A DNA stretch of 64,000 bases, from assembly GCA_002793515.1 (NCBI GenBank), contig PFEU01000008.1, positions 6,824 through 70,823 of the forward strand, in the 5' to 3' direction. Of this stretch, positions 1 through 64,000 are shown piece after piece. The DNA comes from Candidatus Uhrbacteria bacterium CG10_big_fil_rev_8_21_14_0_10_48_16. GTDB taxonomy: Bacteria; Patescibacteriota; Patescibacteriia; UBA9934; GWF2-40-263. Numbering within the stretch: the stretch's first letter is position 1; the number at the start of each line of letters is the position of its first letter. The notes below the pieces were generated by a model that worked only from the letters and a program-made list of their open reading frames with translations, was not told the DNA's origin and made no database searches. Both the position numbers and the translations under genes were made by a program.

Positions 1-1891
<1,891 letters not shown>

Positions 1892-1932
1892 AAGAATTTG
1901 AGTGGTTAAAAATAAGATGAGAAAAAATGACG

Positions 1933-1959
1933 CTAGCAGTCTCGCTATGAGAGTGCTAA
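1933..1959 (-). promoter_or_regulatory. CIRCE-like inverted repeat (HrcA operator) upstream of groES
   Basis: On the minus strand it reads TTAGCACTC-tcatagcga-GACTGCTAG. The left half is perfect and the right half has 2 mismatches against the consensus TTAGCACTC-N9-GAGTGCTAA. It lies between a TTGACA -35 box and the groES ATG. Confidence 0.6.
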
Positions 1960-1961
1960 CG

Positions 1962-1995
1962 ACATCATTTTGATCAAAGTTGAATCGTCTGTCAA
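1962..1995 (-). promoter_or_regulatory. Putative sigma-70 promoter of the groES-groEL operon
   Basis: Minus strand shows TTGACA (revcomp at 1990-1995) followed about 17 nt later by CAAAAT / TCAAAAT -10-like hexamers, immediately upstream of the CIRCE element. Confidence 0.4.
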
Positions 1996-3260
1996 GCCTC
2001 ACTCCCCCATTTCACCATTGTGCCAAACGCAAGAGCTCCTAATGCCATTCCAGGCCAAAACGTCCAAAGATAATGATCGAACAAACCAATCACAAGAAAA
2101 CTTGCTCCAATCGTCAAGGCAAAGAGGCCATTTGCTGACCGTCGTCTCGCATGGACGACCATATCCATTTGGTACAACCAATAAAAAAGCATAACGAATC
2201 CCACAATTCCAAGCTCTGCAAGAATGAGAAGGAACGTGTTATGAATAGGTTGATACGACCAAACAGGATGATCTGGATCAAGAGATGCCAGCGTAAACGT
2301 ATAGGCATTTGGTCCCACCCCTAAAAGTGGCGCCTCCCAAAAAATATCTCCAAAGGTTTGATATTGACTCGCCCGCTCTTCAATCGAAATCGCCTCAATG
2401 CGGATCGTAGGATTAAACCGAGAAATTACTTGCGAATGAAAAACACCAAGGGTTACAAGAATCGAGGCAAGACCCAAGATCATCATCGGAAACGCTCGTC
2501 GTGGCGGGATTTTTTTCTGCCAAAACATCATTCCCATAAGCAAGAAGAATGCCGTGAACAGTCCAAGCCAGGCAGAACGTGAAAACGTCACAATCAGCGT
2601 TGCTCCCAAAGCAACTGACCCAAGAATGCCAACGATACGATGAGTAAAGCGCTCAACAAATCGTGAAAGCCAGACAAGAGCGATGATCCCAAAAGCCACA
2701 TACCCTCCAAAAATATTTGGATGGGGAAATGTTCCGTACGCTCTGAGCATTCTGCCGGATACCGTCTCTACAACCGCCACACCAGGAGTTACAGCATCTT
2801 TTGAGGCCACACCCAATGCCGTGGATGCTTGGCTTGACCCATAAAGAACTTGAACCCATCCAAGGAGGATAGGAACCATGAGACCAAGGAGAAAGATAGA
2901 CAACACCTGCTTGATATTCGTTCGCTCATCGGTAATGAGAAAGAAGAACATTCCTGCGGAAACCATATGAATCATATGGAACCACCCGACTCCTACGATC
3001 CCGCTAAAACTCAGAGAAAAAAAGGCGACTGCCAAAAAGAAATAGAGTGCTTGCCATGTACGACGAACCAGTCCATGTGTTTGTTGACGACCACGCAGAA
3101 GAAACGCAAACGCAATCAGAATCTCAACCACGTAGAGAGAAAACACCCCAAACTGAGAAGGCTCTCCTGAAACAAGAAGTGTTGAAATGATCCACTGTGT
3201 TTGCCAAGGTAAAAAAAAGACGGAAAGCAAGAAAAGGATGTTCGCAAATTTTGGAATCAT
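1992..3260 (-). CDS. O-antigen ligase (Wzy_C) family polytopic membrane protein
   Basis: 422 aa, about 10-12 predicted TM helices. Central motif TFSRSAWLGLFTAFFLLMG and periplasmic-loop region typical of WaaL / O-antigen polymerase / PglL-type Wzy_C proteins. Confidence 0.7.
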   Translation of the reverse strand: MIPKFANILFLLSVFFLPWQTQWIISTLLVSGEPSQFGVFSLYVVEILIAFAFLLRGRQQTHGLVRRTWQALYFFLAVAFFSLSFSGIVGVGWFHMIHMVSAGMFFFLITDERTNIKQVLSIFLLGLMVPILLGWVQVLYGSSQASTALGVASKDAVTPGVAVVETVSGRMLRAYGTFPHPNIFGGYVAFGIIALVWLSRFVERFTHRIVGILGSVALGATLIVTFSRSAWLGLFTAFFLLMGMMFWQKKIPPRRAFPMMILGLASILVTLGVFHSQVISRFNPTIRIEAISIEERASQYQTFGDIFWEAPLLGVGPNAYTFTLASLDPDHPVWSYQPIHNTFLLILAELGIVGFVMLFYWLYQMDMVVHARRRSANGLFALTIGASFLVIGLFDHYLWTFWPGMALGALAFGTMVKWGSEA

Positions 3261-4183
3261 ACGTGTCGATCAAGGAGCGATTCAAATGTTTCACGGAACT
3301 CTGCCCGACGATCATTCTCATGAAATTTCAACATCTCATCGGTCACCACCACGCGAGAATCAAGATTGGCAATCTCGCGTAAATGCGACGGAAGACGATT
3401 TCTTTGAATAAGCCGGTACAACGATTCCCCCACCCTCCACTGGATAGGCAAGCTTGGGAAGCGGAGAGGTTGATGCATAGGATGAAGGGTGCGAGGATGC
3501 GCATTTGGAAGGGTGTGCGTCACCCATCGATTCTCCTTACGAAACTGATCAAAATTCTCATCACGATCAAAGACAGGAACAAGAGATCTCACCCAAAACG
3601 CCATGTAGTAATCTCGAGGAAGACATAATTCCTCCATGCCCAGCTTCTCTCGCGTCGCAAAAAAACTAAAACAAAATGGATCCTGTGCTTCTTGAGAATT
3701 CGTCCCGTGATTTGGTCTATGCCCTGTGAGGAGAAATGGAAGCACAAGCCAAAAACGCGAAGACCAAATAGCTCCCGTTTTGGTTACGACATACAAATCA
3801 ATATCACTCTGTGGAGTTGTCCCCCACCACGCCATCGTGTTCACCGCCCCCACCGCTCGAACAGCCGGAAGAAGGTAGAAATACTTTGCCACACGACGAA
3901 GGAGGACATACTTACGTTCCGCATCTAAAAATCGGATCTGTCGTTCCTGGATAAGAGACCCTATATCCTGTCCTCTGAGCGCATAAAACCCTTCATGAGA
4001 CTCGAGCTTCATTTTGAGCCATTCACTTTTGTCTAGAACGGTATAGATTTCTGAAAGATCGTACGCCCGTTCCGGAGTCAGGAGCCACTTCCAAATCTCA
4101 AACACCGTTAGAGGAGAAGAAAACATCGAAAACCAAAGAATTGTTCGCATGACGGATTGTTCAAGATCAGTCTGTTGCCCCAT
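3257..4183 (-). CDS. Hypothetical protein with a possible minimal nucleotidyltransferase-fold motif
   Basis: 308 aa, ATG start, 4-nt overlap with the downstream ligase gene. Segment GAVNTMAWWGTTPQSDIDLYVV resembles the G[ST]-x(9-13)-DxD signature of Pol-beta-type NTases. No other recognisable motif. Confidence 0.45.
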   Translation of the reverse strand: MGQQTDLEQSVMRTILWFSMFSSPLTVFEIWKWLLTPERAYDLSEIYTVLDKSEWLKMKLESHEGFYALRGQDIGSLIQERQIRFLDAERKYVLLRRVAKYFYLLPAVRAVGAVNTMAWWGTTPQSDIDLYVVTKTGAIWSSRFWLVLPFLLTGHRPNHGTNSQEAQDPFCFSFFATREKLGMEELCLPRDYYMAFWVRSLVPVFDRDENFDQFRKENRWVTHTLPNAHPRTLHPMHQPLRFPSLPIQWRVGESLYRLIQRNRLPSHLREIANLDSRVVVTDEMLKFHENDRRAEFRETFESLLDRHV

Positions 4184-4226
4184 ATGAACGCATCTTACCA
4201 GTGCACCCCGCTTTAGGCTTGTGGAT

Positions 4227-4257
4227 GAAAAAAACGGCCCCGAGTGGAGCCGTTTTT
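4227..4257 (-). terminator. Rho-independent terminator downstream of yidC
   Basis: Minus strand reads a GC hairpin (acggcTCCACTCGGGgccgt) followed by a run of 7 T, immediately after the yidC stop. Confidence 0.5.
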
Positions 4258-4989
4258 CTATTCATTTGAACCTCGGATCTTTGAAAAAACAAACTGTTGC
4301 TGAAGGATCGAGACAATATTCACGGTCACCCAATACAAGGTCAATCCCGCTGGCAGAGTGGAACCGATCACAACCGTAATCGCAGGCATAAACATGAGCA
4401 TAGACTTATTCATGCTCGCCAGCATATTTTCATCCATGGCCCCTTTCTTTCCCTTTACCTGCGTCGGCGGACGACGGTGCATAAGCATCCGTGTCTGCAT
4501 AAACTGGAAGTATCCTGCAAGAATCGCTAAATAGATACTCGCAACGGAAAGATCAATCACTCCAAAAAATACATGATTAATCTCTCCAGGATTTACCACG
4601 AAGCTATACAACTGCTCCAACGTCTCGGCTCCAAACCCGGCAAGCAAGACCTGGTACAACGCAATCAAGATAGGAAGCTGTACAAGCAACGGGAGACAAG
4701 ACGCCAAGGGGTTCACCTTCTCTGTTTGATACAACTCCATCATGGCCTTCGCCAGTGCTTCTTTATTGTCTGCGTGCGCACTCTTCAATTCCTCGATTTT
4801 TGGCTGAAGTTCTTGAAGCGCTTTTTGAGATTTGAGCGACTTACTCATGAACGGCCACAAAACCAATTTAATCAAAATGGTTAGAGCAATAATCGCGAAT
4901 CCAATATCGACGCCCCCAAAGATGTTATAGAAAAACACCAAGAGGTTAAAAATTGGAACGTATAGAACGTTATGAAATAGCTCCCCCAT
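4258..4989 (-). CDS. yidC: Membrane protein insertase YidC (short YidC/Oxa1 type)
   Basis: 243 aa with a 5-TM core. Conserved YidC segments include LWPFMSKSLKSQKALQELQPKIEELK and MFMPAITVVIGSTLPAGLTLYWVTVNIVSILQQ. Confidence 0.85.
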   Translation of the reverse strand: MGELFHNVLYVPIFNLLVFFYNIFGGVDIGFAIIALTILIKLVLWPFMSKSLKSQKALQELQPKIEELKSAHADNKEALAKAMMELYQTEKVNPLASCLPLLVQLPILIALYQVLLAGFGAETLEQLYSFVVNPGEINHVFFGVIDLSVASIYLAILAGYFQFMQTRMLMHRRPPTQVKGKKGAMDENMLASMNKSMLMFMPAITVVIGSTLPAGLTLYWVTVNIVSILQQQFVFSKIRGSNE

Positions 4990-4994
4990 ATCGA

Positions 4995-6284
4995 TTAGTT
5001 TTCAGTTTCTTGAATCGCTTCTTCTGTCTGTGGCTCAGCAACGGTCTCCGCCCCTCCCTCTTCTGTTGGTGCGACGGCAGGTTCTTCGGAAGAAATTGTT
5101 TCTGTCTCTTCTTTTGCTTCTTCGTCTCCTGAGATATTAATCTTCCAACCCGTAATCTTTGCTGCGAGACGCACGTTCTGCCCACCCTTTCCAATCGCCA
5201 AAGAAAGCTGATCTTCTTTTACTTTTACGAAGGCAGACTTCTCTTCTTCCTGAAGGACGAGGGAAGTAATTTTTGCCGGAGAAAGCGCATTACTGATGAA
5301 AACAGATGGATCTTCGCTCCACTCAATAATATCAATCTTCTCTCCACCAAGTTCCGCAATAATTGTCTGAATACGTGTCCCACGCTGGCCAATACAAGCT
5401 CCAATAGGATCGATATTTTGATCTGAAGTCGAGACCGCAACCTTTGAACGTGAGCCTGCTTCTCGAGCAATCCCCTTGATCTGAACAAGGCCTTCCCCAA
5501 TTTCTGGAATCTCGAACTCAAACAATGTTTGAACCATTTCCTCCGCCGTGCGAGACACGAGAATCTCTGGGCCTTTTGTCGTGAGTCCCACCTGACGAAC
5601 AAACACTTTGATCCGATCCCCTGGATTATATCGCTCAGTTGGAATCTGATCCTCTGAACGCATGACTGCGGTTGTGCGACCAAGATCGACAAGAACAATA
5701 CGACCTTCACGTCGTTGTACGGTCCCGTTCATGATCGTCCCCTCGTGTTCCTTAAACTCGCTGAAGATAATCTCACGTTCTGCCTCACGCAACTTTTGTG
5801 TGATCACTTGTTTCGCCGTCATAGCTGCCATACGACCAAATCCTCCTGGGGTAGGCATTTCCGTCCGGATGACATCTCCAAGTTTTGAACCCATTTTCAG
5901 AACCTGCGCTTCAGACACCATAATGTCTGTCTTTGGGTTATAGCGCTGACCCATCTCATCCTCAACAGAAATCGCAGGAATACGTTCTCCGTTCTTTCGA
6001 GCTTCTTCAATCTGTCGCGCAAACGCTTCTGCACGCTCACGACGTTCTCCTTCAAGTTTCTCAAGTTCTTCAAGATCAATGTCTTCAACGACCGTCTTCA
6101 CATCAAAAATACGTGACTCAGCCGTTGCTGGATCGAATTCAACCTCGATATTACTATTCTTATCACCAAAGTCTTTTCGATAGGCAGCCGCAAGCGCAGA
6201 CTGAATGGCATCGATAACGGACTCATAGGCGAGACCTTTTTCCTCACAGATTTGGCGAATGGCTTGTTCAATGGGTGATGACAT
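4995..6284 (-). CDS. nusA: Transcription termination/antitermination factor NusA
   Basis: 429 aa. S1 region TAKQVITQKLREAEREIIFSEFKEHEGTIMNGTVQRR and KH domains FEFEIPEIGEGLVQIKGIAREAGSRSKVAVSTSDQNIDPIGACIGQRGTRIQTIIAELGGEKIDII align closely to NusA. Acidic C-terminal tail. Confidence 0.9.
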   Translation of the reverse strand: MSSPIEQAIRQICEEKGLAYESVIDAIQSALAAAYRKDFGDKNSNIEVEFDPATAESRIFDVKTVVEDIDLEELEKLEGERRERAEAFARQIEEARKNGERIPAISVEDEMGQRYNPKTDIMVSEAQVLKMGSKLGDVIRTEMPTPGGFGRMAAMTAKQVITQKLREAEREIIFSEFKEHEGTIMNGTVQRREGRIVLVDLGRTTAVMRSEDQIPTERYNPGDRIKVFVRQVGLTTKGPEILVSRTAEEMVQTLFEFEIPEIGEGLVQIKGIAREAGSRSKVAVSTSDQNIDPIGACIGQRGTRIQTIIAELGGEKIDIIEWSEDPSVFISNALSPAKITSLVLQEEEKSAFVKVKEDQLSLAIGKGGQNVRLAAKITGWKINISGDEEAKEETETISSEEPAVAPTEEGGAETVAEPQTEEAIQETEN

Positions 6285-6339
6285 AGATATTCAATTAACA
6301 AATGAACCCGTCATATCGACAGGTTCAGGCTCCCCAAGA

Positions 6340-6711
6340 CTACCAAAGAGTCTCCGGAATGTCAATGTTTTTAAGGTGTGTAATCTTCGGAAGTTCTTTC
6401 TGATATTCAATCGCGATCACATCAATCCGCCACGAAGACGCACAAAGATGTTTTTCTTGCAGATACACTTCTGCCACATGAAGAATGTGACGAATTTTTT
6501 CCTCTGTCACGGAGTCCTCTGGATATCCAAATACGGGAGTTCTGCGCGTTTTTACTTCAACAAAAACGACCTCTTCACCATCCTGGCAAATAAGGTCGAT
6601 CTCTCCAAATGATTTTTTATACTGTTTTTCGAGAATCAACAAGCCTTGTGAGGTCAAAAAATCTCCGGCGATCTGTTCTCCAACATCTCCAATCCTCCTC
6701 CGATCATGCAT
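6340..6711 (-). CDS. YraN/UPF0102 family endonuclease-like protein
   Basis: 123 aa with GEQIAGDFLTSQGLLILEKQYKKSFGEIDLICQDGEEVVFVEVKTRR, a restriction-endonuclease-like fold typical of the YraN family. Confidence 0.75.
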   Translation of the reverse strand: MHDRRRIGDVGEQIAGDFLTSQGLLILEKQYKKSFGEIDLICQDGEEVVFVEVKTRRTPVFGYPEDSVTEEKIRHILHVAEVYLQEKHLCASSWRIDVIAIEYQKELPKITHLKNIDIPETLW

Positions 6712-6712
6712 A

Positions 6713-7138
6713 CTATCGTCGACGTTTCTTTTTGGGTTTTGGTTTTGGAAGATACTTTGCTCGAGCTCGAAGGGATTCTGAACGAGCCTTCATGTCTGGA
6801 ATATCTCGCTTCACATAACGAACGATACGCACACTCCAAACAACGACAGCGATCACCCAAATAACATACCAGAAACGAGCTCCGAACAATTCAATCTGTT
6901 CAAAACTGAAAAAGAATAAAATCAATCCAAGTACTCCCATGGTCACTAATAGCGTGGAAATTCGATTTCCAATTTCACGCACATAGCGATCATCCCCTTT
7001 TCGATCAGCGACAATGCGACCAACGATTCCAAAGACAAGAACCCCAATAAAAAGGACAAAAATCAGATTTCCGATAAGTCCTCCAACCTCTGGAGGAGCC
7101 ATGGTGAACCAATAAGACGGTTGAAACAATGATGACAT
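6713..7138 (-). CDS. Hypothetical small membrane protein with a poly-basic C-terminal tail
   Basis: 3-4 predicted TM helices and a C-terminus KYLPKPKPKKKRRR. The ORF-track start at 7147 is TTG and has been trimmed to the ATG at 7138. Confidence 0.4.
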   Translation of the reverse strand: MSSLFQPSYWFTMAPPEVGGLIGNLIFVLFIGVLVFGIVGRIVADRKGDDRYVREIGNRISTLLVTMGVLGLILFFFSFEQIELFGARFWYVIWVIAVVVWSVRIVRYVKRDIPDMKARSESLRARAKYLPKPKPKKKRRR

Positions 7139-7190
7139 ACGATACAAGATAATTGATGTGCCGAAAGGTTAGCAAAGACAACCGGGCAAA

Positions 7191-7745
7191 TCAAGCGCCT
7201 CTTTGAAGAACGCGTCCCCAGTGATGCTCGCCTGCATCAAATCGATCGATCGTCTTGAACCCCACTTTTGTGGCCTCTGCCTCAAACCAGAGCGGATCCA
7301 CGATGTCTTCTTTCGCGACAAACATTTTTTGAGCGCTCGGTTTCCAGTCAACAACCAGCAACGTTCCTCCTGAAACAAGAAGTCGTCTTGCCTCACGCAA
7401 AGGCTCAGATCCTTTTTTTAGCTGATGCCCCATATTCACAAGAGACACCACCTGAAGAGAGCCTGGAGTGATCTTCACTCCGCCTGGACGCTCAATATCT
7501 CCCCACACCATATTCAGATGCGTGATCCCCGCCTCTCGCGCGCGCGAACGAATGGCCTCTAGGGCACTCTTCATGATATCGACGGCAAAGACCGTTCCAT
7601 TCTCCCCCACCAATTTTACGGCGGGAAAAATAAAATGTCCTAACGCTCCAGCCCCAAGGTCTGCATAGCTCATTCCGTCCTTAAGTCCAGCATGGGTAAG
7701 ACTCACGTACGGATCAAGCAACGCTCGTCCTGTTGCAATCACCAT
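7191..7745 (-). CDS. Class I SAM-dependent methyltransferase
   Basis: 184 aa with a glycine-rich SAM motif YADLGAGALGHF and the downstream acidic motif VFAVDI. Confidence 0.65.
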   Translation of the reverse strand: MVIATGRALLDPYVSLTHAGLKDGMSYADLGAGALGHFIFPAVKLVGENGTVFAVDIMKSALEAIRSRAREAGITHLNMVWGDIERPGGVKITPGSLQVVSLVNMGHQLKKGSEPLREARRLLVSGGTLLVVDWKPSAQKMFVAKEDIVDPLWFEAEATKVGFKTIDRFDAGEHHWGRVLQRGA

Positions 7746-7753
7746 AAAAAAGA

Positions 7754-8011
7754 TTAATCGCTTGTATGAGTTAAAATTCCAGCGAGATCTTCAAGGATCC
7801 CAGAAATAATATTTGTCGAGATAAAGATCCCAAGGAATACCACCGCCACTCCAAGAAGTTTATAAAAAAATCTTGATCCCCCCGCACCAAATTTCTCTTC
7901 AGCAAATGGCACGCTTCCAAACCAGGACAGGACGACGTCAGTTTTTTTCACCATAAAGAAACCCACAACCATGATGGCAAGCCCTAAAGGAATTCGTATA
8001 AATGGAGACAT
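7754..8011 (-). CDS. Small hypothetical membrane protein (85 aa, 2 TM)
   Basis: ATG-initiated ORF with two hydrophobic helices, 8 nt upstream of the methyltransferase gene. Confidence 0.4.
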   Translation of the reverse strand: MSPFIRIPLGLAIMVVGFFMVKKTDVVLSWFGSVPFAEEKFGAGGSRFFYKLLGVAVVFLGIFISTNIISGILEDLAGILTHTSD

Positions 8012-8094
8012 AACCCTTCTATGTTATCACAGAAGACTTGCCAAGACATCAGAAATTCGATAGCATTTCGAAAGTCCGCACCTCATAGATGTAC

Positions 8095-8171
8095 GGGCGT
8101 TTAGCTCAGTTGGTTAGAGCGTCTCGTTTACACCGAGAAGGCCGGGGGTTCGAGCCCCTCAACGCCCACCA
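8095..8171 (+). tRNA. tRNA-Val (anticodon TAC)
   Basis: GGGCGTTtaGCTCagttggttaGAGCgTCTCGtttacacCGAGAaggccGGGGGttcgagcCCCTCAACGCCCacca folds as a cloverleaf. The anticodon loop TTTACAC gives TAC. CCA is encoded. Confidence 0.9.
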
Positions 8172-8201
8172 AAAAACACCAGGAATTCCTGGTGTTTTTT
8201 G
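8172..8201. terminator. Bidirectional rho-independent terminator
   Basis: aaaaaACACCAGGAATTCCTGGTGTtttttt is a perfect palindromic hairpin flanked by an A-run and a T-run. It sits between the tRNA-Val (+) and the converging membrane-protein gene (-). Confidence 0.6.
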
Positions 8202-8212
8202 TATCATCAGAC

Positions 8213-9979
8213 CTACTTTATCGTTAGAAAGACTATCCCGGTTGTCGTATTTAGGTTGATCGAGTCATTATGTTCGCGAGCATAAAATGACTTCACTATG
8301 TACATCACCTTGACCTGCTCTGTCTCCAGGTACAAAACAACTTCATCATCCAATCCTTTGTCCGCCTCATCTTGAAGAATCTCTTTCAATGAAATGCTTC
8401 CAACCCATGTTTCGTCTAGATACATCTCGATCTCTTGCTGTTCTGCATTCAGATCAAACATGAATATCTTGTCATCAATTTGATATGTTTCGTTTCCAGA
8501 TCTTCCAATCTCAAAAAAGTATTCGTATCCAGAGGTCTTCCCAGCCAGAGAATCATTCGTATGACCATAATCGATTCGTGTCGATGCAGACGGTCTTACA
8601 GGATAGGTTGGATACGTGAGTCCAAATCCATGCTCCAACATGTACTCCCCTTGTTCCCATGTCTCTAGTCCTGACAAATCTACTTCTTCGTCTAGCCAAC
8701 CTTGCACAGAAGCCATAGCGTTTCTATCTTCAAGAAAATTCAGGACCGCACGGACTTGAGAAAAATCTTCCTCTGACATTTTAATCTCTGAGACAACATA
8801 TTTTCCCTCTTGAAAACGCCCGTTCTGTTCCAAGATCGACTCAAGTCGATCTACTTGTGAACGAATCGCTGTTGAGAATGCCCCCCATGGACCGACAGAC
8901 GTCACAAAGATCATCACAACCAGACTCACCGGAATGACCCGGAGATCTTTTACGTTGCGTATCAGGAGATAGAGGCTTACGCCAATCAGCCACAGCCCAA
9001 AGATAAACACGAAGTAGCGATTCTCTGTCACTCCATACTCAGAAACACGAAACCAAAGTGACCAAAAGAGCATAAACGCTTGAGGAATCATCGCAACGCA
9101 GAGTGCTATGCCTGCATACCTAATCCAACGCACCTGCTCACGGAGCGGAAACAACGTAATATACGTCAATAACCCTACCGCAGAAAAACCAAGAATAATG
9201 TATGCGAGTTGCCCTTGTGGCCATTCTCCCGTGAGAAGAATCTTGGCCGTATACACATACAAAATCACGAAATAGACCAACACTAACGGAACAAGGACAA
9301 ATTGAGAAAACAACCGAACTTCTTTTGGATACGACGCCTTCTCCAGGGCATCTATTGCCTTTGGCAGGCGACTCAAAAAGAAGGTTGTACAAAAGAGACC
9401 AACAATCACCACCCAAATTTCTGAATATCTCTCAGGGGGAATTTCTAGATCAAACAAGGTATCCGTCGCAAATAGCGCGGCAAAAATTCCAAACTGAATC
9501 GCAAGTGCCCAGACCCATGTGAGAAATGTCGAAAACACGAGTCGTCGACAAAATTCCCAAAACCGCAATACGGCTTGTGCCCCAGACTCACGGACAAATA
9601 GGATGAACGTCACCGTCAAAACCGAGGCGACCACCCACATGCCATGACGGATATAAAAGATCATCGCGTCTGGAGCGTCTATCTCTGGGAGAAATGTGTA
9701 GTACCCGGACATAAGGGCAATCAATACGATCGCTCCAAACCAAGACCACTCCTTTCTCCATCCCATCGCCTCGACAAATAACGTCACGATCACGGATACT
9801 GGCACCGTAAGCGCTAATGTGAAAAGCAGACGCATGGAGATTGGATCATCCTCAACATGAACGAGTCTCACACCAATAGCCGTTCCTATACCACAAAGCG
9901 TAATCGTGAATGGAAAGCGCACCATTACACGCTTTAACCCTTCAAAAATTGAAGAAAACGAAAGAATACTCAGTTTCAT
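8213..9979 (-). CDS. Large hypothetical integral membrane protein (about 10 TM) with a C-terminal soluble domain of about 200 aa
   Basis: 588 aa, ATG start. The N-terminal 380 aa are very hydrophobic. The C-terminal domain (…RSQVDRLESILEQNGRFQEGKYVVSEIK…) has no motif I can name. Confidence 0.55.
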   Translation of the reverse strand: MKLSILSFSSIFEGLKRVMVRFPFTITLCGIGTAIGVRLVHVEDDPISMRLLFTLALTVPVSVIVTLFVEAMGWRKEWSWFGAIVLIALMSGYYTFLPEIDAPDAMIFYIRHGMWVVASVLTVTFILFVRESGAQAVLRFWEFCRRLVFSTFLTWVWALAIQFGIFAALFATDTLFDLEIPPERYSEIWVVIVGLFCTTFFLSRLPKAIDALEKASYPKEVRLFSQFVLVPLVLVYFVILYVYTAKILLTGEWPQGQLAYIILGFSAVGLLTYITLFPLREQVRWIRYAGIALCVAMIPQAFMLFWSLWFRVSEYGVTENRYFVFIFGLWLIGVSLYLLIRNVKDLRVIPVSLVVMIFVTSVGPWGAFSTAIRSQVDRLESILEQNGRFQEGKYVVSEIKMSEEDFSQVRAVLNFLEDRNAMASVQGWLDEEVDLSGLETWEQGEYMLEHGFGLTYPTYPVRPSASTRIDYGHTNDSLAGKTSGYEYFFEIGRSGNETYQIDDKIFMFDLNAEQQEIEMYLDETWVGSISLKEILQDEADKGLDDEVVLYLETEQVKVMYIVKSFYAREHNDSINLNTTTGIVFLTIK

Positions 9980-10058
9980 ATGCCATTATCTTACAGAGTA
10001 CAGGTCCCTTTGTCACATCACACAAAACAAAAGACACGCTCATTGAGCCTGTCTTTTG

Positions 10059-10144
10059 TGGTGCGCGAGAGAGGACTTGAACCTCCACGGCCTTACGGCC
10101 ACCAGCCCCTCAAGCTGGCGTGTCTACCATTTCACCACCCGCGC
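10059..10144 (-). tRNA. tRNA-Leu (anticodon GAG), class II with a long variable arm
   Basis: Revcomp reads GCGCGGGtgGTGaaatggtagACACgCCAGCttgagggGCTGGtggccgtaaggccgtGGAGGttcaagtCCTCTCTCGCGCacca. Anticodon loop TTGAGGG gives GAG. Confidence 0.85.
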
Positions 10145-10201
10145 GTATCCTTTTTTCCGAGAGGATCATACAAGATCCTCCCGAAAAGATCAATCCTCCC
10201 A

Positions 10202-10939
10202 TCAAAACAGTCGATCTTTCCCTGCAATCACTTTAAGAAGCAATGGCTCAATCCCAATATCAAACCGCGTCGATTTCATCTCTTCTCCATCTACAAATAA
10301 TGAAATTGGCTTATCACTTCGAATTGCCATCGAAGAAAGCGGAAGAATACTTTCCTGTAATTGTGTCTGACCAAAAATCCCCCAACCTTTTTTCACTGCT
10401 GCCCGAATGACCGCTTCAAACCGTCCATCCCGCGGATCCGTCACGTCCGTCAAATTTCGAATCTCCAATGTCGCTTGGCGCACGACAGATGTCACACGAA
10501 ACTTATCTTCGCAGGTAATCTCTGCATGAAAATTTGGCATGGATAAGCCGGTGACAAATCGACGTCCATTCACCGTACCCACATCAATCTTCTCCACACG
10601 TCGAGCAGAAAGGATATCGCATGCCGCAACCCCTTCAGGAATTCCCATCATGCGTGCCAATTCATTTCCAGGCCCAATAGGAATAATTCCAAGAACCACG
10701 TCGCTATCGGCAACAACATCAATAACCTTCCGGATGGTCTCATCATTTCCAACCACCACAATCGTTGAAACCCCGTGATCGATTTCATCTCGAATCATCT
10801 CTTCCGCATTTCGAAACAAAGCCAGACGAGAAACCTTTCCCGCTATCCCAAGGTCTGTTAAACGATTCTCGATCTTTAAAAGTTCTCGTTCAAACCGCTT
10901 GTTCTCTTGGATGTACTCATCGTAGAGATAACAATACAT
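10202..10939 (-). CDS. Diacylglycerol kinase catalytic-domain family lipid kinase (YegS/DagK-like)
   Basis: 245 aa. IVVVGNDETIRKVIDV and IIPIGPGNELARMMGI match the DAGK_cat ATP-binding signature. Confidence 0.75.
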   Translation of the reverse strand: MYCYLYDEYIQENKRFERELLKIENRLTDLGIAGKVSRLALFRNAEEMIRDEIDHGVSTIVVVGNDETIRKVIDVVADSDVVLGIIPIGPGNELARMMGIPEGVAACDILSARRVEKIDVGTVNGRRFVTGLSMPNFHAEITCEDKFRVTSVVRQATLEIRNLTDVTDPRDGRFEAVIRAAVKKGWGIFGQTQLQESILPLSSMAIRSDKPISLFVDGEEMKSTRFDIGIEPLLLKVIAGKDRLF

Positions 10940-10945
10940 ACACGC

Positions 10946-11365
10946 TTATTCTCCTGCATCCTCCTGGGGAGTTACTTCAGTTCCTTTACGTCCTCGAGAG
11001 ACAGGTGTTCCATCCTCCATGCTAATACGTCCATTCATACGTGCTCCAGAAGCAATCGAAATTCGACCTGTCACAATATCTCCCGTGACATGTGAGGTCG
11101 AAAGAAGCTCAAGCATTTCTCCAACCATCACGTTGCCGACGACCTCTCCTGCAATCACCGCACTTTCCGCTTTCACATCTGCATGAATTTTTGCCGCTTC
11201 TCCCACATGCAGAACACTTTGTGTCTCCACAGAACCAACGACTTCTCCATCAATCACAACATCTCCTTGTGATCGAAAATCTCCCTCAACACGAACTCCT
11301 TGGGCAATGATTGTCTCATTCCCTGTTGAACTTGGCATAACAGTCTTACTTTTATCCTTAAACAT
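10946..11365 (-). CDS. Bactofilin (polymer-forming cytoskeletal protein)
   Basis: 139 aa of degenerate beta-helical repeats (VRVEGDFRSQGDVVIDGEVVGSVETQSVLHVGEAAKIHADVKAESAVIAGEVVGNV…), characteristic of the bactofilin/DUF583 domain. Confidence 0.7.
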   Translation of the reverse strand: MFKDKSKTVMPSSTGNETIIAQGVRVEGDFRSQGDVVIDGEVVGSVETQSVLHVGEAAKIHADVKAESAVIAGEVVGNVMVGEMLELLSTSHVTGDIVTGRISIASGARMNGRISMEDGTPVSRGRKGTEVTPQEDAGE

Positions 11366-11415
11366 AGATGGTTATTGGATCTTATCAGTTAGAACGCTCT
11401 GGTCAAATCGTTTAT

Positions 11416-13122
11416 CTACATTTCATCAACCGTTTCAATTCCGAGTATTCCCAACCCATGTTGCAACAAATCTCCCACAGAACGAATTAACGCAAGTCGC
11501 TCAGACAAGTCACGCCCTTCCTGTTGAAGAATGGGCTCTCCTGCGTAGAATTCAGAGAATGCTTTTGCAAGCTGGAAAAGAAACTGAGAGAGAATGGCTG
11601 GTTGAAGTTTTTGGATGGTATCAAAGAGCACCTCTGGATACGTTGCGAGCATCATAATAAGTTGATGCTCAGAAGCAGATGTAAGCGTTTCTGCAGACCA
11701 GGAAGGTTTTTTTCTTCCTGCTTTCTTCAACAGACTCTGGATACGCGCATACATATAGAGCAAGTACGGACCTGTATACCCCTCAAACGAAAGGGCGTCC
11801 TTAAGGTTAAAGACGATCTTCTTTCCATTGTCTTGTTTAAGCATGCCAAAACGCATCGCAGAAAACGCAACCGCTCGTACCACCTTGTCGATTTTTTTCT
11901 CAGACCAATCCTCATGTCGTGCGTGTGTCTCTCGACGGGCTTCTTCAAACAGTTCATCTCGCAAATCTTCATAGCGGATAACATTCCCAGTGCGTGCAGC
12001 CATGGCTCCCCCTTCGAGTGTCACAAACTCATACGAGAGATGTTGAAGTTCACGCTCGAAGCCCATGAGTTCCAGTGTCGCGAACAATTGTTGCAACGCA
12101 TGGGACTGTCGTTCATCAACCACATAAATAGATCGTGTGGGGTGATAATCTTCTTCCTTCTTCAGCGCAAGTCCAAGATCCTTTGCATTGTACAAGAGGC
12201 GTCCATCAGACTTGATCAGGAGATTGACTCCTAAATTCTGATCTTCAAGATCCACAATCCATGCTCCTTCTGATTGCTTTACAATCTCTTTCTTAATGAG
12301 ATCGTCAATGATCTTTTTTGTTTTGCCAATCACTTCACTTTCGAAATACCAGTGATCAAGGGTGAGTCCAAGTTCTTCATACACCTGCTTGAGATACTCA
12401 ATAGACCAGCCCCGTGTCTCCTTCCATAGCGCAATCTCGTCTCCGCGTTGATCCTCAAGATGCTGAAAGACTTCTGAAACCTGCACCGAAAATGAAGGTT
12501 GTTCTTTGATCTTCGTCGTCGCTTCGACATACACGTCACGCAAAAAACCAATCCGATCAGCTTCTGAAACTTCTTCTCCTTCATGATAGGTTTTCATGCA
12601 CCAAACAGATTTCGCCACATGCAACCCAAGATCATTGATATACGCCACGGGGACGACATCATATCCACCTGCTTTCAAAAGATTGACGGCTGTTTGACCA
12701 ACAAACAGATTGCGGAGGTGACCAATATGAACATCCTTATGCGAATTCAAGTTCGCAAACTCCACCATGATTCGCTTGTCTTCACCCACATCCGACGTTC
12801 CATATTCATCGCCTAATTCGTGCATCTCCTTCATCACCGCCTCCCCCAACGCACGTGTATCGTAGGTAAAATTCACATACGGACCAACCGCTTTTACCTT
12901 AGCAATATATCCTTTTGGACCAATGGAAGCCGAAAGCTCCACAGCAATCTCATTTGGGTTTCTCTTTAATTTTGATGCGAGCGTAAAGCACGGAAATGCT
13001 AAATCCCCCATCTGGGCATCCGGAGGTATTTCGAAATCTTCCAGAACCGGCACAAAGCCGTGTGGGGCTGCTTGCTTAATCGCTTGAAGCACTTGAGTTT
13101 TTGCGTCTTGTATAACGTACAT
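11416..13122 (-). CDS. argS: Arginine--tRNA ligase
   Basis: 568 aa. HIGH motif NSHKDVHIGHLRN, a class I catalytic core, and a C-terminal DALR anticodon-binding region (DALSFEGYTGPYLLYMYARIQSLL). Confidence 0.95.
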   Translation of the reverse strand: MYVIQDAKTQVLQAIKQAAPHGFVPVLEDFEIPPDAQMGDLAFPCFTLASKLKRNPNEIAVELSASIGPKGYIAKVKAVGPYVNFTYDTRALGEAVMKEMHELGDEYGTSDVGEDKRIMVEFANLNSHKDVHIGHLRNLFVGQTAVNLLKAGGYDVVPVAYINDLGLHVAKSVWCMKTYHEGEEVSEADRIGFLRDVYVEATTKIKEQPSFSVQVSEVFQHLEDQRGDEIALWKETRGWSIEYLKQVYEELGLTLDHWYFESEVIGKTKKIIDDLIKKEIVKQSEGAWIVDLEDQNLGVNLLIKSDGRLLYNAKDLGLALKKEEDYHPTRSIYVVDERQSHALQQLFATLELMGFERELQHLSYEFVTLEGGAMAARTGNVIRYEDLRDELFEEARRETHARHEDWSEKKIDKVVRAVAFSAMRFGMLKQDNGKKIVFNLKDALSFEGYTGPYLLYMYARIQSLLKKAGRKKPSWSAETLTSASEHQLIMMLATYPEVLFDTIQKLQPAILSQFLFQLAKAFSEFYAGEPILQQEGRDLSERLALIRSVGDLLQHGLGILGIETVDEM

Positions 13123-13128
13123 ACCTAT

Positions 13129-15756
13129 CTATCCAGAAGTTAACTGCTGTGTAAGAGTTTGCGCCTTTTTCTGAGCCTCTTCAAGATTTTGTCTCATATC
13201 AGCCACCACCTGCTCAGGCGCTTTTGACGTAAACGCTTCATTTGCAAGCTTTCCTTCAAGACGTTTGATGTACGCAACCGTCTCTTCGTATTGCACTGAA
13301 AGTTTTGCCCGCTCAGCTTCTTGGTCGATGATCCCTTCGAGTGAGACAAGAACTTCGATATCTCGAACAATAACAGACGCAAACTCTCCGACAGGTTTTT
13401 TATTCGCTTTTGTGAGTTTTCTAACACCAGCAAAAAGCTCAACTAGCTTAGATAGATCATCGGGAATGGCTCCAACGAGTACTACATCAACCTTTTGTTT
13501 TAAGGTGAGACCATACTCAGAACGAATATTCCGGATTGCAACTATGACACCCTGAACTTTCTCAAACCAACGTTCTGACTCTGAATGGTAGAAACTTTGT
13601 GATACTACTGGCCACTCGTGGACGATCAACATTGTCTCTGGATCAATCTGCTTCCATAATTCTTCGGTCACAAACGGCATGAACGGATGCCAATAAGCTA
13701 GCAGTCGCTCAAGAATAAAAAGGAGAATTGAATCTGTTGATTCATCTTTTTGTACCTTAGCCACTTCCAAATACCAATCAGCAAATTTACCCCAAGTGAA
13801 ATCACGCAACTTCTCTCCTGCTTGAGAGAACTCATAAGCTTCGAGATGATTCGTAACATCCACCTGAAGCCTACAAAAATGGGAAAGAATCCAATGATCC
13901 GCAAGCGTCTTTGGTACAATTTCTGATTCAGCGACGTGATGAATCTCCTCCACCTGCATGAACACGAAGCGAGAAATATTCCAGAGCTTGTTGGTGAAGT
14001 TTCGATAACCCGCGACCTTCGCCTCGGAAAGTTTCGAGTCGTTCCCTGGTGTGGAACCAATCGTGAGTGAGAGTCGCGTCGCATCCGCACCGTACTCGGC
14101 AATCATGTCGAGTGGGTCGATGATGTTGCCAAGCGACTTGCTCATCTTTCGCCCTTGCTCGTCACGCACCAATCCATGCAGATACACCTTCTCAAATGGA
14201 ATTTGTCCGAGAGTATACGTCGTCATGAGAATCATGCGAGCAACCCAAAAAAACAAAATGTCATAGCCCGTCTCAAGCACCGTCGTTGGATGGAAGGTTT
14301 TGAGATCATCGATCTGGTCAGGCCACCCAAGCGTCGAGAATGTCCAAAGCCCAGAAGAAAACCAGGTATCGAGCGTATCGGGGTCTTGTTCCCATCCATC
14401 CCCTTCTGGCAAGGTGCCCACAGTAATCTCTTCGCCTCGGTACCACACCGGCACACGATGACCGAACCAAATCTGGCGACTGATATTCCAGTCGCGCAAG
14501 TTGTCGATCCAGTGGAAGTAGGTTTTGTTGAAACGATCAGGGATGATTTCGATCTGTCCCTCGCGGACAACCGTCTGCATGAGTTGCTTAAGCGTCACCA
14601 TGTCTCCCTTCTTCATGTTCGCAAGCTCAGCACCCTTAAACGCAAACGCCTTATTCACATCAATAAACCACTGACGCTTTGGAAGCGGTTCAACCGCTTC
14701 GCCACAGCGGTAGCAAACGGATAGGTTGTGCACGTACTCCTCATCAATGTGATCAACCAATCCTTTGGTGGTGAGCTTCTCAACGATTTCCTCTCGAGCT
14801 TCGTGCGCATTCTTCCCAGCAAACGATCCAGCTGCGGCTGTGAACTTCCCGTCCTCGCCGATAATCTGCACGACGTCGAATCCGTACTTCTTAGCCAAAT
14901 CAAAATCGACAAAACTGTGCGCGGGTGTGATGGTCATGGCTCCGGATCCCATTTCCCTATCGGCCGCCTCATCGGCAACCATCTTGGCCATCACGGGTCC
15001 TTCAATCCATTCAACCTCAAACTCCTTCCCTACCAGATCCTTGTATCGATCATCTTGAGGATGGACGATAATGATTTTATCGAGGAATTTTGTTTCCGGT
15101 CGCGCTGTACCGATGACCACCGGCCCGTATTTGAAGTAATAAAACTTCGACTTATGTTCGCGATATTCCACCTCATCATCGGCGAGCGTCGACTTACAAC
15201 GCGGACACCAGTTCACCAGACGGTCACCACGATAAATGAGTCCATCGTCGTACATCATCTTGAAAACCGTATTCACGGCACGGTTGCGTGCCTCGTCGAG
15301 CGTGTATGCTTCTCGCGACCAATCGAGACTGGCCCCCATCTTCTTTGCTTGATTGACGATGGTGTCATGGGATTCAGACGCAAACGCTTCTACACGCTTC
15401 AAAAATTCTTCTCGCCCAAGTTCCTGACGGGGATCTTTCATTCCTTGTGCCATCAGCAACTTCTCAACCTTTGTTTGCGTGGCGATCGCTGCGTGATCCG
15501 TTCCCGGAACCCACAATGCTTTGCGCCAACGCATCCGATTGAAGCGGGTCATAATATCCTCAATGGCAAGCATCACCGCATGACCCATGTGAAGAGTTCC
15601 TGTGACGTTTGGGGGTGGAAGAACAATCGAAAAGCTTTCTGTTCGCTCACCAGGAAGATTATCGGGATTAAAAAAACCACTCTTTTCCCAAGCGGTATAG
15701 ATAGCGTCTTCGTATTCTTTGGCTTCGTAGGCCTTAGGGATATCTTGTTTTGCCAT
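13129..15756 (-). CDS. valS: Valine--tRNA ligase
   Basis: PPPNVTGTLHMGHA (HIGH), KMSKSLGN (KMSKS), an editing domain, and a C-terminal coiled coil. The likely start is MAKQDIP at 15756; the ORF-track start at 15795 adds 13 residues. Confidence 0.95.
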   Translation of the reverse strand: MAKQDIPKAYEAKEYEDAIYTAWEKSGFFNPDNLPGERTESFSIVLPPPNVTGTLHMGHAVMLAIEDIMTRFNRMRWRKALWVPGTDHAAIATQTKVEKLLMAQGMKDPRQELGREEFLKRVEAFASESHDTIVNQAKKMGASLDWSREAYTLDEARNRAVNTVFKMMYDDGLIYRGDRLVNWCPRCKSTLADDEVEYREHKSKFYYFKYGPVVIGTARPETKFLDKIIIVHPQDDRYKDLVGKEFEVEWIEGPVMAKMVADEAADREMGSGAMTITPAHSFVDFDLAKKYGFDVVQIIGEDGKFTAAAGSFAGKNAHEAREEIVEKLTTKGLVDHIDEEYVHNLSVCYRCGEAVEPLPKRQWFIDVNKAFAFKGAELANMKKGDMVTLKQLMQTVVREGQIEIIPDRFNKTYFHWIDNLRDWNISRQIWFGHRVPVWYRGEEITVGTLPEGDGWEQDPDTLDTWFSSGLWTFSTLGWPDQIDDLKTFHPTTVLETGYDILFFWVARMILMTTYTLGQIPFEKVYLHGLVRDEQGRKMSKSLGNIIDPLDMIAEYGADATRLSLTIGSTPGNDSKLSEAKVAGYRNFTNKLWNISRFVFMQVEEIHHVAESEIVPKTLADHWILSHFCRLQVDVTNHLEAYEFSQAGEKLRDFTWGKFADWYLEVAKVQKDESTDSILLFILERLLAYWHPFMPFVTEELWKQIDPETMLIVHEWPVVSQSFYHSESERWFEKVQGVIVAIRNIRSEYGLTLKQKVDVVLVGAIPDDLSKLVELFAGVRKLTKANKKPVGEFASVIVRDIEVLVSLEGIIDQEAERAKLSVQYEETVAYIKRLEGKLANEAFTSKAPEQVVADMRQNLEEAQKKAQTLTQQLTSG

Positions 15757-15961
15757 ATCGCAACGTAGTTTAGGGAAAAACGGGCTATTTTGCAACTATT
15801 TTGTGAAAATAGCTCATGACTCAGATAAATTGACAAAATGTCGATTTTGGAACACAATTCGTCCTCGTTCATTTCATCATTCCTGTTCGGAACAAAGGAC
15901 CTTTCACGGGTTCTGTGTCCCGAGCAGGAACTGTTCGGCCCCATAAACCGGAGGACCAGAC

Positions 15962-18262
15962 ATGGAAAAGAACCTGATGTGTGTGATGTGGATGTTGCTG
16001 GTCTTCCTGACCGGTTGCGACATCGCGCCGTTCATCGGCGACCTGAAGACTTCGGTCTGTGACTTTGATAAGGACGGACTCGCGCGCAGTAGCGACTACT
16101 GTGGCGGTCCGGACTGCGACGACGGCGACCAGGACGTGGGAGAGCCCACCATCTGGTACAACGACGTCGACCAGGACGGCTTCGGCGGTGAGACACAGGA
16201 AACTGCGTGCTCGGCCCCCCCGAACTTCGTCGACCACAATGGCGACTGCGACGACACCAGTGAACTCGTCCACCCAGACGCCATCGAAGTCTGCAACGGG
16301 TACGACGACAACTGCGACGGCGGGATCGATGACGAGAACATCCCCACCTGGTACGCAGACGTCGACACCGATGGCTACGGCGACCTCGCAAACTCTCAGG
16401 AGTCCTGCGACGAGCCCACGGGCTACGTCGACAACAGCGATGACTGCGACGACGGCGATGCGACGGTCAACCCTGAAGGGGTGGAGATCTGTGACGACGG
16501 CATCGACCAGGACTGCAACGGCATCATCGACGACGCCGACGGATCTGTCACCTGGTACGCAGACGCGGACGGTGACAGCTACGGCGACCCGGAAAATCTC
16601 CTCGCTACGTGCGTGGAGAACCCCGAAGGGTACGTCAGCAACGCCAACGACTGCGACGACAGCGAAGCAGACGTGAACCCCAGCGCCGTCGAGATCTGTG
16701 ACGATCTCATCGACAACAACTGCAACGGTGAAACCGACACGGACACCGAAGACGTCAACTGGTACGCCGACGTGGACGGTGACGGCTACGGCGACGAGTC
16801 GGACAGCCTCGTCGACTGTGCTCCGCCCGAGAGATACGTCGAAGACTTGACCGATTGCGACGATGCCGACGCAGACATCAACCCCGGTGTCGACGAAGTC
16901 TGCAACAACGACATCGACGACAACTGCGACGGGTCCCCCAACGCCTGTGACCACGCTGGAACCATCAGCTTCAGTACGGCAGATGGAACCATCGATGGCA
17001 TGGAGGTGGGTGGATACGCCGGATTTGCGCTCGCAAGCGCCGGTGACTTCAACCTCGATGGCTTCGACGATGTGGTGATGAGTGCCTCACAAGCACACAC
17101 CGTCTACATCTTCTTCGGCCCCATCACCGGAGCGCTCGACACGGACTCGGCCGACATCACCCTCGAAGGACCTTCGGGTTCCTACGCGGGAATGGCGGTC
17201 GCTGGTGCGTGCGATCTCGACGGAGACGGCAACAACACCGACATCCTCGTCGGTGGCCCCTACGACACCGACAACGGAAGCGAAGCCGGTGCCGTCTGGG
17301 TCATCTCTGGCCCCATCTCGTCCGGCACCTACTCGCTGGACGCCATCGCAGACGCCAAGTTGACGGGCAGTGCGGGAAGCCGGTTCGGCTCCTCCGTGGA
17401 CTGCTCCGGTGATAACGATGGGGACGGCAAGGATGACATCCTCGTCGGCGCTCCCAACGATGACGCAACGGCAGAAGATGCCGGCGCGGTCTATCTCGGG
17501 ATCAGCCCGGTCGCCAGCGGAAGCTCCACGAGCCTCATCTCGCTCCTGGGCGTGACCACTGATGATGCGACAGGCTCCATGGTCACCTTCGCGGACGTGG
17601 ACGGTGACGGCTATGCCGACGTCGTCATCGGCACCCATCAGGATGACGATGTCGATACCAATGCGGGTGCCATCGCCATCTTCCTGGGACCCCTCACCTC
17701 CTCGGCTTCGGTGTCCACCGCGGACATCAAGCTGACTGGCGAAAACACCTCGGACTTCGCGGGACGCACCCTCAAGGCGGGAGACATCGACGGGGACGGC
17801 AACGACGACCTGCTCGTTGGCGCCTACCAGTACGACTCCAGCACAGGAGCCTTCTACATCGTCTATGGCGGGGCGACACTCGCGTCCGGATCGCTGAGCA
17901 CGCACATCAAAGTCACGGGAGAAGCCTCAGGCGACAGCGCAAGCTACGGCCTGGGGGGAATCTGTGACTTCGATAGGGACGGAAGCAACGATCTGTTCAT
18001 CGGAGCTCGCACCGAGAGCTCATCGGCTTCGCAAGCCGGCGCGCTCTATATCTTCCACGGAGCTCCCACCAGCGGAAGCACGCTCGGCTCAGCATACGCC
18101 AAGTTCACCGGCGAAACCGCTGGAGACTACGCTGGAGGTGCTCTCGCCACGATGGACCTCGATGGCGACGGGTTCTGTGACGTCGTCACCAGTGCCTACC
18201 TGGGTGACTACACCGGATCGAACACCGGGCGAGTCTACGCCATCTACGGCCTGGGCTACTAG
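15962..18262 (+). CDS. GC-rich secreted lipoprotein with four Cys-rich 'putative metal-binding motif' (MopE-like) repeats followed by FG-GAP/integrin-alpha-type beta-propeller repeats; probable horizontally acquired gene
   Basis: 766 aa. Signal peptide with lipobox MLLVFLTGC, and GGAGGA 8 nt before the ATG. Four repeats of WY.DVDxDGYG…DCDDxDxxVxPxAxExCxxxDxxCdG, then at least 7 repeats of DxDGDGxxDxxVGA (FG-GAP). GC content and codon use (GAC, GGC, third-position G/C) are far above all neighbours. The antisense frames carry Arg-rich spurious ORFs typical of high-GC DNA. Confidence 0.8.
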   Translation: MEKNLMCVMWMLLVFLTGCDIAPFIGDLKTSVCDFDKDGLARSSDYCGGPDCDDGDQDVGEPTIWYNDVDQDGFGGETQETACSAPPNFVDHNGDCDDTSELVHPDAIEVCNGYDDNCDGGIDDENIPTWYADVDTDGYGDLANSQESCDEPTGYVDNSDDCDDGDATVNPEGVEICDDGIDQDCNGIIDDADGSVTWYADADGDSYGDPENLLATCVENPEGYVSNANDCDDSEADVNPSAVEICDDLIDNNCNGETDTDTEDVNWYADVDGDGYGDESDSLVDCAPPERYVEDLTDCDDADADINPGVDEVCNNDIDDNCDGSPNACDHAGTISFSTADGTIDGMEVGGYAGFALASAGDFNLDGFDDVVMSASQAHTVYIFFGPITGALDTDSADITLEGPSGSYAGMAVAGACDLDGDGNNTDILVGGPYDTDNGSEAGAVWVISGPISSGTYSLDAIADAKLTGSAGSRFGSSVDCSGDNDGDGKDDILVGAPNDDATAEDAGAVYLGISPVASGSSTSLISLLGVTTDDATGSMVTFADVDGDGYADVVIGTHQDDDVDTNAGAIAIFLGPLTSSASVSTADIKLTGENTSDFAGRTLKAGDIDGDGNDDLLVGAYQYDSSTGAFYIVYGGATLASGSLSTHIKVTGEASGDSASYGLGGICDFDRDGSNDLFIGARTESSSASQAGALYIFHGAPTSGSTLGSAYAKFTGETAGDYAGGALATMDLDGDGFCDVVTSAYLGDYTGSNTGRVYAIYGLGY

Positions 18263-18286
18263 CCTCAGGCTCACGCGCCCCCACGG

Positions 18287-18330
18287 GCACCCCCCACCCT
18301 TTGACAAGCTCAGGGTGGGGATTTTCTTTT
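18287..18330 (+). terminator. Rho-independent terminator of the GC-rich gene
   Basis: CCCACCCtttgacaagctcAGGGTGGGGattttctttt is an 8-bp GC stem followed by a T-rich tract, 25 nt after the stop codon. Confidence 0.55.
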
Positions 18331-18428
18331 CCTTAATTCCCTTGACGCACCTGAAAAAAGCCTGTAAGTTAGCTCCTTACCCGTGCTTGTTGAAGGTAAG
18401 TAACATATAATTGAACTTACAAATTGGC

Positions 18429-19568
18429 ATGGCCCTGAAGCAGTCACAACAAGTCCTAGAAGCTATCAAGCGAAGCACTCGCCCACTTATTTGTATTCCC
18501 TCTGGTGGTGGTCCTGATGCGTATGCAACGGCTCTGGGTCTTTCGAGTGTTCTCAAGAAACTCGAAAAGGAACCTGTCATTGTCGCTGCGGACGGAAAAG
18601 TTCCAAGCAATCTCCAGTTCTTATCCGGACATGGGGACGTTCACACAAAGCTTGAGAATCTCCGACAGTTCGTGATTGAACTCGACGCATCAAAAACAAA
18701 AGTCGATAGTCTCACCTATGAACACAAGGGAGAAAAACTCTTTGTCTACCTTTCTCCGAAAAAGGGATTCTGGGATCAAAAAGATGTGCGCACCAGTTCT
18801 AGTGGGTATCGATTTGATCTGATTATCTGCATCGGTTCTCCAGACTATGAGTCTTGCGCTCATCTCTATGCGGAAAATCCAGACTTCTTTTTTCGAACAC
18901 CCGTTATCAATATTGATCACACTCCTGAAAATGAACACTACGGGCAAATCAATGCCGTCGATCTCACAGCAAGTGCGTGTGGTGAAGTCTGTCACGATCT
19001 CATTGAAGCTATCGAACCCGGCCTTATTGACGAAGAAGTCGCAACCGCATTCCTCACAGGAATGATTGCAAAAACAAAAAGCTTTCGCACAAGCAACGTC
19101 ACGCCCAAAACGCTTCAGACGGCTAGCAAGCTTATGGCCAAAGGAGCCAGACGAGATGATATTGTTCAGCGCCTCTATCGAACCCGTTCCGTTCCTACCT
19201 TGCGACTTTGGGGTCGCACCCTCGCTCGCTTAAAAGCGGACGAGGAAGCGAAAATGGTTTGGACACTTCTTTCAAAACAAGACTTCTTACATGCAGGAGC
19301 CCAAGAAGAAGATCTTCCTGATGTGATCGATGAGCTCATCGCGTCTTCCCCGAATGCCCGGGTGGTTGTCCTTCTCTATGAAAACTCAGAAAACAATATT
19401 TGCGTCATTGTCAGAGGAGAACGCCCGATCGATGTCATCGAGCTCTGTAAAGGATTTAATGCTTCGGGAACCCGAGAAGAAGTTCGACTCTGCATCATGA
19501 AAAAGAATATCGTCCAAGTCGAAAAAGAACTGATTCCTGCTATACGAAAACAACTTCTAAAAAAATAA
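18429..19568 (+). CDS. DHH-family phosphoesterase (NrnA-like oligoribonuclease/pAp phosphatase family)
   Basis: N-terminal DHH-domain layout (PDAYATALGL…IICIGSPDYESC…NIDHTPENEHYG) and a C-terminal DHHA1-like region. The ORF-track start at 18411 is TTG; the first ATG is 18429. A possible -35/-10 pair (TTGACG-17-TAAGTT) lies at about 18343-18371. Confidence 0.6.
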   Translation: MALKQSQQVLEAIKRSTRPLICIPSGGGPDAYATALGLSSVLKKLEKEPVIVAADGKVPSNLQFLSGHGDVHTKLENLRQFVIELDASKTKVDSLTYEHKGEKLFVYLSPKKGFWDQKDVRTSSSGYRFDLIICIGSPDYESCAHLYAENPDFFFRTPVINIDHTPENEHYGQINAVDLTASACGEVCHDLIEAIEPGLIDEEVATAFLTGMIAKTKSFRTSNVTPKTLQTASKLMAKGARRDDIVQRLYRTRSVPTLRLWGRTLARLKADEEAKMVWTLLSKQDFLHAGAQEEDLPDVIDELIASSPNARVVVLLYENSENNICVIVRGERPIDVIELCKGFNASGTREEVRLCIMKKNIVQVEKELIPAIRKQLLKK

Positions 19569-19599
19569 CAGACTCAAACGAGCCTGTTATTTTTTTAGA
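19566..19599. terminator. Bidirectional terminator between convergent genes
   Basis: taACAGACTCaaacGAGCCTGTtattttttt is a 9-bp stem with 1 mismatch and a run of 7 T. It has an A-run on the other side, so it can serve the minus-strand gene ending at 19603 as well. Confidence 0.55.
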
Positions 19600-19602
19600 T
19601 CA

Positions 19603-22110
19603 CTATTCAACAACCTCGACCGGAGCATCAGCTTCTGGATCTGATTCCCCTGTTTCATCCGTTACTTCTTCAACGACTTCTCCTGGATCAACATCTACCA
19701 CTCCGCCCTGACCTCCTTGAATCGGTTCTGGAATACTTGTTGTTGTCTCACCTGCACGCAATCGTGCAAGACGCACGGATGCCACCTCATTCTCTGGATT
19801 AATCTTCACAACTTGCTCGATCGCCGAAATCGCTCCTTCGATATTTCCTGAAATTTCATACATTGAGGCGAGATACCAAAGCGCATTTGAATAATTCGGG
19901 CTTATTTCCACAATCCGCTCAAGTTCTTGTTGAGCAATAGCATACTCTTCTAATCGAATAAGCATTTGTGTGAGTTGAAAAGAGAGCCCGATATCCGCTG
20001 GATTATTATTTCGCAGAGCCACAAGTCTTTCTGTCGCCTGTTCAAGCTTTCCTTGTCGTTCATAGGTCGCTGCCAAGTAGTAATGCGCTGGTAAGTAATC
20101 AGACTTCAATTCTGTTGCCTCAAGAAACACTTGTTCTGCTGTCGAAAGAAGGTTTGTTTCTTGCTCAACGGCTTGCTCCGCAAGTTCTGCATCATCCGCT
20201 GTTGTGAGGTTTCGCGCTCGATCGGCAACCGTAAGATACACACGACCTAAATCTGTTCGATGGATAGGATTGTTCGGTTCAAGTTGAATCGCGTTGATAA
20301 AAGATTGGGCTGCAAGCTCCTCAGCGCCTTGCGCAAAACTCATGAGGTCTCGATAGATGGCCCCACGCACGGCCCAGTTTGAAACATAATTCGGTTCAAT
20401 AGATGTCGCGCGAGCGGCCGCTTCAACAGAAGCCGTTACGGTATCAACAATCTGCTGTGTTTCCTCAGCTGTTCGTTCTTCTTCTCCCGCTGTGAGGACA
20501 ATCAGTTCACGCGCTTTCATCAGATAGGCAGAACTAAGATTCCGTTGATACACATCGCTAAATCCATTGAAGGTGACAGCTCGATTCAACTGAGCAATAA
20601 CCTCATCAACCGTTCCTTCCTCTGACGTATCGATTTCTACCGCTTTAGCAAACGCCACCTCTGCCACATAGCGAGAACCTGTCACAAAGAGAGACACCAC
20701 GACAACAACGGCCACCATCGCAAACGCAAAGGACGTTGCCAAACCGAGTCGTGGAGATCGAGAAAAATCACTCGTCCACGTTTTTAACGAAACCTGGGAT
20801 GCGAGCAATCCCGTAAATCCCCAAAGCAAGAACGTCATCGTAAAGTTTGAAGAGTAGAGGATATGTGTCAGGAGAAGAATAGACCATCCTGTAAATATGA
20901 CGTACGTCATCTTCCACTCCTCGTGGTCACGTTCAAACACCAACCGCCCAATAGCCTTTACCGCAACCCATACCATCAACACGAGCCAGAAAAACGTTCC
21001 AACAACACCGAGCGTTCCCAGCGTCGTTATGAGATCACTCTTCGCTCGATCAAAACGCAAAGACCAAAATGGCGAAGTGTTCACTCCTACAGGCTTGAAT
21101 GCCAAATAATCATACAGATAGGTTCCTGGTCCTGATCCAAACAATAAGTTACTCGTATTTGAGGAAAGAACCTGCTTCGTAATATCCCAACTTGTTCCAT
21201 AACTTGGAGAAACAACAATGGGGAGATTCAACTTAAGAGGGCTTGGGAAAAAGAGAAAGAGGATACTGAGCCCCAGCACGACAATCGGAAGGGCAAATCT
21301 TCGTGGATTAGGAAATTCTTGCGCCTGAATAAAGACGAACGTTCCTAACAAAAGAACGCCAACGATATTAATCACCCAAAAAACCCAAAAGTCTAAAGCC
21401 ATCAGTCCAACAATATTCACACCTGTCACGAAAACGATCAGCATGCGAAGGAACATTCCGCTTCCTCCCTCTGGAATCACACGATCACGACCCTGATGGG
21501 AAACGAGCCACATGGCAAGTCCCACAAACATGATCGTCGTCATAAATGAAACAAATCCATTGATTGTTCCGATCGTATTGAATCCTATGGATTGGGCAAA
21601 CTCAAATGGAAGATGAAGAATATCAAATATCCCAAGCAGTGCTATGAGACCAGAAAGTGCAGAGGAAAGAAAAAGCGCAAAGAGTACATGACGTTGTACA
21701 AGCGTATCTCCAGCCGTATTCATGAGCATGTAAAACAGCACAACGAACAACATCACAGAAAGAAAGCTTGTGTACTCTTGTGACGACTGCCCTACCCAGG
21801 TCTGATATCCGGCCAAAGACGTGAGAGAAGCAATAAGAACGGAAACGAAATATAATCCTGGAATGACATTTAACCATCCAGACCTGAAGGTAAATTTCTT
21901 GCTTGAAACCATTTGTCCAAGCCAAGCAACCAAACCGACAACCGTGAGCACTACAAAAAGAAGCTGTTTATTGTGTTCAAGAACACTGGTTGTCCAAGGA
22001 AGGAAAAAGATTGGGACGAGAAAAAAGAGGAGATATGTCGCCCAACGTGTGATCACCCCAAAGAGAGGCATCTCCTGACCACGACGTGATGATGTTGCAA
22101 CAGTGGACAT
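19603..22110 (-). CDS. Wzy_C (O-antigen ligase/polymerase-like) membrane protein fused to C-terminal TPR repeats
   Basis: 835 aa. About 12 TM helices in the N-terminal 460 aa with a Wzy_C-like core. The C-terminal 350 aa are TPR-like helical repeats (…AYLMKARELIVLTAGEE…YYLAATYERQGKLEQA…WYLASMYEISGNIEGA…) and end in an acidic/Pro tail. Confidence 0.7.
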   Translation of the reverse strand: MSTVATSSRRGQEMPLFGVITRWATYLLFFLVPIFFLPWTTSVLEHNKQLLFVVLTVVGLVAWLGQMVSSKKFTFRSGWLNVIPGLYFVSVLIASLTSLAGYQTWVGQSSQEYTSFLSVMLFVVLFYMLMNTAGDTLVQRHVLFALFLSSALSGLIALLGIFDILHLPFEFAQSIGFNTIGTINGFVSFMTTIMFVGLAMWLVSHQGRDRVIPEGGSGMFLRMLIVFVTGVNIVGLMALDFWVFWVINIVGVLLLGTFVFIQAQEFPNPRRFALPIVVLGLSILFLFFPSPLKLNLPIVVSPSYGTSWDITKQVLSSNTSNLLFGSGPGTYLYDYLAFKPVGVNTSPFWSLRFDRAKSDLITTLGTLGVVGTFFWLVLMVWVAVKAIGRLVFERDHEEWKMTYVIFTGWSILLLTHILYSSNFTMTFLLWGFTGLLASQVSLKTWTSDFSRSPRLGLATSFAFAMVAVVVVVSLFVTGSRYVAEVAFAKAVEIDTSEEGTVDEVIAQLNRAVTFNGFSDVYQRNLSSAYLMKARELIVLTAGEEERTAEETQQIVDTVTASVEAAARATSIEPNYVSNWAVRGAIYRDLMSFAQGAEELAAQSFINAIQLEPNNPIHRTDLGRVYLTVADRARNLTTADDAELAEQAVEQETNLLSTAEQVFLEATELKSDYLPAHYYLAATYERQGKLEQATERLVALRNNNPADIGLSFQLTQMLIRLEEYAIAQQELERIVEISPNYSNALWYLASMYEISGNIEGAISAIEQVVKINPENEVASVRLARLRAGETTTSIPEPIQGGQGGVVDVDPGEVVEEVTDETGESDPEADAPVEVVE

Positions 22111-22121
22111 AGTAAAAACAA

Positions 22122-22604
22122 TTACTGATTAGATTTGTACTGCTGAATAGCTTGAAGAACTTTTGAATTCTCGGTCATGTTCTCGAAAAAAAGAATATGA
22201 CTGACATTAATTTCCATTTGGTCCTCTGGACCATGCGCTTCGCTTCCAAGTTTTGTCAGAGAAAGATTTGTTTCTTGATCAACCGCAACTCCTGATTGAA
22301 GATAAAAAACATCTCGCAAAATATAAAAATCTTTCCTTGTTTTTTCAAGTTTCCCAAAATACACCTGACCATTATCAAGAAACACGGCTTGATAGTCATC
22401 CGAATTTGAACTCACGGAAACATCAGAGACTCCTGCGGAACCATCCATTGATCCCTTATTTTCTTGTGTGTAGTACCAAGCCCCACCTAACAATGCGATA
22501 AAAAGAAGAATCGTGATCCACGTCCAAGCCCCAAACCTTCTTTTTCCATTTTCTTGTTGAGGACGACCGATAGGACCGCGACTCATTTTTGATTCAATAG
22601 CCAT
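22122..22604 (-). CDS. Hypothetical membrane-anchored protein (single N-terminal TM, extracytoplasmic domain)
   Basis: 160 aa: basic N-terminus, one TM helix (WTWITILLFIALLGGAWYY), then a soluble domain. 11 nt downstream of the Wzy_C-TPR gene start. Confidence 0.45.
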   Translation of the reverse strand: MAIESKMSRGPIGRPQQENGKRRFGAWTWITILLFIALLGGAWYYTQENKGSMDGSAGVSDVSVSSNSDDYQAVFLDNGQVYFGKLEKTRKDFYILRDVFYLQSGVAVDQETNLSLTKLGSEAHGPEDQMEINVSHILFFENMTENSKVLQAIQQYKSNQ

Positions 22605-22682
22605 AAAAAATGTAGTAAATACGCTGGTTATCTTACCGGATCAACAAGGGAGTCACAAGTTTAGATGTGGGTAACAAAGAAT

Positions 22683-22719
22683 AAATTAAAAGACGAGACC
22701 CCATAGATCTCGTCTTTTC
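22683..22719 (-). terminator. Rho-independent terminator after the giant protein gene
   Basis: On the minus strand a hairpin AAGACGAGAtctatggggTCTCGTCTT is followed by tttaatttatt, 11 nt past the stop codon. Confidence 0.45.
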
Positions 22720-22729
22720 TTGTCCCTAT

Positions 22730-25700
22730 TTAAAGGCTCTCATCAACAATTGGATCCGTGGTCACAGAAGTCTCCTCGACAACAGGCGCTTCGTCAACAA
22801 CGGGAACTTCCTCTTCAACGACTGTCTCTTCAACAGACTCATCAATAACGACCGGAGGTTCTTCTACGATTCCCTCCTCTTCCACAGGAGGTTCTTCAAC
22901 ACGAGAAGTTTCCTCGACAACAGGCATCTCTTCTACAACAGGAGCAGGAGCAGATGGACCATTTTCACTCGTTACAGAAATTGATACCCATCCATCATTC
23001 AAATCTGAAACCGTGACTTGCGCATCCTCAACACCCACCGCAATCCAGTTGAACTCAACCTGTGCGCCAGAAGTTGATGATGGACGGTTGAGGGTAAATC
23101 CGGTCTCATCCTCATTGCTGATCCATGCTTCGCGTGCGTCAGCGGAGTTTGATCGTGAGCTAAACGTTACAATTGGCTGGAATTGATAAGGAGTTTCAAA
23201 GGTCACACGGACTTGAGTCTCCTCAGAAGCCATGCGGATTCGGCCTGCCATATCATGCGATCCATAAAGATGTTCTGCAATCGTGACGGAACCCTCAAAT
23301 TGTGCATCGGAAGCCGTAATAGAATCAGCAGAAACCACTTGAACAACCGTATTCGTTCCGCCTTGGAGCGTTGTGCTCTCAGAAATTGGAGAGTACCACA
23401 TGTTATCGACTTTCACCGTAATCTGACCGGTCCCAGCAGAAAAACTCTCCATCGCCATTCCAATAACAGGTCCCGCCGTCGTTGCCTTCATAGCGTACCC
23501 TGGAAGGGTGGCAGAACTAGTCAGGTAATCTCCAATCTGGATGGCTCCATTCTCATCTGAAACATTCACTGGAACTCGTCCGGCAAGAGCGACAAGGGCT
23601 GAGAACGTAGATTCCCCTTCTTCTCCAAGAATCAATCCTGGTTGCGTTGTCACAACTCCCATCAACCCTTTTTGATACGCGGAAGTACTTGATTCCACGT
23701 GCACAGGTGTTCCACTAGCAACGAGAACGTCACCAGACTCTACGTCCTGTGTCGCAGGGAACCACTCAGCAAGGTCGACTCCTGTTTGTACCCCGCTCTC
23801 ATCCATCCAACTCAGAAGTCGAGCTTTATCCGTTGCATTTTTTCCTTCACTCATCCACATGGTCGTATCCCCAATCGCCGTTGTAATATCCGCAGCCCCA
23901 CAATCCAGTTCATCATTTCCCCCATCGGTGTTATCACAATCAAAAACGGTTGCTCCGATATGTTCAATCACCCAAATCTGCCCCATATTATCCCCATCAA
24001 AGGCTGTAACCGTTGCGGCGTCCTGTGTGAAAAATGATCCTGTTGCCACACTTGGCGTTGTATCGGTCCCGAGTGCTTCCTGTGTTCCAATATCGAGAAT
24101 TCCGTCAATTTGTGTATGCCCTGCCGTTGAAACGGAAAAGGCCTGATTGTTTACATTTACGGCAAAATCCCAACCGGTTCCGATACTTACTGCCGTTGCC
24201 ATAATCTGCTCATCTCCTCCGATATTTTTTGTAAGATTTCCAATGTTCAGCCCAAACAAATTGTTCGTGAAGGTTCCGGCCCCATCAGCCGACAACGTCG
24301 CGGTGAACGGATCGATGGCCATCACATTCCAGACATCATTTGCATTTCCATCCGCATTATTATCCGTAAACTGTGGTGAAATACGGAAGATATTTGTCGT
24401 CACGTTGTCCCCCACATCAATATCAAGAACCAATCCCTCAACGTTATCCATAGCAATTTCCTGTGTCTGGTTTGTGATAGACAAAAGGTCTGTGTTAGGA
24501 GCTTGAATTCCATGATTAATGCTCATTGTATCTTCTAGATAGATTCCTTGATCCCAACCGGTTCCCTGAATATATAATCCGTATTCATTTCCATCACGAG
24601 GAACTCCTATTAATGGATCAACTGAGATCGCATAGAGATTGTCATCATTTGCTTCATTGGCTGAATTCTGAAACACAGCAACTTGTAATGCTTTATGCGT
24701 TTCCGTCACGTTTCCTGCTCCCCCTGCGGTGAGTTCAAAATTAATGGATGCTCCAACGACGTTTCCACCTGGGGCGTTATTCACATCCACGTCCATATCC
24801 AAGCTTCCCGTTGTCTTTGTTGAATCTGTTGTGGCCGCATCTATCGTAAGAGCGTCCGTTGCTCCTAACGTTGTTGTTAAACCACCGCCAGCAAGTGTTA
24901 CAAGATTTGAAGAATGCGTCAGGGTAATATCACCATTATTAAAATTGATGACGCCACCGTTTGCGAGGAATAGATCTGACCATTGGTTTGATGTCCCTCC
25001 AAGGGCACTTCCATCGTTTGCGGCTGGTTGTAATGCCGTCCCTGTAAGGAGAATTTCCATTCCACCTGCAATGGCAATCTCAAGAGTTCCATCAACATTG
25101 ATGTCGTAATCCCAACCATTCCCGATATACAATGCGGATGTTGTTGCTGTTCCTGCACCAGCCTCAGTCATGGACCCAACATGAACTCCCGTATAGGTAC
25201 TTGATCCAGCAGAGACATCATATGTCATGTCTGAAAGAGAGATCATACGATTTACATCACTCCCATCTGAATTCCACGTTCCATCCCCTCCATCGATTTC
25301 AAGGGAAACTCCGCTTGCATTATTGTGATCAAGCGAAATCGCCATACCACCAGCACCCGGAGTTGCAGACACATCTCCTGATCCTAAGCTGAAAAGTGTT
25401 GCCGTAGGCGATCCATCACCATCAACATTCATCGTGGCGCCATCAACAACCCCAACGTTAAAGTCTCCTGCGGTATTTGTTGTTGATGTAGCATTTCCAA
25501 CCGTAATTGTCCGTCCTCCACCCGTACCAATATTAATCGCTTGAGGATCGTTATCATTCCCAATATTGATGACGTTTGTTGAGTTAATAGATAGAGCCTG
25601 ACCTGAGTCAATATCCAACGTATTTCCCGAATTTAATGTCATGGCTGAATCTGCCGTAGACAAGGTAAGCGTTCCGCTGGTTCCAGAGGTTGAAAGTGCG

Positions 25701-28700
25701 TTAATCGCAATCGCTCCTCCTGTTCCGCCAGCGTTTGAAGTGTCTGTCGAGAGCGTAATGCCACCAGACGTATCAGCTCCTGAAGAAGTTGTATTGATCG
25801 TAACGTTTCCTGCAGCTCCTGCCGTGTCAATATCAATTCCGCCTGTTCCTGCATCTACATCGATTCCCCCAGCCGCATTTGTAGCATTCATTCGAATAGC
25901 GTCAGCTGTGGCCTCCCCTGAACTAAGGACTAACGAATTAGCCGTTGCAGAAAGTGTAAGATCTCCCGTTGCTGCCGTCACGTTTGAAGCACCGGTTCCA
26001 TCAATGGAGAAGGCTCCCGCTGAAAGGACGTCAAAAGTTGTTCCTGCATCAAAATCAATCCCCGCAACAGAGCTTCCAATAAGGTCACCGGAAGTCAGTG
26101 TTGAAAGTGTGAGGTTTCCTGAAGTTGTGGTGACGTTTGAAGCACCGGTTCCGTCAATAGAGAAGGTGCTTGTCGCTAGCATGTCGTATGTTCCCGTCAC
26201 GTCAATGTCAAGGTTGGCACCAGCGTTTATATCAACAAGCGCGATACCATCAAGAATAAGGCTTCCTGACGTTGCTGTTGAAAGTGTGAGGTTTCCTGAA
26301 GTTGCACTCACATTTGAAGCACCAGTTCCATCAATGGAGAAAGCTCCCGTAGTCAAGATATCGACTCCGCCTGTTCCTGCATCCACATCGATTCCCCCAG
26401 CCGCATCTGAAGCATTCATTCGAATGGCGTCAGCCGTGGCCTCTGTGCTTGTAAGATTAATACTTGAACCAGTCGCTGTAATATCAATATCTTCTCCAGC
26501 TGACGCGCCACTCGCAGAAATATCAATTCCTCCAGCCGTTGAAGTTACGGTAAAGGCATCTGCTCCATCAGCGGTTGATTCAAGATCTAAATCGCTTGCT
26601 GTTTCGAGACGAATGGTTGAAGCATCTTGTCCATAATCAAACGTCAATGAAAGTGCATTCTCTGTAAGCGTCAATTCATTATTTGTGGCGTTCGACATGG
26701 TCAAATCATTTTGAAAATCGATGTCATAATCCCATGAAGCTGTATTCTCGATATCGATCGCTGTATCTGTTCCCCCTGCCGTTGAAGCAAGATCGAGCAA
26801 CAGACCAATTCCAATATCTGTCCCCGCCGTTCCCCCTGAAGTTAACACTCCATGAATAATGGCATTTGTTGGATTCGTTCCGTCTCCGGTAGAAAATGCC
26901 AGTGACAATGCATCCACTCCATCTGTTATCGTAGCTCCCGCTGAACTAATCGATACGAGATCCCCTGTGAGAATCCCTGTCCCTGCAATATCAATTGCCT
27001 GACCAGATGTTGAGGCTGTTGCAATGTTAATAGCATCCCCCGCAACGTTCGTTCCCATGTTGAGATCAATCGCATTGCCTGTGTGAGCGGCTGTCGCATA
27101 GGTGATATCCAAGAAATTTCCTGTTGAAATTCCTGCACCAAAATCAGCATCAATCGCTGGAGCCGTCCATGCTCCAGAAGTATCAATATCCATGAGCCAC
27201 CCAGATGTATCAGATTCATCTGCGTTCGCAATAACGAATACCTGACCATCATTATTCGTCGTGGCCTCCAGATTCACGTTAAAAATGTCTCCTGCATGAT
27301 TCCCCGTTCCCGTATCTATATCAAAAATGTTTCCTGTCCAAGCGGAATCCGTTGACGAATCAAACTGAACCATGGATGACGTAAACGCTCCAGAAGCATC
27401 TGTATTGATCAACCAACCTGGTTGATCAGACTCATCATTGTTATTAACAACGAGAACCTGTCCATCGTTATTTGTTGTTCCTTCAAGTTGAATGTTAAAG
27501 ATGTCTCCCGAGTGATTTCCTGTTCCTGTCTCCACATGGAAAATATCACCTGTCCAAGCAGCATTCCCCGTATCATCATATCTCCAAATATTTCCCGTCC
27601 AAGCTCCAGACGTGCTGGTCTCCCAAAGATCCCCACTAAAGGTTGAGCTATTTGAAAGAAGGAATGCATTTCCTGTCGTTAACCCATCAATAGAATAATC
27701 AATCCCATTCGCCGTTGTCAGAGAATCAAACGTGATATCCATGACATCGTTTGTGGTTTCTGTTGAAACAAAATTGAACAGATCCGCTCCCGTTCCAAAA
27801 TTCATGATATCCGCCCCTGTTCCCTCTCCAACATTGATGGTTCGATCAAAATCAGAGTCCCCAATCGTAATGGAACGACTTGAAGTCGTTGTATCCAAAC
27901 TCACGTCTCCACTGGCAGCGCTCAACGTTGCTGCTCCTGATCCACCCGCGTTCAGTGAGATGGCTCCATCAACGGTTGAAATCGCAACGGTTCCTGTTGA
28001 ACCAACGTTTACATCAAGACCGGCAGACCCAGGACCAGCGGCTCCATACGTATTAATCTGCATATAGGAACCTGCATCCATGATGATGGTTCCTGCGGTA
28101 TTTGTTGTGACATCATAAGCATCTAAATAGATCCCCGAAGCCGTGGCTCCGTCTGCATCCAAGTAAATCGCATCATTTGACGTATCAAGTGATTGAAGAA
28201 TCACACTTGAAGCCGTACCGCCAGCCGACGTTGAAAGCGTAAGAGCTCCCACGGACGTACTGAAATTTGAAGCGGCATCCGCGTCCAATGAAATGGCTCC
28301 TGTTCCGTCCACGTCAAACGCTTGTGCGTCTGTAAACTGAGCCCATGTTGAACCTGCATCCTGAATCACGAAGTCTCCTGTACTTTGCAAGTCAATAATT
28401 ACGTTGTCTGCAACCGATGATTCAATTTCAAAACCTCCTGTTTGGCTTTCCGCAGCATCTACCGTGATTTTAGCAGCCGTTGCTCCAAAGTTATTGTAAG
28501 CATTATCAAGATTCGAAGAGAGCCCCAACCAACTTGTTCCGTTGTACCACTTCAAATCATTGCTATCCGTGTCGTAATACATACGACCGGTAAAAGCCAC
28601 ACTTGGATCCGCCGAAGAATTTTCAATCGCCTGGGTAAAAATAGAGTACGGAGTCTTTGTCACACGAACGCGTGGCGCAAGTGTTTCAGCTCCCCCCACA

Positions 28701-29104
28701 CTGTTTGCTGTATGAACCTTCATCTCGAACCACACATTGTTCGCAAAATCAGCAACATCTGAGCCAACAGGAATTTCAAGGGTGAAGAATCCATTCGTGA
28801 CAGTTACCGCCTCCTCTCCAGAGTCCACAACCCCATCCCCATCCGCATCTGCAAACCCCTGAATGTTTGATGCAAGATTCGTTCCACCGGTTAATGCTGA
28901 TTCGATATCAAACCAGAAGTAGTACGTCCCCGAAAGGGCTGTACCTGATGCATCAAAAAGTCTTCCGTTGTAACCAATGGTCGCTGGCGCTCCAACCGTT
29001 TGGGCATTGGCTGAGAGTGGCACAGCGAGAATTCCGATGGAAAGAGTGTAAAAGACCATCGAGATCCCCACAAACGTGTGCAGGAATAATTTGGCGGTTC
29101 GCAT
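22730..29104 (-). CDS. Giant secreted repetitive surface protein (2124 aa), Thr/Ala/Gly/Ser/Asp-rich with nested tandem repeats and an acidic Pro/Val/Glu-rich C-terminal tail
   Basis: Single uninterrupted minus-strand ORF. Signal peptide MRTAKLFLHTFVGISMVFYTLSIGILAVPLSANAQ. Repeats such as SAWTGNIFDIDTGTGNHAGDIFN…NNDGQV (x2) and AFSIDGTGASNV…GNLTLST (x3). C-terminal (V/P/E)-rich low-complexity region VEEMPVVEETSRVEEPPVEEEGIVEEPP…. No enzymatic motif. Confidence 0.8.
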   Translation of the reverse strand: MRTAKLFLHTFVGISMVFYTLSIGILAVPLSANAQTVGAPATIGYNGRLFDASGTALSGTYYFWFDIESALTGGTNLASNIQGFADADGDGVVDSGEEAVTVTNGFFTLEIPVGSDVADFANNVWFEMKVHTANSVGGAETLAPRVRVTKTPYSIFTQAIENSSADPSVAFTGRMYYDTDSNDLKWYNGTSWLGLSSNLDNAYNNFGATAAKITVDAAESQTGGFEIESSVADNVIIDLQSTGDFVIQDAGSTWAQFTDAQAFDVDGTGAISLDADAASNFSTSVGALTLSTSAGGTASSVILQSLDTSNDAIYLDADGATASGIYLDAYDVTTNTAGTIIMDAGSYMQINTYGAAGPGSAGLDVNVGSTGTVAISTVDGAISLNAGGSGAATLSAASGDVSLDTTTSSRSITIGDSDFDRTINVGEGTGADIMNFGTGADLFNFVSTETTNDVMDITFDSLTTANGIDYSIDGLTTGNAFLLSNSSTFSGDLWETSTSGAWTGNIWRYDDTGNAAWTGDIFHVETGTGNHSGDIFNIQLEGTTNNDGQVLVVNNNDESDQPGWLINTDASGAFTSSMVQFDSSTDSAWTGNIFDIDTGTGNHAGDIFNVNLEATTNNDGQVFVIANADESDTSGWLMDIDTSGAWTAPAIDADFGAGISTGNFLDITYATAAHTGNAIDLNMGTNVAGDAINIATASTSGQAIDIAGTGILTGDLVSISSAGATITDGVDALSLAFSTGDGTNPTNAIIHGVLTSGGTAGTDIGIGLLLDLASTAGGTDTAIDIENTASWDYDIDFQNDLTMSNATNNELTLTENALSLTFDYGQDASTIRLETASDLDLESTADGADAFTVTSTAGGIDISASGASAGEDIDITATGSSINLTSTEATADAIRMNASDAAGGIDVDAGTGGVDILTTGAFSIDGTGASNVSATSGNLTLSTATSGSLILDGIALVDINAGANLDIDVTGTYDMLATSTFSIDGTGASNVTTTSGNLTLSTLTSGDLIGSSVAGIDFDAGTTFDVLSAGAFSIDGTGASNVTAATGDLTLSATANSLVLSSGEATADAIRMNATNAAGGIDVDAGTGGIDIDTAGAAGNVTINTTSSGADTSGGITLSTDTSNAGGTGGAIAINALSTSGTSGTLTLSTADSAMTLNSGNTLDIDSGQALSINSTNVINIGNDNDPQAINIGTGGGRTITVGNATSTTNTAGDFNVGVVDGATMNVDGDGSPTATLFSLGSGDVSATPGAGGMAISLDHNNASGVSLEIDGGDGTWNSDGSDVNRMISLSDMTYDVSAGSSTYTGVHVGSMTEAGAGTATTSALYIGNGWDYDINVDGTLEIAIAGGMEILLTGTALQPAANDGSALGGTSNQWSDLFLANGGVINFNNGDITLTHSSNLVTLAGGGLTTTLGATDALTIDAATTDSTKTTGSLDMDVDVNNAPGGNVVGASINFELTAGGAGNVTETHKALQVAVFQNSANEANDDNLYAISVDPLIGVPRDGNEYGLYIQGTGWDQGIYLEDTMSINHGIQAPNTDLLSITNQTQEIAMDNVEGLVLDIDVGDNVTTNIFRISPQFTDNNADGNANDVWNVMAIDPFTATLSADGAGTFTNNLFGLNIGNLTKNIGGDEQIMATAVSIGTGWDFAVNVNNQAFSVSTAGHTQIDGILDIGTQEALGTDTTPSVATGSFFTQDAATVTAFDGDNMGQIWVIEHIGATVFDCDNTDGGNDELDCGAADITTAIGDTTMWMSEGKNATDKARLLSWMDESGVQTGVDLAEWFPATQDVESGDVLVASGTPVHVESSTSAYQKGLMGVVTTQPGLILGEEGESTFSALVALAGRVPVNVSDENGAIQIGDYLTSSATLPGYAMKATTAGPVIGMAMESFSAGTGQITVKVDNMWYSPISESTTLQGGTNTVVQVVSADSITASDAQFEGSVTIAEHLYGSHDMAGRIRMASEETQVRVTFETPYQFQPIVTFSSRSNSADAREAWISNEDETGFTLNRPSSTSGAQVEFNWIAVGVEDAQVTVSDLNDGWVSISVTSENGPSAPAPVVEEMPVVEETSRVEEPPVEEEGIVEEPPVVIDESVEETVVEEEVPVVDEAPVVEETSVTTDPIVDESL
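25840..26450. repeat. Nested in-frame tandem DNA repeats inside the giant gene (units of about 150 nt and about 530 nt)
   Basis: The antisense frame (ORF 25641..26636) repeats TFEAPVPSMEKAP three times about 50 codons apart, and PPVPASTSIPPAA(F/S)…FIR(I/M)ASAVAS twice about 176 codons apart. The sense protein repeats AFSIDGTGASNV and ATADAIRMNA…AAGGIDVDAGTGG with the same spacing. Confidence 0.55.
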
Positions 29105-29266
29105 ACGTTAACGAGCTTATGAAAAATCTTGTTAAAAGATTGAAGGAAAGGTCAAGTGATCACGGCGAAGAAATCACATTCTGAAAATGGGAAACGCAAG
29201 GCCTGGGTTATGCCTAGTCATTTCATCGCCAAATCACTCTATCTCTTATGAACTTCAAAAATGATT

Positions 29267-30508
29267 TTATTTTTTACGTGCTTGTACGTAGTAGATTATA
29301 GCAAATAAAACAACGAGTCCCAAGAGAACCGGGATAACTGGAATTGATTCCCACAAAAAATTTCCATCCATGTCGATTTCCTCTTGTGCTCTTTCACGAA
29401 TAGCACCCACTTCACCATCCTCTTCTAAGCCTTCTGGTCGGTTCAAGTCCGTGCCTTCAGGATACACACGCACAGAAGTACTTCCATACACCGTATTTCC
29501 AGCTCGATCTAATGCAGCCACACGAAAAAAGTACGTCCCAACAGGAAGATCCTCTATCTCGAGCGGACTTATTTGTGTTTGAAACTCACTGTCATTAATA
29601 GCGACCTGATATTCAGCAACCCCTGACAACTCATCTGTCGTTCCAAACACAAACCACGCAGATTCTCCCTCGAGAAGTTTTGTTTGTTGTGCTGTCAGCG
29701 TAATAGGATTTGGAGAAGTTCGGTCAATCTGCACAACATAATTCACCTGCTCCGTTTCACGACCGTCTTCTTGAAGCCCTTTAAGATGAAAGTAATAAAT
29801 ACCATCTTGTTCCGCAATCACTGATAGATCCGTCGTTTCTGCTGGGAGTGAAATATCTGCTTCTGCCGTTGGATTATTATCAAAACGATAAAAATACTCA
29901 CGAATAGGACTCTCTCCTTCAAGATCCTTCCAAGAAAAAAGAGCAACATCTAACGAAGACCATGCTTGCTGATCTGGATGTGTACTACTTTCAACAACTA
30001 ATACAGCCGTTCCTAGATCTGCTTCCTCGGACACGGAAACAAAAACAGAAGCTTCTGCGAGAACACTCACGTCTATCCGCTCTTCTCCCGCAGAGATCGC
30101 ATGCGAATCGCCAGAAATCGCGACACGCCCCTCCCCTGCTTCAAGAGCAAGAAACGTAATAACCATCACAGATTCTTCTGTTGAAACAGCCTCTCCTAGC
30201 GTAAATGCTCCCCAAGAAATCTTTCCGTTAACATTATCGCGGTAATTTCCTGGAGCTGTCCTATCAAACGAACCACTCAGCCTCACGTTTTGTGCTTGCA
30301 TGACGGTTGGATCGAAGGTAACGACCGCACGAACGGTATCAAGAAGCTCTCCTTGCGGATCCACATGCACCGTAACCTCAAAAAACTCACCGCTCACAAC
30401 ATTGTAGGCAGACTGATCAAATTGGAATACCGCACTTCCCGAAGCTCGCATAACACTCGGAACCATCAGAGCCACGAAAACGAGCATTCCGAGAAAAAAA
30501 TATCTCAT
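29267..30508 (-). CDS. Secreted surface protein: N-terminal cohesin-like domain, Ig/FN3-like middle domains, C-terminal TM anchor
   Basis: Signal peptide MRYFFLGMLVFVALMVPSVMRASG. Cohesin-like beta-sandwich pattern FQFDQSAYNVVSGEFFEVTVHVDPQGELLDTVRAVVTFDPTVMQAQNV…PGNYRDNVNGKISWGAFTLGEAVSTEESVMVITFLALEAGEGRVAISG. C-terminal hydrophobic anchor IPVIPVLLGLVVLFAIIYYV followed by QARKK. Confidence 0.6.
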   Translation of the reverse strand: MRYFFLGMLVFVALMVPSVMRASGSAVFQFDQSAYNVVSGEFFEVTVHVDPQGELLDTVRAVVTFDPTVMQAQNVRLSGSFDRTAPGNYRDNVNGKISWGAFTLGEAVSTEESVMVITFLALEAGEGRVAISGDSHAISAGEERIDVSVLAEASVFVSVSEEADLGTAVLVVESSTHPDQQAWSSLDVALFSWKDLEGESPIREYFYRFDNNPTAEADISLPAETTDLSVIAEQDGIYYFHLKGLQEDGRETEQVNYVVQIDRTSPNPITLTAQQTKLLEGESAWFVFGTTDELSGVAEYQVAINDSEFQTQISPLEIEDLPVGTYFFRVAALDRAGNTVYGSTSVRVYPEGTDLNRPEGLEEDGEVGAIRERAQEEIDMDGNFLWESIPVIPVLLGLVVLFAIIYYVQARKK

Positions 30509-30526
30509 AGAGTTTCTAAGTCCCTT

Positions 30527-31426
30527 CTAGACTTCAACACCCCAACGCGCAATCATCATTGAAAAATCATAATCATCCACCGTCGAGTCTTCATTAAAAT
30601 CTCCTTCTCGATCATTCTCTCCCCACATCCCAATAAAACGACTGAGATCATAATCGTTTACTGTTTCATCATTATTCACGTCTCCGATCAATCGGCGATA
30701 AATCTCATACACGATTGAGGCGGAGCTTGCTGATCCATCTAACCCAACGACCGTAAAACTATTCTCTCCATACGACAGGGACACATAATCTTGCCAAGAC
30801 GTAGTGGTTGGATACGTAACTGATTCTGAACTTCCATCCACCGTCACAAGGTCGACATCTTCATCCTTGGTTCCATACAAGAGAAACGTTTGCGTATAGG
30901 TAAACACAAGATCTTCAATTGCACTTGAAACAGACGGTGACTCAGGTGCAACGGTTCCTCCACCACCGCCACCCCCGCCTCCACCGCCTCCTCCACCACC
31001 ACCAGAAGGAGCTGTTCCAGAACAAGAGCTTGTGACAAGGGCACAAGCAGAACTACAGGTAAGTGTCCCTGTTTCAAATCCCTGGGTCACGCAGGTCTTA
31101 CTATCAAGGTTTAAGCCATCACATGTTTCTCCGGGATCCACGAATCCATCACCACAATAATACTGAAATCCACTTCCTATTTCTTCTTCGTAACTTGTAC
31201 TTGTGATACTTCCTGCATAAGGATCAATCGCTCCTTGCAACTGATAACTTGTTGATTCAAGCATGTCAGAAGCATTTGTATACCCATCCGTTGCTGGAGC
31301 AAGAAAACCGGCTTCAGGAGTAATCTGATAACTTGATGAAGAAACGGCCCCCACCCCTAACGGAAAAACAGCCAAGGCAAGGGCAAAAAATAGAATAGGT
31401 GCGTTCGTATGTTTCATATCACTCAT
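30527..31426 (-). CDS. Secreted protein with a Cys-rich module, a 16-residue poly-Gly linker and a C-terminal type-I dockerin module
   Basis: Signal peptide. CGDGFVDPGETCDGLNLDSKTCVTQGFETGTLTCSSACALVTSSC; a 16-residue poly-Gly run. C-terminal duplicated Ca-binding dockerin segments DVNNDETVNDYDLSRFI and GDFNEDSTVDDYDFSMMI, both matching D-x-N-x-D-x-x-x-[ND]-x-x-D followed by a helix. Confidence 0.7.
   Translation of the reverse strand: MSDMKHTNAPILFFALALAVFPLGVGAVSSSSYQITPEAGFLAPATDGYTNASDMLESTSYQLQGAIDPYAGSITSTSYEEEIGSGFQYYCGDGFVDPGETCDGLNLDSKTCVTQGFETGTLTCSSACALVTSSCSGTAPSGGGGGGGGGGGGGGGGTVAPESPSVSSAIEDLVFTYTQTFLLYGTKDEDVDLVTVDGSSESVTYPTTTSWQDYVSLSYGENSFTVVGLDGSASSASIVYEIYRRLIGDVNNDETVNDYDLSRFIGMWGENDREGDFNEDSTVDDYDFSMMIARWGVEV
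30958..31008 (-). repeat. (GGN)n simple repeat encoding the poly-Gly linker
   Basis: Plus strand reads ccaccaccgccacccccgcctccaccgcctcctccaccaccacc, which encodes G16 on the minus strand. Confidence 0.7.
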
Positions 31427-31464
31427 GGACCAAATTCAAACGGAAACAATGATTTAGCCAAAAC

Positions 31465-32472
31465 TTATACCGAAAGCGGATCGTGTCCCGTTGAGACCTC
31501 TTCTCCATCAAGATATCCATCTCCATCGGTATCCGCATTCTCAGGATCTGTTCCATAGGTTTCTTCTTCTGTGTCTGTAAGACCGTCCGCATCTGTATCA
31601 ACCTCTTCCTCTGTTTCTACAACCTCTTCATCACCAAGATCATCCTCTCCATACGCCTGCTCATCCCACGTTAAAAGATCCGTATACGCAATCGTATGAA
31701 GCACATTCCATTCCATATCAGTGTCTGGCATCTTTGCGTATTTCTGACCGAACAGAATTAACGCATGTTCTTCTGCAGAAAGATCCCGTGGGGATCCTTG
31801 GCAACCACCGTAGGCAATACAATGAAGCGCCTCCCAGTCATTTGCGCTTGATGGCATGCGTGCATAAAACGCCCCAAAATAGACCAATGCTTGTGCTTCG
31901 AGTTCTGCATCCTTTTCATAATCAGAAGTCTCTTCCTCAACCACCTCTTCGCTTGCCTCCTCTGCATCTATATCAAAAGACGTACTATCAATTTTTTCCT
32001 CTCCATCGGAGATGAGTTTTGAATTGCTTGAAATCGCAAGATCAATCTCTTGGTCCGTAAGAGCTTCGAATGTAACCGTTGCGATGACACTTGTCTGCGT
32101 AACAGGATCGCCGTACTTGTAGGCTCCAAACGTCAACACACCTGTCGTGTTATCGATCTCGTACTCTGGAGAAAGACTTGGAAAAGATGAATCTAGATCA
32201 AACCATGTCGCTTCTAGTAAGGAAGCGTCATAGACGATTTCTACTCGCACGGTATCAATCGATTCTCCGTTGGGAGCCACGATCACATCAGCCGTCACCA
32301 TCTCCCCTGCTAAAACAGTCATCTCTGACACAGAAAGGGAAAGCATCGCAGAACCTTCTGCAGACGCAACATGCACACCAACTTGCGAAAGCAAGAAGGC
32401 GAAAATGAATAGAGGGAAAACAACCTTTCTCATAGAGTGTATGGGGAAACGCATGTTTAAAAATCGGACCAT
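31465..32472 (-). CDS. Secreted protein: N-terminal cohesin-like domain, duplicated W/Y-rich repeat, C-terminal thrombospondin-type-3-like Ca-binding Asp repeats
   Basis: Signal peptide (…VFPLFIFAFLLSQVGVHVASA). Cohesin-like LSLSVSEMTVLAGEMVTADVIVAPNGESIDTVRVEIVYDASLLEATWFDL…VIATVTFEALTDQEIDLAISS. Repeats ALVYFGAFYARMPSSANDWEALHCIAYGG / ALILFGQKYAKMPDTDMEWNVLHTIAYTD. C-terminus DTDADGLTDTEEETYGTDPENADTDGDGYLDGEEVSTGHDPL. Confidence 0.6.
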   Translation of the reverse strand: MVRFLNMRFPIHSMRKVVFPLFIFAFLLSQVGVHVASAEGSAMLSLSVSEMTVLAGEMVTADVIVAPNGESIDTVRVEIVYDASLLEATWFDLDSSFPSLSPEYEIDNTTGVLTFGAYKYGDPVTQTSVIATVTFEALTDQEIDLAISSNSKLISDGEEKIDSTSFDIDAEEASEEVVEEETSDYEKDAELEAQALVYFGAFYARMPSSANDWEALHCIAYGGCQGSPRDLSAEEHALILFGQKYAKMPDTDMEWNVLHTIAYTDLLTWDEQAYGEDDLGDEEVVETEEEVDTDADGLTDTEEETYGTDPENADTDGDGYLDGEEVSTGHDPLSV

Positions 32473-32566
32473 GCCTCATTTATTAAAAGTATAACATACG
32501 AAAACATATTTCAAAACAAAAAAGTCACGATTCAAGCGACTTTTATACACACGTCTTTTCCCTTCG

Positions 32567-33874
32567 TTAAGACTCTCCCCGAAGAAAGAAGTGTGTCGTT
32601 TTTAACAGAATCAAAATATCAAAAAGAAAAGATCTATTCTTAATATAGTACAAATCATATTCAAACTTCATTTGAGAATCGACAACCGATCGTGCATACC
32701 GAAACTTAATCTGCGCCCACCCGGTAATTCCCGGCTTAATAAAATGGCGCACATGGTAGTACGGAATCTCCGCCTCTAATAAATCAACAAATACCGGACG
32801 TTCTGGTCGAGGGCCTACCAGACTGAGATCTCCTCGAAGGACATTTAACAACTGTGGAAGCTCGTCAAGATGCGTCTTGCGCAATATCCGCCCAACCGCT
32901 GTCACACGCGCATCTTGCTTCGTCGCCCAGGCAGGTCCGTTTGACTCTGCATCAACCCACATGGTTCGAAACTTGATAATCGAAAACAGTTTTCCATTCT
33001 TTCCCATGCGTTCTTGCGTATAAAAAACGGAGCCTCCATCGGAAAACTTAATGGCCGTCACAAGAACGAGCCATAGAGGAGCTGTTAACCCAAGGAGGAA
33101 TAACGAAACACTCACATCAAAAAACCGCTTCACGTGTTGATATAAACTCGCATCCTTCTCTTGAATATTTCGTAAAAACCATCGATGATCGACGGTCGAG
33201 AGCGGAATACGTTTTGCAAAGAGTTCATACGCTTGTGCGGTATCAAGAAAGATCACCCCTTTTCCAAGACAGGCATAAACCTGCTGAGCTCCAACGGGAT
33301 CGGATAAATTCACAGAAGGGAGAACAACCATGTTTAGCTTCTGTTCTTGAATATGAAAGGAAAGATGCTCGGCAGATCGCAACGGCACACACACATGTCC
33401 CAAATGCGTGCGATCACGAATCATCGACTGAAGTTCGTCTACCTCTTTATGACTCCCCACAACACCTATGACCAACGGAGCGATACGAGCCATGTTCGAA
33501 AAAAACACCCGTCTCCAAATCAAACTCAATATCCCAAACACAAGGACATGAAACAACAGAATCACTTTCGGAGAAATGCTTGAAAAAGAAATCGTATAAA
33601 AATAAAGGACCCCTACTAAAAAAGCTACGACAAGGGCAACGGAAAATTGACTCACTCGCTTGAGAGAAACGCGAGAAGATAATTCGTAGGCATCAAACAC
33701 ATAAAAAATCACAAACCAAATCAGGTACAAAAACGTGAATGCGGGAAGGTGTTGATAGACCACTCCCTCATCAAAATTCTCCCCAAAACGAACCATCAAG
33801 ACAAGGAACAATGAAACGTACATCAAAATCACGTCTCCGCTTAAAAGGATCAGTTTTTGCCCTCTAAAATCCAT
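32567..33874 (-). CDS. Polyprenyl-phosphate hexose-1-phosphate transferase (bacterial sugar transferase, WbaP/WcaJ-like initiating PGT)
   Basis: 435 aa, 4-5 N-terminal TM helices. C-terminal catalytic domain PLWLVLVTAIKFSDGGSVFYTQERMGKNGKLFSIIKFRTM…DELPQLLNVLRGDLSLVGPRPERP is the Bac_transf signature. Confidence 0.85.
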   Translation of the reverse strand: MDFRGQKLILLSGDVILMYVSLFLVLMVRFGENFDEGVVYQHLPAFTFLYLIWFVIFYVFDAYELSSRVSLKRVSQFSVALVVAFLVGVLYFYTISFSSISPKVILLFHVLVFGILSLIWRRVFFSNMARIAPLVIGVVGSHKEVDELQSMIRDRTHLGHVCVPLRSAEHLSFHIQEQKLNMVVLPSVNLSDPVGAQQVYACLGKGVIFLDTAQAYELFAKRIPLSTVDHRWFLRNIQEKDASLYQHVKRFFDVSVSLFLLGLTAPLWLVLVTAIKFSDGGSVFYTQERMGKNGKLFSIIKFRTMWVDAESNGPAWATKQDARVTAVGRILRKTHLDELPQLLNVLRGDLSLVGPRPERPVFVDLLEAEIPYYHVRHFIKPGITGWAQIKFRYARSVVDSQMKFEYDLYYIKNRSFLFDILILLKTTHFFLRGES

Positions 33875-33923
33875 ATGGGCTTATTGTGTGCTATTTTCAG
33901 ATACGTGTAAAATACACCCATCT

Positions 33924-34886
33924 ATGACCTCACAAACCATTCTCATCACGGGAGGTGCCGGTTTTATTGGCTCACACCTCGCCAAACGGCTTATTGAAGA
34001 GGGTCATGAGGTTATTATTATTGATAACTTCAATCCCTATTACGATCCTTCTTTAAAGGAGGCTCGTATCTCTCACCTCCTGAAAGATCTTCCTTACACC
34101 TTGTATCGGATCGACCTCGAGGACTTTGAGGCGGTTCAAAAGGTATTTGAAACACACGCCATTGATTTGATTGCCCACCAAGCCGCACAAGCAGGTGTTC
34201 GATATTCGATCGAAAATCCGCTTGTCTATGGACAAAGTAATCTCATAGGAACACTCAACCTCCTGGAGCTTGCAAAGCAATACCATATAAAAGGATTCAT
34301 CCTTGCGTCGAGCTCGTCTGTATACGGAGACGCAACCTCCTTTCCCATCAAAGAAACTGACGAAACAGACAAGCCGATTTCGTTATACGCAGCGACAAAA
34401 AAATCCTGCGAACTTCTTGCCTACTCCTATCACCATCTCTTTGAACTCCCTGTGACATGTCTACGGTACTTCACGGTCTACGGACCTTGGGGACGGCCAG
34501 ACATGGCGATCTTTTCTTTTACCAAATCCGCTTTTGAAGGAACACCGATCGATGTGTATGGCCAAGGAGACATGGCGAGAGACTTCACCTTCATCGACGA
34601 TCTCGTCGATGGCATCGTAAAAGCTCTTGAAAAACAACTCCCATGGGCCGTCCTAAATCTTGGCCGTGGCCAAGCCCAACCACTCATGGACTTTATTACA
34701 TCCATCGAAACGCATTCTGGAAAATCCCTTCAAAAAAACTTTTTAGACATGCAACCTGGTGATGTCCAAAAAACCTGGGCGGATATCACTCAAGCGAAAA
34801 CCCTTCTTTCATTTGAACCCAAGACTTCCATCGATGAGGGAGTTCAATCCTTTGTGACGTGGTACAAAAATTTCTATGACGTCTAA
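33924..34886 (+). CDS. NAD-dependent nucleotide-sugar epimerase (UDP-glucuronate 4-epimerase / CapI-like SDR)
   Basis: ILITGGAGFIGSHLAKRLIEEGHEVIIIDNFNPYYDPSLKEARI, a YxxxK catalytic region (YAATKKSCE), and the overall extended-SDR layout. The ORF-track start at 33888 is GTG and has been trimmed to the ATG at 33924. Confidence 0.8.
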   Translation: MTSQTILITGGAGFIGSHLAKRLIEEGHEVIIIDNFNPYYDPSLKEARISHLLKDLPYTLYRIDLEDFEAVQKVFETHAIDLIAHQAAQAGVRYSIENPLVYGQSNLIGTLNLLELAKQYHIKGFILASSSSVYGDATSFPIKETDETDKPISLYAATKKSCELLAYSYHHLFELPVTCLRYFTVYGPWGRPDMAIFSFTKSAFEGTPIDVYGQGDMARDFTFIDDLVDGIVKALEKQLPWAVLNLGRGQAQPLMDFITSIETHSGKSLQKNFLDMQPGDVQKTWADITQAKTLLSFEPKTSIDEGVQSFVTWYKNFYDV

Positions 34887-36000
34887 AAAGACAACGCGCA
34901 TCGCGGTCTTTTTTACCCATGGAGTCTCCTTAGAATTATGGGAACAGCGTGGAATGTTCTCACGAGAAGTGACCTTCTATGAAGAGCTCGCACGTGAGCT
35001 GGGAGAAGTGTGTTTCTTTACCTATGGTCGTAACGACGCACGGTTTGCTTCCAAACTTGGAACTCAAATTCGCCTCTTTCCAAAACGTCTCCCGGTCCCA
35101 AATCTCCTCTACGCCGTTCTTCTCCCCTTTCTCTACTGGAGGGAACTCTCACAGGTTCAAGCGCTTCGCATACACCAACTCGCCGGAGCGATCCCGGCAG
35201 TCATCACCCATTGGCTCATGTGCAAACCCCTGATTGTACGAGGAGGTTTTCAATGGCTCACCTTTGCTCGCAAACAAGGAGCCTCAAAACTCAAACAACG
35301 ATGTATTTCAATCATCGAACGTCTATCCTATCGGTCTGCAAACGTGATTATTCACACGACACAAGCGGATGCAACATTCGTTCAGAACCGATATGGCATT
35401 CACCCAGAAAAGATCCAGGTGATCCCAAACTATGTCGACACAGAGCTATTCAAACCAATGAACACACAAAAACACCCACAGAGTCTCTGTTATGTAGGAA
35501 GATTCGAAGAACAAAAAAATCTATTCAATCTCTTGGGCGCGATGGAAGGAAGCCAGATTCATCTTGTGCTCTACGGGGACGGATCTCTCAAATCTGAACT
35601 TGAGCATCGGGCAAAACAGTTAAACATCCATGCAAGTTTCATGGGGAGGATCGCAAATGAGGAACTTCCTTATGCCCTCAATACCTGTGAGGCATTTATC
35701 CTTCCTTCGTGGTACGAAGGAAATCCAAAAGTTCTTCTCGAAGCGATGTCCTGCGGGCTTCCCTGTATCGGCACCAACGTGGAAGGTATTGCGAGTTTGA
35801 TCAAAGATGGAGAAACCGGTCTCTTGTGCGACCCATCAAGTCCATCCATCGCACAGGCCATCCATACCCTCTTTGCCGATCAAGACTTCCGAAACCGACT
35901 GGGGTATACCGCACGTACACACATCCTTAAGAGTGTCTCTCTCACACAAGTCATTCAACGTGAATGCCCTTTCTACGATTCTCAACATGAACGCGTATGA
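34876..36000 (+). CDS. Glycosyltransferase family 4 (GT-B, retaining)
   Basis: C-terminal E-x7-E region PSWYEGNPKVLLEAMSCGLPCIGTNVEGIASLIKDGETGLL. ATG overlaps the upstream stop by 11 nt. Confidence 0.8.
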   Translation: MTSKKTTRIAVFFTHGVSLELWEQRGMFSREVTFYEELARELGEVCFFTYGRNDARFASKLGTQIRLFPKRLPVPNLLYAVLLPFLYWRELSQVQALRIHQLAGAIPAVITHWLMCKPLIVRGGFQWLTFARKQGASKLKQRCISIIERLSYRSANVIIHTTQADATFVQNRYGIHPEKIQVIPNYVDTELFKPMNTQKHPQSLCYVGRFEEQKNLFNLLGAMEGSQIHLVLYGDGSLKSELEHRAKQLNIHASFMGRIANEELPYALNTCEAFILPSWYEGNPKVLLEAMSCGLPCIGTNVEGIASLIKDGETGLLCDPSSPSIAQAIHTLFADQDFRNRLGYTARTHILKSVSLTQVIQRECPFYDSQHERV

Positions 36001-36629
36001 GCAAGCTTCTCCTCACCTTCGCCCTAACCCTCCACAGCTTTTCGTATAAACTCGCAAGTCGTCTTGCGATCTTTGCGGAAAACGGCTTGCATCCCAAACA
36101 TCGACTGATGAACTACCACCAGTTTTTTCTCGATCATATTCAGCCAGAAGATCGTGTCCTTGATATTGGATGTGGAAACGGCGCCCTAGCGTTTGATCTT
36201 GCGAAAAAAGCCACGCATGTGACCGGAATCGATCATAACGAAAAAAATCGTTCCACGTGGGAAGAGCGATTCGCTCGCAACAATCTCACCTATCTCGTTG
36301 CAGACGCAACAACATTCTCTCCAATAGAACCCTTCACCGTCATCGTGCTTTCCAATGTCCTTGAGCACATCGAACACCGATCCTCTTTTTTGAAATCCAT
36401 TACCCACCTTGCTCCCCTCTTTCTGATTCGTCTTCCTATGCTCAACCGTGACTGGATGACTCTCTACAAAAAAGAATTAGGACTCGAATACAGACTCGAC
36501 ACGACGCACTTTACCGAGTACACCCTAGAGACGTTTTCACAGGAAATGGCTGAAGCAGGACTCTCTATTCAATCTCTCTCCATTCAATTCGGTGAAATCT
36601 GGGCGGTCATACAATCCCCTCACACGTAG
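35997..36629 (+). CDS. Class I SAM-dependent methyltransferase
   Basis: VLDIGCGNGALAFDLAKKATHVTGIDHNE (motif I) and VIVLSNVLEHIE (motif II/III). The ATGA start overlaps the upstream stop. Confidence 0.7.
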   Translation: MSKLLLTFALTLHSFSYKLASRLAIFAENGLHPKHRLMNYHQFFLDHIQPEDRVLDIGCGNGALAFDLAKKATHVTGIDHNEKNRSTWEERFARNNLTYLVADATTFSPIEPFTVIVLSNVLEHIEHRSSFLKSITHLAPLFLIRLPMLNRDWMTLYKKELGLEYRLDTTHFTEYTLETFSQEMAEAGLSIQSLSIQFGEIWAVIQSPHT

Positions 36630-36632
36630 ATT

Positions 36633-37712
36633 ATGTTTGACTCCGTCAAAACAATGGTTCGAACCCTCGTAAAACGTTTCTTTAGTATTCCTAATCTTTG
36701 GAATAAGAACCACATCCATATTGTGACGGATGGCCATGATTGGGTCATTGGCGAAGTCTCAAAATTTCTTTCAACCGCCCTCTCTCAAAGAACCCTTGCA
36801 CAAGCCTCCATCAGTCCATTCTTCTACTTTCTCTCTGGAAAGGTCATCCATTTCAATTCCATCCCCGTCCCCCAACGTTTTCCAAAAAATAAGGTCATCA
36901 TGACGTGGTACCACATTCCAGAACACGACCCTCGGCTCTCAACACTAAGGGAACTTGAAGCACGTGTGGATCTCATTCATACATCAACACACTCCACAAA
37001 ACAGACCCTCGTTCAGCATGGATTCCCTCCAGAAAAAATTCTTGTGATCCCACAAGGAATTAACCTCACGCTATTCACTCCTGTATCGAAGGACCAGAAG
37101 AAAGAGATTCGAACGGCCCTAGGCATTCCTGAAAAGGCCTTCGTGATTGGTTCGTTTCAAAAAGATGGAGATGGTTGGGGGGAAGGGATGAACCCAAAGC
37201 TCATTAAAGGACCTGACGTGTTTTGTGATGTTGTTGAACAGCTCGCAAAAAAAATAGCGGTTCATGTGCTCTTAAGTGGCCCTTCTCGAGGATACGTCAA
37301 GGATCGACTGACGCGCGCCAACATTCCATTCACACACCAGTATCCAAAAGCATACAAAGACGTAAATCAGCTCTATCACGCCCTTGATGTCTATCTCATC
37401 TCTTCTCGCATAGAAGGAGTGCCGATGGCCCTGCTTGAATCGTGGGCAACAGGCATTCCGCTTGTCAGTACGCGTGTAGGAATGGTTCAAGACGTTGCCA
37501 AGCACGAATCAAACGCTCTTCTTGCGGATGTGGAGGATCGCGATAGGCTTGTTGGGCACATAGAAACCCTCTTTCACGATCATCATGTGAGAGACCATCT
37601 TGCACGCAATGGTCTTGAGTCCGTAAAAGCGTATGATTGGAGTGTCTTAATTGATAGATATTGGAAAGAACTCTACCAACCACTTCTTCGCAAGCCTTCC
37701 GTAAAGCACTAA
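36633..37712 (+). CDS. Glycosyltransferase family 4
   Basis: SSRIEGVPMALLESWATGIPLVSTRVGMVQDVAKHESNALLADVEDRDRL is the GT4 E-x7-E motif region. Confidence 0.75.
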   Translation: MFDSVKTMVRTLVKRFFSIPNLWNKNHIHIVTDGHDWVIGEVSKFLSTALSQRTLAQASISPFFYFLSGKVIHFNSIPVPQRFPKNKVIMTWYHIPEHDPRLSTLRELEARVDLIHTSTHSTKQTLVQHGFPPEKILVIPQGINLTLFTPVSKDQKKEIRTALGIPEKAFVIGSFQKDGDGWGEGMNPKLIKGPDVFCDVVEQLAKKIAVHVLLSGPSRGYVKDRLTRANIPFTHQYPKAYKDVNQLYHALDVYLISSRIEGVPMALLESWATGIPLVSTRVGMVQDVAKHESNALLADVEDRDRLVGHIETLFHDHHVRDHLARNGLESVKAYDWSVLIDRYWKELYQPLLRKPSVKH

Positions 37713-37732
37713 CGTTTCCGCATGTTGCGCAT

Positions 37733-38782
37733 ATGAAAATAGCGATTGGAATGCACCTTCAAACAGGGTCGTTCGGAGGAGGAAATCAGTTTGCAACTCT
37801 TCTCACAGACCATCTTCGAAAACTCGGGCATGAGGTCTATTTCGATCTGACCCCATCTGATCTGGATCTTATTCTTATGACCGACCCTCGCACCACGTTG
37901 AAGTCGGTTGCCTTTGGTCCTGTTGAAATCATGCGGTACATTCGGGACGTGCATCCTTCTACTCTACTTGTGCATCGCATAAACGAATGTGATGAACGCA
38001 AAGGAACCCGTGCTCTTAATCGCATCCTTGCTGTCAGCAATGAGATCATGGATCACACGGTTTTTATTTCTTCGTGGCTTGAAAAGCTCCACTGCCAACA
38101 ACATCCGTTTACAACATCCCGCTCTGTTATTTACAACGGAGCAGATCCTTCCGTTTTTACCTATCAAAAAAAGGAACTTCCAACCACAAGAAAAATAAAG
38201 CTTGTCACGCACCACTGGAGTGCAAACTGGAATAAAGGATGGGATGTTTACATGCATCTTGATCATCTCCTTTCAGAAACATCTCTCGGAGATCAGATAG
38301 AATTTACCTACATTGGAAACGCTCCAAAACTCCCTTTCAAAAAGATTCGTGTGGTTCCTCCACGCGCTGGAAAAGAACTCGCCCAAGCCCTACAAGAACA
38401 CGATCTCTATATCACCGCATCGTTGAATGAGCCCGCAGGTATGCATCACATTGAAGCTGCATCTTGCGGACTTCCACTTCTGTATCGCACCAGCGGTGCC
38501 CTTCCGGAATATGGCGCATCATTTGGTGTGGCCTTTCACGGACCAGACGATGTTGAGGCGCGACTGCATGAACTCCTTCACACGTACGACCGATTCACAC
38601 ACGCCCTTGAATCTTACCCCTACACAAGTGAATTGATGTGTCGCTCGTATACAGAATTGTTTCACTCACTCATCTCACGCAAAGAATCGATCCTTGCAGA
38701 ACGCAAGACAAACCACTTTTCTCTCGCTCGACAAATCAAGAAACACCTCCATCTCATCTGGCTTTCTTTATTGAATCGATAA
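37733..38782 (+). CDS. Glycosyltransferase (GT-B fold, GT4-like)
   Basis: MKIAIGMHLQTGSFGGGNQFATLLTDHL and …ASLNEPAGMHHIEAASCGLPLLYRTSGALPEYG. The ORF-track start at 37661 is TTG; the ATG is at 37733. Confidence 0.6.
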   Translation: MKIAIGMHLQTGSFGGGNQFATLLTDHLRKLGHEVYFDLTPSDLDLILMTDPRTTLKSVAFGPVEIMRYIRDVHPSTLLVHRINECDERKGTRALNRILAVSNEIMDHTVFISSWLEKLHCQQHPFTTSRSVIYNGADPSVFTYQKKELPTTRKIKLVTHHWSANWNKGWDVYMHLDHLLSETSLGDQIEFTYIGNAPKLPFKKIRVVPPRAGKELAQALQEHDLYITASLNEPAGMHHIEAASCGLPLLYRTSGALPEYGASFGVAFHGPDDVEARLHELLHTYDRFTHALESYPYTSELMCRSYTELFHSLISRKESILAERKTNHFSLARQIKKHLHLIWLSLLNR

Positions 38783-38794
38783 GCTCCTCCCCTT

Positions 38795-39439
38795 ATGGAT
38801 CACATGCAACCGTCACAATATTTTTCCATGAAATATCTCTCGCTTCAGCGATGGAACTCTTATTGGTATCAATTATTTGAGACAACCCAGTGTCCGAATG
38901 TCAAAACCATTCTTGAGGTAGGGATTGGGAATACCATCTGCACGTCCGTTCTTCGAAATATGGGCTACACCGTCAAGACCCTAGATGCAGACCCAACAAC
39001 TCAGGCGGATTACGTAGCAGACATCCGAACAATTCAACAGACCGTTCATGAAACATTCGATCTCACCCTCTGTTGTCAAACACTCGAACATATTCCGTAC
39101 GAAGACGTCCCGGGTGTTCTCCGATCTTTTCACAAGATCACAAATACCTGGCTCATTGTCACCCTTCCCTACACTTCACTCGGCACATTTGCTCCACGCC
39201 TATTTCTCAAGCTCCTCCCGTTCATGAAACCCTTCAAATGGGTCCGCGTCTTTCCTTTTTTTCCAAAAGAACATCCATCGAAACTCCCTGGAGGGCATTA
39301 CTGGGAAATCGGAAAAAAAGGATATGCTCTCAAGACGATTCTTCAGCTATTCGACACGTGCGGATGGGATATCGTGAAGCACTACTCGCTCTTTGAGAAT
39401 CCTTACCACTACATGCTCGTGTGTAAAAAACGAACATAG
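38795..39439 (+). CDS. Class I SAM-dependent methyltransferase
   Basis: ILEVGIGNTICTSVLRNMGYTVKTLDADP is a glycine-rich SAM loop. 214 aa. Confidence 0.6.
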   Translation: MDHMQPSQYFSMKYLSLQRWNSYWYQLFETTQCPNVKTILEVGIGNTICTSVLRNMGYTVKTLDADPTTQADYVADIRTIQQTVHETFDLTLCCQTLEHIPYEDVPGVLRSFHKITNTWLIVTLPYTSLGTFAPRLFLKLLPFMKPFKWVRVFPFFPKEHPSKLPGGHYWEIGKKGYALKTILQLFDTCGWDIVKHYSLFENPYHYMLVCKKRT

Positions 39440-39467
39440 ACAAACAGACTCACAAAAGTTCTTGTAT

Positions 39468-39494
39468 GACCCGATTCTCTTTACGAATCGGGTC
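39468..39494 (+). terminator. Intra-locus hairpin (possible attenuator/terminator or RNA processing site) between the methyltransferase and wzm
   Basis: GACCCGATTCtctttacGAATCGGGTC is a perfect 10-bp stem. Only a weak T tract follows (attt), so termination is likely partial at most. Confidence 0.35.
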
Positions 39495-39519
39495 ATTTAA
39501 ACTAATATAATAGGGTTTT

Positions 39520-40335
39520 ATGGCTGAATACGTGATCAAACCCAAACGCCCCATCGGTCTTCATCTCAAAGAAATATGGCGATTTCGTGAGTTATTCTTA
39601 GCACTCACCGTCCGAGACATGAAGGTTCGTTATAAGCAAACGGCCATTGGCGTCCTCTGGGCTGTATTTCAACCGTTCATTCTCATGGTTGTCTTTACGA
39701 TTTTCTTTGGTCGCATCGCACAAATAAGCACCAATGGTGTTCCCTACCCGATCTTTGTCTATAGTGGCTTGTTGTTCTGGAACTATTTTTCAAATGCCTT
39801 AAGCGCCGCAAGTGGAAGCATGGTCGCCAACCAAGCGATCATTCAGAAAATCTATTTTCCTCGTATCATTTTGCCCACAGCTTCTGTTGTGGTGTTTTTG
39901 TTAGATTTTATTTTTTCATCCATCATCTTTGCTGGCCTCCTGATTTACTATCACGTCACACCAAACATCACCGGCCTCTTATTATTAGTTCCCATGCTAC
40001 TCATTACCACCCTCACGCTTCTTGGCATCGGATTATTTTTTTCTGCTGTGAACGTCAAGTACCGTGATGTCCGCTATGTCCTTCCATTCTTTATTCAACT
40101 CCTTCTTTTTGTGACTCCGGTCATCTACCCAGCTACGATTTTAGGAGAATATAAATGGTTGCTCTACCTCAATCCCATGTCTGGAGTCATTGATGTCTTC
40201 CGAAGTACGTTTTTGTCACTTGGTTCTATTTCATGGCCCCTATTTGGAAGTTCGATTCTTGTAAGCATCATCTTTTTTCTTGTTGGTCTTGCCTACTTCC
40301 AAAAAACAGAACGCTATTTCGCTGATCTTATTTAG
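39520..40335 (+). CDS. wzm: ABC-2 type polysaccharide/O-antigen exporter permease (Wzm/TagG family)
   Basis: 271 aa, 6 TM. N-terminal cytoplasmic helix plus ABC2_membrane features (RDMKVRYKQTAIGVLWAVFQP…). Confidence 0.85.
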   Translation: MAEYVIKPKRPIGLHLKEIWRFRELFLALTVRDMKVRYKQTAIGVLWAVFQPFILMVVFTIFFGRIAQISTNGVPYPIFVYSGLLFWNYFSNALSAASGSMVANQAIIQKIYFPRIILPTASVVVFLLDFIFSSIIFAGLLIYYHVTPNITGLLLLVPMLLITTLTLLGIGLFFSAVNVKYRDVRYVLPFFIQLLLFVTPVIYPATILGEYKWLLYLNPMSGVIDVFRSTFLSLGSISWPLFGSSILVSIIFFLVGLAYFQKTERYFADLI

Positions 40336-40336
40336 T

Positions 40337-41596
40337 ATGGATCCTATCATTCGCGTCGAACATCTCGGAAAAAAATATCGGATCAAACATACGCAAAAAG
40401 GCTATGTTGCTCTGCGTGACGTGGTAGCAAACCTCTTTTCTTGGCGTTACTGGTTTCGTTCATCAAAAAAAGAACAGGAAGATTTTTGGGCTCTCCAAGA
40501 CGTGAACTTTGAAGTCCAAAAGGGCGAAGTCCTTGGAATTATTGGAGCAAACGGTGCTGGAAAATCGACCCTCCTAAAAATCTTGTCGAGCATCACCCCA
40601 CCTACGAACGGGGAAGTTCACATGAATGGACGAGTCATCAGTCTTTTGGAAGTAGGCACAGGGTTCCATCCAGAGTTAACGGGGCGTGAAAATATTTATC
40701 TCAACGGAGCCATCCTCGGAATGACACGCAAAGAAATTGAACAGAAATTCGATGCCATTGTTGCTTTCTCAGGAGTTGAAACGTTTTTAGATACTCCGGT
40801 AAAACGATTTAGTAGCGGAATGCAGGTTCGATTAGCATTTGCGGTTGCGGCACATTTAGAACCAGATATTTTGATCATCGACGAAGTTCTTGCCGTCGGT
40901 GATGCATCGTTTCAAAAAAAGTGTTTAGGAAAAATGGAGGAGGTCACAAAACAAGATGGCCGAACGATTTTATTTGTGAGCCACAACATGGATGCCATTG
41001 CGAAACTCTGCCAACGTTCGTTACTGCTTGATCATGGAAAGGTGATCGCAGACGGGCCAACAGATGACGTCATTGCGCGCTACCTAAACAACCACGAACA
41101 AACGCGAGCAGAGGTCACACTCACCCCTCCAGAGACTCTCGATATTGCCATCCGTTCTATCGCGATTAAGAATGACCGTGGAGCACTCTCAAATCGACTC
41201 GAGACAGGAAAACCCTTTACGATCGAAATTGAATACGAACTCAAAAAAGACGCGCATGAGGTCTATGCAGGGGTTGCGTTTATTGATCTAAAGACACAAA
41301 TTTCTGTCTTGGACACACTTGATATCGATCAAAATAAGGACCACTATCCCTTGCGAAAAAAGGGAATGTATCGTTCACTATTCACGTTTCAAGAAAATCC
41401 GTTTAATCACGGAAGATATAAGCTCTTTGTGCATATCGGATCTTTCCCTGCCACACAAACCACTCTTCATCTATCTGACGGCGATCTCACCATAACCTTC
41501 GTTTCAGGAGAAACCTTTGCGACAGATGTTCTCGATGGCACACGAAACTCAACCATGCTCCTCAACATTCCCAGTGAGATTATAAAAATTGGTTAA
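40337..41596 (+). CDS. wzt: Polysaccharide ABC exporter ATP-binding protein (Wzt/TagH) with a C-terminal carbohydrate-binding (Wzt_C-like) extension
   Basis: Walker A GANGAGKST, ABC signature FSSGMQVRLAFAVA, Walker B ILIIDEVLAVGD. Then a C-terminal extension of about 170 aa (…TLTPPETLDIAIRSIAIKNDRGA…YKLFVHIGSF…TITFVSGETFATDV) predicted to be a beta-sandwich. The ORF-track start at 40280 is TTG; the ATG is at 40337. Confidence 0.85.
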   Translation: MDPIIRVEHLGKKYRIKHTQKGYVALRDVVANLFSWRYWFRSSKKEQEDFWALQDVNFEVQKGEVLGIIGANGAGKSTLLKILSSITPPTNGEVHMNGRVISLLEVGTGFHPELTGRENIYLNGAILGMTRKEIEQKFDAIVAFSGVETFLDTPVKRFSSGMQVRLAFAVAAHLEPDILIIDEVLAVGDASFQKKCLGKMEEVTKQDGRTILFVSHNMDAIAKLCQRSLLLDHGKVIADGPTDDVIARYLNNHEQTRAEVTLTPPETLDIAIRSIAIKNDRGALSNRLETGKPFTIEIEYELKKDAHEVYAGVAFIDLKTQISVLDTLDIDQNKDHYPLRKKGMYRSLFTFQENPFNHGRYKLFVHIGSFPATQTTLHLSDGDLTITFVSGETFATDVLDGTRNSTMLLNIPSEIIKIG

Positions 41597-41601
41597 CGAC
41601 T

Positions 41602-42651
41602 ATGTTTGAATTCGGAACATCAGAACACCTTGGAGATATTTCCTATTTTTATGGAAAGCCAATCGATATCACAAAACTAAAAGTAGATGTTCTTTCCGAC
41701 GTTCGTAAAAAACTACAAAATGTTGGAGACCAAATCAAAACGCTACAAACCACCTATCCAGCTGTCCAACAAACTAGCTGTTACATTTGCAAAGACTCTG
41801 CTTCTGTTCCCTGTGCGGAAGTTTATGGATTTACCTATGTACGCTGTGCAACTTGTGGACACACGTATACAACGGAACGTTATTCGGAACAGGACCTCTT
41901 AGATTTCTATAAAAACAGCACGTTCTATTCAACACAAACGTACGGAAACCCAGCGAGTCATCAGTACCGGATCGATCATGTGGCACGTCCAAAAATGGAG
42001 TTCCTGGAGTATTTTACAAAAGGAAAAGGTCGATTGCTGGATGGAGGTTCAGGAATTGGGGATATTCCTCTCGTGGCAAAACAATCCGGTTGGGATGCGA
42101 CCGGGATTGAAGTGAGCAAAGATTCTGTCCAGTTTGGAACAGAGCAATTAGGGGCACCTCTCCTCCAAGGATCTTTCATGGAACATCTTGACCTCATAGA
42201 AGAACGTGCACTAGACGCCGTTACGCTAATCGGGTTTCTAGAACACACCATTGATCCAATCCATTTCCTCCAGCAAGTTTATACAAAGATAAAACCTGGT
42301 GGACACATCATGATTCAAGTTCCAAGTGCAGATAGTTTTGCTTCAATGATTCAAGCATCCTTTCCGCAAAACGTTTTTCGACACATGGTTCCCATGGATC
42401 ACTACCAACTCTTTTCAAAGGATTCTTTAGATCGAGCCCTAGAACAAACAGGATATACGATTCGTGGATATTGGTTTCATGGATTGGATCTCTATGAACT
42501 CATGAATCACCTATCCATCATGCATCCGGAAAGTGCCGGAACCGATTCACCACTTTTTCAAACATTCTTAGAGCACATGGACAAGCTTCAACTCGTTATG
42601 GATCAAGCACAGAAGTCAGATCGCATTATCGTCGTTGCACAAAAAATATAA
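41602..42651 (+). CDS. SAM-dependent methyltransferase with N-terminal CxxC…CxxC zinc-ribbon (Methyltransf_13-like)
   Basis: SCYICKDSASVPCAEVYGFTYVRCATCGHTY, then LLDGGSGIGDIPLVAKQSGWDATGIEVS and IKPGGHIMIQVP methyltransferase motifs. Directly follows wzt. Confidence 0.75.
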   Translation: MFEFGTSEHLGDISYFYGKPIDITKLKVDVLSDVRKKLQNVGDQIKTLQTTYPAVQQTSCYICKDSASVPCAEVYGFTYVRCATCGHTYTTERYSEQDLLDFYKNSTFYSTQTYGNPASHQYRIDHVARPKMEFLEYFTKGKGRLLDGGSGIGDIPLVAKQSGWDATGIEVSKDSVQFGTEQLGAPLLQGSFMEHLDLIEERALDAVTLIGFLEHTIDPIHFLQQVYTKIKPGGHIMIQVPSADSFASMIQASFPQNVFRHMVPMDHYQLFSKDSLDRALEQTGYTIRGYWFHGLDLYELMNHLSIMHPESAGTDSPLFQTFLEHMDKLQLVMDQAQKSDRIIVVAQKI

Positions 42652-42666
42652 CATCACCCTATACGT

Positions 42667-43725
42667 ATGCCTCACACACCCATTAAAATATTTGGAAAAA
42701 CGATTGGAGAAGGATATCCAACCTTTTTTATTGCAGAAATAGGATTGAACCACAATGGTTCCATGGACATCGCAAAACAGCTCATAGACGTAGCGGTCAA
42801 CGCCGGATGTGACGCCGTGAAGTTTCAAAAACGAGACATTGAGAGCTTGTCTGTTCGTTCTTTTCTTGATGCTCCTGACACGCGATTCCCTGAGTTTGGC
42901 TCCACCTATCGAGAGGTTCGTGAATTTGTTGAGTTCTCAGAAGAAGAGTTCACCGAACTAAAAAGGTATGCCCAAGAAAAAGAGATTCCATTTTTCGTCA
43001 CCCCTTTTGACATTCCCTCCGCGCAAATGCTCGCACGCATCGGGGTCGACGCCTATAAAAGTGCAAGTCATAATCTGACGCACATTCCTTTGTTGAAGCA
43101 TCTCATCGCCCAACAAAAGCCCATGATTGTTTCCACAGGAATGGCCATGCTTGAAGAGCTAGATCTTGCCGTGAATCTCCTTAAAGAATCCAACATCCCA
43201 TTTGTTTTACTCCATTGCGTCTCTTCCTACCCTACCGCACCTGAACTCATCAATCTCAAAACCATCGACTTTTTGCGAGAGCGCTACCAGGTTCCTGTTG
43301 GCTACTCGGGTCATGAAATGTTGGAAACCGAAAGCCTCCCAACCCTTTCAGCTGTCGCACGAGGTGCCTGTGTCGTAGAGCGTCACATCACTCTTGATCA
43401 CCACATGGTTGGGTTCGATCACAAAATTTCATTAACCCCCAATGAACTCCAGAAACTCATGGGGCAAATTCGTTCGATCGACAAAATGATGGGAACAGGC
43501 TTAAAAACGTTGTTACCGGAAGAACGAATCAAACGCGATCAACAACGTGTTTCCCTTGTTTCCTCTCGCAAAATCTCCGCAGGAGAAATCATCCAACCTG
43601 ATATGGTCTGTTTCAAAGGTCCTGGAACCGGTTTTGCCTGTTATGACCTGGATCAGATTGTGGGGAAATCAGCTATCACAGATATCGACGAAGACACCCT
43701 ATTCCAGGCTGAAATGTTTAACTGA
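42667..43725 (+). CDS. neuB: Nonulosonic acid (sialic-acid-like) synthase, NeuB/PseI/LegI family
   Basis: IGEGYPTFFIAEIGLNHNGSMDIAKQLIDVAVNAGCDAVKFQKR, a TIM-barrel NeuB signature, plus a C-terminal SAF domain (…GPGTGFACYDLDQIVGKSAITDIDEDTLFQAEMF). Confidence 0.9.
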   Translation: MPHTPIKIFGKTIGEGYPTFFIAEIGLNHNGSMDIAKQLIDVAVNAGCDAVKFQKRDIESLSVRSFLDAPDTRFPEFGSTYREVREFVEFSEEEFTELKRYAQEKEIPFFVTPFDIPSAQMLARIGVDAYKSASHNLTHIPLLKHLIAQQKPMIVSTGMAMLEELDLAVNLLKESNIPFVLLHCVSSYPTAPELINLKTIDFLRERYQVPVGYSGHEMLETESLPTLSAVARGACVVERHITLDHHMVGFDHKISLTPNELQKLMGQIRSIDKMMGTGLKTLLPEERIKRDQQRVSLVSSRKISAGEIIQPDMVCFKGPGTGFACYDLDQIVGKSAITDIDEDTLFQAEMFN

Positions 43726-43734
43726 ATTACAGGT

Positions 43735-44487
43735 ATGAATGTCACAAAAAGGCAATTTAGCCCGGGAGTCGTTGAAAAGGTAGATGCAATCCGCCAAGAG
43801 ATGGTATCGCGATATGAAATGCCCCTTGAGCGCACTACACACGTACACCTGCAGTGCGAGAAAATTTTATCAACACAACAGAAACCAGGTGTCGTCGTGC
43901 AATGCGGAGTATGGAAAGGAGCGAGCCTTTTTGCTGCCGCCCTCTTCTGTCAGAATGAAAAAATTCAAAAGCAGATATTCGGATTTGATACATTCACAGG
44001 ATTTCCCAATAAACAGATTGACCCGCACGACCACCCCAGCTATTTCAAGACTCTTTTGGACAGCAACCTTATAACCAAAGAACACTATGAAAAAGCTGCA
44101 ATCCGGACCAAGAACTTCACTGACCTTGCGCATCTTACCAATGAGCATTTTTTAGATATCGGAGAAGTTTTTGATCGAGTCGCAGAATTTGAAAACATCA
44201 AACTTATTAAGGGTACGTTTGCAGAAACCCTGCCACATTTCCAGGAACCAATCGCTGTTCTCTATATTGACTGCGATATCTACCAAGGATATAAGGAAAT
44301 TTTGAATAATCTCTATGACCTGGTGGTCGATGAAGGAGCGATAGTTTTTGATGAATATTACTCACTGAAATATCCGGGCGCCCGTGCAGCGGTGAATGAT
44401 TTTTTTCAAGACAAAAAAGGTCATTTTGAGGTATACACCACCGACGATCGTTTTGAGCGCTGGTGCTTTATAAAGAGCAGTAAATAA
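43735..44487 (+). CDS. TylF/MycF-family sugar O-methyltransferase
   Basis: GVVVQCGVWKGASLFAAALF…LYIDCDIYQGYKEILNNLYDLVVDEGAIVFDEY is the macrocin-O-methyltransferase family pattern. Confidence 0.7.
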   Translation: MNVTKRQFSPGVVEKVDAIRQEMVSRYEMPLERTTHVHLQCEKILSTQQKPGVVVQCGVWKGASLFAAALFCQNEKIQKQIFGFDTFTGFPNKQIDPHDHPSYFKTLLDSNLITKEHYEKAAIRTKNFTDLAHLTNEHFLDIGEVFDRVAEFENIKLIKGTFAETLPHFQEPIAVLYIDCDIYQGYKEILNNLYDLVVDEGAIVFDEYYSLKYPGARAAVNDFFQDKKGHFEVYTTDDRFERWCFIKSSK

Positions 44488-44529
44488 AACGTAATGGAAA
44501 CCCAGCTTGTCATTAACATCGGATAATAT

Positions 44530-45252
44530 ATGAACACGTCAGATTCGGGTCCCCGCATTTTAGCGATTACGCTCGCACGTGGTGGAAGTAAAAGTGTGCC
44601 AAGAAAAAATATTCGCCCGCTTCTTGGGAAACCGATGATTGCGTATACCATCGAAGAAGCGCTGAAGTCGAAATTCATCACACACTACGTCGTCTCAACA
44701 GAAGATAAAGAGATTGCAGACGTAGCAAAAACATACGGAGCGGATGTTCCTTTTTTGCGTCCAGAGGAACTCGCCACAGACACAAGTGCGTCAAAACCCT
44801 GCTTGCAACATGCAACAGCCTATATGGAAGATCAATTGGGTCGCCCCTTTGATTACGTTGTGGAACTCATGGCAACGAACCCACTAAAAACCGTAGAAGA
44901 TATTGACACCGCATTAGAAAAGTTAATCTCAACAGGAGCTGACTCTGTCATTGGTGTCATTCAAATTCACGATCAGCATCCATTACGTGTGAAAAAGATC
45001 GTCGATGACAAACTTGTCGACTTTTGTTTACCAGAACCCAATGAGGCGCGACGGCAAGATCTACAACCTGATGCATTTTTGCGAAATGGTTCTATCTACG
45101 CGATGAAACGTGATGTGCTCATGATTCAAGATCGACGATATGGAACAGAAAACTCGCGCCCGTATATTTTCAGTCCTGAACGCTCGGTCAATGTGGATTC
45201 ATTAGAAGACTGGTATCTTGCAGAGATGCGCCTAAAAAATCGGCAATCGTAA
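44530..45252 (+). CDS. neuA: CMP-nonulosonic acid synthetase (acylneuraminate cytidylyltransferase family, NeuA/PseF/LegF-like)
   Basis: ILAITLARGGSKSVPRKNIRPLLGKPMIAYTIEEALKS is the CTP_transf_3 N-terminal signature. Confidence 0.85.
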   Translation: MNTSDSGPRILAITLARGGSKSVPRKNIRPLLGKPMIAYTIEEALKSKFITHYVVSTEDKEIADVAKTYGADVPFLRPEELATDTSASKPCLQHATAYMEDQLGRPFDYVVELMATNPLKTVEDIDTALEKLISTGADSVIGVIQIHDQHPLRVKKIVDDKLVDFCLPEPNEARRQDLQPDAFLRNGSIYAMKRDVLMIQDRRYGTENSRPYIFSPERSVNVDSLEDWYLAEMRLKNRQS

Positions 45253-45257
45253 CCTCT

Positions 45258-46199
45258 ATGAACATCCTTTGTCTCACACCCATTAAGCACCTTTCGGGGG
45301 TGTTTGAACTCCTTTCTTCATACGGATCTGTTGACTACCAACCGGAATTCACGAAGGAACAGCTGATGGACTACCTGAAAGCGCATCAGGATGTTGATGC
45401 GCTCTTTGTAAATCCAAATAAGCAAAACTATAAACTTGACGCAGAAATTCTTGCTGGAAGTTCCGTCACATTGATCAATACCGCGTCAACTGGACTCAAC
45501 CATATTGATGTTGCTTGGTGTAAAAGACAAAACATTAACATCCTTTCGTTAACCGAAGACCACGAGCTCATCAAACGTCTTCCTTCTACATCAGAACTTG
45601 CCTTCGGTTTAATGCTTTCACTCCTTCGTCATATTCCCTCTTCCTTTGACGCGGTGAAGCGTGGCGCATGGGACTACGAACCCTTTATCGGTCATCAAAT
45701 TGAAGGTCTTACCGCCGGAATCGTTGGTTATGGACGCCTCGGAACATTCATGGCAAAGTACTGTCACGCGTTTGGGATGCGGGTCCTCGTCACAGATCCG
45801 TACAATCCTGTGTACGGATTCGATCGAGTCTCCCTAGAGGAACTCGCGCAAGAATCTGATGTCATCTCCTTACATGTTCACGTCACAGATGAAACCAGAC
45901 ACATGATCAACGCCTCCTTTATTTCAGCCACACAGAAAAGTCCGTATCTGATTAATACGTCACGAGGAGAAATTGTCGATGAACAAGCCGTGCTTGAGGG
46001 GTTGCAATCAGGAAAACTCCGAGGCTACGGAACGGATGTGATCGAAGACGAATTTGGAAATCGTGCGGAAAGTCCTATTATCCAAGCGGCACATTCTGAT
46101 CTGAATGTGCTCATCACCCCCCATACCGGTGGAATGACCTGGGAAGGTCAACAACGCGCCTACACATGGGCCGTCGAAAAGTTTAATCCTCTTTCTTGA
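45258..46199 (+). CDS. D-isomer-specific 2-hydroxyacid dehydrogenase family NAD-binding oxidoreductase
   Basis: GIVGYGRLGTFMAKYCHAFGMRVLVTDPY Rossmann motif, and the catalytic region …NTSRGEIVDEQAVLEGLQSGKLRGYGTDV…HTGG. Confidence 0.8.
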   Translation: MNILCLTPIKHLSGVFELLSSYGSVDYQPEFTKEQLMDYLKAHQDVDALFVNPNKQNYKLDAEILAGSSVTLINTASTGLNHIDVAWCKRQNINILSLTEDHELIKRLPSTSELAFGLMLSLLRHIPSSFDAVKRGAWDYEPFIGHQIEGLTAGIVGYGRLGTFMAKYCHAFGMRVLVTDPYNPVYGFDRVSLEELAQESDVISLHVHVTDETRHMINASFISATQKSPYLINTSRGEIVDEQAVLEGLQSGKLRGYGTDVIEDEFGNRAESPIIQAAHSDLNVLITPHTGGMTWEGQQRAYTWAVEKFNPLS

Positions 46200-46208
46200 G
46201 TCATTCGT

Positions 46209-46853
46209 ATGAGTAAGCTTTCCGTGATTATTCGATGTCGAGATGAAGAACGCTGGATTGGGCACGCCATCCAATCGGTATTAGATTTTGTTGACGATCC
46301 AGAAATTTTAGTCATCAACAACAAGTCAAAAGATGATTCGCTGTTGATCGTTCGACAATTCGCAGGATTCGATACGGTCCGCGTCTTAGACATTGATGAT
46401 TATTCCCCTGGAAAGGCTCTTAACTTGGGCGTCCAAGAAGCAACGAGTGACCTCATTCTCGTTCTCTCAGCACATTGTGTCTTGAAAAAATTCGATCTCC
46501 CAAACATCGCGAAAGCCCTCTCTACACACAAAGCAGTTTTTGGAAAACAACATCCAATCTACCAAGGACGAAAGATCACTCCACGATATCTCTGGGCAAA
46601 CTTTCATGACAGAGAAGAAGAGAATGCGTATTCAAAACTCGAGGACCGACTCTTCTTACATAATGGGATGTGTGTGTACCGGCGCGACATCCTTCTCGAA
46701 CATCCTTTTGACGAACAGCTTGCCGGAAAAGAAGATCGCTACTGGGCGCGCGATATCGTAAAAGCGGGATATACCTATCTCTACAGCCCATCCCTCATGG
46801 AATGTGATCACCATTGGACCACAGACGGAAATACGTGGAAAGGAATAGGGTAA
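46209..46853 (+). CDS. Glycosyltransferase family 2-like (short, 214 aa)
   Basis: LSVIIRCRDEERWIGHAIQSVLDFV…ILVINNKSKDDSLLIVRQF matches the GT-A N-terminal nucleotide-binding pattern. The DxD equivalent is LDIDDYSPG. Confidence 0.6.
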   Translation: MSKLSVIIRCRDEERWIGHAIQSVLDFVDDPEILVINNKSKDDSLLIVRQFAGFDTVRVLDIDDYSPGKALNLGVQEATSDLILVLSAHCVLKKFDLPNIAKALSTHKAVFGKQHPIYQGRKITPRYLWANFHDREEENAYSKLEDRLFLHNGMCVYRRDILLEHPFDEQLAGKEDRYWARDIVKAGYTYLYSPSLMECDHHWTTDGNTWKGIG

Positions 46854-46858
46854 TTTCT

Positions 46859-47698
46859 ATGCGCGACGATATTTGTGTATTGCTGACTTCAGCAATCGAA
46901 GTCAAAAATAAACATCTCGTGAAGCGCCATGACACCGCGACACGTCTTGAGGATTACAAACGCGCCCTACGTAGCTGGCTCACAAAACAAACGCACGTTC
47001 AACACATCGTCTTTGTCGATAACTCTGGATATCCTCTGGATACACTCAAGCACATCGCTGAGACAGAAAACGTTCATGGAAAACACGTAGAATTCCTTTC
47101 CTTCCACTATGACACCACCGGTGATAGCGATATTAGCTTAGGCGAAATCGCTATTTTGGATTATGCCCTCAATCACTCACAAACTCTGAAGAACACATCC
47201 TATTTTATCAAGTGTACGGGAAGAGTATTTGTTGAGAATATCGATCATATTGTCCAAGATCTCCCTGAAACATTTCATGCCGTCGCTCGGTTTTCTGAAA
47301 ACCTAAGTTACATTGATAGCGTGATCATGATTTTCGAGACGCACATGTACCGCGAAGACATGCACCCTCTGATTGCACAAACCATGAAACAGCCAAATGG
47401 AAAAACAGATTTTGAACGCGCCTACGCCAAAGTCCTTCATGAACTCTTAGCGAAAGACTACCAATGGTTTCCGTTCAGTCACGAACCTATTTTCTCAGGA
47501 ATGTCTGGAACAAAAAATCAGTCGTATAGAAAAAAATACGGTCGATTCCAATCTCTCTGGTACTCCGTCATCTCACATATGTTTTACAAACGTTATAGAA
47601 CAAGCTGGGGAAAAAGCTCAGGTCGCGAACATTTGCTCGTCCGTTGGAACATTCAGCCTGAACGAGGAACTTGCTCATCGAATAAAGATTCTCTCTAA
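46859..47698 (+). CDS. Hypothetical protein (possible uncharacterised glycosyltransferase-like)
   Basis: 279 aa from the ATG at 46859; the ORF-track start at 46814 is TTG. Has …HIVFVDNSGYPLD… but no motif I can assign confidently. Confidence 0.45.
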   Translation: MRDDICVLLTSAIEVKNKHLVKRHDTATRLEDYKRALRSWLTKQTHVQHIVFVDNSGYPLDTLKHIAETENVHGKHVEFLSFHYDTTGDSDISLGEIAILDYALNHSQTLKNTSYFIKCTGRVFVENIDHIVQDLPETFHAVARFSENLSYIDSVIMIFETHMYREDMHPLIAQTMKQPNGKTDFERAYAKVLHELLAKDYQWFPFSHEPIFSGMSGTKNQSYRKKYGRFQSLWYSVISHMFYKRYRTSWGKSSGREHLLVRWNIQPERGTCSSNKDSL

Positions 47699-47706
47699 CC
47701 ACCCCT

Positions 47707-48708
47707 ATGTCAGAACACTCAAAAAAACGTGCACTCATTACCGGAATTACCGGACAAGATGGAAGCTATCTTGCTGAATTTTTATTGGAACAGGGATATG
47801 AAGTGCATGGCATCATGCGCCGTTCCTCCACCTTTAACACCTGGCGCATCGAACATCTCTACGGGAGTGAGGACTTCTCTCATCCAAAAAATGACTTCCA
47901 TCTCCATTACGGAGATCTGACCGATGCCATGAGCATTGCTGCCATCATCAAGCAGGTTCAGCCAGATGAAATCTATAATCTTGCTGCCATGAGCCATGTG
48001 CGTGTGTCATTCGATGTTCCAAAATTTACCCTTGAAACAAATACGCTTGGAGCCCTAAACATTTTGGAATACATCCGTCACCACGCACCACACATCAAGT
48101 ATTATCAAGCTTCAAGTTCCGAAATGTTTGGAGCGACAACGGATGCTCCTCCCTTTAATGAGCATACGCGATTCATGCCACAGAGCCCGTACGGCATTTC
48201 AAAACTAGCCTCGTTTCATCTCACAAGACATTACCGAAACAGCTATGGTCTCTTTGCAGTAAATGGAATTCTCTTCAATCACGAAAGTCCTCGCCGTGGA
48301 GAAACGTTTGTGACTCGCAAAATTACTCGTGCCGTTGCCTCCATTCTTGCAGGAGAAATGGATACCCTCTACATGGGGAATCTTGATGCCGTCCGAGACT
48401 GGGGACATTCAAAAGATTATGTCCGAGCGATTCACCTGATGCTCCAACAAGAGGCTCCTGATGAATATGTCGTCGCAACCGGAGAAGCTCACTCCATCAA
48501 AGAAGCTCTGCAATATTGTTTTGAGGAGGCGGGTCTTGATTGGACACAGTATGTAAAGATTGATCCAAAGTACTTCCGCCCAAGCGAAGTCCCCTATCTC
48601 CAAGGAGACTCACGCAAGATTCGAGCGATTGGGTGGGAACCGGAATACAACTGGAAAACACTTCTTAAAGAAATGCTCGAGGAAGATATTAGACGTTCAC
48701 AAAAATAG
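47707..48708 (+). CDS. gmd: GDP-mannose 4,6-dehydratase
   Basis: KRALITGITGQDGSYLAEFLLEQGYEVHGIMRRSSTFNTWRIEHLY…, YxxxK (YGISKLAS), and the full Gmd architecture. Confidence 0.95.
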   Translation: MSEHSKKRALITGITGQDGSYLAEFLLEQGYEVHGIMRRSSTFNTWRIEHLYGSEDFSHPKNDFHLHYGDLTDAMSIAAIIKQVQPDEIYNLAAMSHVRVSFDVPKFTLETNTLGALNILEYIRHHAPHIKYYQASSSEMFGATTDAPPFNEHTRFMPQSPYGISKLASFHLTRHYRNSYGLFAVNGILFNHESPRRGETFVTRKITRAVASILAGEMDTLYMGNLDAVRDWGHSKDYVRAIHLMLQQEAPDEYVVATGEAHSIKEALQYCFEEAGLDWTQYVKIDPKYFRPSEVPYLQGDSRKIRAIGWEPEYNWKTLLKEMLEEDIRRSQK

Positions 48709-48711
48709 TGT

Positions 48712-49098
48712 ATGAAATCTATTGAAAAAGACGGAGTCCTCATCGCGATTCACTTTGACGGAACATTTACCGAAGGTACCCAACCGCAAACAGACGAAGG
48801 ATTTCCCCTCCAGGTTCTTTCCTTGAAGCACCCAAAGGGAAAAATTCTTTTGGCGCATGCTCACACCCCACGTGATCGAACCACACACGAACTCATGGAA
48901 TGTCTCGTCGTGTTATCTGGGCGCATCCTTGCCAACATTTTTCATGAAAACGAACTCTTTGAATCAATCGAGATGGGACCTAAGGAAGCACTGATGCTTG
49001 TCCGCGGTGGAGTCGGGTATGAAATACTAGAAGACGCGGAAATGATGGAGTTTAAAAATGGCCCCTACCTGGAAGACAAATCGCTCATCAACGCATAA
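48712..49098 (+). CDS. WxcM/FdtA-like cupin (putative NDP-4-keto-6-deoxyhexose 3,4-ketoisomerase or epimerase)
   Basis: 128 aa. LAHAHTPRDRTTHELMECLVVLSGRI fits the FdtA-type cupin HxH…E…CL.G pattern. Gene position is immediately 3' of gmd. Confidence 0.5.
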   Translation: MKSIEKDGVLIAIHFDGTFTEGTQPQTDEGFPLQVLSLKHPKGKILLAHAHTPRDRTTHELMECLVVLSGRILANIFHENELFESIEMGPKEALMLVRGGVGYEILEDAEMMEFKNGPYLEDKSLINA

Positions 49099-49099
49099 T

Positions 49100-49675
49100 A
49101 TGACCGATGAATCTTCTCCCTCAACGCAACCGGTTCAACTGCATCTAGGATGTGGAAAACGTTTCATTCCAGGCTTCGTACATATCGATCTTGCCGTTTT
49201 TGAACACATTGATTACACCCACCGGATCGATCAACTCCCCATGATCGAAACCCAGTCTGTGGACCTGATCTATGCCTGTCACGCATTCGAATATTTCGAC
49301 CGAGTGGAAGCTGTCACCGTTCTTCAAGAATGGGGACGTGTCCTTAAGCCAGGAGGGATCCTGCGATTAGCTGTTCCAGACTTTGCCTCGCTCATAGAGG
49401 TCTATCAGACCTACGGAGAACTTGGGCGAGTTATCGGTCCCCTCTTTGGAAGATGGCCCATTCCAGGAACAACAGAGACGGTCTACCACAAAACGGTTTA
49501 TGATTTTCATGACCTTCAAACCCTTCTCACCACAAATGGATTCGAACAGGTTCAACGCTATGACGCCCGCAAGACCTCGCATGCGCAGTATGATGACTAT
49601 GCGCAAGCCTATGTTCCCCACATGGATCAAAACGGCATATTAGTCAGCTTGAATGTGGAAGCACAGAAAATATAA
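49100..49675 (+). CDS. Class I SAM-dependent methyltransferase
   Basis: LHLGCGKRFIPGFVHIDL…LKPGGILRLAVPDF. Start chosen at the ATG at 49100, 1 nt after the upstream stop; the ORF-track start at 49058 overlaps the upstream gene. Confidence 0.65.
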   Translation: MTDESSPSTQPVQLHLGCGKRFIPGFVHIDLAVFEHIDYTHRIDQLPMIETQSVDLIYACHAFEYFDRVEAVTVLQEWGRVLKPGGILRLAVPDFASLIEVYQTYGELGRVIGPLFGRWPIPGTTETVYHKTVYDFHDLQTLLTTNGFEQVQRYDARKTSHAQYDDYAQAYVPHMDQNGILVSLNVEAQKI

Positions 49676-49688
49676 GATCGACATCTCT

Positions 49689-50453
49689 ATGGAACGAACA
49701 GAAAAAAAGACCGTTGAAGAGGTTGTGTCTCATGGAAACATCGACGCACAATACGTCCTAGATCATCCCGAGATGTTCCATGAGAAATCCATCCGCACAG
49801 CAAAGCAACACGCACAGCGCTATCAATTTGCAAAACGCTTTGTCAAAGACAAACACGTGTTAGACATCGCTTGTGGAACAGGTTATGGATCTCGGATTCT
49901 TGATGTGCACTCCTACGCAAGCTATATCGGAGTTGATATCGATCCAGATTCGATCGAACTCGCAAAAGAACGTTACGCGCCAAACAATCCGCGCGCCGTT
50001 TTTTTTACGGATGATGCAACCTCTTTACGGCACACGCCCATTCCTTCTGAATCCATAGACGTGGCTATTTCTTTTGAAACCATTGAGCACACTCCCTTCT
50101 ACAGAGATTTTTTAAAACACATGCATGATAAACTGAAGAAGGATGGACTGTTTATCGTCTCTACCCCGAATCGAGATGTTACCCATCCTGGAACAGATTT
50201 TTCTCACAAACCCACCTGGGACTTTCATACCCAAGAATGGGTCCTTGAAGAATTTTTAGCGTTGTTGGATGAAGAAAAATTCTCTCCCGTGCAGATCTAT
50301 GCGCAATCGTTCCGTGCCCACAAACTGTTCGGCTTCAACATTCCAGGTCTTGGAAGAATCCTCAGACATCTTTCTCTAACCGTTGTCCCATGGAACCTCT
50401 TTCGGTTTTTCGGGAAAGCAAATTTTTATATTCTGGTATGCAAAAAGAAGTAA
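49689..50453 (+). CDS. Class I SAM-dependent methyltransferase
   Basis: VLDIACGTGYGSRILD…AISFETIEHT…DGLFIVSTPN. An alternative in-frame ATG lies at 49653. Confidence 0.65.
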   Translation: MERTEKKTVEEVVSHGNIDAQYVLDHPEMFHEKSIRTAKQHAQRYQFAKRFVKDKHVLDIACGTGYGSRILDVHSYASYIGVDIDPDSIELAKERYAPNNPRAVFFTDDATSLRHTPIPSESIDVAISFETIEHTPFYRDFLKHMHDKLKKDGLFIVSTPNRDVTHPGTDFSHKPTWDFHTQEWVLEEFLALLDEEKFSPVQIYAQSFRAHKLFGFNIPGLGRILRHLSLTVVPWNLFRFFGKANFYILVCKKK

Positions 50454-51541
50454 CGCCATTCATTCCACAAACAGCTCCTTCCTACGGACACAAAGAGCGA
50501 GAAGCCATCGATCTGTATTTACAGTCCAATGCCTGGCTCACAGAATTTGAAAAAACCATTGCTTTTGAACAAGAGATCGCGAAACGCGCAACGACGACCT
50601 ACGCCAGCGTCGTCCCCAATGGAACAATTGCCCTTTTTCTGGCATTCACCGCACTCGGAATCAAAAAAGGAGACGAGGTCATCGTTCCAAATCTCACCAT
50701 GATCGCGACCCCAAATGCCGTACAGCTGGCCGGTGGAACACCTGTTTTCGCGGACGTGGATTCAGAGAGTCTTTGTCTCAATCCCGATGAAGTAGCCCGT
50801 CTCATCACTCCACGCACAAAAGCGGTTTGTCACGTATCTCTCGGAGGTCGCGTAGGACGCATGGAATCTCTTATGGAGTTGTGCCGTGAAAAAGGCATTC
50901 CCCTGGTCGAAGATGCCGCTCAAGCATTTGGATCATCCCATCGGGGGAAACCGGTTGGGTCCTTTGGGGACATCGGGATTTATTCTTTCACCCCACACAA
51001 AATCATCACGACCGGCCAAGGTGGAGCCCTTGTCACCAACCGAGAAGATCTCTATCAAGCGATCGAGCGGTTAAAGGACTTTGGGCGATTACAAGGAGGA
51101 GGTGATCACCACGATCATCTTGGTTGGAATTTTAAGTTCACAGATCTTCAGGCGGTCCTGGGTCTGGTACAGCTCGAAAATTTGGATGAACGCATCGACA
51201 AAAAACGAGAAATTTTTGCTCACTATCAATCGCAACTCACAGACGTTCCGGGAGTGACAATGCTTCACACGAATCTCGAGGAAACAACACCCTGGTTTAT
51301 CGAAGTCTTTGTTGAAAAGCCTCTTGCACTTGCATCGTTTTTGAAAGAGCAAGGGATTGGTACTCGTCCCATGTATCCAGCAATCCATACCCAACCTATC
51401 TACGCGCACATCCAAGGCGAATTTCCTGTAAGCACACACGCAGGAGCTCATGGACTCTGGCTTCCCTCCTCTTTGTCCCTGACCCCATCTGAGATCACGC
51501 GCATCTGTAATGCGGTAAAAGAGTTCCTTCGTTTTGTATGA
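50438..51541 (+). CDS. DegT/DnrJ/EryC1/StrS-family PLP-dependent nucleotide-sugar aminotransferase
   Basis: Conserved TPFIPQ…; the internal-aldimine Lys lies in SFTPHKIITTGQGGALV; overall fold-type I layout. Confidence 0.9.
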   Translation: MQKEVTPFIPQTAPSYGHKEREAIDLYLQSNAWLTEFEKTIAFEQEIAKRATTTYASVVPNGTIALFLAFTALGIKKGDEVIVPNLTMIATPNAVQLAGGTPVFADVDSESLCLNPDEVARLITPRTKAVCHVSLGGRVGRMESLMELCREKGIPLVEDAAQAFGSSHRGKPVGSFGDIGIYSFTPHKIITTGQGGALVTNREDLYQAIERLKDFGRLQGGGDHHDHLGWNFKFTDLQAVLGLVQLENLDERIDKKREIFAHYQSQLTDVPGVTMLHTNLEETTPWFIEVFVEKPLALASFLKEQGIGTRPMYPAIHTQPIYAHIQGEFPVSTHAGAHGLWLPSSLSLTPSEITRICNAVKEFLRFV

Positions 51542-53454
51542 CAACCTACTGTGCGATCGCCGAAACCCTTGAGGATCTTCGACAGATTCGAGCATGGGAG
51601 AAAAAGCACCATGCATCCGTTCATGTGATCGCCCTTTCTCTTGAAGTGCTCGCCGAAGACCCAACCGCAGAACACATTTGGAATCTCCTTCCCATGGACG
51701 ACATCCTCTTTGAATCCTACGAGACAACTCAGCGACTCGGAGGTCTTTGGAGCGAATCTGAAAATGATGAAGAGTCCCGCATGTACAAAGAGTCTCTTCG
51801 GTATCATTTAGTAGAAGAATGCTGGTTTCATGCGCACGTAAGTTTTTCCGTCGCATCGGCCCTTATTCCCCTCTTTCACGCCCGTCAGTGGACGCTTCTG
51901 ATTCCTCAGACAGACTCCTATTTCATTGGTCCCTACGCACCAAACTTTGCAACTGCAGGAAAACGAAATGCCATGTTCACATCGACCTGCATTTCTCTCT
52001 TTACCCAAGAGCATATTCCGATTCGTTATCTTGATATCAAAACGTCATGGATACACCTGTCTGCGAAGATCTCCCTCATGATTCAAGGCATCTCAAAAGT
52101 TCTTTTCGATGGGATTGATATTCTTCATGCTCGATGGGTTCGCAGACCAACTCTCCGCCAACAGCTCACACAGGTAAGCGCTTCTCAAACAATACAAATC
52201 CTCTTCTCGGGATGGGGGAAAGATTTCTCCCGCTTTTTTCGATACGATGTGTTTCGAAAACACGCGAAAGACGCATCTATACACATCACAAATCTTATCT
52301 GGAGAGCACAAAAAAATCCCCAGACCCATGAAGATGCATCAACCGGAGATTTTCAAGAAGTGATTTTAAAAGAAGATATTCGACAACATGTCACGTATGG
52401 CTTGCGCTTGTCGTTGTTTCCCCTCTCCGTCTTCTGGAAGCGCTTCTTGTTTCTCAAAAAAACAATTCCTTCTCTCAAAAAATCTATTCAAGTCCTCTCA
52501 CACGATTATCCGGTTCTTCAGAACCCAATCGTGCAAGCAAACTCCCTCCAAATCTGTCTGTTTGGGATGCATTCAATATTTCTAGGCGCATGGACTCTCG
52601 AACACACACGTAAAAAATATCCAACTCTGACAACCTATGTGGGTTCTGACAGTGGCGGAGTTGAGGAACGTTTTGAACTGTTATGGGCAAAACAACAAGG
52701 ATTAACAGCCTTCAGTATTCCTCATGGATTTTTCGCATTTGCTGAACAGCCTTATTGGTATCTCGCGGATCATCTTCTCACGCAGACATCAGCAACCGCA
52801 CAACTTCTTCAAGCCCTTGGACGACCTCGCTCGGAAATCTCAGTGGTAGGTGCATTTCTTCCACAACAAAAACCACACCTCCTCGACAACCGAAAAATTC
52901 GAATCGTCATCGGAACACGTTCTCGTCGAGGACTTTGGTCAAACATGAGCTCTAAACATCATCTCTATCACGAAACCATCCATACCCTCATAGACACATT
53001 ACTGAACGATGAACGATTTGAAATCATCATCAAGTCACATCCAAATGGAGATCTGAGTGAGTACTACGACACGCTTGTTGCACAGAAAAAACATGCACGA
53101 CTCTCGCATGTTTCCAAAGGATGGAAGTCTGATGTTTTTGTGAGTCAAACAGATGTTCTTGTCTGCCTGGGAGAGGCTCCAAGTCTTCTCCTAGATGCCC
53201 TGTATGCACGTGTTCCCATTGTCTTTATTGAAGGAACGATGACTCGCGTGCTACAAAACATGCACTATGATTACCAGCAGGTTGCCCGAGTGGTCTCGAA
53301 TGGAACGGAAGCAGTGAATGCCATTCTTGAGATGACAAAAGACCAGACCTCGTATGAAGAATCTCTTCTTCCTCAAAACACCATGCTCGAGCGGTATGCC
53401 TTAGGAACCCACCCTGAAAAACAACTCATTGAATCCCTCAAACGCTATGTCTAA
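51538..53454 (+). CDS. Hypothetical 638-aa protein; C-terminal domain resembles HP-motif GT-B-like capsule/nonulosonate/Kdo transferases (KpsC/KpsS or sialyltransferase-like). Assignment is tentative.
   Basis: C-terminal region IRIVIGTRSRR…ERFEIIIKSHPNGDLSEYYD…VLVCLGEAPSLLLDALYARVPIVFIEGTM contains a K-x-HP motif in a Rossmann-like context. No TM segments. Sits between the aminotransferase and a GT gene. Confidence 0.45.
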   Translation: MTTYCAIAETLEDLRQIRAWEKKHHASVHVIALSLEVLAEDPTAEHIWNLLPMDDILFESYETTQRLGGLWSESENDEESRMYKESLRYHLVEECWFHAHVSFSVASALIPLFHARQWTLLIPQTDSYFIGPYAPNFATAGKRNAMFTSTCISLFTQEHIPIRYLDIKTSWIHLSAKISLMIQGISKVLFDGIDILHARWVRRPTLRQQLTQVSASQTIQILFSGWGKDFSRFFRYDVFRKHAKDASIHITNLIWRAQKNPQTHEDASTGDFQEVILKEDIRQHVTYGLRLSLFPLSVFWKRFLFLKKTIPSLKKSIQVLSHDYPVLQNPIVQANSLQICLFGMHSIFLGAWTLEHTRKKYPTLTTYVGSDSGGVEERFELLWAKQQGLTAFSIPHGFFAFAEQPYWYLADHLLTQTSATAQLLQALGRPRSEISVVGAFLPQQKPHLLDNRKIRIVIGTRSRRGLWSNMSSKHHLYHETIHTLIDTLLNDERFEIIIKSHPNGDLSEYYDTLVAQKKHARLSHVSKGWKSDVFVSQTDVLVCLGEAPSLLLDALYARVPIVFIEGTMTRVLQNMHYDYQQVARVVSNGTEAVNAILEMTKDQTSYEESLLPQNTMLERYALGTHPEKQLIESLKRYV

Positions 53455-54559
53455 ACGTATTGCCTTCATTTTTACGGGCGGACGAAAAATCAAGCTCCCA
53501 GACATTCGCTCTGGTTCATCTCCAGAAGATTTTTTTTATGGAGCCCTCGAACTCCAGCGAAGAGGCTATGACATTGATTTTCTCGAGGATGCCGATTTCA
53601 ATTCGGTGAAACTTTCTCTTTGGAAGAGGATAAAAAATCGTATTCCCGTGAACTATCGGTTATTCGATGAAACGGCGATTGAACGCTTCCATTCGAAAAA
53701 AGCTCTGCAACGACTCAACCAGTATGACATCCTCATCACCACAAACAACTCAGACGGTCTTGCGTTAGCCTATCTCAAAAAACAAAAGAACCTACGCTCG
53801 TCCATTATTTTTCTTTCGATGTGTCCCATCAAACCCCCAGACTCTTGGGTGAAGAAAAGACGTATGGAGATCTACCTCAACGAAATGATCTGGGGAGTGG
53901 AGAATACCCATGAGATCGACTTCCTCAAACATCTCTACCCTTCAAAAAAGATGCAGATACACTACATTCCTTTTGGGGTGGATGAGACATTCTGGAAGCC
54001 AGGAAGGAACGTCGCAAATCCCCCCTATGTTCTGAGTATGGGAAATGATAGTGGACGCGATTTCAACACGCTCATCAACGCATGGAAACCAGAATACCCA
54101 ACACTCAAACTCATTACACGGAGACCCCTTCCCCCGCTTCCCCAGAACATCGAGCATATTCAAGGAGACTGGGCCAAACAATATCTGACAGATGAGGCCA
54201 TTCGTACCGCTATTCAAGAAAGTTTGTTTGTTATTATCCCGGTCAAAGAAACGCTTCTTGCATCAGGACCAAGTGTTGCCATGCAGACTATGGCGTGCCA
54301 AAAAGCCCTTATTATTAACAAAACGAAAGGCTTATGGGCTCCTCACCTTCTACAAGATGGGGTCAACTGCTTACTGCCTGACCTACGTGAGCCAAACGCA
54401 TTCGCGCAATCCATTGAATCTCTTCTGAATGATGAGTCATTCCGTGATACGATTGCTCAAGGTGGAAGAACACTCTTTTTAGAACACTTTACAGTCAGTT
54501 CGATTGCGGACAGACTCGAAAAACTCCTCCCTCTTGTAGACACAAAAACAGCATCTTGA
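53447..54559 (+). CDS. Glycosyltransferase (GT-B fold, group-1-like)
   Basis: C-terminal LFVIIPVKETLLASGPSVAMQTMACQKALIINKTKGLWAPHLLQDGVNCLLPDLREP resembles the GT4 donor-binding half. The ORF-track start at 53429 is TTG; the ATG is at 53447. Confidence 0.55.
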   Translation: MSKRIAFIFTGGRKIKLPDIRSGSSPEDFFYGALELQRRGYDIDFLEDADFNSVKLSLWKRIKNRIPVNYRLFDETAIERFHSKKALQRLNQYDILITTNNSDGLALAYLKKQKNLRSSIIFLSMCPIKPPDSWVKKRRMEIYLNEMIWGVENTHEIDFLKHLYPSKKMQIHYIPFGVDETFWKPGRNVANPPYVLSMGNDSGRDFNTLINAWKPEYPTLKLITRRPLPPLPQNIEHIQGDWAKQYLTDEAIRTAIQESLFVIIPVKETLLASGPSVAMQTMACQKALIINKTKGLWAPHLLQDGVNCLLPDLREPNAFAQSIESLLNDESFRDTIAQGGRTLFLEHFTVSSIADRLEKLLPLVDTKTAS

Positions 54560-54580
54560 TCCCGCCAGACAAAATCTCCT

Positions 54581-55684
54581 ATGGTTCCTACCGATCCAGC
54601 TCACATTCTCAAGTCTCAAGACGTCGTAACTGGAGTCGCACGATTCCTTTCAAACCAACAGGATCCGCATGTTCCTGGATATGTTCGTTATTCTGCTTCG
54701 GGAGATCTCTTTTCTGATCATCAAAAAACAAACCTTGCGGGAAGTATCTTCGCCCTGAAACTCTACGCCATGCTTGGAGAGACAGACCAAAAACGCATCC
54801 AACCGATTGTCGATCGAGTCCTTTCCTTTCAGCGTCCTGACGGATCTTTCGCGGATCCATATGTCTGTAAAAAACGCTTCATTCGCAACACCCTCTCAAG
54901 CCTCAAACATAGAGACCTCTCAAATCTTGGAAACCAAAGTTATATCCGTGCAGAAACCAGGCAAGCCTATTCTGCCCTGCTCCTACACCACGTCCTCCCT
55001 CACAAGGTCGACGCAAACATTCCGACCACCCCACAAGCCATTCACACATTCTTATCCCGTCTGGACTGGACGCGACCCTGGGGCGCAGGAAGTCATTTTA
55101 GTCATCTTCTCTTTTTTCTTTCCCTCTTCAAGAAAACAAAAAAACTGACACAGGAGCAATACCTGGAAGCACGCTCAAGTGCCTGTACGTTTATCGCTTC
55201 CCTTCAACACGAAGACGGTGCCTGGTACACAGGAAATCCTTCTCATCGTCAAAAAGTAAATGGGGCAATGAAAGTCATCTCCGGACTGATTGTCGATGAT
55301 CTTCCCTTTGAACATCCTAAAGAGCTCATTAATCTTTGCTTAACCCAAGAAGCAACCCAGACCCATGATGCCTGCGACCAGATCAATCAAATTCTCGTTC
55401 TTCGTTATAGCACCCGATTACTCAATCACCCCTATCACCAAGAAGACATCAACACCTTTTGTCAGAACGCCCTCATACAGTGGGGGGCGTACTACTTTCC
55501 AGAGCATGGAGGATTTTCGTTTCATAAACACCGGGCAAACGATCGCTATTACTCAGCAAAGGTGAGCCAAGGCCTCAACGAACCAGACATCCATGGAACC
55601 ATTCTGTTTGTCTGGGGTTTAAGCATGATGAAACAACTCCTGCAGACAGAAAACCTTCCAAATTTCCATGAAATCAAGAGTTAA
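54581..55684 (+). CDS. Hypothetical protein with prenyltransferase/terpene-cyclase-like (alpha/alpha toroid) repeat motifs
   Basis: Recurrent Q/R-x-x-DG-[SA]-[FW] motifs (SFQRPDGSFADP, LQHEDGAWYTG, PEHGGFSFHK) spaced about 50-100 aa apart, as in squalene-cyclase/prenyltransferase repeats. Confidence 0.45.
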   Translation: MVPTDPAHILKSQDVVTGVARFLSNQQDPHVPGYVRYSASGDLFSDHQKTNLAGSIFALKLYAMLGETDQKRIQPIVDRVLSFQRPDGSFADPYVCKKRFIRNTLSSLKHRDLSNLGNQSYIRAETRQAYSALLLHHVLPHKVDANIPTTPQAIHTFLSRLDWTRPWGAGSHFSHLLFFLSLFKKTKKLTQEQYLEARSSACTFIASLQHEDGAWYTGNPSHRQKVNGAMKVISGLIVDDLPFEHPKELINLCLTQEATQTHDACDQINQILVLRYSTRLLNHPYHQEDINTFCQNALIQWGAYYFPEHGGFSFHKHRANDRYYSAKVSQGLNEPDIHGTILFVWGLSMMKQLLQTENLPNFHEIKS

Positions 55685-55703
55685 TCGTGTGCATCCACGC
55701 ACT

Positions 55704-56528
55704 ATGTCTATCAGCGTAATCATGTCCGTCTATAATGGCGAACGGTTTCTCCGTGACGCTGTGTTAAGTGTGCTCGATCAAACCTTTCACGATATTGAAT
55801 TGCTTGTCATCGATGATGCTTCAACGGATGGAACACTCCACCTCCTCGAGGAACTCGCCTCACGTGACTCCCGCATCCGCATCCTCACCAACTCGACGAA
55901 CCTGGGACTTACTAAGTCACTCAACCGTGCCCTTATGCACGCTCAAGGAGAGTTTATCGCCCGGCTGGACGCTGACGACATCGCCTTCCCTTCCCGACTC
56001 GAGAAACAACTCGCCTTCCTTGCCTCACATCCTGACATCGACATCGTGGGTACCGCCTACGAGTGGATCGACGAGCACGGCAACGTCATCGGTCGCCCAA
56101 ACGTCATCACCGACCCAGACGACATCCACCGGACGTTCCCACGCACCAACCCGCTCCTTCACAGCTCAGTCCTGATGCGCAGACACCTCCTTGATTCCAC
56201 AGGAGGATACGATGCGTCCTACAAAAAAGCCCAGGACTACGCGCTGTGGTTAAGACTTGCCCCCACCCACCGATTTGCAAATCTCCCTGAGATTCTCACA
56301 CAAAAACGTCTCAGCAAAGACATGCTCTCCTATGCGAGTGAGCGAAGTCAGCTTCGGTTCGCCGTCCGAGCACGCTATGAGGCACTTAGGCGCGGAGACT
56401 ACCCAATGTGGTATTTTATCTACATCTTGAAGCCGTTCATCGCCTCCATCCTTCCACGTGCTGTTGTTCGATGGATTCGGATTCACCTCTTTCATCAACG
56501 TCAGTATGAGCATCCAACCCTTCGATAA
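55704..56528 (+). CDS. Glycosyltransferase family 2
   Basis: MSISVIMSVYNGERFLRDAVLSVLDQTFHDIELLVIDDASTDGT…ARLDADDIAFPSRL is a classic GT-A/DxD signature. Confidence 0.85.
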   Translation: MSISVIMSVYNGERFLRDAVLSVLDQTFHDIELLVIDDASTDGTLHLLEELASRDSRIRILTNSTNLGLTKSLNRALMHAQGEFIARLDADDIAFPSRLEKQLAFLASHPDIDIVGTAYEWIDEHGNVIGRPNVITDPDDIHRTFPRTNPLLHSSVLMRRHLLDSTGGYDASYKKAQDYALWLRLAPTHRFANLPEILTQKRLSKDMLSYASERSQLRFAVRARYEALRRGDYPMWYFIYILKPFIASILPRAVVRWIRIHLFHQRQYEHPTLR

Positions 56529-58428
56529 GTATCTCACACGTGCATTGGGTCTCTTTGTGTTTCTTGCATTTCTCAGTCCCGTTTTTTTCTGGCCAACATT
56601 CTATGCTCCCTTCTCAAGTCTGACGCTGATCAGCTTTTTCTTTTGTGTAGAGATTGCTCTCCCATGCTATCTCCTTCTTTTGTCCCAGAAAAAACATCCC
56701 TTCGATGCATTTCATCACCCCGTCATTCGTGCAATCGCCCTTCTCATGCTTGTCATGATCCTTTCTTCCTTTGTTGGAGTAGACCCATTGAATAGTTTTC
56801 TTGGGACCATTGATCGTCCCGTGAGTGTTCTTGTCTACATCCACGGATTCCTTCTTCTTCTCTATACGCTTGAACTGTTCTCACGCGATGGGCGATGGAA
56901 AACACGGATCTCTCTTCTTATCATAAGCATAGCATCCGTCATCGCCTTGTACACCTTCGGAGAAGGGTGGCTATGGCCCACGTTTGTAACGTTTGAAGGG
57001 CGTACCGCAAGTCTCCTTGGAAGCCCGAATTATCTTGCGAGCTTCCTGATTCTCCCCACATTTTTGTCTATCGCCTATGCGTCAAACGTACACAAAAAAA
57101 TGCGACCCATTTTTTGGATGCTTGCCTTGAGCATGGTGATCGCCATCGTCTTATCAGGGACGCGTGGTGCCCTGCTTGGACTCATCGTAGGAGCTCTTAT
57201 CTTGGTAACCCCCTCTAGCTCCCCCTTAAAAAGGGGGAGGACCGGAGGTCTTGGCACCCGTGTCTCTAAAAGAATGCTCCTGGCGGGTCTGCTGACATTC
57301 CTCGGAGTGTTTCTGGTGTTCAGTGTGACGAATGTAAACTCGCTCATGGAACGCTTCACACAAACAACAGATGCAAATAGTTCTATGCGTCTCGTCTACT
57401 GGAACATGGCCGTTGAAGGCTGGAAGGAACACTCATTTCTTGGAGTCGGACCAGGAAATTTCTATACCATCGCAGACCCAGCGTTTACTCCCGATCTCTA
57501 TCAGCACACACACGCCTGGCCAGATAGCCCTCACAGCACCTTGTTCGAACGCCTCTCAACAACAGGACTTTTTGGACTATTTGCATGGTTCCTATTCCTC
57601 TTTTTCCTCATGCGCGCCCTGTGGCAACATCGTACACAGCCTGCCAACATCGCTCTTCTTGCGGGTATCATCGCGTACCTCGTTCAGGGATTATTCTTCT
57701 TCGACGGGATAAGTGATTTCATTCTGTTTCTCTTCGTCATTGCATGGACCTGTACATCCACCCCCTCAACCACCCATCAGGAACACCGATCTCCCTCTTT
57801 CCTCCTGGGAGGCGCTGGAGGGGTTCTTGCTCTCACAGGAATCTTCTTTCTCATCCTCCCCTTGCGCACAGAAGTTGCTCTGGCAGGAAAACAGCTTCTC
57901 CCTCAACAACAGATCATCATCGACGACCTGCTCATTTCTCAAACCGCTTTTGAACGTGCCACAACCTTGAACACGACACAGGACCCCGCTCACGTTCAGG
58001 AAGCCATAGACCTCTATGTCGAGAGTCTCGATCGTCACCCTCTCCGACAACAAGCCTGGAATGACCTCGCTTGGCTTTACTACATTCAAGCGTTCCTCCA
58101 ACAGACCATCGTGAGTGAAGAAGGAATCCTTTCGGCACAAAGAGCGATCCAACTTGCTCCCGGACGAATAGAAGCCACATCAACCCTTACGCAAATGCTC
58201 TTGCACACAGCTACCATTGCCTCAGAACAACAGCAGTACCCTCTCCTCATTGAGACTTACCTCTCGCTCATTGAACTTCAGCCGACGACGTATTCCTACC
58301 TTGCAAATCTTGCGACAAGTTACGCTCTTAATGGACAGATCGAAGAAGCGATCACAACAGCCAATACCCTAAAGCACCTTGACCCCCAGAGCACAGAATC
58401 CGTAAATGCCTTTTTAGAGAGCTTGTAA
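56506..58428 (+). CDS. Wzy_C (O-antigen ligase/polymerase-like) membrane protein fused to C-terminal TPR repeats
   Basis: About 11 TM helices; Wzy_C core LSGTRGALLGLIVGALILV. The C-terminal 200 aa are helical TPR-like (…WNDLAWLYYIQAF…LANLATSYALNGQIEEAI…). The ORF-track start at 56458 is GTG; the ATG is at 56506. Confidence 0.7.
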   Translation: MSIQPFDKYLTRALGLFVFLAFLSPVFFWPTFYAPFSSLTLISFFFCVEIALPCYLLLLSQKKHPFDAFHHPVIRAIALLMLVMILSSFVGVDPLNSFLGTIDRPVSVLVYIHGFLLLLYTLELFSRDGRWKTRISLLIISIASVIALYTFGEGWLWPTFVTFEGRTASLLGSPNYLASFLILPTFLSIAYASNVHKKMRPIFWMLALSMVIAIVLSGTRGALLGLIVGALILVTPSSSPLKRGRTGGLGTRVSKRMLLAGLLTFLGVFLVFSVTNVNSLMERFTQTTDANSSMRLVYWNMAVEGWKEHSFLGVGPGNFYTIADPAFTPDLYQHTHAWPDSPHSTLFERLSTTGLFGLFAWFLFLFFLMRALWQHRTQPANIALLAGIIAYLVQGLFFFDGISDFILFLFVIAWTCTSTPSTTHQEHRSPSFLLGGAGGVLALTGIFFLILPLRTEVALAGKQLLPQQQIIIDDLLISQTAFERATTLNTTQDPAHVQEAIDLYVESLDRHPLRQQAWNDLAWLYYIQAFLQQTIVSEEGILSAQRAIQLAPGRIEATSTLTQMLLHTATIASEQQQYPLLIETYLSLIELQPTTYSYLANLATSYALNGQIEEAITTANTLKHLDPQSTESVNAFLESL

Positions 58429-58429
58429 T

Positions 58430-59533
58430 ATGCGCATCTTTTTCTTCATCACAAAATCTGAACAAGGCGGAGCGCAAACACATGTCGCTCAACTCGCACG
58501 ATTTTTTATCTCACGTAACGATGACGTGATGATCATGAGCGCTCCAGGAGGATGGCTTGAAAAAGAAGCTCAAAAGATGGGAGCTTCTTTTGCGCCAAAT
58601 GCGTTTCTTGGAAATTCCGCAAATCCCCTACGGCTTGTTCGAGCCACACAACGCCTCTCTCAGGCCCTGAAAAGCTTTCGCCCTGATCTTGTCACGTGTC
58701 ACAGCACCGTCGCCGGACTCATCGGAAGGTTCTTCATCCGCAACCGCATCCCAACGATTTTTACCGCTCATGGGTGGGGCTTCACACAAGGAGCTCCGTG
58801 GCTCAGACGACGTCTCCTTCCTTTTCTCGAACGTCTCGCCGGTCGTTTTTCCTCCCAGATTATTTGTGTTTCGCACAATGACCTAGATCTTGCTCAACGT
58901 CAGCACATCGCCCCAAACAACACCCTCACTCTCATTCACAATGGGGTTGAGCTCCAAGCAGAGTCTCTCAAAAAACCTTCAGACGTCGTACACATCTTTT
59001 TCGTCGGACGATTAGCTCCTCCCAAAATTCCATCTCTCCTTCTAACCGCATTCTCACAGCTTGACCCTGAACTTCAACACCGCACACACATCACCATCAT
59101 CGGAAATGGACCTGACACACATCAACTTGCGTTAGACATTCAGTCGCACAACTTGAGCGGTTTCGTTGAACTGGCTGGAGCTCTGCCTCACGACCAAGTC
59201 CTCGAACGCCTCAAAGCGGAAGCGGATCTCTTTGTCTTGTTATCAAATTGGGAAGGGTTCCCCTATTCGATCTTAGAAGCGATGAGCGCAGGTGTTCCGG
59301 TGATTGCTTCTCGTGTTGGTGGCATTCCAGAAGCCCTCGCCTACGGAGGAGGAATCCTTATCGATAATCATGATCCCGATCAGATCACACGTGCGCTTGC
59401 ACAACTCATTCACGATCCATCCCTGCGGAGCTCGATGGGGATCACCGCACAACAATCGGTGCACGATCACTTTTCTCTTGAACAGATGTGTCAGCAAACA
59501 CTCGCGGTGTATCACAAGACTCTGTTACAATAG
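58430..59533 (+). CDS. Glycosyltransferase family 4
   Basis: LSNWEGFPYSILEAMSAGVPVIASRVGGIPEAL…GGILIDNHDP is the GT4 E-x7-E region. N-terminal MRIFFFITKSEQGGAQTHV. Confidence 0.85.
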   Translation: MRIFFFITKSEQGGAQTHVAQLARFFISRNDDVMIMSAPGGWLEKEAQKMGASFAPNAFLGNSANPLRLVRATQRLSQALKSFRPDLVTCHSTVAGLIGRFFIRNRIPTIFTAHGWGFTQGAPWLRRRLLPFLERLAGRFSSQIICVSHNDLDLAQRQHIAPNNTLTLIHNGVELQAESLKKPSDVVHIFFVGRLAPPKIPSLLLTAFSQLDPELQHRTHITIIGNGPDTHQLALDIQSHNLSGFVELAGALPHDQVLERLKAEADLFVLLSNWEGFPYSILEAMSAGVPVIASRVGGIPEALAYGGGILIDNHDPDQITRALAQLIHDPSLRSSMGITAQQSVHDHFSLEQMCQQTLAVYHKTLLQ

Positions 59534-59539
59534 CTCCAT

Positions 59540-60898
59540 ATGGAATCTGAGTCCGCTCGAATCAGAGCACAACTTACTTCGCAGAACGCTCTTTCATTTA
59601 TCGATGAATTTCTCTTCGCTTTTCCAAACGCCAATCTGTATCTTGTAGGGGGAGCGATCCGTGATGCTCTTCTGTCTCGAACCATGCATGAACGGGACTA
59701 CGATTTTGTTGTCACCCATCTTTCTCCTTCCCACCTCGAAGCTTGGTTCCAAACAAAAGGAGAGCTCCATCTCGTTGGTCAACATTTTGGCGTGTATAAA
59801 TTCATGCCAACTGGATTTACGTCAAAAGACATCTCCTTTATCGACATTGCCCTCCCAAGAACTGAACGTGTCGCTGAGGGAAGTCTTGGAGGCTATCGCG
59901 ATTTTGATGTCCAATCTGATCCAACCCTCCCGATTGAAACAGATCTTGCTAGGCGAGACTTTACCATCAACGCCATGGCGCTTGATCTACGCCACAACAT
60001 GCTCATCGACCCACATAACGGACACGTAGACCTCTCCCACAAGCTCCTGAAGGCCGTTGGTCAGCCTGAAGAACGGTTCGCAGAAGATCTTACCCGCATC
60101 CTTCGTGGGATCAGATTCGCTTCGGAACTTGGGTTCGACATTGAGCCAGAAACAGCACGTGCGATGAACACACTGATTGAGGAAATACATAGAATGCGCG
60201 AAGTCGGAGAGAAGTTTGAGTACGTGGTCCCAAGAGAGGTTATTGGTGAAGAAATCGCGAAAGCCCTTTCTCGCAACCCTGTTCAAGCTGTTCAAAAGCT
60301 CATCGAGCATCGCGTCATTGAAATTCTCTTTCCAAGTGTCCACTCCATCCTCCAGAAAAACCCTACCTACCTCCAGCCCCTTTCCCAGATCGTTCCTGGA
60401 GAACTTCCTCTTGCGCTTACCCTTCTCTTCAGAGAGCTTTCTCCGGAACAGGTGCGAGAGGCTTTCGACTTTTCAGGACTCAATACTCTTCCAAGAGGAT
60501 CGTCCTATCGCACAGAGCAGGAACAGATCCTTTGGCTCATCAGCGTCCTCCAATTGTCTCTCACGCCTGAGGCTATTCAAACCATGCGCGCCTCCCTATT
60601 TGAAAAACGCTTTTTCAATGGCAAAGGGATGATGTTGATACGTTGTCTTGAAATCTTGAAAGAAAAAGAACTCGCCCAAGCCGTAAAAAATCGTCGAAGA
60701 GAAATTGAAGCGCGTTGGCTCGTCGACCATGACGAATCGATCGCTCCGCTTCTATCAGGTCAGGACATTCTTTCTCAAGGAATTCCCCCTGGACCAGAAG
60801 TGCGTCTCTTGCTTGATCACGTCCGTGATCTTCAGCTCGATGGCAAACTCATGCGACGTGAAGAAGCTCTTCGTTGGTTAAAAGAAAAACAGGTGTAA
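59540..60898 (+). CDS. cca: CCA-adding tRNA nucleotidyltransferase / poly(A) polymerase family protein
   Basis: Head domain LYLVGGAIRDALLSRTMHERDYDFVV…RDFTINAMA…, with neck and body helical domains. Confidence 0.8.
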   Translation: MESESARIRAQLTSQNALSFIDEFLFAFPNANLYLVGGAIRDALLSRTMHERDYDFVVTHLSPSHLEAWFQTKGELHLVGQHFGVYKFMPTGFTSKDISFIDIALPRTERVAEGSLGGYRDFDVQSDPTLPIETDLARRDFTINAMALDLRHNMLIDPHNGHVDLSHKLLKAVGQPEERFAEDLTRILRGIRFASELGFDIEPETARAMNTLIEEIHRMREVGEKFEYVVPREVIGEEIAKALSRNPVQAVQKLIEHRVIEILFPSVHSILQKNPTYLQPLSQIVPGELPLALTLLFRELSPEQVREAFDFSGLNTLPRGSSYRTEQEQILWLISVLQLSLTPEAIQTMRASLFEKRFFNGKGMMLIRCLEILKEKELAQAVKNRRREIEARWLVDHDESIAPLLSGQDILSQGIPPGPEVRLLLDHVRDLQLDGKLMRREEALRWLKEKQV

Positions 60899-60931
60899 TA
60901 AAAATCCCCCAATGACTTGGGGGATTTTTAT
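60899..60931. terminator. Bidirectional rho-independent terminator
   Basis: aAAAATCCCCCAAtgacTTGGGGGATTTTtat is a perfect 13-bp stem with A/T tracts on both sides, 2 nt after the cca stop. Confidence 0.65.
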
Positions 60932-60934
60932 ACA

Positions 60935-61079
60935 ACGGAACTGATCTCCTGGTTACGATGCGGGCCAGCTAAGCTGGCTCACCTTCGCTTCCATGCTTCG
61001 GTTGAATCTCGGCAAAGCTGAGCTTTGCCTTCTGCATATTCAACCCCTTGCCTGCCGGCAGGCAGGGAGCTCAGCTCGG
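60935..61079 (-). ncRNA. Unassigned GC-rich structured element (candidate small RNA, tRNA 3' trailer or structured repeat) between tRNA-Val(GAC) and the terminator
   Basis: About 145 nt with much higher GC than the surroundings and nested perfect stems: GGTTGAAT…ATTCAACC (8 bp) enclosing GGCAAAG-ctgag-CTTTGCC (7 bp); CCAGC-taa-GCTGG; and the palindrome CCTGCCGGCAGG. No ORF. The nearest plus-strand gene starts about 1 kb downstream (62046), so a cis-regulatory leader role is unlikely. Strand is assumed from the co-oriented tRNA. Confidence 0.3.
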
Positions 61080-61156
61080 TGGTGGGCGACACAAGATTCG
61101 AACTTGTGACCTCCACAATGTCAATGTGGCGCTCTAACCAACTGAGCTAGCCGCCC
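61080..61156 (-). tRNA. tRNA-Val (anticodon GAC)
   Basis: Revcomp reads GGGCGGCtaGCTCagttggttaGAGCgCCACAttgacatTGTGGaggtcACAAGttcgaatCTTGTGTCGCCCacca. Anticodon loop TTGACAT gives GAC. Confidence 0.9.
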
Positions 61157-61215
61157 AGGCTAACGCTCTCGAAAGAACAGCAGAAGTGTACGAAATTACT
61201 TGCTCTTCGTCAATA

Positions 61216-61680
61216 TTAAAAGAAACGACTATTTGATGAAGTATCTGACCCACCTTTGTATTGCGAAATACCTTCTTCTGGTTGATCCTCAGGATCGAGA
61301 ATGATCCAAGGTTTTGTTTTGCTTTTTGAGATTGCCATAATAAGAAATCCCCCGATCGTGAGAAGGACGGCTCCCAATAAAAAGGTCCCAAATATTCCAG
61401 CAAACCCACATCCAAATACGGCGGTCACCATCTCGGCATTTCCACTCGCCTGACCAAGACAATCACGCACCGCGAGCTCTGATTGACGCATGCCAACATA
61501 AGCCGTCCCAATTCCCAACACGAGAGAAAGGAGACTAAAGAGACAACTGAATCGAACTTTTCGAAGTCGCCCAAGTTTCATGACCGTCACAACCGCAAAG
61601 AAGACACCTCCTAGAATCCAATAGAGCAAGAACCAGAGAATGGAAAGCAGAATCAAAAAGGACATCATTTCAGCATCCAT
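61216..61680 (-). CDS. Hypothetical membrane protein (154 aa, 4 TM)
   Basis: ATG-initiated, strongly hydrophobic (FLILLSILWFLLYWILGGVFFAVV…), with an acidic C-terminal tail. Confidence 0.45.
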   Translation of the reverse strand: MDAEMMSFLILLSILWFLLYWILGGVFFAVVTVMKLGRLRKVRFSCLFSLLSLVLGIGTAYVGMRQSELAVRDCLGQASGNAEMVTAVFGCGFAGIFGTFLLGAVLLTIGGFLIMAISKSKTKPWIILDPEDQPEEGISQYKGGSDTSSNSRFF

Positions 61681-61682
61681 AT

Positions 61683-61853
61683 CTAGAATATTGTCAGTGT
61701 ATAAAACAGTCCAAAAAAGAAAATCATAATAACCGCCGCAATGATGAGAGCCATGACTCCGACGATCCCCTCCTTATCTTCTTCACGAATGGCTTTACGC
61801 AAAAAGAAGATTCCAATTCCGAGTAAGACAATTCCGAGAAATAAAAATGGCAT
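61683..61853 (-). CDS. Small predicted membrane protein (56 aa, 2 TM), absent from the ORF track
   Basis: The ATG at 61853 (minus) translates to MPFLFLGIVLLGIGIFFLRKAIREEDKEGIVGVMALIIAAVIMIFFFGLFYTLTIF*. It ends 2 nt before the 154-aa ORF start, an operon-like arrangement. Confidence 0.35.
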   Translation of the reverse strand: MPFLFLGIVLLGIGIFFLRKAIREEDKEGIVGVMALIIAAVIMIFFFGLFYTLTIF

Positions 61854-61860
61854 AGTGTTC

Positions 61861-61937
61861 TGGTGGGGGTGGATGGACTCGAACCATCGGCCACCAAGGT
61901 ATAAGCTTGGTGCTCTAACCAGCTGAGCTACACCCCC
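61861..61937 (-). tRNA. tRNA-Ile with anticodon TAT (UAU), the AUA-reading type
   Basis: Revcomp reads GGGGGTGtaGCTCagctggttaGAGCaCCAAGcttatacCTTGGtggccGATGGttcgagtCCATCCACCCCCacca. 7-bp acceptor stem, anticodon loop CTTATAC, CCA encoded. The overlapping plus-strand ORF 61741..61926 is spurious. Confidence 0.8.
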
Positions 61938-62045
61938 ATCTGTTTATTCATTTCAAGCTCACTCTAGTATACCACTCAGAAATTTTAAAGGGTGAGAAGT
62001 TGCTCTTAGGTGGATTTTTGTTATACTTTAGCCAAATTATTATAT

Positions 62046-62972
62046 ATGCCTACCATCGAAATCACCGAAGAAGATGCCGGAGTACGTTTAGACCTCTTTC
62101 TGTCCAAAATCATTGATATTTCAAGATCTAAGATTCAAAAGCTTATTAAAGAAGAATCAGTCACGATCAACGATAAACCAGCAAAAACAAAGACGCTCCT
62201 TGAACCAGGCGACCGTGTCACCTATTCTGAGCCTGACCGAACCCCCTTTGAAAAGACGGAAGAACCCCCCGTTCTAGATGTTATCTACGAGGATGATGAT
62301 CTTTTTGTGATTCATAAACCTGCCGGACTTCTTGTGCATGAAGCCATGAAGGATGAACATCGAACGACGGTTGTCGATGGTGTCCTTGCACGCTATCCTC
62401 AGATAAAAGAAATCGGCGATGATCCAAAGCGCCCTGGAATCGTTCATCGACTCGACAAAGATGTCTCCGGTCTGATGGTCATTGCAAAAACGCAAGAAGC
62501 ATTTGAATTCCTCAAACAACAATTCAAAGATCGCACCATCAAGAAAGAATATCTCGCTCTTGTCTATGGAATCCTTCCGAAGGAAACGGATATTATCACC
62601 TTGAACATTGAACGGTCTAAGAACAAAGGGCGAATGGTTGCCCGAACAGGAGAACAAACGGGCAAAGAAGCACGAACGGAATATGATGTTCTCAGACGCT
62701 TTGCGACCGCCACCTTTATCCAGGTGAAAATCTTTACCGGACGCACGCATCAGATTCGCGTACATTTCCAAGCGATCGGATACCCAATCGTCGGAGACAA
62801 ACTCTATAAAGTAAAAAACATGAAGTTCCGAGATATTCCAATGGACCGACTGTTTCTTCATGCCTACAAACTCGGAATCACCCTCATGGATGGAACTCAG
62901 AAAAGCTTCATGGCTCCCCTCCCAAAAAATCTTGAAGACCTTTTGGAAACACTCCCAGTAAACTCTCAGTAA
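62046..62972 (+). CDS. RluA/RluD-family 23S rRNA pseudouridine synthase
   Basis: N-terminal S4 domain (RLDLFLSKIIDISRSKIQKLIKE) and catalytic HRLDKDVSGLMVIAKT. The ORF-track start at 62010 is GTG; the ATG is at 62046. Confidence 0.9.
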   Translation: MPTIEITEEDAGVRLDLFLSKIIDISRSKIQKLIKEESVTINDKPAKTKTLLEPGDRVTYSEPDRTPFEKTEEPPVLDVIYEDDDLFVIHKPAGLLVHEAMKDEHRTTVVDGVLARYPQIKEIGDDPKRPGIVHRLDKDVSGLMVIAKTQEAFEFLKQQFKDRTIKKEYLALVYGILPKETDIITLNIERSKNKGRMVARTGEQTGKEARTEYDVLRRFATATFIQVKIFTGRTHQIRVHFQAIGYPIVGDKLYKVKNMKFRDIPMDRLFLHAYKLGITLMDGTQKSFMAPLPKNLEDLLETLPVNSQ

Positions 62973-62979
62973 AGACCGT

Positions 62980-63549
62980 ATGAACAAAACGCTCTACATC
63001 ATCACAGGGCCAAGCGGTGTTGGGAAATCAACCGTTGCACAAGAACTCCTTAAGCGTAGACCCACCCTAAAAAAGGTTGTCACCTGCACCACGCGAAAAA
63101 TGCGTGAAGGGGAAACGGACGGTGTCTCCTATCACTTTTTAGATCGAAAAACATTCCAGTCTCTGATTGCAGAAAAGGCACTTTTTGAATGGGATGAGCA
63201 TTACGACAACTTCTACGGGATTCGCAACGCAGATGTTACACAGCTCATGGAAGAAGGAAGCGATGTGCTCTTCGTGGTGGATATTGCTGGTGCCAAAACC
63301 ATTAAGGAATCTCACCCTGAAGCCGTTCTCTTTTTTATCGAACCAGAGACAACAGACCAACTGCTTCAGAGAATCGAGAAACGAGACCAAGGCACAACGA
63401 CCGGCCTGGAGGAAAGAAAAGCCTCCATACATCGGGAAATGGCCTTTGCTGAGCTTGCAGATCATCGAGTCATGAATAAGGAAGGAAAATTAGATGAAAC
63501 CGTTGAGAACATTCATAAGATCATGGGAAGTCTTGACGAAACACGATGA
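62980..63549 (+). CDS. gmk: Guanylate kinase
   Basis: LYIITGPSGVGKSTV P-loop, and a …TTRKMREGETDGVSYHFL… GMP-binding region. Confidence 0.9.
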   Translation: MNKTLYIITGPSGVGKSTVAQELLKRRPTLKKVVTCTTRKMREGETDGVSYHFLDRKTFQSLIAEKALFEWDEHYDNFYGIRNADVTQLMEEGSDVLFVVDIAGAKTIKESHPEAVLFFIEPETTDQLLQRIEKRDQGTTTGLEERKASIHREMAFAELADHRVMNKEGKLDETVENIHKIMGSLDETR

Positions 63550-63645
63550 AAAAGCTATTATCTGGCCACATTTATCAGCCGATCAATGAACACTGATTCT
63601 TATAAAAGGATGTGGTCCACTTGTCAGGCGCTGTAAGAAATACCT

Positions 63646-64000
63646 ATGTCAGACGAGACAACACAATCATCAGAGGAAAAGGACGTTGAAGAAACCATCG
63701 TTCCTGTCACAGATGAAACCCAAGAGGCCGTGACCCCAGAAGCTCCTGCTCTTGCATACAAAGAAAAGATGTTTGGAATGGACGATCTCCAAGCCGGACA
63801 AACCGTTCGTCTTCATGAGCGCATCCAGGATGTTTCTCCAAAAGGAGAGGTCCGTGAGCGTATTCAAGTCTTCGAAGGAATGATCCTCGCGTTAGGTGGA
63901 TCTGGTGTTTCGCGAACGATCACCTTGAGAAAGATCAGCAACGGAGTAGGAGTCGAGAAAATCTATCCGATCAACTCTCCTCTTGTATCCAAGATCGAAC
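63646..64000 (+). CDS. rplS: Ribosomal protein L19 (5' part; runs off the right edge) with an acidic N-terminal extension
   Basis: From the ATG at 63646: MSDETTQSSEEKDVEE…GQTVRLHERIQDVSPKGEVRERIQVFEGMILALGGSGVSRTITLRKISNGVGVEKIYPINSPLVSKIE, which aligns to the L19 core (…RIQ.FEG…TVRKIS.G.GVE…SP…I). No stop inside the window, so it is absent from the ORF track. Confidence 0.85.
   Translation, partial: MSDETTQSSEEKDVEETIVPVTDETQEAVTPEAPALAYKEKMFGMDDLQAGQTVRLHERIQDVSPKGEVRERIQVFEGMILALGGSGVSRTITLRKISNGVGVEKIYPINSPLVSKIE

Follow-up and report, generated by a model that had tools for sequence, protein, structure and literature searches.

The GDP-perosamine pathway pairs a GDP-mannose 4,6-dehydratase (Gmd) with an aminotransferase of the Per/RfbE type; the Caulobacter crescentus proteins (PDB 3DR7, 3BN1, and 3DR4) are the best solved match to the aminotransferase considered here. 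A locus in Candidatus Uhrbacteria (Patescibacteria) likewise has Gmd and a PLP-dependent aminotransferase of the DegT family in one operon, within a polysaccharide locus that also encodes an ABC exporter, but differs in that a cupin and two methyltransferases are encoded between them. What does the cupin do, and which nucleotide sugar does the cassette make? A first-pass annotation of the window (the whole 64,000-nucleotide stretch of DNA analyzed here) put the cupin forward as a candidate 3,4-ketoisomerase working at the GDP level, a step said there not to be firmly assigned in the mycosamine route. The literature agrees: no GDP-4-keto-6-deoxymannose 3,4-ketoisomerase has been identified (PMC8944477), and a literature search returned nothing newer. 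The new result reported here comes from synteny: the Gmd-coupled cupin marks an unassigned enzymatic step that has been kept in dozens of related bacteria.

Cassette and surrounding locus

The five open reading frames at 47707–51541 are all present on the + strand, in the order gmd, cupin, methyltransferase MT1, methyltransferase MT2, and DegT, and the sizes of 128, 192, and 255 residues given earlier for the cupin and the methyltransferases are correct to within the stop codon. The genes are tightly packed, with 3 nt between gmd and the cupin gene, 1 nt between the cupin gene and MT1, and 13 nt between MT1 and MT2; MT2 and DegT overlap by 16 nt, and DegT overlaps the next gene (from 51538) by 4 nt. 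There is no excess of promoter-like or terminator-like sites in the cassette, and the identical gene order is seen again in independent genomes. The block is one operon, not a group of chance neighbors.

Pfam and NCBIfam scans place the cassette in a glycan-assembly locus (33888–59533, + strand) encoding an SDR, GT4 and GT2 glycosyltransferases, six methyltransferases, a Wzy_C/TPR protein, a Wzm/Wzt ABC exporter with a Wzt_C domain, and a 2-hydroxyacid dehydrogenase. The cassette is a nucleotide-sugar unit of this surface-glycan locus.

Gmd and the DegT aminotransferase

The first gene (47707–48708, + strand, 333 residues) matches PF16363 with E=1.2e-127 and the NCBIfam equivalog TIGR01472 with 458.8 bits, above the cutoff of 415. 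This strong family membership shows it to be a bona fide GDP-mannose 4,6-dehydratase, as annotated, the enzyme that converts GDP-mannose to GDP-4-keto-6-deoxy-D-mannose.

The last gene (50438–51541, + strand) encodes a DegT-family PLP sugar aminotransferase of 367 residues (PF01041, E=8.8e-97), or 383 from an alternative start at 50390, with the Schiff-base lysine present in 'SFTPHKIITTGQGG' / 'SFTPHK'. Its closest solved relative is perosamine synthetase (3DR7/3BN1, E=1e-59, 204–206 bits), by a modest margin over other solved aminotransferases (190, 176, and 152 bits). The 3- and 4-aminotransferases acting on GDP sugars are indistinguishable by sequence (PMC8944477), a point that leaves room for a 3-aminotransferase as in the ketoisomerase proposal.

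In NCBIfam, DegT comes closest to the LegC and PseC family models, both below cutoff, and a NeuB-like synthase and a PseF-like CMP-transferase are encoded 3–5 kb upstream of the cassette in the same operon direction. These would suit a scheme in which the GDP-amino-dideoxyhexose, once released, condenses with PEP to form an unusual 7-amino-type nonulosonic acid, comparable to the GDP-linked legionaminic acid route. We consider it extremely unlikely that the cassette feeds the synthase in this way, as Pfam scans of the glycan locus revealed no NeuC/LegG/PseG-like hydrolase, and Gmd is a true GDP-mannose dehydratase rather than a LegB-type enzyme. Moreover, most related loci have no NeuB near the cassette and a glycosyltransferase (GT10) follows instead, which suggests that the GDP sugar serves directly as a donor.

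The cupin and its relatives

The protein between dehydratase and aminotransferase (48712–49098, + strand, 128 residues) is a cupin, as first annotated. Its motif 1 reads H49-x-H51 ... E63 ... G70, with a long insert, and Val101 occupies the place of the motif-2 His. Among 128 divergent relatives, the H49-x-H51 pair is invariant, and E63, E113, and K115 are shared by all or nearly all of them; most relatives retain a full 3-His/Glu site, and the ancestral site comprises Gln34, His49, His51, Glu63, and His101.

The family label 'WxcM/FdtA-like' given in the first-pass annotation is not supported by sequence. The cupin has no Pfam match even at E<=10, PF05523 (FdtA) included, and none of the 128 relatives matches PF05523. 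Instead, 121 of the 128 match TIGR04366 (WbuC cupin fold metalloprotein) at E<=1e-3. This is also the sole family model touched by the window's cupin (E=5.3e-4), which is not a curated WbuC member because its 19.9 bits fall short of the 42-bit cutoff. Judged by these family models, the cupin belongs to a group of ~130-residue proteins related to WbuC, which it resembles in size and stand-alone architecture, unlike in its motif-2 Val and below-cutoff score. The top-ranked papers in a literature search on WbuC name the gene only in the context of mcr-9/blaCTX-M mobile elements; WbuC is without demonstrated function, and the TIGR04366 match therefore names a relative rather than an activity.

An AlphaFold2 model built on the 128 relatives is an all-β barrel (pLDDT 96.4). 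Its top Foldseek neighbors in the PDB are the 3,4-ketoisomerases QdtA, FdtA, WlaRB, FdtD, and HCAN_0198, all single-domain PF05523 cupins of roughly 135 residues, but their scores are weak (E 0.03–0.1, TM 0.40–0.46), with quercetinase, RmlC (E 0.13), and cysteine dioxygenase barely behind. The ketoisomerases also act on dTDP-linked sugars, where a GDP-linked substrate is expected for the window's cupin. FdtA uses a pair of histidines and is not known to need a metal. The window's cupin has such a pair, the DegT-linked clade to which it belongs lacks the motif-2 His, a canonical cupin metal ligand, and the order dehydratase, cupin, aminotransferase mirrors that of dTDP-Qui3N/Fuc3N operons. These likenesses speak for the earlier model, in which the cupin would be a GDP-4-keto-6-deoxy-D-mannose 3,4-ketoisomerase and DegT a 3-aminotransferase, yielding a mycosamine-type GDP-3-amino-3,6-dideoxymannose to be N-methylated by MT1 and/or MT2. 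Such an enzyme would also fill a gap, since ketoisomerases acting on GDP sugars have yet to be described and reconstitution of GDP-mycosamine in the absence of one has not been achieved (PMC8944477). Even so, we find this model rather unlikely, although it stays a serious rival. In contrast to the dTDP-sugar ketoisomerases, the cupin falls outside PF05523 along with all its relatives, and the conserved E63, E113, and K115 together with the ancestral 3-His/Glu site point to a different, WbuC-type active site. The nearest solved relative of DegT is, furthermore, a 4-aminotransferase, and the gene neighborhoods described below favor an L-fucose-like product.

The ancestral residue set resembles the Zn sites of cupins of the phosphomannose isomerase (PMI) type. 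The cupin could accordingly be a minimal mannose-6-phosphate isomerase, akin to the cupin domain of type II PMI/GMP, that supplies GDP-mannose synthesis for Gmd; Pfam scans of the glycan locus showed no PMI, PMM, or GMP gene, and one of the 128 relatives matches PF01050 (E=0.005). Since the other 127 miss PF01050 and the window's cupin matches nothing in Pfam, we judge this role very improbable. A PMI would be expected in a manB/manC neighborhood rather than coupled to gmd, and the correlation between residue 101 and the DegT clade, to which we now turn, would be left unexplained.

Conservation of the cassette

The synteny set comprised 39 non-redundant loci, mostly from Patescibacteria. In 35 of them, the gene just before that of the cupin is gmd; of the remaining four, three are cut off by the end of a contig. 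A closely matching DegT (at least 300 bits; the orthologues that follow His-less cupins score 330–530 bits) comes after the cupin in 22 of the 28 loci whose cupin lacks the motif-2 His, against none of the 11 with a His-bearing cupin (Fisher p=7e-6, the loci not being phylogenetically independent). In loci L030, L031, L036, L039, L040, and L041, Gmd, cupin, and DegT adjoin directly with nothing interposed.

MT1 (49100–49675, + strand, 191 residues; PF08241, 31.1 bits against a cutoff of 21.2) is a class-I SAM methyltransferase. Its first ATG would give 205 residues (49058–49675), but the ATG at 49100, just past the cupin stop codon, is backed by orthologues, of which those in L001, L010, and L013 are 60–69% identical, and by the JGI gene call. 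Twelve cupin-bearing loci have MT1, and in 11 of them it adjoins DegT, as it also does in the cupin-less locus L019; it was never seen in loci lacking DegT. This strict association fits methylation of the amino sugar and makes MT1 a candidate N-methyltransferase. MT2 (49689–50453, + strand, 254 residues from the JGI start) is also of class I (PF13847, E=4.6e-19; matches to PF13847, PF13489, and PF08241 range from about 1e-17 to 1e-19). It is absent from the cassette in every other related locus, with a 150-bit relative elsewhere in L001, and is lineage-specific at its cassette position.

Both enzymes share with the sugar N,N-dimethyltransferases TylM1 and DesVI the class-I SAM fold family and the setting in an amino-sugar operon. 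MT1, however, belongs to a separate family of ~185-residue proteins (>7,500 clusters) centered on Patescibacteria and had no solved relative in PDB sequence searches, and searches of the PDB with MT1, an MT1 profile, and MT2 gave no entry whose name identifies it as a sugar N-methyltransferase. The earlier reading is partly supported: it was right about Gmd, the cupin, the aminotransferase, the two methyltransferases, and the gap in the literature, whereas the FdtA family and the N,N-dimethyltransferase size class found no support.

The conserved gene order links the function of the cupin to Gmd and to one specific DegT clade, and that of MT1 to DegT. Does the cupin then act in the pathway itself? 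Characterized perosamine pathways require only Gmd and Per (PMC8944477), and since classical perosamine loci need no cupin, DegT, closest as it is to the Caulobacter synthase, might take the Gmd product directly. The cassette would then make plain GDP-D-perosamine for methylation, and the cupin would be a partner that binds or stabilizes Gmd, a small-ligand sensor, or the catalyst of an unrelated step. The lack of a demonstrated function for WbuC-type cupins suits this arrangement, as do several Gmd–cupin loci with neither a nearby aminotransferase nor an obvious reductase; the overlapping stop and start codons are compatible with a stoichiometric protein partner, too. We nonetheless hold it to be doubtful, given the active-site-like conservation of H49, H51, E63, E113, and K115. 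In addition, because the switch from His101 to a hydrophobic residue tracks the DegT clade, it resembles a specialization of substrate or chemistry rather than the behavior of a passive partner. On balance, the cupin probably acts on the Gmd product.

Proposed pathway

The Gmd–cupin–DegT–MT1 synteny and the identities of the genes point to a methylated GDP-amino-6-deoxyhexose as the product of the cassette. Starting from the GDP-4-keto-6-deoxy-D-mannose made by Gmd, the coupled cupin would rework the 4-keto intermediate through enolization chemistry. Our first choice, put forward tentatively, is C3/C5 epimerization to an L-series 4-ketosugar. RmlC, DdahB/MlghB, and the CapF cupin domain play this role in other pathways, each taking as its substrate what a 4,6-dehydratase has made. 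DdahB and MlghB are cupin C3/C5 epimerases of GDP-4-keto sugars, the linkage expected for the window's cupin, with MlghB accepting the mannose substrate as well (PMC7949155); the CapF domain, an epimerase that requires Zn, comes into play after a dehydratase (PMC5393024).

The neighborhoods of related cassettes point the same way. A glycosyltransferase of the fucosyltransferase family GT10 comes after DegT in 10 of the 39 loci, and likewise in the cupin-less loci L015–L018; Gmd and cupin are followed by GT11 in L047, and by GT4 and an RmlD-like reductase in L046. In the cupin-less MT1/DegT modules of L019 and L015, a divergent SDR resembling GDP-L-fucose synthase (Fcl) sits between dehydratase and DegT, in the slot of the cupin. 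Several observations run against an epimerase. The cupin family profile found neither RmlC nor the CapF cupin among PDB sequences, and hhalign gave 0.65% probability for a CapF-like cupin. RmlC-type enzymes have ~180 residues, above the 128 of the window's cupin, and RmlC is only a weak structural neighbor, with Foldseek ranking the 3,4-ketoisomerases ahead of RmlC/ChmJ. The Fcl-like SDRs and GT10 in the relatives could, moreover, form an ordinary GDP-fucose branch beside a perosamine branch, and GT10 is missing from the cassette in the window.

After epimerization by the cupin, the perosamine-synthase-like DegT would aminate the keto group, and MT1 would methylate the amino sugar, probably on nitrogen. 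MT2 may add a second, lineage-specific methyl group, on the sugar here or on the glycan. The product would pass to the 638-residue protein encoded next (51538–53454, + strand), which is translationally coupled to DegT and has no relative in Pfam, NCBIfam, or the PDB. Its slot is taken by GT10 in related cassettes, and a 422-bit orthologue occupies the equivalent position in L001, making it a candidate transferase for the cassette product. The Wzm/Wzt system would then export the finished glycan. Directly 5' of gmd lies a further conserved protein of 279 residues (46859–47698, + strand; the longest reading frame starts at 46814), which matches no Pfam or NCBIfam family and has a 309-bit orthologue in L001 and a JGI gene call in L006.

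Organization of the cassette and of the surrounding glycan locus

The five co-directional open reading frames (ORFs) that the first-pass annotation had placed at 47707–51541 are present exactly as it described them. The first (47707–48708, + strand) encodes a GDP-mannose 4,6-dehydratase (Gmd), as claimed there, and passes the equivalog cutoff for this enzyme (TIGR01472, 458.8 versus 415 bits). It is followed by the 128-residue cupin (48712–49098, +), which starts 3 nt past the Gmd stop, and by two class-I SAM methyltransferases. The first of these, MT1, most likely begins at the ATG at 49100 (+), 1 nt past the cupin stop, a start that agrees with three orthologues and with a JGI gene call. The second, MT2 (49689–50453, +), overlaps by 16 nt with the gene for a PLP-dependent sugar aminotransferase, DegT (50438–51541, +), and DegT in turn shares 4 nt with the gene after it. 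The cassette block shows no enrichment of promoter-like or terminator-like sites and is one operon inside a long glycan locus (33888–59533, +) encoding transferases of families GT4 and GT2, six methyltransferases, a NeuB-like synthase, a CMP-transferase, a Wzy_C/TPR protein, and a Wzm/Wzt exporter that includes a Wzt_C domain. An antisense ORF of 255 residues (51089–51856), lying inside DegT and its downstream neighbor, was taken as spurious.

Two conserved proteins border the cassette, one of 638 residues (51538–53454, +) and one of 294/279 residues (46814–47698, +). Neither has relatives in Pfam, NCBIfam, or PDB searches, and both are kept in L001, a related locus from another genome. Since the 638-residue protein occupies the position after DegT that is held by a GT10 transferase in other cassettes, it may represent a new glycosyltransferase family.

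The ABC exporter (39520–41596, +), with its carbohydrate-binding Wzt_C domain, and the six methyltransferases (at 35997, 38795, 41602, 43735, 49100, and 49689) together have the layout of chain-terminator-controlled O-polysaccharide export. The host is a member of the Patescibacteria (CPR), as the valyl-tRNA synthetase encoded in the window is 100% identical to that of Candidatus Uhrbacteria bacterium CG10_big_fil_rev_8_21_14_0_10_48_16. Patescibacteria are not known to have an outer membrane, and the product of the locus would therefore not be an LPS O-antigen.

Sequence family and fold of the cupin

The sole family signal of the cupin is to the WbuC model (TIGR04366; 19.9 bits, E = 5.3e-4), below the cutoff of 42 bits; there is no Pfam match even at E ≤ 10, and no sequence relative among PDB sequences. 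A profile search over 1.84 billion representatives retrieved 1,142 relatives, nearly all of them stand-alone proteins of about 130 residues, and 128 of these were aligned. TIGR04366 is matched by 121 of the 128 at E ≤ 1e-3 (best E 3.7e-14), and the generic Cupin_1, Cupin_2, and Cupin_3 models by a few. Judged by sequence, the cupin is related to the WbuC family without being a curated member of it. In the top-ranked literature mentioning WbuC, the name comes up solely in connection with mcr-9/blaCTX-M mobile elements, and the proteins in which the cupin is fused to other parts (GT2–cupin, CoA-transferase fragment) give no functional hint.

The assignment of the cupin as WxcM/FdtA-like, on which the first-pass annotation had built its pathway, does not hold at the level of sequence. 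In addition to the empty Pfam scan, the FdtA family PF05523 is matched by none of the 128 aligned relatives at E ≤ 0.01, and the family profile, run against PDB sequences at E ≤ 10, does not recover the chains of FdtA or QdtA, both dTDP-sugar 3,4-ketoisomerases. The RmlC family (PF00908), which had been suggested as the comparison for FdtA/QdtA, likewise gives no match to the cupin in the Pfam scan. A separate, true RmlC homologue is encoded in L001 (TIGR01221, 138 bits). In another related locus, L011, an ORF first labeled as a weak FdtA proved to be a CapF-C-terminal-like cupin, and hhalign gives a probability of 0.65% for its relationship to the cupin family of the window. L011 (2931–3332, −) and L012 (1557–1958, −) each carry a second small cupin that is paired with a DegT and divergent from an operon with a Gmd–cupin–GT/MT21 fusion arrangement, so that two different small cupins are found per sugar locus.

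Four residues (H49, G70, E113, and G117) are invariant among the 128 aligned cupins, and Q34, H51, E63, G99, K115, and P118 nearly so, with H51 kept in 125 of them. The motif-2 histidine at position 101 is present in 110 of the 128 relatives and is replaced by a valine in the window. Closely related cupins linked to DegT also have a hydrophobic residue here (V, I, L, F, Y, or W). The full WbuC-type metal site is thus incomplete in the window's cupin, where H49, H51, and E63 are present and the motif-2 histidine is replaced.

An AlphaFold model built from the deep alignment of 128 sequences is a confident β-barrel (pLDDT 96.4). A Foldseek search of this model against the PDB gave no match at E ≤ 1e-3; the ketoisomerase-type entries QdtA, FdtA, WlaRB, FdtD, and HCAN_0198 ranked first, with weak scores (E 0.03–0.1, TM 0.40–0.46), and just behind them came quercetinase, RmlC (1nyw, E 0.13), ChmJ, and cysteine dioxygenase. 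The likeness to FdtA survives solely as this weak resemblance of the predicted fold.

Conservation of the Gmd–cupin pair across related loci

A search of metagenomes together with GTDB species genomes yielded 39 non-redundant loci with this cupin clade. Most are from Patescibacteria (Jorgensen-, Wolfe-, Gottesman-, Falkow-, Taylor-, and Saccharibacteria, among others) and a few from Gammaproteobacteria, Planctomycetales, or Omnitrophota; the loci share ancestry, and counts therefore overstate their independence. Gmd lies directly upstream of the cupin in 35 of the 39, and its stop codon often overlaps the start codon of the cupin. As for the remaining four, two contigs start at the cupin, one keeps only the C-terminus of Gmd at its edge, and one has Gmd downstream. 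DegT follows the cupin directly in six loci (L030, L031, L036, L039, L040, and L041), and in others one or two methyltransferases intervene, the typical order being Gmd–cupin–MT21 (FkbM type)–MT1–DegT–GT10. In L002 (6599–7330), and also in L025 and L035, a 243-residue HD-domain protein separates the FkbM-type methyltransferase from DegT.

The identity of residue 101 follows the downstream genes. A close DegT (at least 300 bits to that of the window) is found downstream of the cupin in 22 of the 28 loci with a His-less cupin, and in two more it is cut at the contig end, whereas none of the 11 loci with a His-bearing cupin has one (Fisher p = 7e-6, for loci that share ancestry). The His-bearing cupins are instead followed by a GT4 transferase (L042 and L043), by a GT4 together with an RmlD-like reductase (L046), or by a more distant DegT (L050, L051, and L053). 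The L047 cupin has a tryptophan at the motif-2 position, and a GT11 transferase comes next.

Modules with MT1 and DegT, with or without GT10, also occur without the cupin. In two such modules, L019 (2875–6546) and L015 (6001–11618), a divergent GDP-L-fucose-synthase-like short-chain dehydrogenase/reductase (SDR) lies between the dehydratase and DegT. The L019 protein matches NF047922 at 165 bits, far under the cutoff of 500, and the best PDB matches of the L015 protein are GDP-L-fucose synthases (132 bits). The two modules are independent, and their SDRs may be non-orthologous replacements of the cupin as an epimerase. Because the context of the loci was annotated partly by phmmer with the window proteins as queries, a screen that misses divergent SDRs later found by Pfam, we speak of loci with no reductase nearby only in Pfam-confirmed cases.

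The aminotransferase and the methyltransferases

DegT has the expected PLP fold (PF01041, E = 8.8e-97), and its Schiff-base lysine is read in the motif SFTPHK. Among PDB entries, the perosamine synthase Per from Caulobacter is closest (204–206 bits), followed by 7b0m (190 bits), a Kdo8N transaminase (176 bits), and QdtB and WbpE (152 bits each); the best NCBIfam matches are LegC/PseC, under their cutoffs. A role as a ColD-type dehydratase was set aside, given the lysine and the mere 78 bits to ColD. Likeness to Per does not by itself settle the position of the amino group, since 3- and 4-aminotransferases acting on GDP sugars are inseparable by sequence (PMC8944477). The cassette varies the known Gmd–Per scheme for perosamine, to which it adds a WbuC-related cupin and dedicated methyltransferases. 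An alternative, that the cupin is non-catalytic or unrelated in its role and that the product is plain perosamine, seems to us unlikely.

MT1 belongs to a very large family of about 185-residue methyltransferases, roughly 60% identical and centered on Patescibacteria, with no solved relative in a search of PDB sequences. It adjoins DegT in 11 of the 12 cupin-bearing loci that carry it, and no cupin-bearing locus has MT1 without DegT; in the window, MT2 lies between the two. MT1 also adjoins DegT in the cupin-less L019 and is three genes away in L015–L018. At this place in the cassette, MT2 is seen only in the window's own lineage. Both enzymes had been compared with sugar N,N-dimethyltransferases on account of their size. 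Of the PDB entries recovered with MT1 or its profile (E ≤ 1) or with MT2 (E ≤ 1e-3), none bears the name of a sugar N-methyltransferase, in a searched copy that may not contain TylM1 and DesVI. C-methyltransferases of the TylC3 type have about 400 residues and an N-terminal Zn domain, and this identity was set aside for both on size and for want of such Pfam matches.

A probable role for the cupin at GDP-4-keto-6-deoxymannose

GDP-4-keto-6-deoxymannose is the hub from which fucose, rhamnose, colitose, perosamine, and mycosamine are made. The tailoring enzymes described for this hub are all SDRs or PLP enzymes, and stand-alone cupins have been described only for dTDP sugars and GDP-heptoses, and as a domain of CapF. 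A full-text literature search returned no description of a cupin acting on GDP-4-keto-6-deoxymannose, nor of a Gmd–cupin–aminotransferase module. While the genes themselves are ordinary, the same cannot be said of a cupin step conserved at so central a hub of sugar-nucleotide metabolism.

The cupin probably acts on the Gmd product, GDP-4-keto-6-deoxy-D-mannose, because the Gmd–cupin pair is invariant and translationally coupled, and because the switch at residue 101 correlates with the downstream aminotransferase. Tied to Gmd across dozens of genomes from candidate phyla, a small cupin would mark an additional reaction at the hub, with an active-site residue that switches in step with one aminotransferase clade. 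A phosphomannose isomerase (PMI)-type function is very improbable.

Cupins at this pathway position remove the proton α to the 4-keto group and are either C3/C5 epimerases, such as RmlC, or 3,4-ketoisomerases, such as FdtA, QdtA, and their relatives. Precedents for epimerization outside the RmlC family are the GDP-heptose enzymes DdahB and MlghB (PMC7949155) and the Zn-dependent cupin domain of CapF (PMC5393024). We tentatively favor epimerization here, for three reasons: a GT10 transferase typically follows DegT, and one Gmd–cupin pair precedes a GT11; one locus pairs Gmd and the cupin with an RmlD-like reductase; and two independent cupin-less modules have the Fcl-like SDR between the dehydratase and DegT. 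Characterized GT10 and GT11 members use GDP-β-L-fucose as donor. Were the cupin an epimerase, the product would be a methylated GDP-4-amino-4,6-dideoxy-L-hexose, opening a route to L-series 4-amino-6-deoxyhexoses.

Alongside perosamine, the first-pass annotation had named 3,4-ketoisomerization as an option. The cupin would then be the first dedicated 3,4-ketoisomerase on GDP-4-keto-6-deoxy-D-mannose, and the cassette, widespread in Patescibacteria, would make an N-methylated GDP-3-amino-3,6-dideoxyhexose so far undescribed in glycans. Several observations fit: ketoisomerases rank first in Foldseek, the HxH pair (H49, H51) is present, a canonical cupin metal ligand is lost in the DegT-linked clade, and the gene order is suitable. 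The closeness of DegT to perosamine synthase (206 bits) does not speak against it, as sequence does not tell GDP-sugar 3- and 4-aminotransferases apart (PMC8944477). The annotation's premise that the mycosamine route has no assigned GDP-level 3,4-ketoisomerase agrees with a 2022 review, according to which none has been identified and Gmd plus the synthase could not by themselves reconstitute GDP-mycosamine (PMC8944477). We nevertheless regard ketoisomerization as doubtful. If true, it would answer this question of polyene and mycosamine biosynthesis and supply a glyco-engineering tool; on either reading, the cupin would offer a first chemical handle on the surface glycans of Patescibacteria.

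Other features of the window

Upstream of the cassette, a further set of genes (42667–46853, +) encodes the NeuB-like synthase (TIGR03569, 308.8 bits, under the cutoff of 399.65), a TylF-type methyltransferase, a PseF-like CMP-transferase (162.8 bits, under 205.7), a 2-hydroxyacid dehydrogenase, and a small GT2; the last three are kept together in L001. The glycan locus showed no NeuC/LegG/PseG-like hydrolase. The gene set resembles a nonulosonic or ulosonic-acid branch in a CPR genome, and it is highly improbable that the cassette feeds its synthase.

Two Wzy_C (O-antigen-ligase-like) membrane proteins are encoded at 1992–3260 (−) and 56458–58428 (+), the second fused to TPR repeats. A 62% GC island (15962–18262, +) within the roughly 46% GC window corresponds to a 766-residue protein that carries FG-GAP repeats as well as metal-binding motifs of the MopE type. 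Finally, at 22730–29104 (−) and 30527–32472 (−), an ORF of 2,124 residues that has no Pfam match lies beside separate cohesin/TSP3 and dockerin-domain proteins, together probably a surface assembly.

Follow-up and report, generated by a model that had tools for sequence, protein, structure and literature searches.

A rare GT-B-fold protein family beside CMP-sugar-acid genes in a candidate-phyla-radiation bacterium, with a possible role as an ulosonic acid transferase

Few transferases are known for the nonulosonic and other ulosonic acids of bacteria, and those known have turned up repeatedly in mutually unrelated sequence families, GT118 dating from 2024 and GT140 from 2026. One of them, WbbB, caps the glycan that Wzt reads. 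In sialyltransferases and Kdo transferases, CMP is bound through a (K/R)XHP motif whose Lys or Arg touches the cytosine (PMC12887879; PMC2169525), and retaining Kdo transferases have a QXXXD motif as well (PMC12887879). GT140 illustrates that Kdo transferases may have no sequence similarity to known families (PMC12887879). A further precedent comes from Tannerella, in which the terminal Pse/Leg transferases of the S-layer glycan are GT-B proteins that resemble TagB and carry an HP motif (PMC5420450).

We analysed a window of 64,000 nucleotides (the whole stretch of DNA under study) from Candidatus Uhrbacteria, a candidate-phyla-radiation (CPR) bacterium. An earlier note on this DNA had described a locus that makes a CMP-nonulosonate but contains no recognisable sialyltransferase. 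Indeed, NeuB-family and CTP_transf_3 genes are present, and no sialyltransferase, Capsule_synth or Glyphos_transf protein was detected in a scan of 27 ORFs from 32.5 to 60.9 kb. No other known CMP-sugar-using family was found among the scanned ORFs either, which we count in favour of the protein studied here, X638, as the transferase. The locus comprises:

39520..41596, + strand: Wzm (ABC-2 permease) and Wzt (ATPase with a Wzt_C carbohydrate-binding domain), predicted exporter of the finished glycan
42667..43725, + strand: NeuB-family ulosonic acid synthase (Pfam NeuB, E = 5e-73; NCBIfam NeuB_NnaB, 309 bits against a cut-off of 400)
44530..45252, + strand: CTP_transf_3 cytidylyltransferase (PseF/NeuA/KdsB-like, by family match), maker of the presumed CMP-activated donor
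45258..46199, + strand: D-2-hydroxyacid dehydrogenase (by family match)
46209..46853, + strand: small GT2 of 214 aa, conserved as part of the cassette
46859..47698, + strand: unk294, a second orphan protein (279 aa from the ATG at 46859)
47707..51541, + strand: GDP-mannose 4,6-dehydratase, cupin, two methyltransferases and DegT aminotransferase, a 6-deoxy-amino sugar pathway
51538..53454, + strand: X638, a GT-B fold enzyme of 638 aa from an undescribed family (ORF and translation, AF2, Foldseek)
53429..54559, + strand: divergent GT4-like protein (weak Glycos_transf_1 match), which follows X638 in most loci
56458..58428, + strand: Wzy_C (O-antigen-ligase-like) and TPR protein, candidate enzyme for transfer of the glycan to its carrier

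X638 (PJE76913.1, labelled "hypothetical protein") is a real ORF with an ATG start. That start shares 4 nt (ATGA) with the stop of the DegT-type aminotransferase gene (50390..51541), and the 6-deoxy-amino sugar genes end right at it. The peptides quoted earlier all occur in the translation (IRIVIGTRSRR at residues 454-464, IIIKSHPNGD at 496-505 and VPIVFIEGTM at 559-568). The protein is soluble as described, with zero predicted transmembrane segments and a top Kyte-Doolittle 19-residue window of 1.37, and it has no clear family, its sole Pfam match being to Glyco_trans_4_4 (E = 0.087) and NCBIfam returning none. It is not the strict orphan that the earlier note took it for: among 1.84 billion representatives we found 62 related representative clusters, none of them named. 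The family is very rare.

An AF2 model built from 25 homologues (pLDDT 91.7, pTM 0.92) indicates with high confidence a two-domain GT-B fold (by definition a pair of Rossmann-like domains whose cleft holds the active site) over the whole protein, to which long helical insertions are added. The GT-B-like character once assigned to the C-terminal 250 aa was thereby upheld, but the fold spans far more than that segment. Residues 351-446 complete a GT4-like N-domain as its second half. The N-terminal 350 aa therefore belong to the same GT-B enzyme, with insertions added, rather than making up the second domain or transferase that had been suggested. A Foldseek search of the model against the PDB, a check that had been proposed for this protein, gave 329 matches at E ≤ 0.001, and the best 50 of these were all GT-B enzymes (E down to 7.6e-10, about 455 aligned columns). 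Among the matches listed, the nearest solved folds were UDP-GlcNAc 2-epimerases (E = 1e-9 to 1e-8, target-normalised TM about 0.6), followed by TagF (3l7j, E = 7e-8) and GT4/GT1 transferases; NeuC (5zlr) was matched too. No sialyl- or Kdo-transferase structure was among the 50 matches listed, which counts against a CMP-ulosonate donor.

Conservation was assessed in 25 full-length homologues (19–90% identity) and brought out six sites:

51574..51576, + strand: D13, an Asp invariant in 25/25 sequences, in the β1-α1 loop (strand and helix from the AF2 model)
52213..52233, + strand: W226-G227-x-D229-x-x-R232, in a β-rich sub-domain of the insertion region (from conservation)
52642..52671, + strand: G369-S-D371-S-G-G...R378, an N-domain loop (from conservation and alignments)
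52720..52728, + strand: P395-H396-G397, an invariant His following an N-domain strand (H396 in 25/25)
52915..52944, + strand: T460-R-S-R-R-G465-L-W467-S-N, a conserved loop following the first C-domain strand (from conservation and AF2 secondary structure)
53032..53052, + strand: K499-S-H501-P502-N-G-D505, a (K/R)XHP-type motif and proposed site for the cytidine nucleotide and phosphate (from conservation and alignments)

The last of these follows strand 2 (residues 494-499 in the AF2 model) of the C-terminal Rossmann domain, and its K499, H501, P502 and D505 are invariant in all 25 homologues, H501 also in 47 more distant relatives. A lone [KR]xHP is not significant, since six other proteins of the locus carry one by chance; that of X638 is meaningful because it is conserved across homologues, and no other GT-B protein of the locus carries one. 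In profile alignments the motif lines up with IWVKVHP of KpsC, VIKHHP of KpsS and FIKPHP of NeuS, and the protein thus has the (K/R)XHP motif by which CMP-dependent GT-B transferases have been defined (PMC12887879). H501 also aligns with H213 of WecB, and the archaeal epimerase 4neq has 'IHP' at this position; a His-Pro pair is therefore not in itself diagnostic for CMP, a point against a CMP donor.

The kinship that the earlier note had read into the motif, with KpsC/KpsS, TagF and sialyltransferases, held for the aligned, invariant K-x-H-P but not as specific homology. X638 has no Capsule_synth match in Pfam (for the consensus of distant relatives, the score of 16.8 bits at E = 0.0048 falls short of the 20-bit cut-off), and hhalign against KpsC and KpsS gave probabilities of 2-3%. 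Nor did the proposed comparison with Glyphos_transf (PF04464) yield a Pfam match for X638 or the family consensus; two distant relatives alone match it, weakly. The QXXXD motif of GT99/107/118/140, with its Asp nucleophile and Gln, is absent: where retaining Kdo transferases have it, X638 has the T460-R-S loop, which is likely to bind phosphate and contains no conserved Q...D (T460 in 23/25, R461 in 22/25, S462 in 23/25, G465 in 23/25, W467 in 24/25). The strict D/E-D/E-G of GT38/52/80 is absent as well; nearest to it is G-S-D371-S-G-G, with one acidic residue and Ser before Gly, in a loop (D371 in 22/25, R378 in 23/25) that aligns with the positions of WecB D95 and the sialyltransferase motif. 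P-H396-G resembles WHG/QHG of TagF-like enzymes and 'PH' of the GT4 enzyme WaaB. W226 and G227 are conserved in 25/25 and D229 and R232 in 22/25, and their motif aligns weakly to KpsS 'PGWLRDLHRQYD'. E546 is conserved, and the second acidic residue of EX7E is not.

Gene linkage ties the family to CMP-sugar-acid synthesis. Eleven of the 12 homologous loci with enough flank have part of a CTP_transf_3/2-hydroxyacid dehydrogenase (2HADH)/NeuB cassette nearby, often with Wzm/Wzt: CTP_transf_3 lies near the homologue in nine (the window, L001, L007, L008, L010, L015, L019, the P0017 contig and L020), L022 has the dehydrogenase in its place, and L023 has NeuB and the dehydrogenase. The dehydrogenase always adjoins the cytidylyltransferase. 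In L015 the order is Wzm-Wzt(Wzt_C)-NeuB-CTP_transf_3-2HADH-GT2-(unk294+MT)-X642, so that the NeuB cassette immediately follows the Wzm/Wzt pair; this locus also has three tandem copies of the Wzy_C and TPR gene. ABC genes occur in L010 and L023 too. The small GT2 is fused to a TylF-type methyltransferase in L022, and the divergent GT4-like gene follows the homologue in L001, L002, L007, L016 and L019. The orphan unk294, which has no Pfam or PDB match, is functionally linked to X638: it lies beside X638 homologues, or elsewhere in their locus, in L001, L006, L007, L013, L015, L016 and L019. It also occurs as a C-terminal fusion in a 925-aa homologue (P0013), and joined to a methyltransferase in a single protein in L013 and L015.

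We tentatively propose, at a little short of an even chance, that X638 is a CMP-ulosonic-acid transferase of a new family. The earlier suggestion that it installs the nonulosonic acid is partly supported by the fold, the invariant motif and the CTP_transf_3/NeuB linkage, but specific homology is missing and the donor is deduced from motif and neighbourhood. X638 would be a peripheral, soluble GT-B glycosyltransferase whose C-terminal Rossmann domain binds a cytidine-nucleotide donor through K499-x-H501-P502, the T460-R-S loop and E546. The neighbouring NeuB-family synthase and CTP_transf_3 enzyme would supply that donor, a CMP-activated 3-deoxy-2-ulosonic (nonulosonic-type) acid. The N-domain and the helical and β-rich insertions may bind a lipid-linked glycan acceptor, with D13 (a candidate general base), W226-G227, D371 and P-H396-G contributing. 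CMP would be released as the sugar acid is joined to the cell-surface glycan, probably as a non-reducing-end cap by analogy with WbbB (Klebsiella O12 and Raoultella). The cap, possibly methylated later, would be recognised before export by Wzt through its carbohydrate-binding domain. Unk294 and a methyltransferase are probable partners of X638; alternatively, the ulosonic acid could be transferred by unk294 itself or by the divergent GT4-like neighbour.

The profile affinities of X638 point first to GT4, whose members use NDP-sugars, and to Epimerase_2, against a CMP donor. X638 could accordingly be a GT-B enzyme of GT4 lineage that takes a GDP- or dTDP-6-deoxy(amino)hexose from the upstream genes and either polymerises the glycan backbone or serves as its adaptor transferase, which we consider unlikely but a serious contender. 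The family profile matches WaaB (E = 2e-6, residues 349-442), with D371 aligned and H396 against the SWPHF segment, and family consensus sequences pass Pfam gathering thresholds for Glyco_transf_4 (29.0 and 33.4 bits) and Glycos_transf_1 (37.6 bits); X638 itself scores 13.6 bits. Moreover, the homologues always come directly after variable 6-deoxy(amino)sugar genes, the window copy being translationally coupled to the aminotransferase, and L003 pairs two X638 paralogues with two aminotransferases, both of which fit a deoxy-sugar transferase equally well. X638 also diverges faster between loci (32-38% identity) than NeuB, CTP_transf_3 and 2HADH (53-79%). However, GT4 enzymes have G-x-G and EX7E rather than an invariant K-x-H-P, and several ordinary GT4 and GT2 genes are already in the locus. 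The deoxy-sugar type switches from locus to locus (GDP-4-amino, FdtA-type 3-amino, N-formyl, C-methyl, with no aminotransferase in L015), yet the presumed donor-binding C-domain is the most conserved part of X638.

Two further readings seem improbable to us. One is a TagF-like phosphotransferase that moves an alditol-, glycerate- or hexose-phosphate unit, releases NMP and leaves a phosphodiester in the glycan. P-H396-G and H501, each invariant in 25/25, resemble in sequence the two-His pattern of TagF, that is WHG (H444) and H584 (PMC11666461), and TagF is among the structural matches. The two distant relatives with weak Glyphos_transf matches point the same way, and the dehydrogenase beside the cytidylyltransferase might make a hydroxy-acid unit. 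Against this, X638 has no Glyphos_transf match, the locus has no CDP-glycerol or CDP-ribitol synthase of TagD/TarI type, and its sole cytidylyltransferase is of the CMP-sugar-acid type and paired with NeuB. The structural matches to UDP-GlcNAc 2-epimerases and NeuC raise the other, to which we give equally little weight: that X638, rather than being a transferase, fills the NeuC/LegG/PseG role as an NDP-sugar hydrolase or an enzyme like the 2-epimerases, and sets free the hexose that NeuB condenses. Among the ORFs of the locus we detected neither an Epimerase_2 nor a PseG homologue, and X638 is NeuB-linked in most loci and follows an aminotransferase, like LegG/PseG steps. But of the residues D95, E117 and E131, which serve as acid/base in the E. 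coli epimerase (PMC11464976), D95 alone has a conserved counterpart (D371), E117 being replaced by Pro395 and E131 by a non-conserved E403, and Epimerase_2 (PF02350, gathering threshold 30.6 bits) gave no match for X638 and 23.0 bits for the whole-family consensus. The L015 cassette has no aminotransferase, and the large conserved insertions, tandem paralogues and unk294 fusion are hard to square with a simple hydrolase.

X638 has a confidently predicted fold, carries the motif and is linked to a conserved CMP-sugar-acid cassette, and it could add a transferase family. It could also supply an enzyme for the synthesis of capped glycans and offer a first view of surface-glycan decoration and export in the ultra-small CPR bacteria. 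The fusions of X638 with unk294, of unk294 with methyltransferases and of GT2 with a methyltransferase suggest a sugar-acid pathway not yet described, as does the constant presence of the 2-hydroxyacid dehydrogenase. A bolder version, which we rate as rather unlikely, is that X638 founds a new CAZy family in which a GT4-derived scaffold independently gained (K/R)XHP and a TagF-like xHG. With unk294 and methyltransferases as parts of a modular capping machinery, it would cap ABC-exported surface glycans with an unusual CMP-ulosonic acid whose synthesis needs the dehydrogenase, in CPR and a few other uncultured bacteria.

Among known systems, the retaining β-Kdo/Pse transferases (GT99 WbbB, GT107 KpsC/KpsS, GT118 KpsS1 and GT140 KrkA) share with X638 a GT-B-derived fold with large insertions, (K/R)XHP past the second C-domain strand, and CMP-ulosonic acid genes in the same locus with an ABC-transporter pathway. 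X638 differs from them in having neither QXXXD nor a Capsule_synth match, in their absence from its 50 listed Foldseek matches, and in a full-size, GT4-like N-domain where theirs is reduced. The sialyltransferases of GT38 (polyST), GT52 and GT80 have a C-domain HP, an acidic residue in an N-domain loop (D371 in X638) and a CMP-nonulosonate donor (presumed for X638), whereas X638 lacks their strict D/E-D/E-G, shows no Pfam or profile similarity to them, and has 638 aa and three helical insertions. TagF/TagB-like (Glyphos_transf) enzymes, including Tannerella forsythia Tanf_01245 and TFUB4_00887, combine an N-domain xHG with a C-domain K-x-HP, a signature that X638 resembles in sequence, have CMP as leaving group (proposed for X638) and include a Foldseek match, TagF; X638 departs from them in its PHG for WHG, its lack of a Glyphos_transf match and a locus without CDP-alditol genes. 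Epimerase_2 enzymes (WecB, MnaA, NeuC) are the best structural match among those listed, with H501 and D371 corresponding to H213 and D95 of WecB, but in X638 the E117/E131 equivalents are gone, the Pfam score is sub-threshold, K-x-HP stands for P-V-H-x-N-P and there are about 260 extra residues. GT4 (WaaB, 5n7z) is the best sequence-profile match, with 'PH' and 'AD' aligned, whereas X638 has K-x-HP in place of the glycine-rich strand end and an incomplete EX7E. The Tannerella TagB-like system places a terminal nonulosonic acid on a surface-layer glycan, as we propose for X638.

The earlier note had read the open reading frame at 51538–53454 on the forward strand as a soluble 638-residue protein without a clear family, overlapping the stop of an upstream aminotransferase gene. 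This frame (X638 hereafter) indeed opens with ATG, encodes 638 residues containing all three peptides quoted there, and overlaps the upstream DegT-type aminotransferase gene (50390–51541) at an ATGA junction. An identical sequence is deposited as PJE76913.1 ("hypothetical protein COV05_01810") for Candidatus Uhrbacteria bacterium CG10_big_fil_rev_8_21_14_0_10_48_16, a member of the candidate phyla radiation (CPR). Pfam returned Glyco_trans_4_4 only, at E = 0.087, and NCBIfam nothing. No transmembrane segment was predicted, ruling out a membrane protein; a basic amphipathic stretch at 293–320 could sit at the membrane interface.

Relatives of X638 are rare. Among 5.8 billion clusters, word-indexed searching turned up 3 proteins only, with either the single sequence or a 47-member profile as query. 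A full HMMER profile search covered 1.84 billion representatives and gave 62 relatives (26 below 1e-30), most of them 600–680 residues long and none of them named. Only 1 of 185,579 species-representative genomes, an uncultured gammaproteobacterial MAG, carried a relative. PDB sequences searched with phmmer and with a 25-member profile gave noise only.

To predict the fold, a first AlphaFold (AF2) model from 4 sequences (pLDDT 58) was poor and was dropped for one from 25 full-length homologues (pLDDT 91.7, pTM 0.92). Foldseek of the model against the PDB gave 329 hits with E ≤ 0.001; the 50 listed were all GT-B enzymes. First among them were non-hydrolysing UDP-GlcNAc 2-epimerases (3beo, 7vz6, 1f6d; E = 1e-9 to 1e-8; target-normalised TM about 0.6), then SenB, TagF (3l7j, 7e-8), NeuC (5zlr), GT4 WaaB (5n80) and GT1 enzymes; no sialyltransferase or Kdo transferase was among the 50. 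Because the epimerase alignments extend over about 455 columns, the GT-B fold spans most of the chain. The GT-B fold suggested earlier for the C-terminal part is supported; the N-terminal 350 residues, which the note thought could be a second domain, are not a separate domain, given this layout. A second transferase within them was likewise ruled out, with the GT-B N-domain at 351–446.

Predicted layout of X638 (residues)
53–116, 167–212 and 296–360: insertions, long and poorly conserved helices
220–295: insertion, beta-rich piece
351–446: second half of the GT4-like N-domain
446–600: C-terminal Rossmann domain, the most conserved region

Residues conserved among 25 X638-family sequences
D13, W226, G227, H396, K499, H501, P502, D505 and P560: invariant (25/25)
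W467: 24/25
R378, T460 and S462: 23/25
D371 and R461: 22/25
E546: 20/25

Both H501 and P560 remain invariant across 47 more distant sequences. The model places K499-S-H501-P502 after the second strand of the C-domain, and profile alignments pair it with IWVKVHP of KpsC, VIKHHP of KpsS and FIKPHP of NeuS, and the motif histidine with that of WecB VYPVHLNP. The HP motif noticed earlier holds up. (K/R)XHP is a CMP-binding motif common to sialyltransferases and retaining Kdo transferases, its basic residue touching cytosine (PMC12887879), and HP-motif mutation raises the Km for CMP-Neu5Ac (PMC2169525). Since six other proteins of the locus carry a single chance copy of [KR]xHP, this evidence draws its weight from the motif's invariance and location rather than from its presence. 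P-H396-G resembles the WHG/QHG motif of TagF, which holds catalytic H444, with H584 binding donor phosphates (PMC11666461); H396 also aligns with the "PH" of GT4 WaaB.

Other hallmarks of these enzymes differ. In retaining Kdo transferases, HP is preceded by a QXXXD nucleophile motif (PMC12887879), whereas no QXXXD was found at the corresponding X638 position, which reads G-T-R-S-R-R-G-L-W-S-N in the 25-sequence alignment. GT-B sialyltransferases have a D/E-D/E-G motif (PMC2169525), which was not found in X638, where the equivalent is G-S-D-S-G-G. That QXXXD is missing would point to direct displacement instead of a covalent-adduct mechanism, with D13, D371 and H396 as candidate bases.

Family consensus sequences scored above the Pfam cut-offs for Glyco_transf_4 (at 29.0 and 33.4 bits) and for Glycos_transf_1 (at 37.6 bits), fell under the cut-off for Epimerase_2 (23 bits) and matched DUF6716 at E = 0.011; Capsule_synth (E = 0.0048) matched the consensus of distant relatives only. 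An earlier distant-relative profile, holding four Epimerase_2-like outliers, matched an archaeal 2-epimerase (E = 5e-8). With the outliers taken out, the 47-member profile had the GT4 galactosyltransferase WaaB on top (E = 2e-6), followed by an archaeal 2-epimerase (7e-5). On the consensus and 47-member profile matches, the family is a deeply divergent GT-B lineage, nearest by sequence to genuine GT4 transferases. Single E. coli KpsC, KpsS, NeuS, NeuE, NeuC and WecB sequences aligned to the family profile by hhalign with probabilities of 0.4–8%, low values used for motif register only. Kinship with KpsC/KpsS or sialyltransferases is not borne out. A polysaccharide pyruvyl transferase, an alternative named in the earlier note, was ruled out (E-value 7).

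X638 lies in an ABC-transporter-dependent glycan locus. As proposed from sequence, the locus has no recognisable sialyltransferase among the 27 ORFs scanned between 32.5 and 60.9 kb, nor any further family known to use CMP-sugars.

Gene order of the window's glycan locus
Bac_transf initiating transferase, sugar epimerase
GT4 enzymes and methyltransferases
Wzm, then Wzt with a Wzt_C carbohydrate-binding domain
methyltransferase, NeuB (ulosonic acid synthase, 42667–43725), TylF-type methyltransferase, CTP_transf_3 (cytidylyltransferase, 44530–45252), 2HADH (D-2-hydroxyacid dehydrogenase, 45258–46199, forward), small GT2, unk294 (second orphan protein, 46859–47698, forward)
GDP-mannose 4,6-dehydratase, cupin, two methyltransferases, DegT aminotransferase
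X638, divergent GT4-like protein, 367-residue protein (54581–55684, forward), GT2, Wzy_C+TPR protein (56458–58428), GT4

The 367-residue protein matches a prenyltransferase alpha-alpha toroid weakly and has a counterpart in homologous locus L013 (53% identity); an unannotated protein of equal length follows the X638 homologue in L022. The window has one Wzy_C+TPR gene (O-antigen-ligase-like), and L015 has three in tandem (17845–21929), downstream of its NeuB/CTP_transf_3/2HADH cassette. Directly upstream of the glycan locus (22730–29104 and 29267–32472, both reverse strand), a 2123-residue protein without a Pfam match adjoins three cohesin-, dockerin- and TSP3-repeat proteins; they may be surface proteins, and glycosylation could target them. 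The gene at 15962–18262 (forward; 62% G+C versus about 45% in the remainder of the window) encodes 766 residues that carry FG-GAP repeats alongside putative metal-binding motifs of the MopE type, and may be a surface-protein or horizontally acquired gene.

Across homologous loci with sufficient flank, the proposed link between X638 and CMP-sugar genes holds. CTP_transf_3 lies near X638 or its homologue in the window, L001, L007, L008, L010, L015, L019, L020 and the P0017 contig, which opens with a cut 626-residue protein without a Pfam match, a possible further X638 paralogue. 2HADH, also present in L001, L008, L010, L015, L019, L022 (at the locus edge) and L023, adjoins CTP_transf_3 wherever both are seen. 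L023 has NeuB and 2HADH with only ORFs of 81 and 57 residues between them (3335–4092), at the expected cytidylyltransferase site; as coverage of this contig is low (3x), that gene is probably frameshifted or degraded. L003 alone showed no CTP_transf_3, 2HADH or NeuB in its 10 kb of upstream flank; L022, organised similarly, does have 2HADH. L003 also has two X638 paralogues (7342–9180 and 10001–12778; 612 and 925 residues), two aminotransferases, an N-formyltransferase and a sugar C-methyltransferase. The order in L015 is Wzm-Wzt-NeuB-CTP_transf_3-2HADH-GT2-(unk294+methyltransferase)-X642, X642 being its X638 homologue. Between loci, X638 is 32–38% identical, versus 53–79% for NeuB, CTP_transf_3 and 2HADH.

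Within this cassette, unk294 co-travels with X638 and is fused to the C-terminus of a 925-residue X638 homologue (P0013), and to a methyltransferase in L013 and L015; in L022, the small GT2 is fused to a TylF methyltransferase. Counted from ATG 46859, unk294 has 279 residues, the ORF finder's TTG start at 46814 being probably too early. It had no Pfam or PDB match, and its family comprises 72 clusters, all 'hypothetical' or nameless; its conserved motifs (VFV(D/E)NSG and TGRxF) could point to a GT-A-like fold. We know of no nonulosonic acid pathway requiring a D-2-hydroxyacid dehydrogenase, so the cassette's CMP-activated sugar acid may be unusual.

Variable deoxy-sugar genes always precede X638, and with the GT4 affinity they would suit a GT4-like transferase of the adjacent GDP- or dTDP-6-deoxy(amino)sugar; given the invariant KxHP, we consider this unlikely. 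An NDP-sugar hydrolase or epimerase-like enzyme supplying NeuB would fit the leading Foldseek matches, and we judge it highly improbable: 2-epimerases require D95, E117 and E131 (PMC11464976), whereas X638 shares only the D95 equivalent (D371), with Pro395 in place of E117 and, in place of E131, E403, which is not conserved. Just as improbable is a TagF-like phosphotransferase.

We tentatively read X638, with confidence a little short of even, as a new-family GT-B transferase for the CMP-activated ulosonic acid made by the neighbouring genes. The transferase idea of the earlier note is retained in fold, motif and CMP-sugar gene linkage, and is given up as to KpsC/KpsS/sialyltransferase kinship and two modules. 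What is new is a GT-B family, unannotated and very rare, that joins a GT4-like scaffold with cytidine-nucleotide motifs, seated in a conserved cassette of unexplained chemistry, 2HADH and unk294 above all. By analogy, the residue added by X638 would probably be terminal, perhaps methylated, and recognised by the carbohydrate-binding domain of Wzt. Such a cap would parallel the beta-Kdo with which WbbB caps Klebsiella O12 / Raoultella O-antigen (PMC12887879), and the role proposed for X638 would parallel that of the TagB-like enzymes that put terminal Pse/Leg on the Tannerella S-layer glycan (PMC5420450).

Follow-up and report, generated by a model that had tools for sequence, protein, structure and literature searches.

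In the genome of an uncultured groundwater bacterium of the Candidatus Uhrbacteria, a GC-rich, multi-palindromic tract of about 150 nt separates the encoded CCA end of tRNA-Val(GAC) from its terminator, and comparison with relatives indicates that it is a species-specific insertion, placed exactly at the CCA/terminator boundary of a conserved promoter-tRNA-terminator unit. The reading we favour, to which we give about an even chance, is that of an orphan palindromic insertion that would be transcribed as the 3′ trailer of the tRNA, removed during maturation and most likely carried as a tolerated passenger. In its build the tract is like a MITE, REP or ERIC element, yet it fails the tests for each of those families. 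As an orphan, it adds a new example to a known kind, namely palindromic insertions in transcribed intergenic DNA and tRNA trailer elements.

The window, that is, the whole 64-kb stretch of DNA that was analysed, is about 94% coding. At the locus, the minus strand reads in the order promoter, tRNA-Val(GAC), tract and bidirectional terminator, and cca converges on it from the plus strand. The features are as follows.

61185 to 61213, minus strand: sigma-70-type promoter of the tRNA-Val unit, TTGACG-17 nt-TACACT (consensus scan)
61080 to 61156, minus strand: tRNA-Val(GAC) with encoded CCA (ARAGORN; Rfam RF00005, 69.5 bits)
60930 to 61079, minus strand: inserted element of about 150 nt, CCGAGCTGAGC...CAGTTCCGTTGTAT (filled versus empty sites; GC; MFE)
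60898 to 60931: bidirectional intrinsic terminator ATAAAAATCCCCCAA / TTGGGGGATTTTTAT, common to tRNA-Val and cca (inverted repeat I1)
59540 to 60898, plus strand: convergent cca, encoding a CCA-adding enzyme of 452 aa (Pfam PF01743/PF12627)

The predicted tRNA-Val precursor, from promoter to terminator, is about 278 nt long. Its promoter is conserved, as a GTTGACG...(TCG)TACACT or CTATCAT pair is found 5′ of tRNA-Val(GAC) in seven relatives. The terminator AAAAATCCCCCAAGTCATTGGGGGATTTTT (60898–60931) has perfect 15-nt arms with A and T tracts, and its hairpin forms independently and persists in folds of the whole precursor. The other terminator-linked tRNAs of the window, Val-TAC and Leu-GAG, have their terminators directly after the CCA. 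The cca product matches a protein of Candidatus Uhrbacteria bacterium CG10_big_fil_rev_8_21_14_0_10 (Crystal Geyser, CPR/Patescibacteria) at 100% identity and its next-best match, in a collection of 5.8 billion proteins, at 69%.

Uhrbacteria have a conserved cluster of tRNA-Ile(UAU), a 56-aa ORF, a 154-aa ORF and tRNA-Val(GAC), towards which cca converges in many of them, and the site can be compared across species. In ten relatives (L002–L005, L007–L009, L041/L042, L044) the CCA end of tRNA-Val(GAC) directly abuts a terminator; one further relative, L006, is listed with them.

L002–L005 and L008 (cca 59–61% identical): ...GCCCACCA, then directly the orthologous terminator AAAA(A)TCCCCC...GGGGGATTTTT
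L007 and L009 (tRNA-Val located elsewhere): their own terminator directly after ...GCCCACCA
L041/L042 (cca 63% identical; same field site): terminator directly after ...GCCCACCA
L044, the closest relative (154-aa protein 88% and cca 69% identical): CCA end, then ...GCCCACCAAAAATCCCCCAAGAAATTGGGGGATTTTT
L006: an unrelated 41-nt GC hairpin and then the terminator, after ...GCCCACCA

The terminator of the window is orthologous to the hairpin that stands directly 3′ of the CCA in the relatives, and the 3′ half of tRNA-Val is identical between L042 and the window. Because the relatives pass from the CCA directly into the terminator while the window holds 150 additional bases at that point, the tract is a species-specific insertion. 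The junctions read CACCA/AAAATCCCCC when empty and CACCA(150 nt)AAAAATCCCCC when filled, the empty allele expected for this species being CACCA/AAAAATCCCCCAAGTCATT. The boundaries, 61079 and 60930, are fixed by this comparison and are ambiguous by one A. Within the species no empty allele was found, every 100%-identical contig carrying the tract. The contig L056 was considered as such an allele and rejected, as it differs inside the tRNA, runs into the cca of another Uhrbacteria and is thus a cross-species chimera.

With ten relatives lacking it, the tract is probably needed neither for tRNA-Val expression nor for separating the two convergent units. The CCA/terminator junction may simply be permissive, as is suggested by the unrelated hairpin that L006 carries there. 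The L006 hairpin occupies 7778–7818, has the core GCUCUGAC-AGAA-GUCGGAGC and lies at the same junction of tRNA-Val(GAC). More broadly, the gap between the convergent tRNA-Val and cca units appears to be a hotspot of lineage-specific additions, because L044 has two extra genes in it. These lie at 3670–4793 of L044, between the tRNA-Val terminator and cca, and encode proteins of 184 aa (no domain) and 135 aa (DUF4440-like).

The tract is real sequence and not an artefact; more than 15 contigs of independent JGI, ENA and Logan assemblies carry it, flanks included, in identical form. It is apparently single-copy. No second copy was found by blastn in the window or in 18.5 kb of added flanks (82.5 kb in total, about 8% of the estimated 1-Mb genome), and over about 258 kb including relatives, a covariance model of the tract's sequence and fold matched only the tract itself. 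Contigs assembled at k=31 and k=141 traverse the whole tract from cca, and the k-mers of the tract occur nowhere else in the source metagenomes; since these short-read contigs cross it unbroken, those samples contain no identical second copy. The same contigs break 10–50 nt inside the tRNA, at 61091–61130, because co-occurring Uhrbacteria species share the tRNA sequence. A public metagenome contig, L016, is chimeric and carries unrelated sequence from window coordinate 61722 on, inside the 56-aa ORF.

As RNA of the tRNA sense, the tract is predicted to fold at −67.2 kcal/mol, against −48.7 ± 4.0 kcal/mol for dinucleotide shuffles (z = −4.63; none of 200 as good), and together with the terminator it reaches z = −7.66. 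No other intergenic stretch of the window is as strongly structured. The predicted fold is a closed four-way junction, composed of a closing stem, P1, and three hairpins, H1 to H3.

61066 to 61077, minus strand: 5′ strand of P1, GAGCUGAGCUCC, closing stem and left TIR-like end (11 of 12 positions pair with 60938–60949)
60938 to 60949, minus strand: 3′ strand of P1, GGAGAUCAGUUC, closing stem and right TIR-like end (fold and pair probabilities)
61046 to 61067, minus strand: H1, palindrome CCCTGCCTGCC / GGCAGGCAAGGG, hairpin GCCUG-CCGG-CAGGC (inverted repeat I3)
61000 to 61045, minus strand: H2, GGUUGAAU - 8-nt loop - GGCAAAGC UCA GCUUUGCC - GAG - AUUCAACC (inverted repeats I4 and I6)
60950 to 60993, minus strand: H3, UGG-AA-GCGA-AG-GUG-A-GCCAGC UUA GCUGGC-C-CGC-A-UCGU-AA-CCA (fold and pair probabilities)

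Pair probabilities are at least 0.8 throughout the predicted fold except in H1, which rests on the CCUGCCGGCAGG palindrome and is weak (about 0.48), its arms (I3) being 11 nt long and 91% complementary. P1 (0.84–1.0) could gain two further pairs in the predicted fold, involving A76 of the tRNA and the base beside it. H2 contains 16 perfect pairs with probabilities of 0.93–1.0, and H3 is irregular, with three small internal loops and two G·U pairs. As the stems are near-perfect (16/16 pairs in H2), the insertion would be either recent or under selection. The antisense strand folds at −59.9 kcal/mol, 7.3 worse than the tRNA sense, and three G·U pairs are found only in the tRNA-sense RNA (p ~0.125 for such a one-strand bias). 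These sense-only pairs, together with the better sense fold, hint weakly at selection on the RNA.

The initial annotation had anticipated much of this architecture. It placed tRNA-Val(GAC), the tract and a shared terminator in this order on the minus strand, an arrangement confirmed by ARAGORN, Rfam and the inverted repeats, and it located the tract inside the tRNA-Val transcription unit, where it does lie, between the CCA end and the terminator and behind a conserved promoter. Its length estimate of about 145 nt described a real tract that the relatives show to be slightly longer (150 nt). Its description of the tract as much more GC-rich was overstated, although the tract (57.9% GC) is indeed richer than the window (46.6%) and the flanks (37–49%); the tRNA has 54.5%. 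The nested stems that it listed were all recovered by inverted-repeat analysis, in a structure beyond chance by the z-score above: GGTTGAAT/ATTCAACC at 61000–61007 / 61038–61045, GGCAAAGCT/AGCTTTGCC at 61011–61019 / 61021–61029, CCAGC/GCTGG within 60962–60980, and the CCTGCCGGCAGG palindrome within 61046–67. That the tract has no ORF was essentially right, since the open frames running across its stems (of 34–45 codons, plus one of 22 codons read by eye) were all judged spurious. The 22-codon frame, MQKAKLSFAEIQPKHGSEGEPA, lies on the minus strand in the region 60994–61039, inside H2/H3, with its ATG at about 61037 and an AAGGGG string 6 nt 5′ of the start; running through perfect stems, it is probably spurious.

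The sequence AGCTNAGCT recurs three times in the tract.

61068 to 61076: core 1, in the 5′ strand of P1
61016 to 61024: core 2, top of H2
60967 to 60975: core 3, top of H3

Four matches to AGCTNAGCT exist in the window, against 0.45 expected; three are those of the tract and the fourth is the D arm of tRNA-Ile. When the tract was shuffled 20,000 times with its dinucleotide composition kept, three cores never arose. Their spacing is 49 and 52 bp, and those of H2 and H3 fold as AGC-UNA-GCU triloop hairpins. Across the window AGCT is neither avoided nor enriched (observed/expected 0.97), and AGCT avoidance or a restriction-modification signature was dropped on this ratio. Internal triplication of a 50-nt unit was likewise rejected, alignments between the modules being insignificant beyond the 9-nt AGCTNAGCT core. 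Regarding the tract as junk leaves the triple core unexplained. The near-perfect stems, the sense-strand bias in G·U pairs and stability, the tRNA-like GC and the triple core all argue against pure junk.

Searches for known relatives of the tract gave no family. With Rfam, at gathering scores over the whole window and at E ≤ 10 over 501 nt and 161 nt, only the true tRNA passes; other matches reach at best 8–23 bits against gathering scores of 39–100, and most of them fall on the terminator. Known RNA families (SRP, 6S, tmRNA, 5S, ribozymes, introns) were therefore set aside, and the initial annotation, which saw no SRP, 6S or tmRNA hallmarks, was right. A self-cleaving ribozyme was discarded by eye only, neither hammerhead core motifs nor a workable nested pseudoknot of the HDV type being visible, and a group II intron fragment was discarded as the tract has neither a domain V-like hairpin nor an Rfam match. 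ARAGORN finds no tRNA in the tract, which also matches no tRNA model, and shuffled local alignments against the four tRNAs of the window on both strands give no similarity (p > 0.08). Scans of viral contigs with tract-specific queries returned nothing, and a scan of them for the three-core pattern matched only simple AGCTN tandem repeats. Plasmid and phage blastn gave one insignificant 47-nt match, and a six-frame peptide search of the tract against 5.8 billion proteins gave none. A metagenome scan with the 5′ end of the tract produced two chance matches in high-GC coding sequence; it missed the source contigs and is thus uninformative on paralogues. A replication origin or terminus was rejected, as GC skew is monotonic across the window and places none nearby, and so was the scar of an integrase att site, as the tRNA 3′ end is not repeated at 60930–60950.

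Two groups of known elements come close to the tract. One is that of regulatory RNAs derived from tRNA trailers, an established class (PMC8166272; PMC8383071), whose defining position, inside one transcription unit after the tRNA 3′ end and before the terminator, is also that of the tract. Like 3′ETS-leuZ of the E. coli glyW-cysT-leuZ operon, the tract is non-coding, extends from a tRNA 3′ end to the terminator and would belong to the tRNA precursor, from which it would likewise be freed by tRNA processing. However, 3′ETS-leuZ is short, conserved in enterobacteria and has demonstrated sRNA partners, whereas the tract is 150 nt long, predicted to be heavily structured and confined to one species.

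The other group is that of small palindromic mobile elements. With ERIC/IRU, Correia/NEMIS, RUP and the Rickettsia palindromic elements the tract shares a length of 100–150 bp, the absence of an ORF, ends that form an inverted repeat, here an imperfect one, and a whole unit predicted to fold as an RNA hairpin; as in MITE-like families, it is inserted in an intergenic spot that would be transcribed, and presence and absence contrast at orthologous sites, ten relatives being empty. Such families, however, are multi-copy and usually have recognisable TIRs and target duplications (TA in Correia), whereas the tract is found once in 82.5 kb (about 8% of the genome), has no target-site duplication beyond one ambiguous A and has a weak TIR: its end CGAGCTGAGCTCC and the reverse complement CGGAACTGATCTCC match at about 11 of 14 positions, these being the bases of the P1 stem, with the six bases TTGTAT outside. 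A site between convergent genes and beside a terminator is typical of REP, BIME and ERIC elements. Like REP/BIME, the tract brings together imperfect, GC-rich palindromes in the 3′ region of transcription units, here between the convergent cca and tRNA-Val units. REPs, on the other hand, are units of 20–40 nt in tens to hundreds of copies linked to RAYT, while the hairpins of the tract share only the 9-nt AGCTNAGCT core, no further copy was seen in the 82.5 kb or in the covariance scan of about 258 kb, and the stretches inspected showed neither a transposase nor a RAYT gene. Elements of this kind are covered in reviews (PMC3184786; PMC10969869). IS200/IS605-derived elements also lack target duplications, have subterminal hairpins and adjoin hairpins or terminators; by inspection, the tract differs from them in having no conserved pair of left-end and right-end hairpins, mismatched end tetranucleotides and no tnpA or tnpB nearby.

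Taken as an orphan insertion, the tract may have arisen and behaved as follows. GC-rich multi-palindromic DNA, probably of foreign or mobile origin, would have inserted exactly where the CCA end of tRNA-Val(GAC) meets the terminator, a junction that may be among the few harmless sites of a genome that is about 94% coding. Transcription of the tRNA would include it as a 3′ external transcribed spacer, and its RNA is predicted to fold on its own into the closed four-way junction, 5′ of an intact terminator hairpin. During maturation of the tRNA 3′ end it would be cut away, and it would be dispensable for tRNA-Val expression.

A different reading, rather unlikely in our view but sustained by the features that speak against pure junk, is that the tract is a newly acquired functional RNA: the four-way junction and the terminator hairpin, about 180 nt together, would be released endonucleolytically from the tRNA-Val precursor and persist as a stable RNA. 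By analogy with the 3′ETS of glyW-cysT-leuZ, such an RNA could, at the same rather low likelihood, work in trans, either as a decoy or sponge or by offering a scaffold to a protein that recognises the three AGC-UNA-GCU tops. This would suit a tract that lies within a promoter-to-terminator unit, has a strong and modular predicted fold, a tRNA-like GC above the genome average and a non-random three-fold AGCTNAGCT motif, keeps its stems intact in a streamlined genome, folds better in the sense than in the antisense direction (−67.2 versus −59.9 kcal/mol) with three sense-only G·U pairs, and belongs by position with trailer RNAs whose regulatory role is established (PMC8166272; PMC8383071). But all ten relatives do without the tract, so that it serves no conserved need; having no homologue, it gains no support from covariation; a p of only ~0.125 attaches to the G·U bias; and no single-stranded seed region is obvious. 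The presence in close relatives on which the initial annotation had staked its small RNA was not found, L044 included, and this weakens a conserved version of that proposal, leaving a lineage-specific, possibly released RNA. A narrower form, in which the tract is a recently captured functional structured CPR RNA born of tRNA processing, its three AGC-UNA-GCU tops making a platform for a protein or RNase, seems doubtful to us. Equally doubtful is that the tract belongs to a mobile family of non-autonomous elements with many copies (MITE, REP/BIME or IS200/IS605-derived), the others lying in the 90% of the genome beyond the inspected sequence or in the genomes of other CPR. The clean contrast of filled and empty sites, the imperfect inverted repeat formed by the ends, the small size without an ORF, the GC-rich palindromes and the position beside a terminator between convergent genes speak for it. 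Against it stand the single copy in 82.5 kb, the k=31 and k=141 contigs that cross the tract unbroken and so leave no identical copy in those samples, the missing target-site duplication, the absence of a transposase or RAYT gene from the stretches inspected, and empty viral, plasmid, phage and protein searches. Of the tRNA-linked repeat or MITE proposed initially, the insertion thus stands and the family does not: the tract has one copy in 82.5 kb, unique k-mers and no homologue. For a transposable element in general, a target-site duplication beyond one A, a strong terminal inverted repeat and a second copy are all missing.

That the tract acts as DNA is very unlikely. It would then be a putative binding array for a dimeric protein, formed by the three AGCTNAGCT and the CCTGCCGGCAGG palindromes, or a barrier between the convergent cca and tRNA units, between which it does sit; three identical palindromic cores are far beyond chance, and they follow one another at a regular distance of about five helical turns. 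Hairpin tops, however, account for the cores just as well. We know of no candidate protein that would bind them, AGCTNAGCT occurs elsewhere in the 64 kb only in a tRNA D arm, and the AGCT ratio across the window is 0.97. The relatives, moreover, manage with the same bidirectional terminator alone, so that the transcriptional insulator suggested earlier is unneeded. Least credible of all is a degenerate tRNA or a divergent known RNA (SRP, 6S, tmRNA, 5S, self-cleaving ribozyme or intron fragment). A four-way junction is superficially like a cloverleaf, and the strings AGCUCAG (D-arm-like) and GGUUGAAU (T-arm-like) are present, but the Rfam scores stay far below gathering level and fall mostly on the terminator, no hammerhead core or workable HDV-like pseudoknot was seen by eye, ARAGORN reports no tRNA there, and similarity to the four tRNAs of the window is at chance level. 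Nothing of the kind stands at this site in the relatives, which, with that chance-level similarity (p > 0.08), disposes of the tRNA remnant among the initial candidates.

On any of these readings, the tract is a cleanly dated case of a streamlined CPR genome (about 94% coding) gaining structured non-coding sequence, and a local curiosity rather than a widespread system. If the orphan insertion is merely tolerated, tRNA trailers would be safe landing pads, as the L006 hairpin at the same junction supports. If a stable RNA is made, it would represent the de novo birth of an sRNA out of the 3′ spacer of a tRNA, in a phylum about whose RNA biology next to nothing is known; and should the platform reading hold, a previously undescribed class of tRNA-trailer RNA would have been caught at birth in a single species.

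Several features of the neighbourhood deserve mention. The gene reads ...CCCA-CCA-CC-GAG at 61075–61083, with CC directly after the encoded CCA. The resulting CCACC is one base short of CCACCA, the tag that CCA-adding enzymes add to unstable tRNAs. Both this string and the pairing of P1 with A76 are probably coincidence. Upstream in the cluster, the tRNA-Ile with anticodon UAU (61861–61937, minus strand), a tRNA that is rare in bacteria, is conserved in L002, L004–L007, L009 and L044. The start codon of the 56-aa ORF (61683–61853), which is membrane-protein-like, comes 8 nt after the CCA end of this tRNA, and the 154-aa ORF (no Pfam match) and then tRNA-Val come next; because no terminator lies between these genes, they look like a mixed tRNA-mRNA-tRNA transcript. 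Elsewhere in the window, FG-GAP repeats and MopE-type metal-binding motifs characterise a 766-aa protein encoded at 15962–18262 (plus strand), in a region (14–20 kb) of 55–56% GC, about 10 points above the rest of the window, which may reflect compositional bias of the repeats or foreign origin. This gene adjoins valS, at 13129–15795 on the minus strand.
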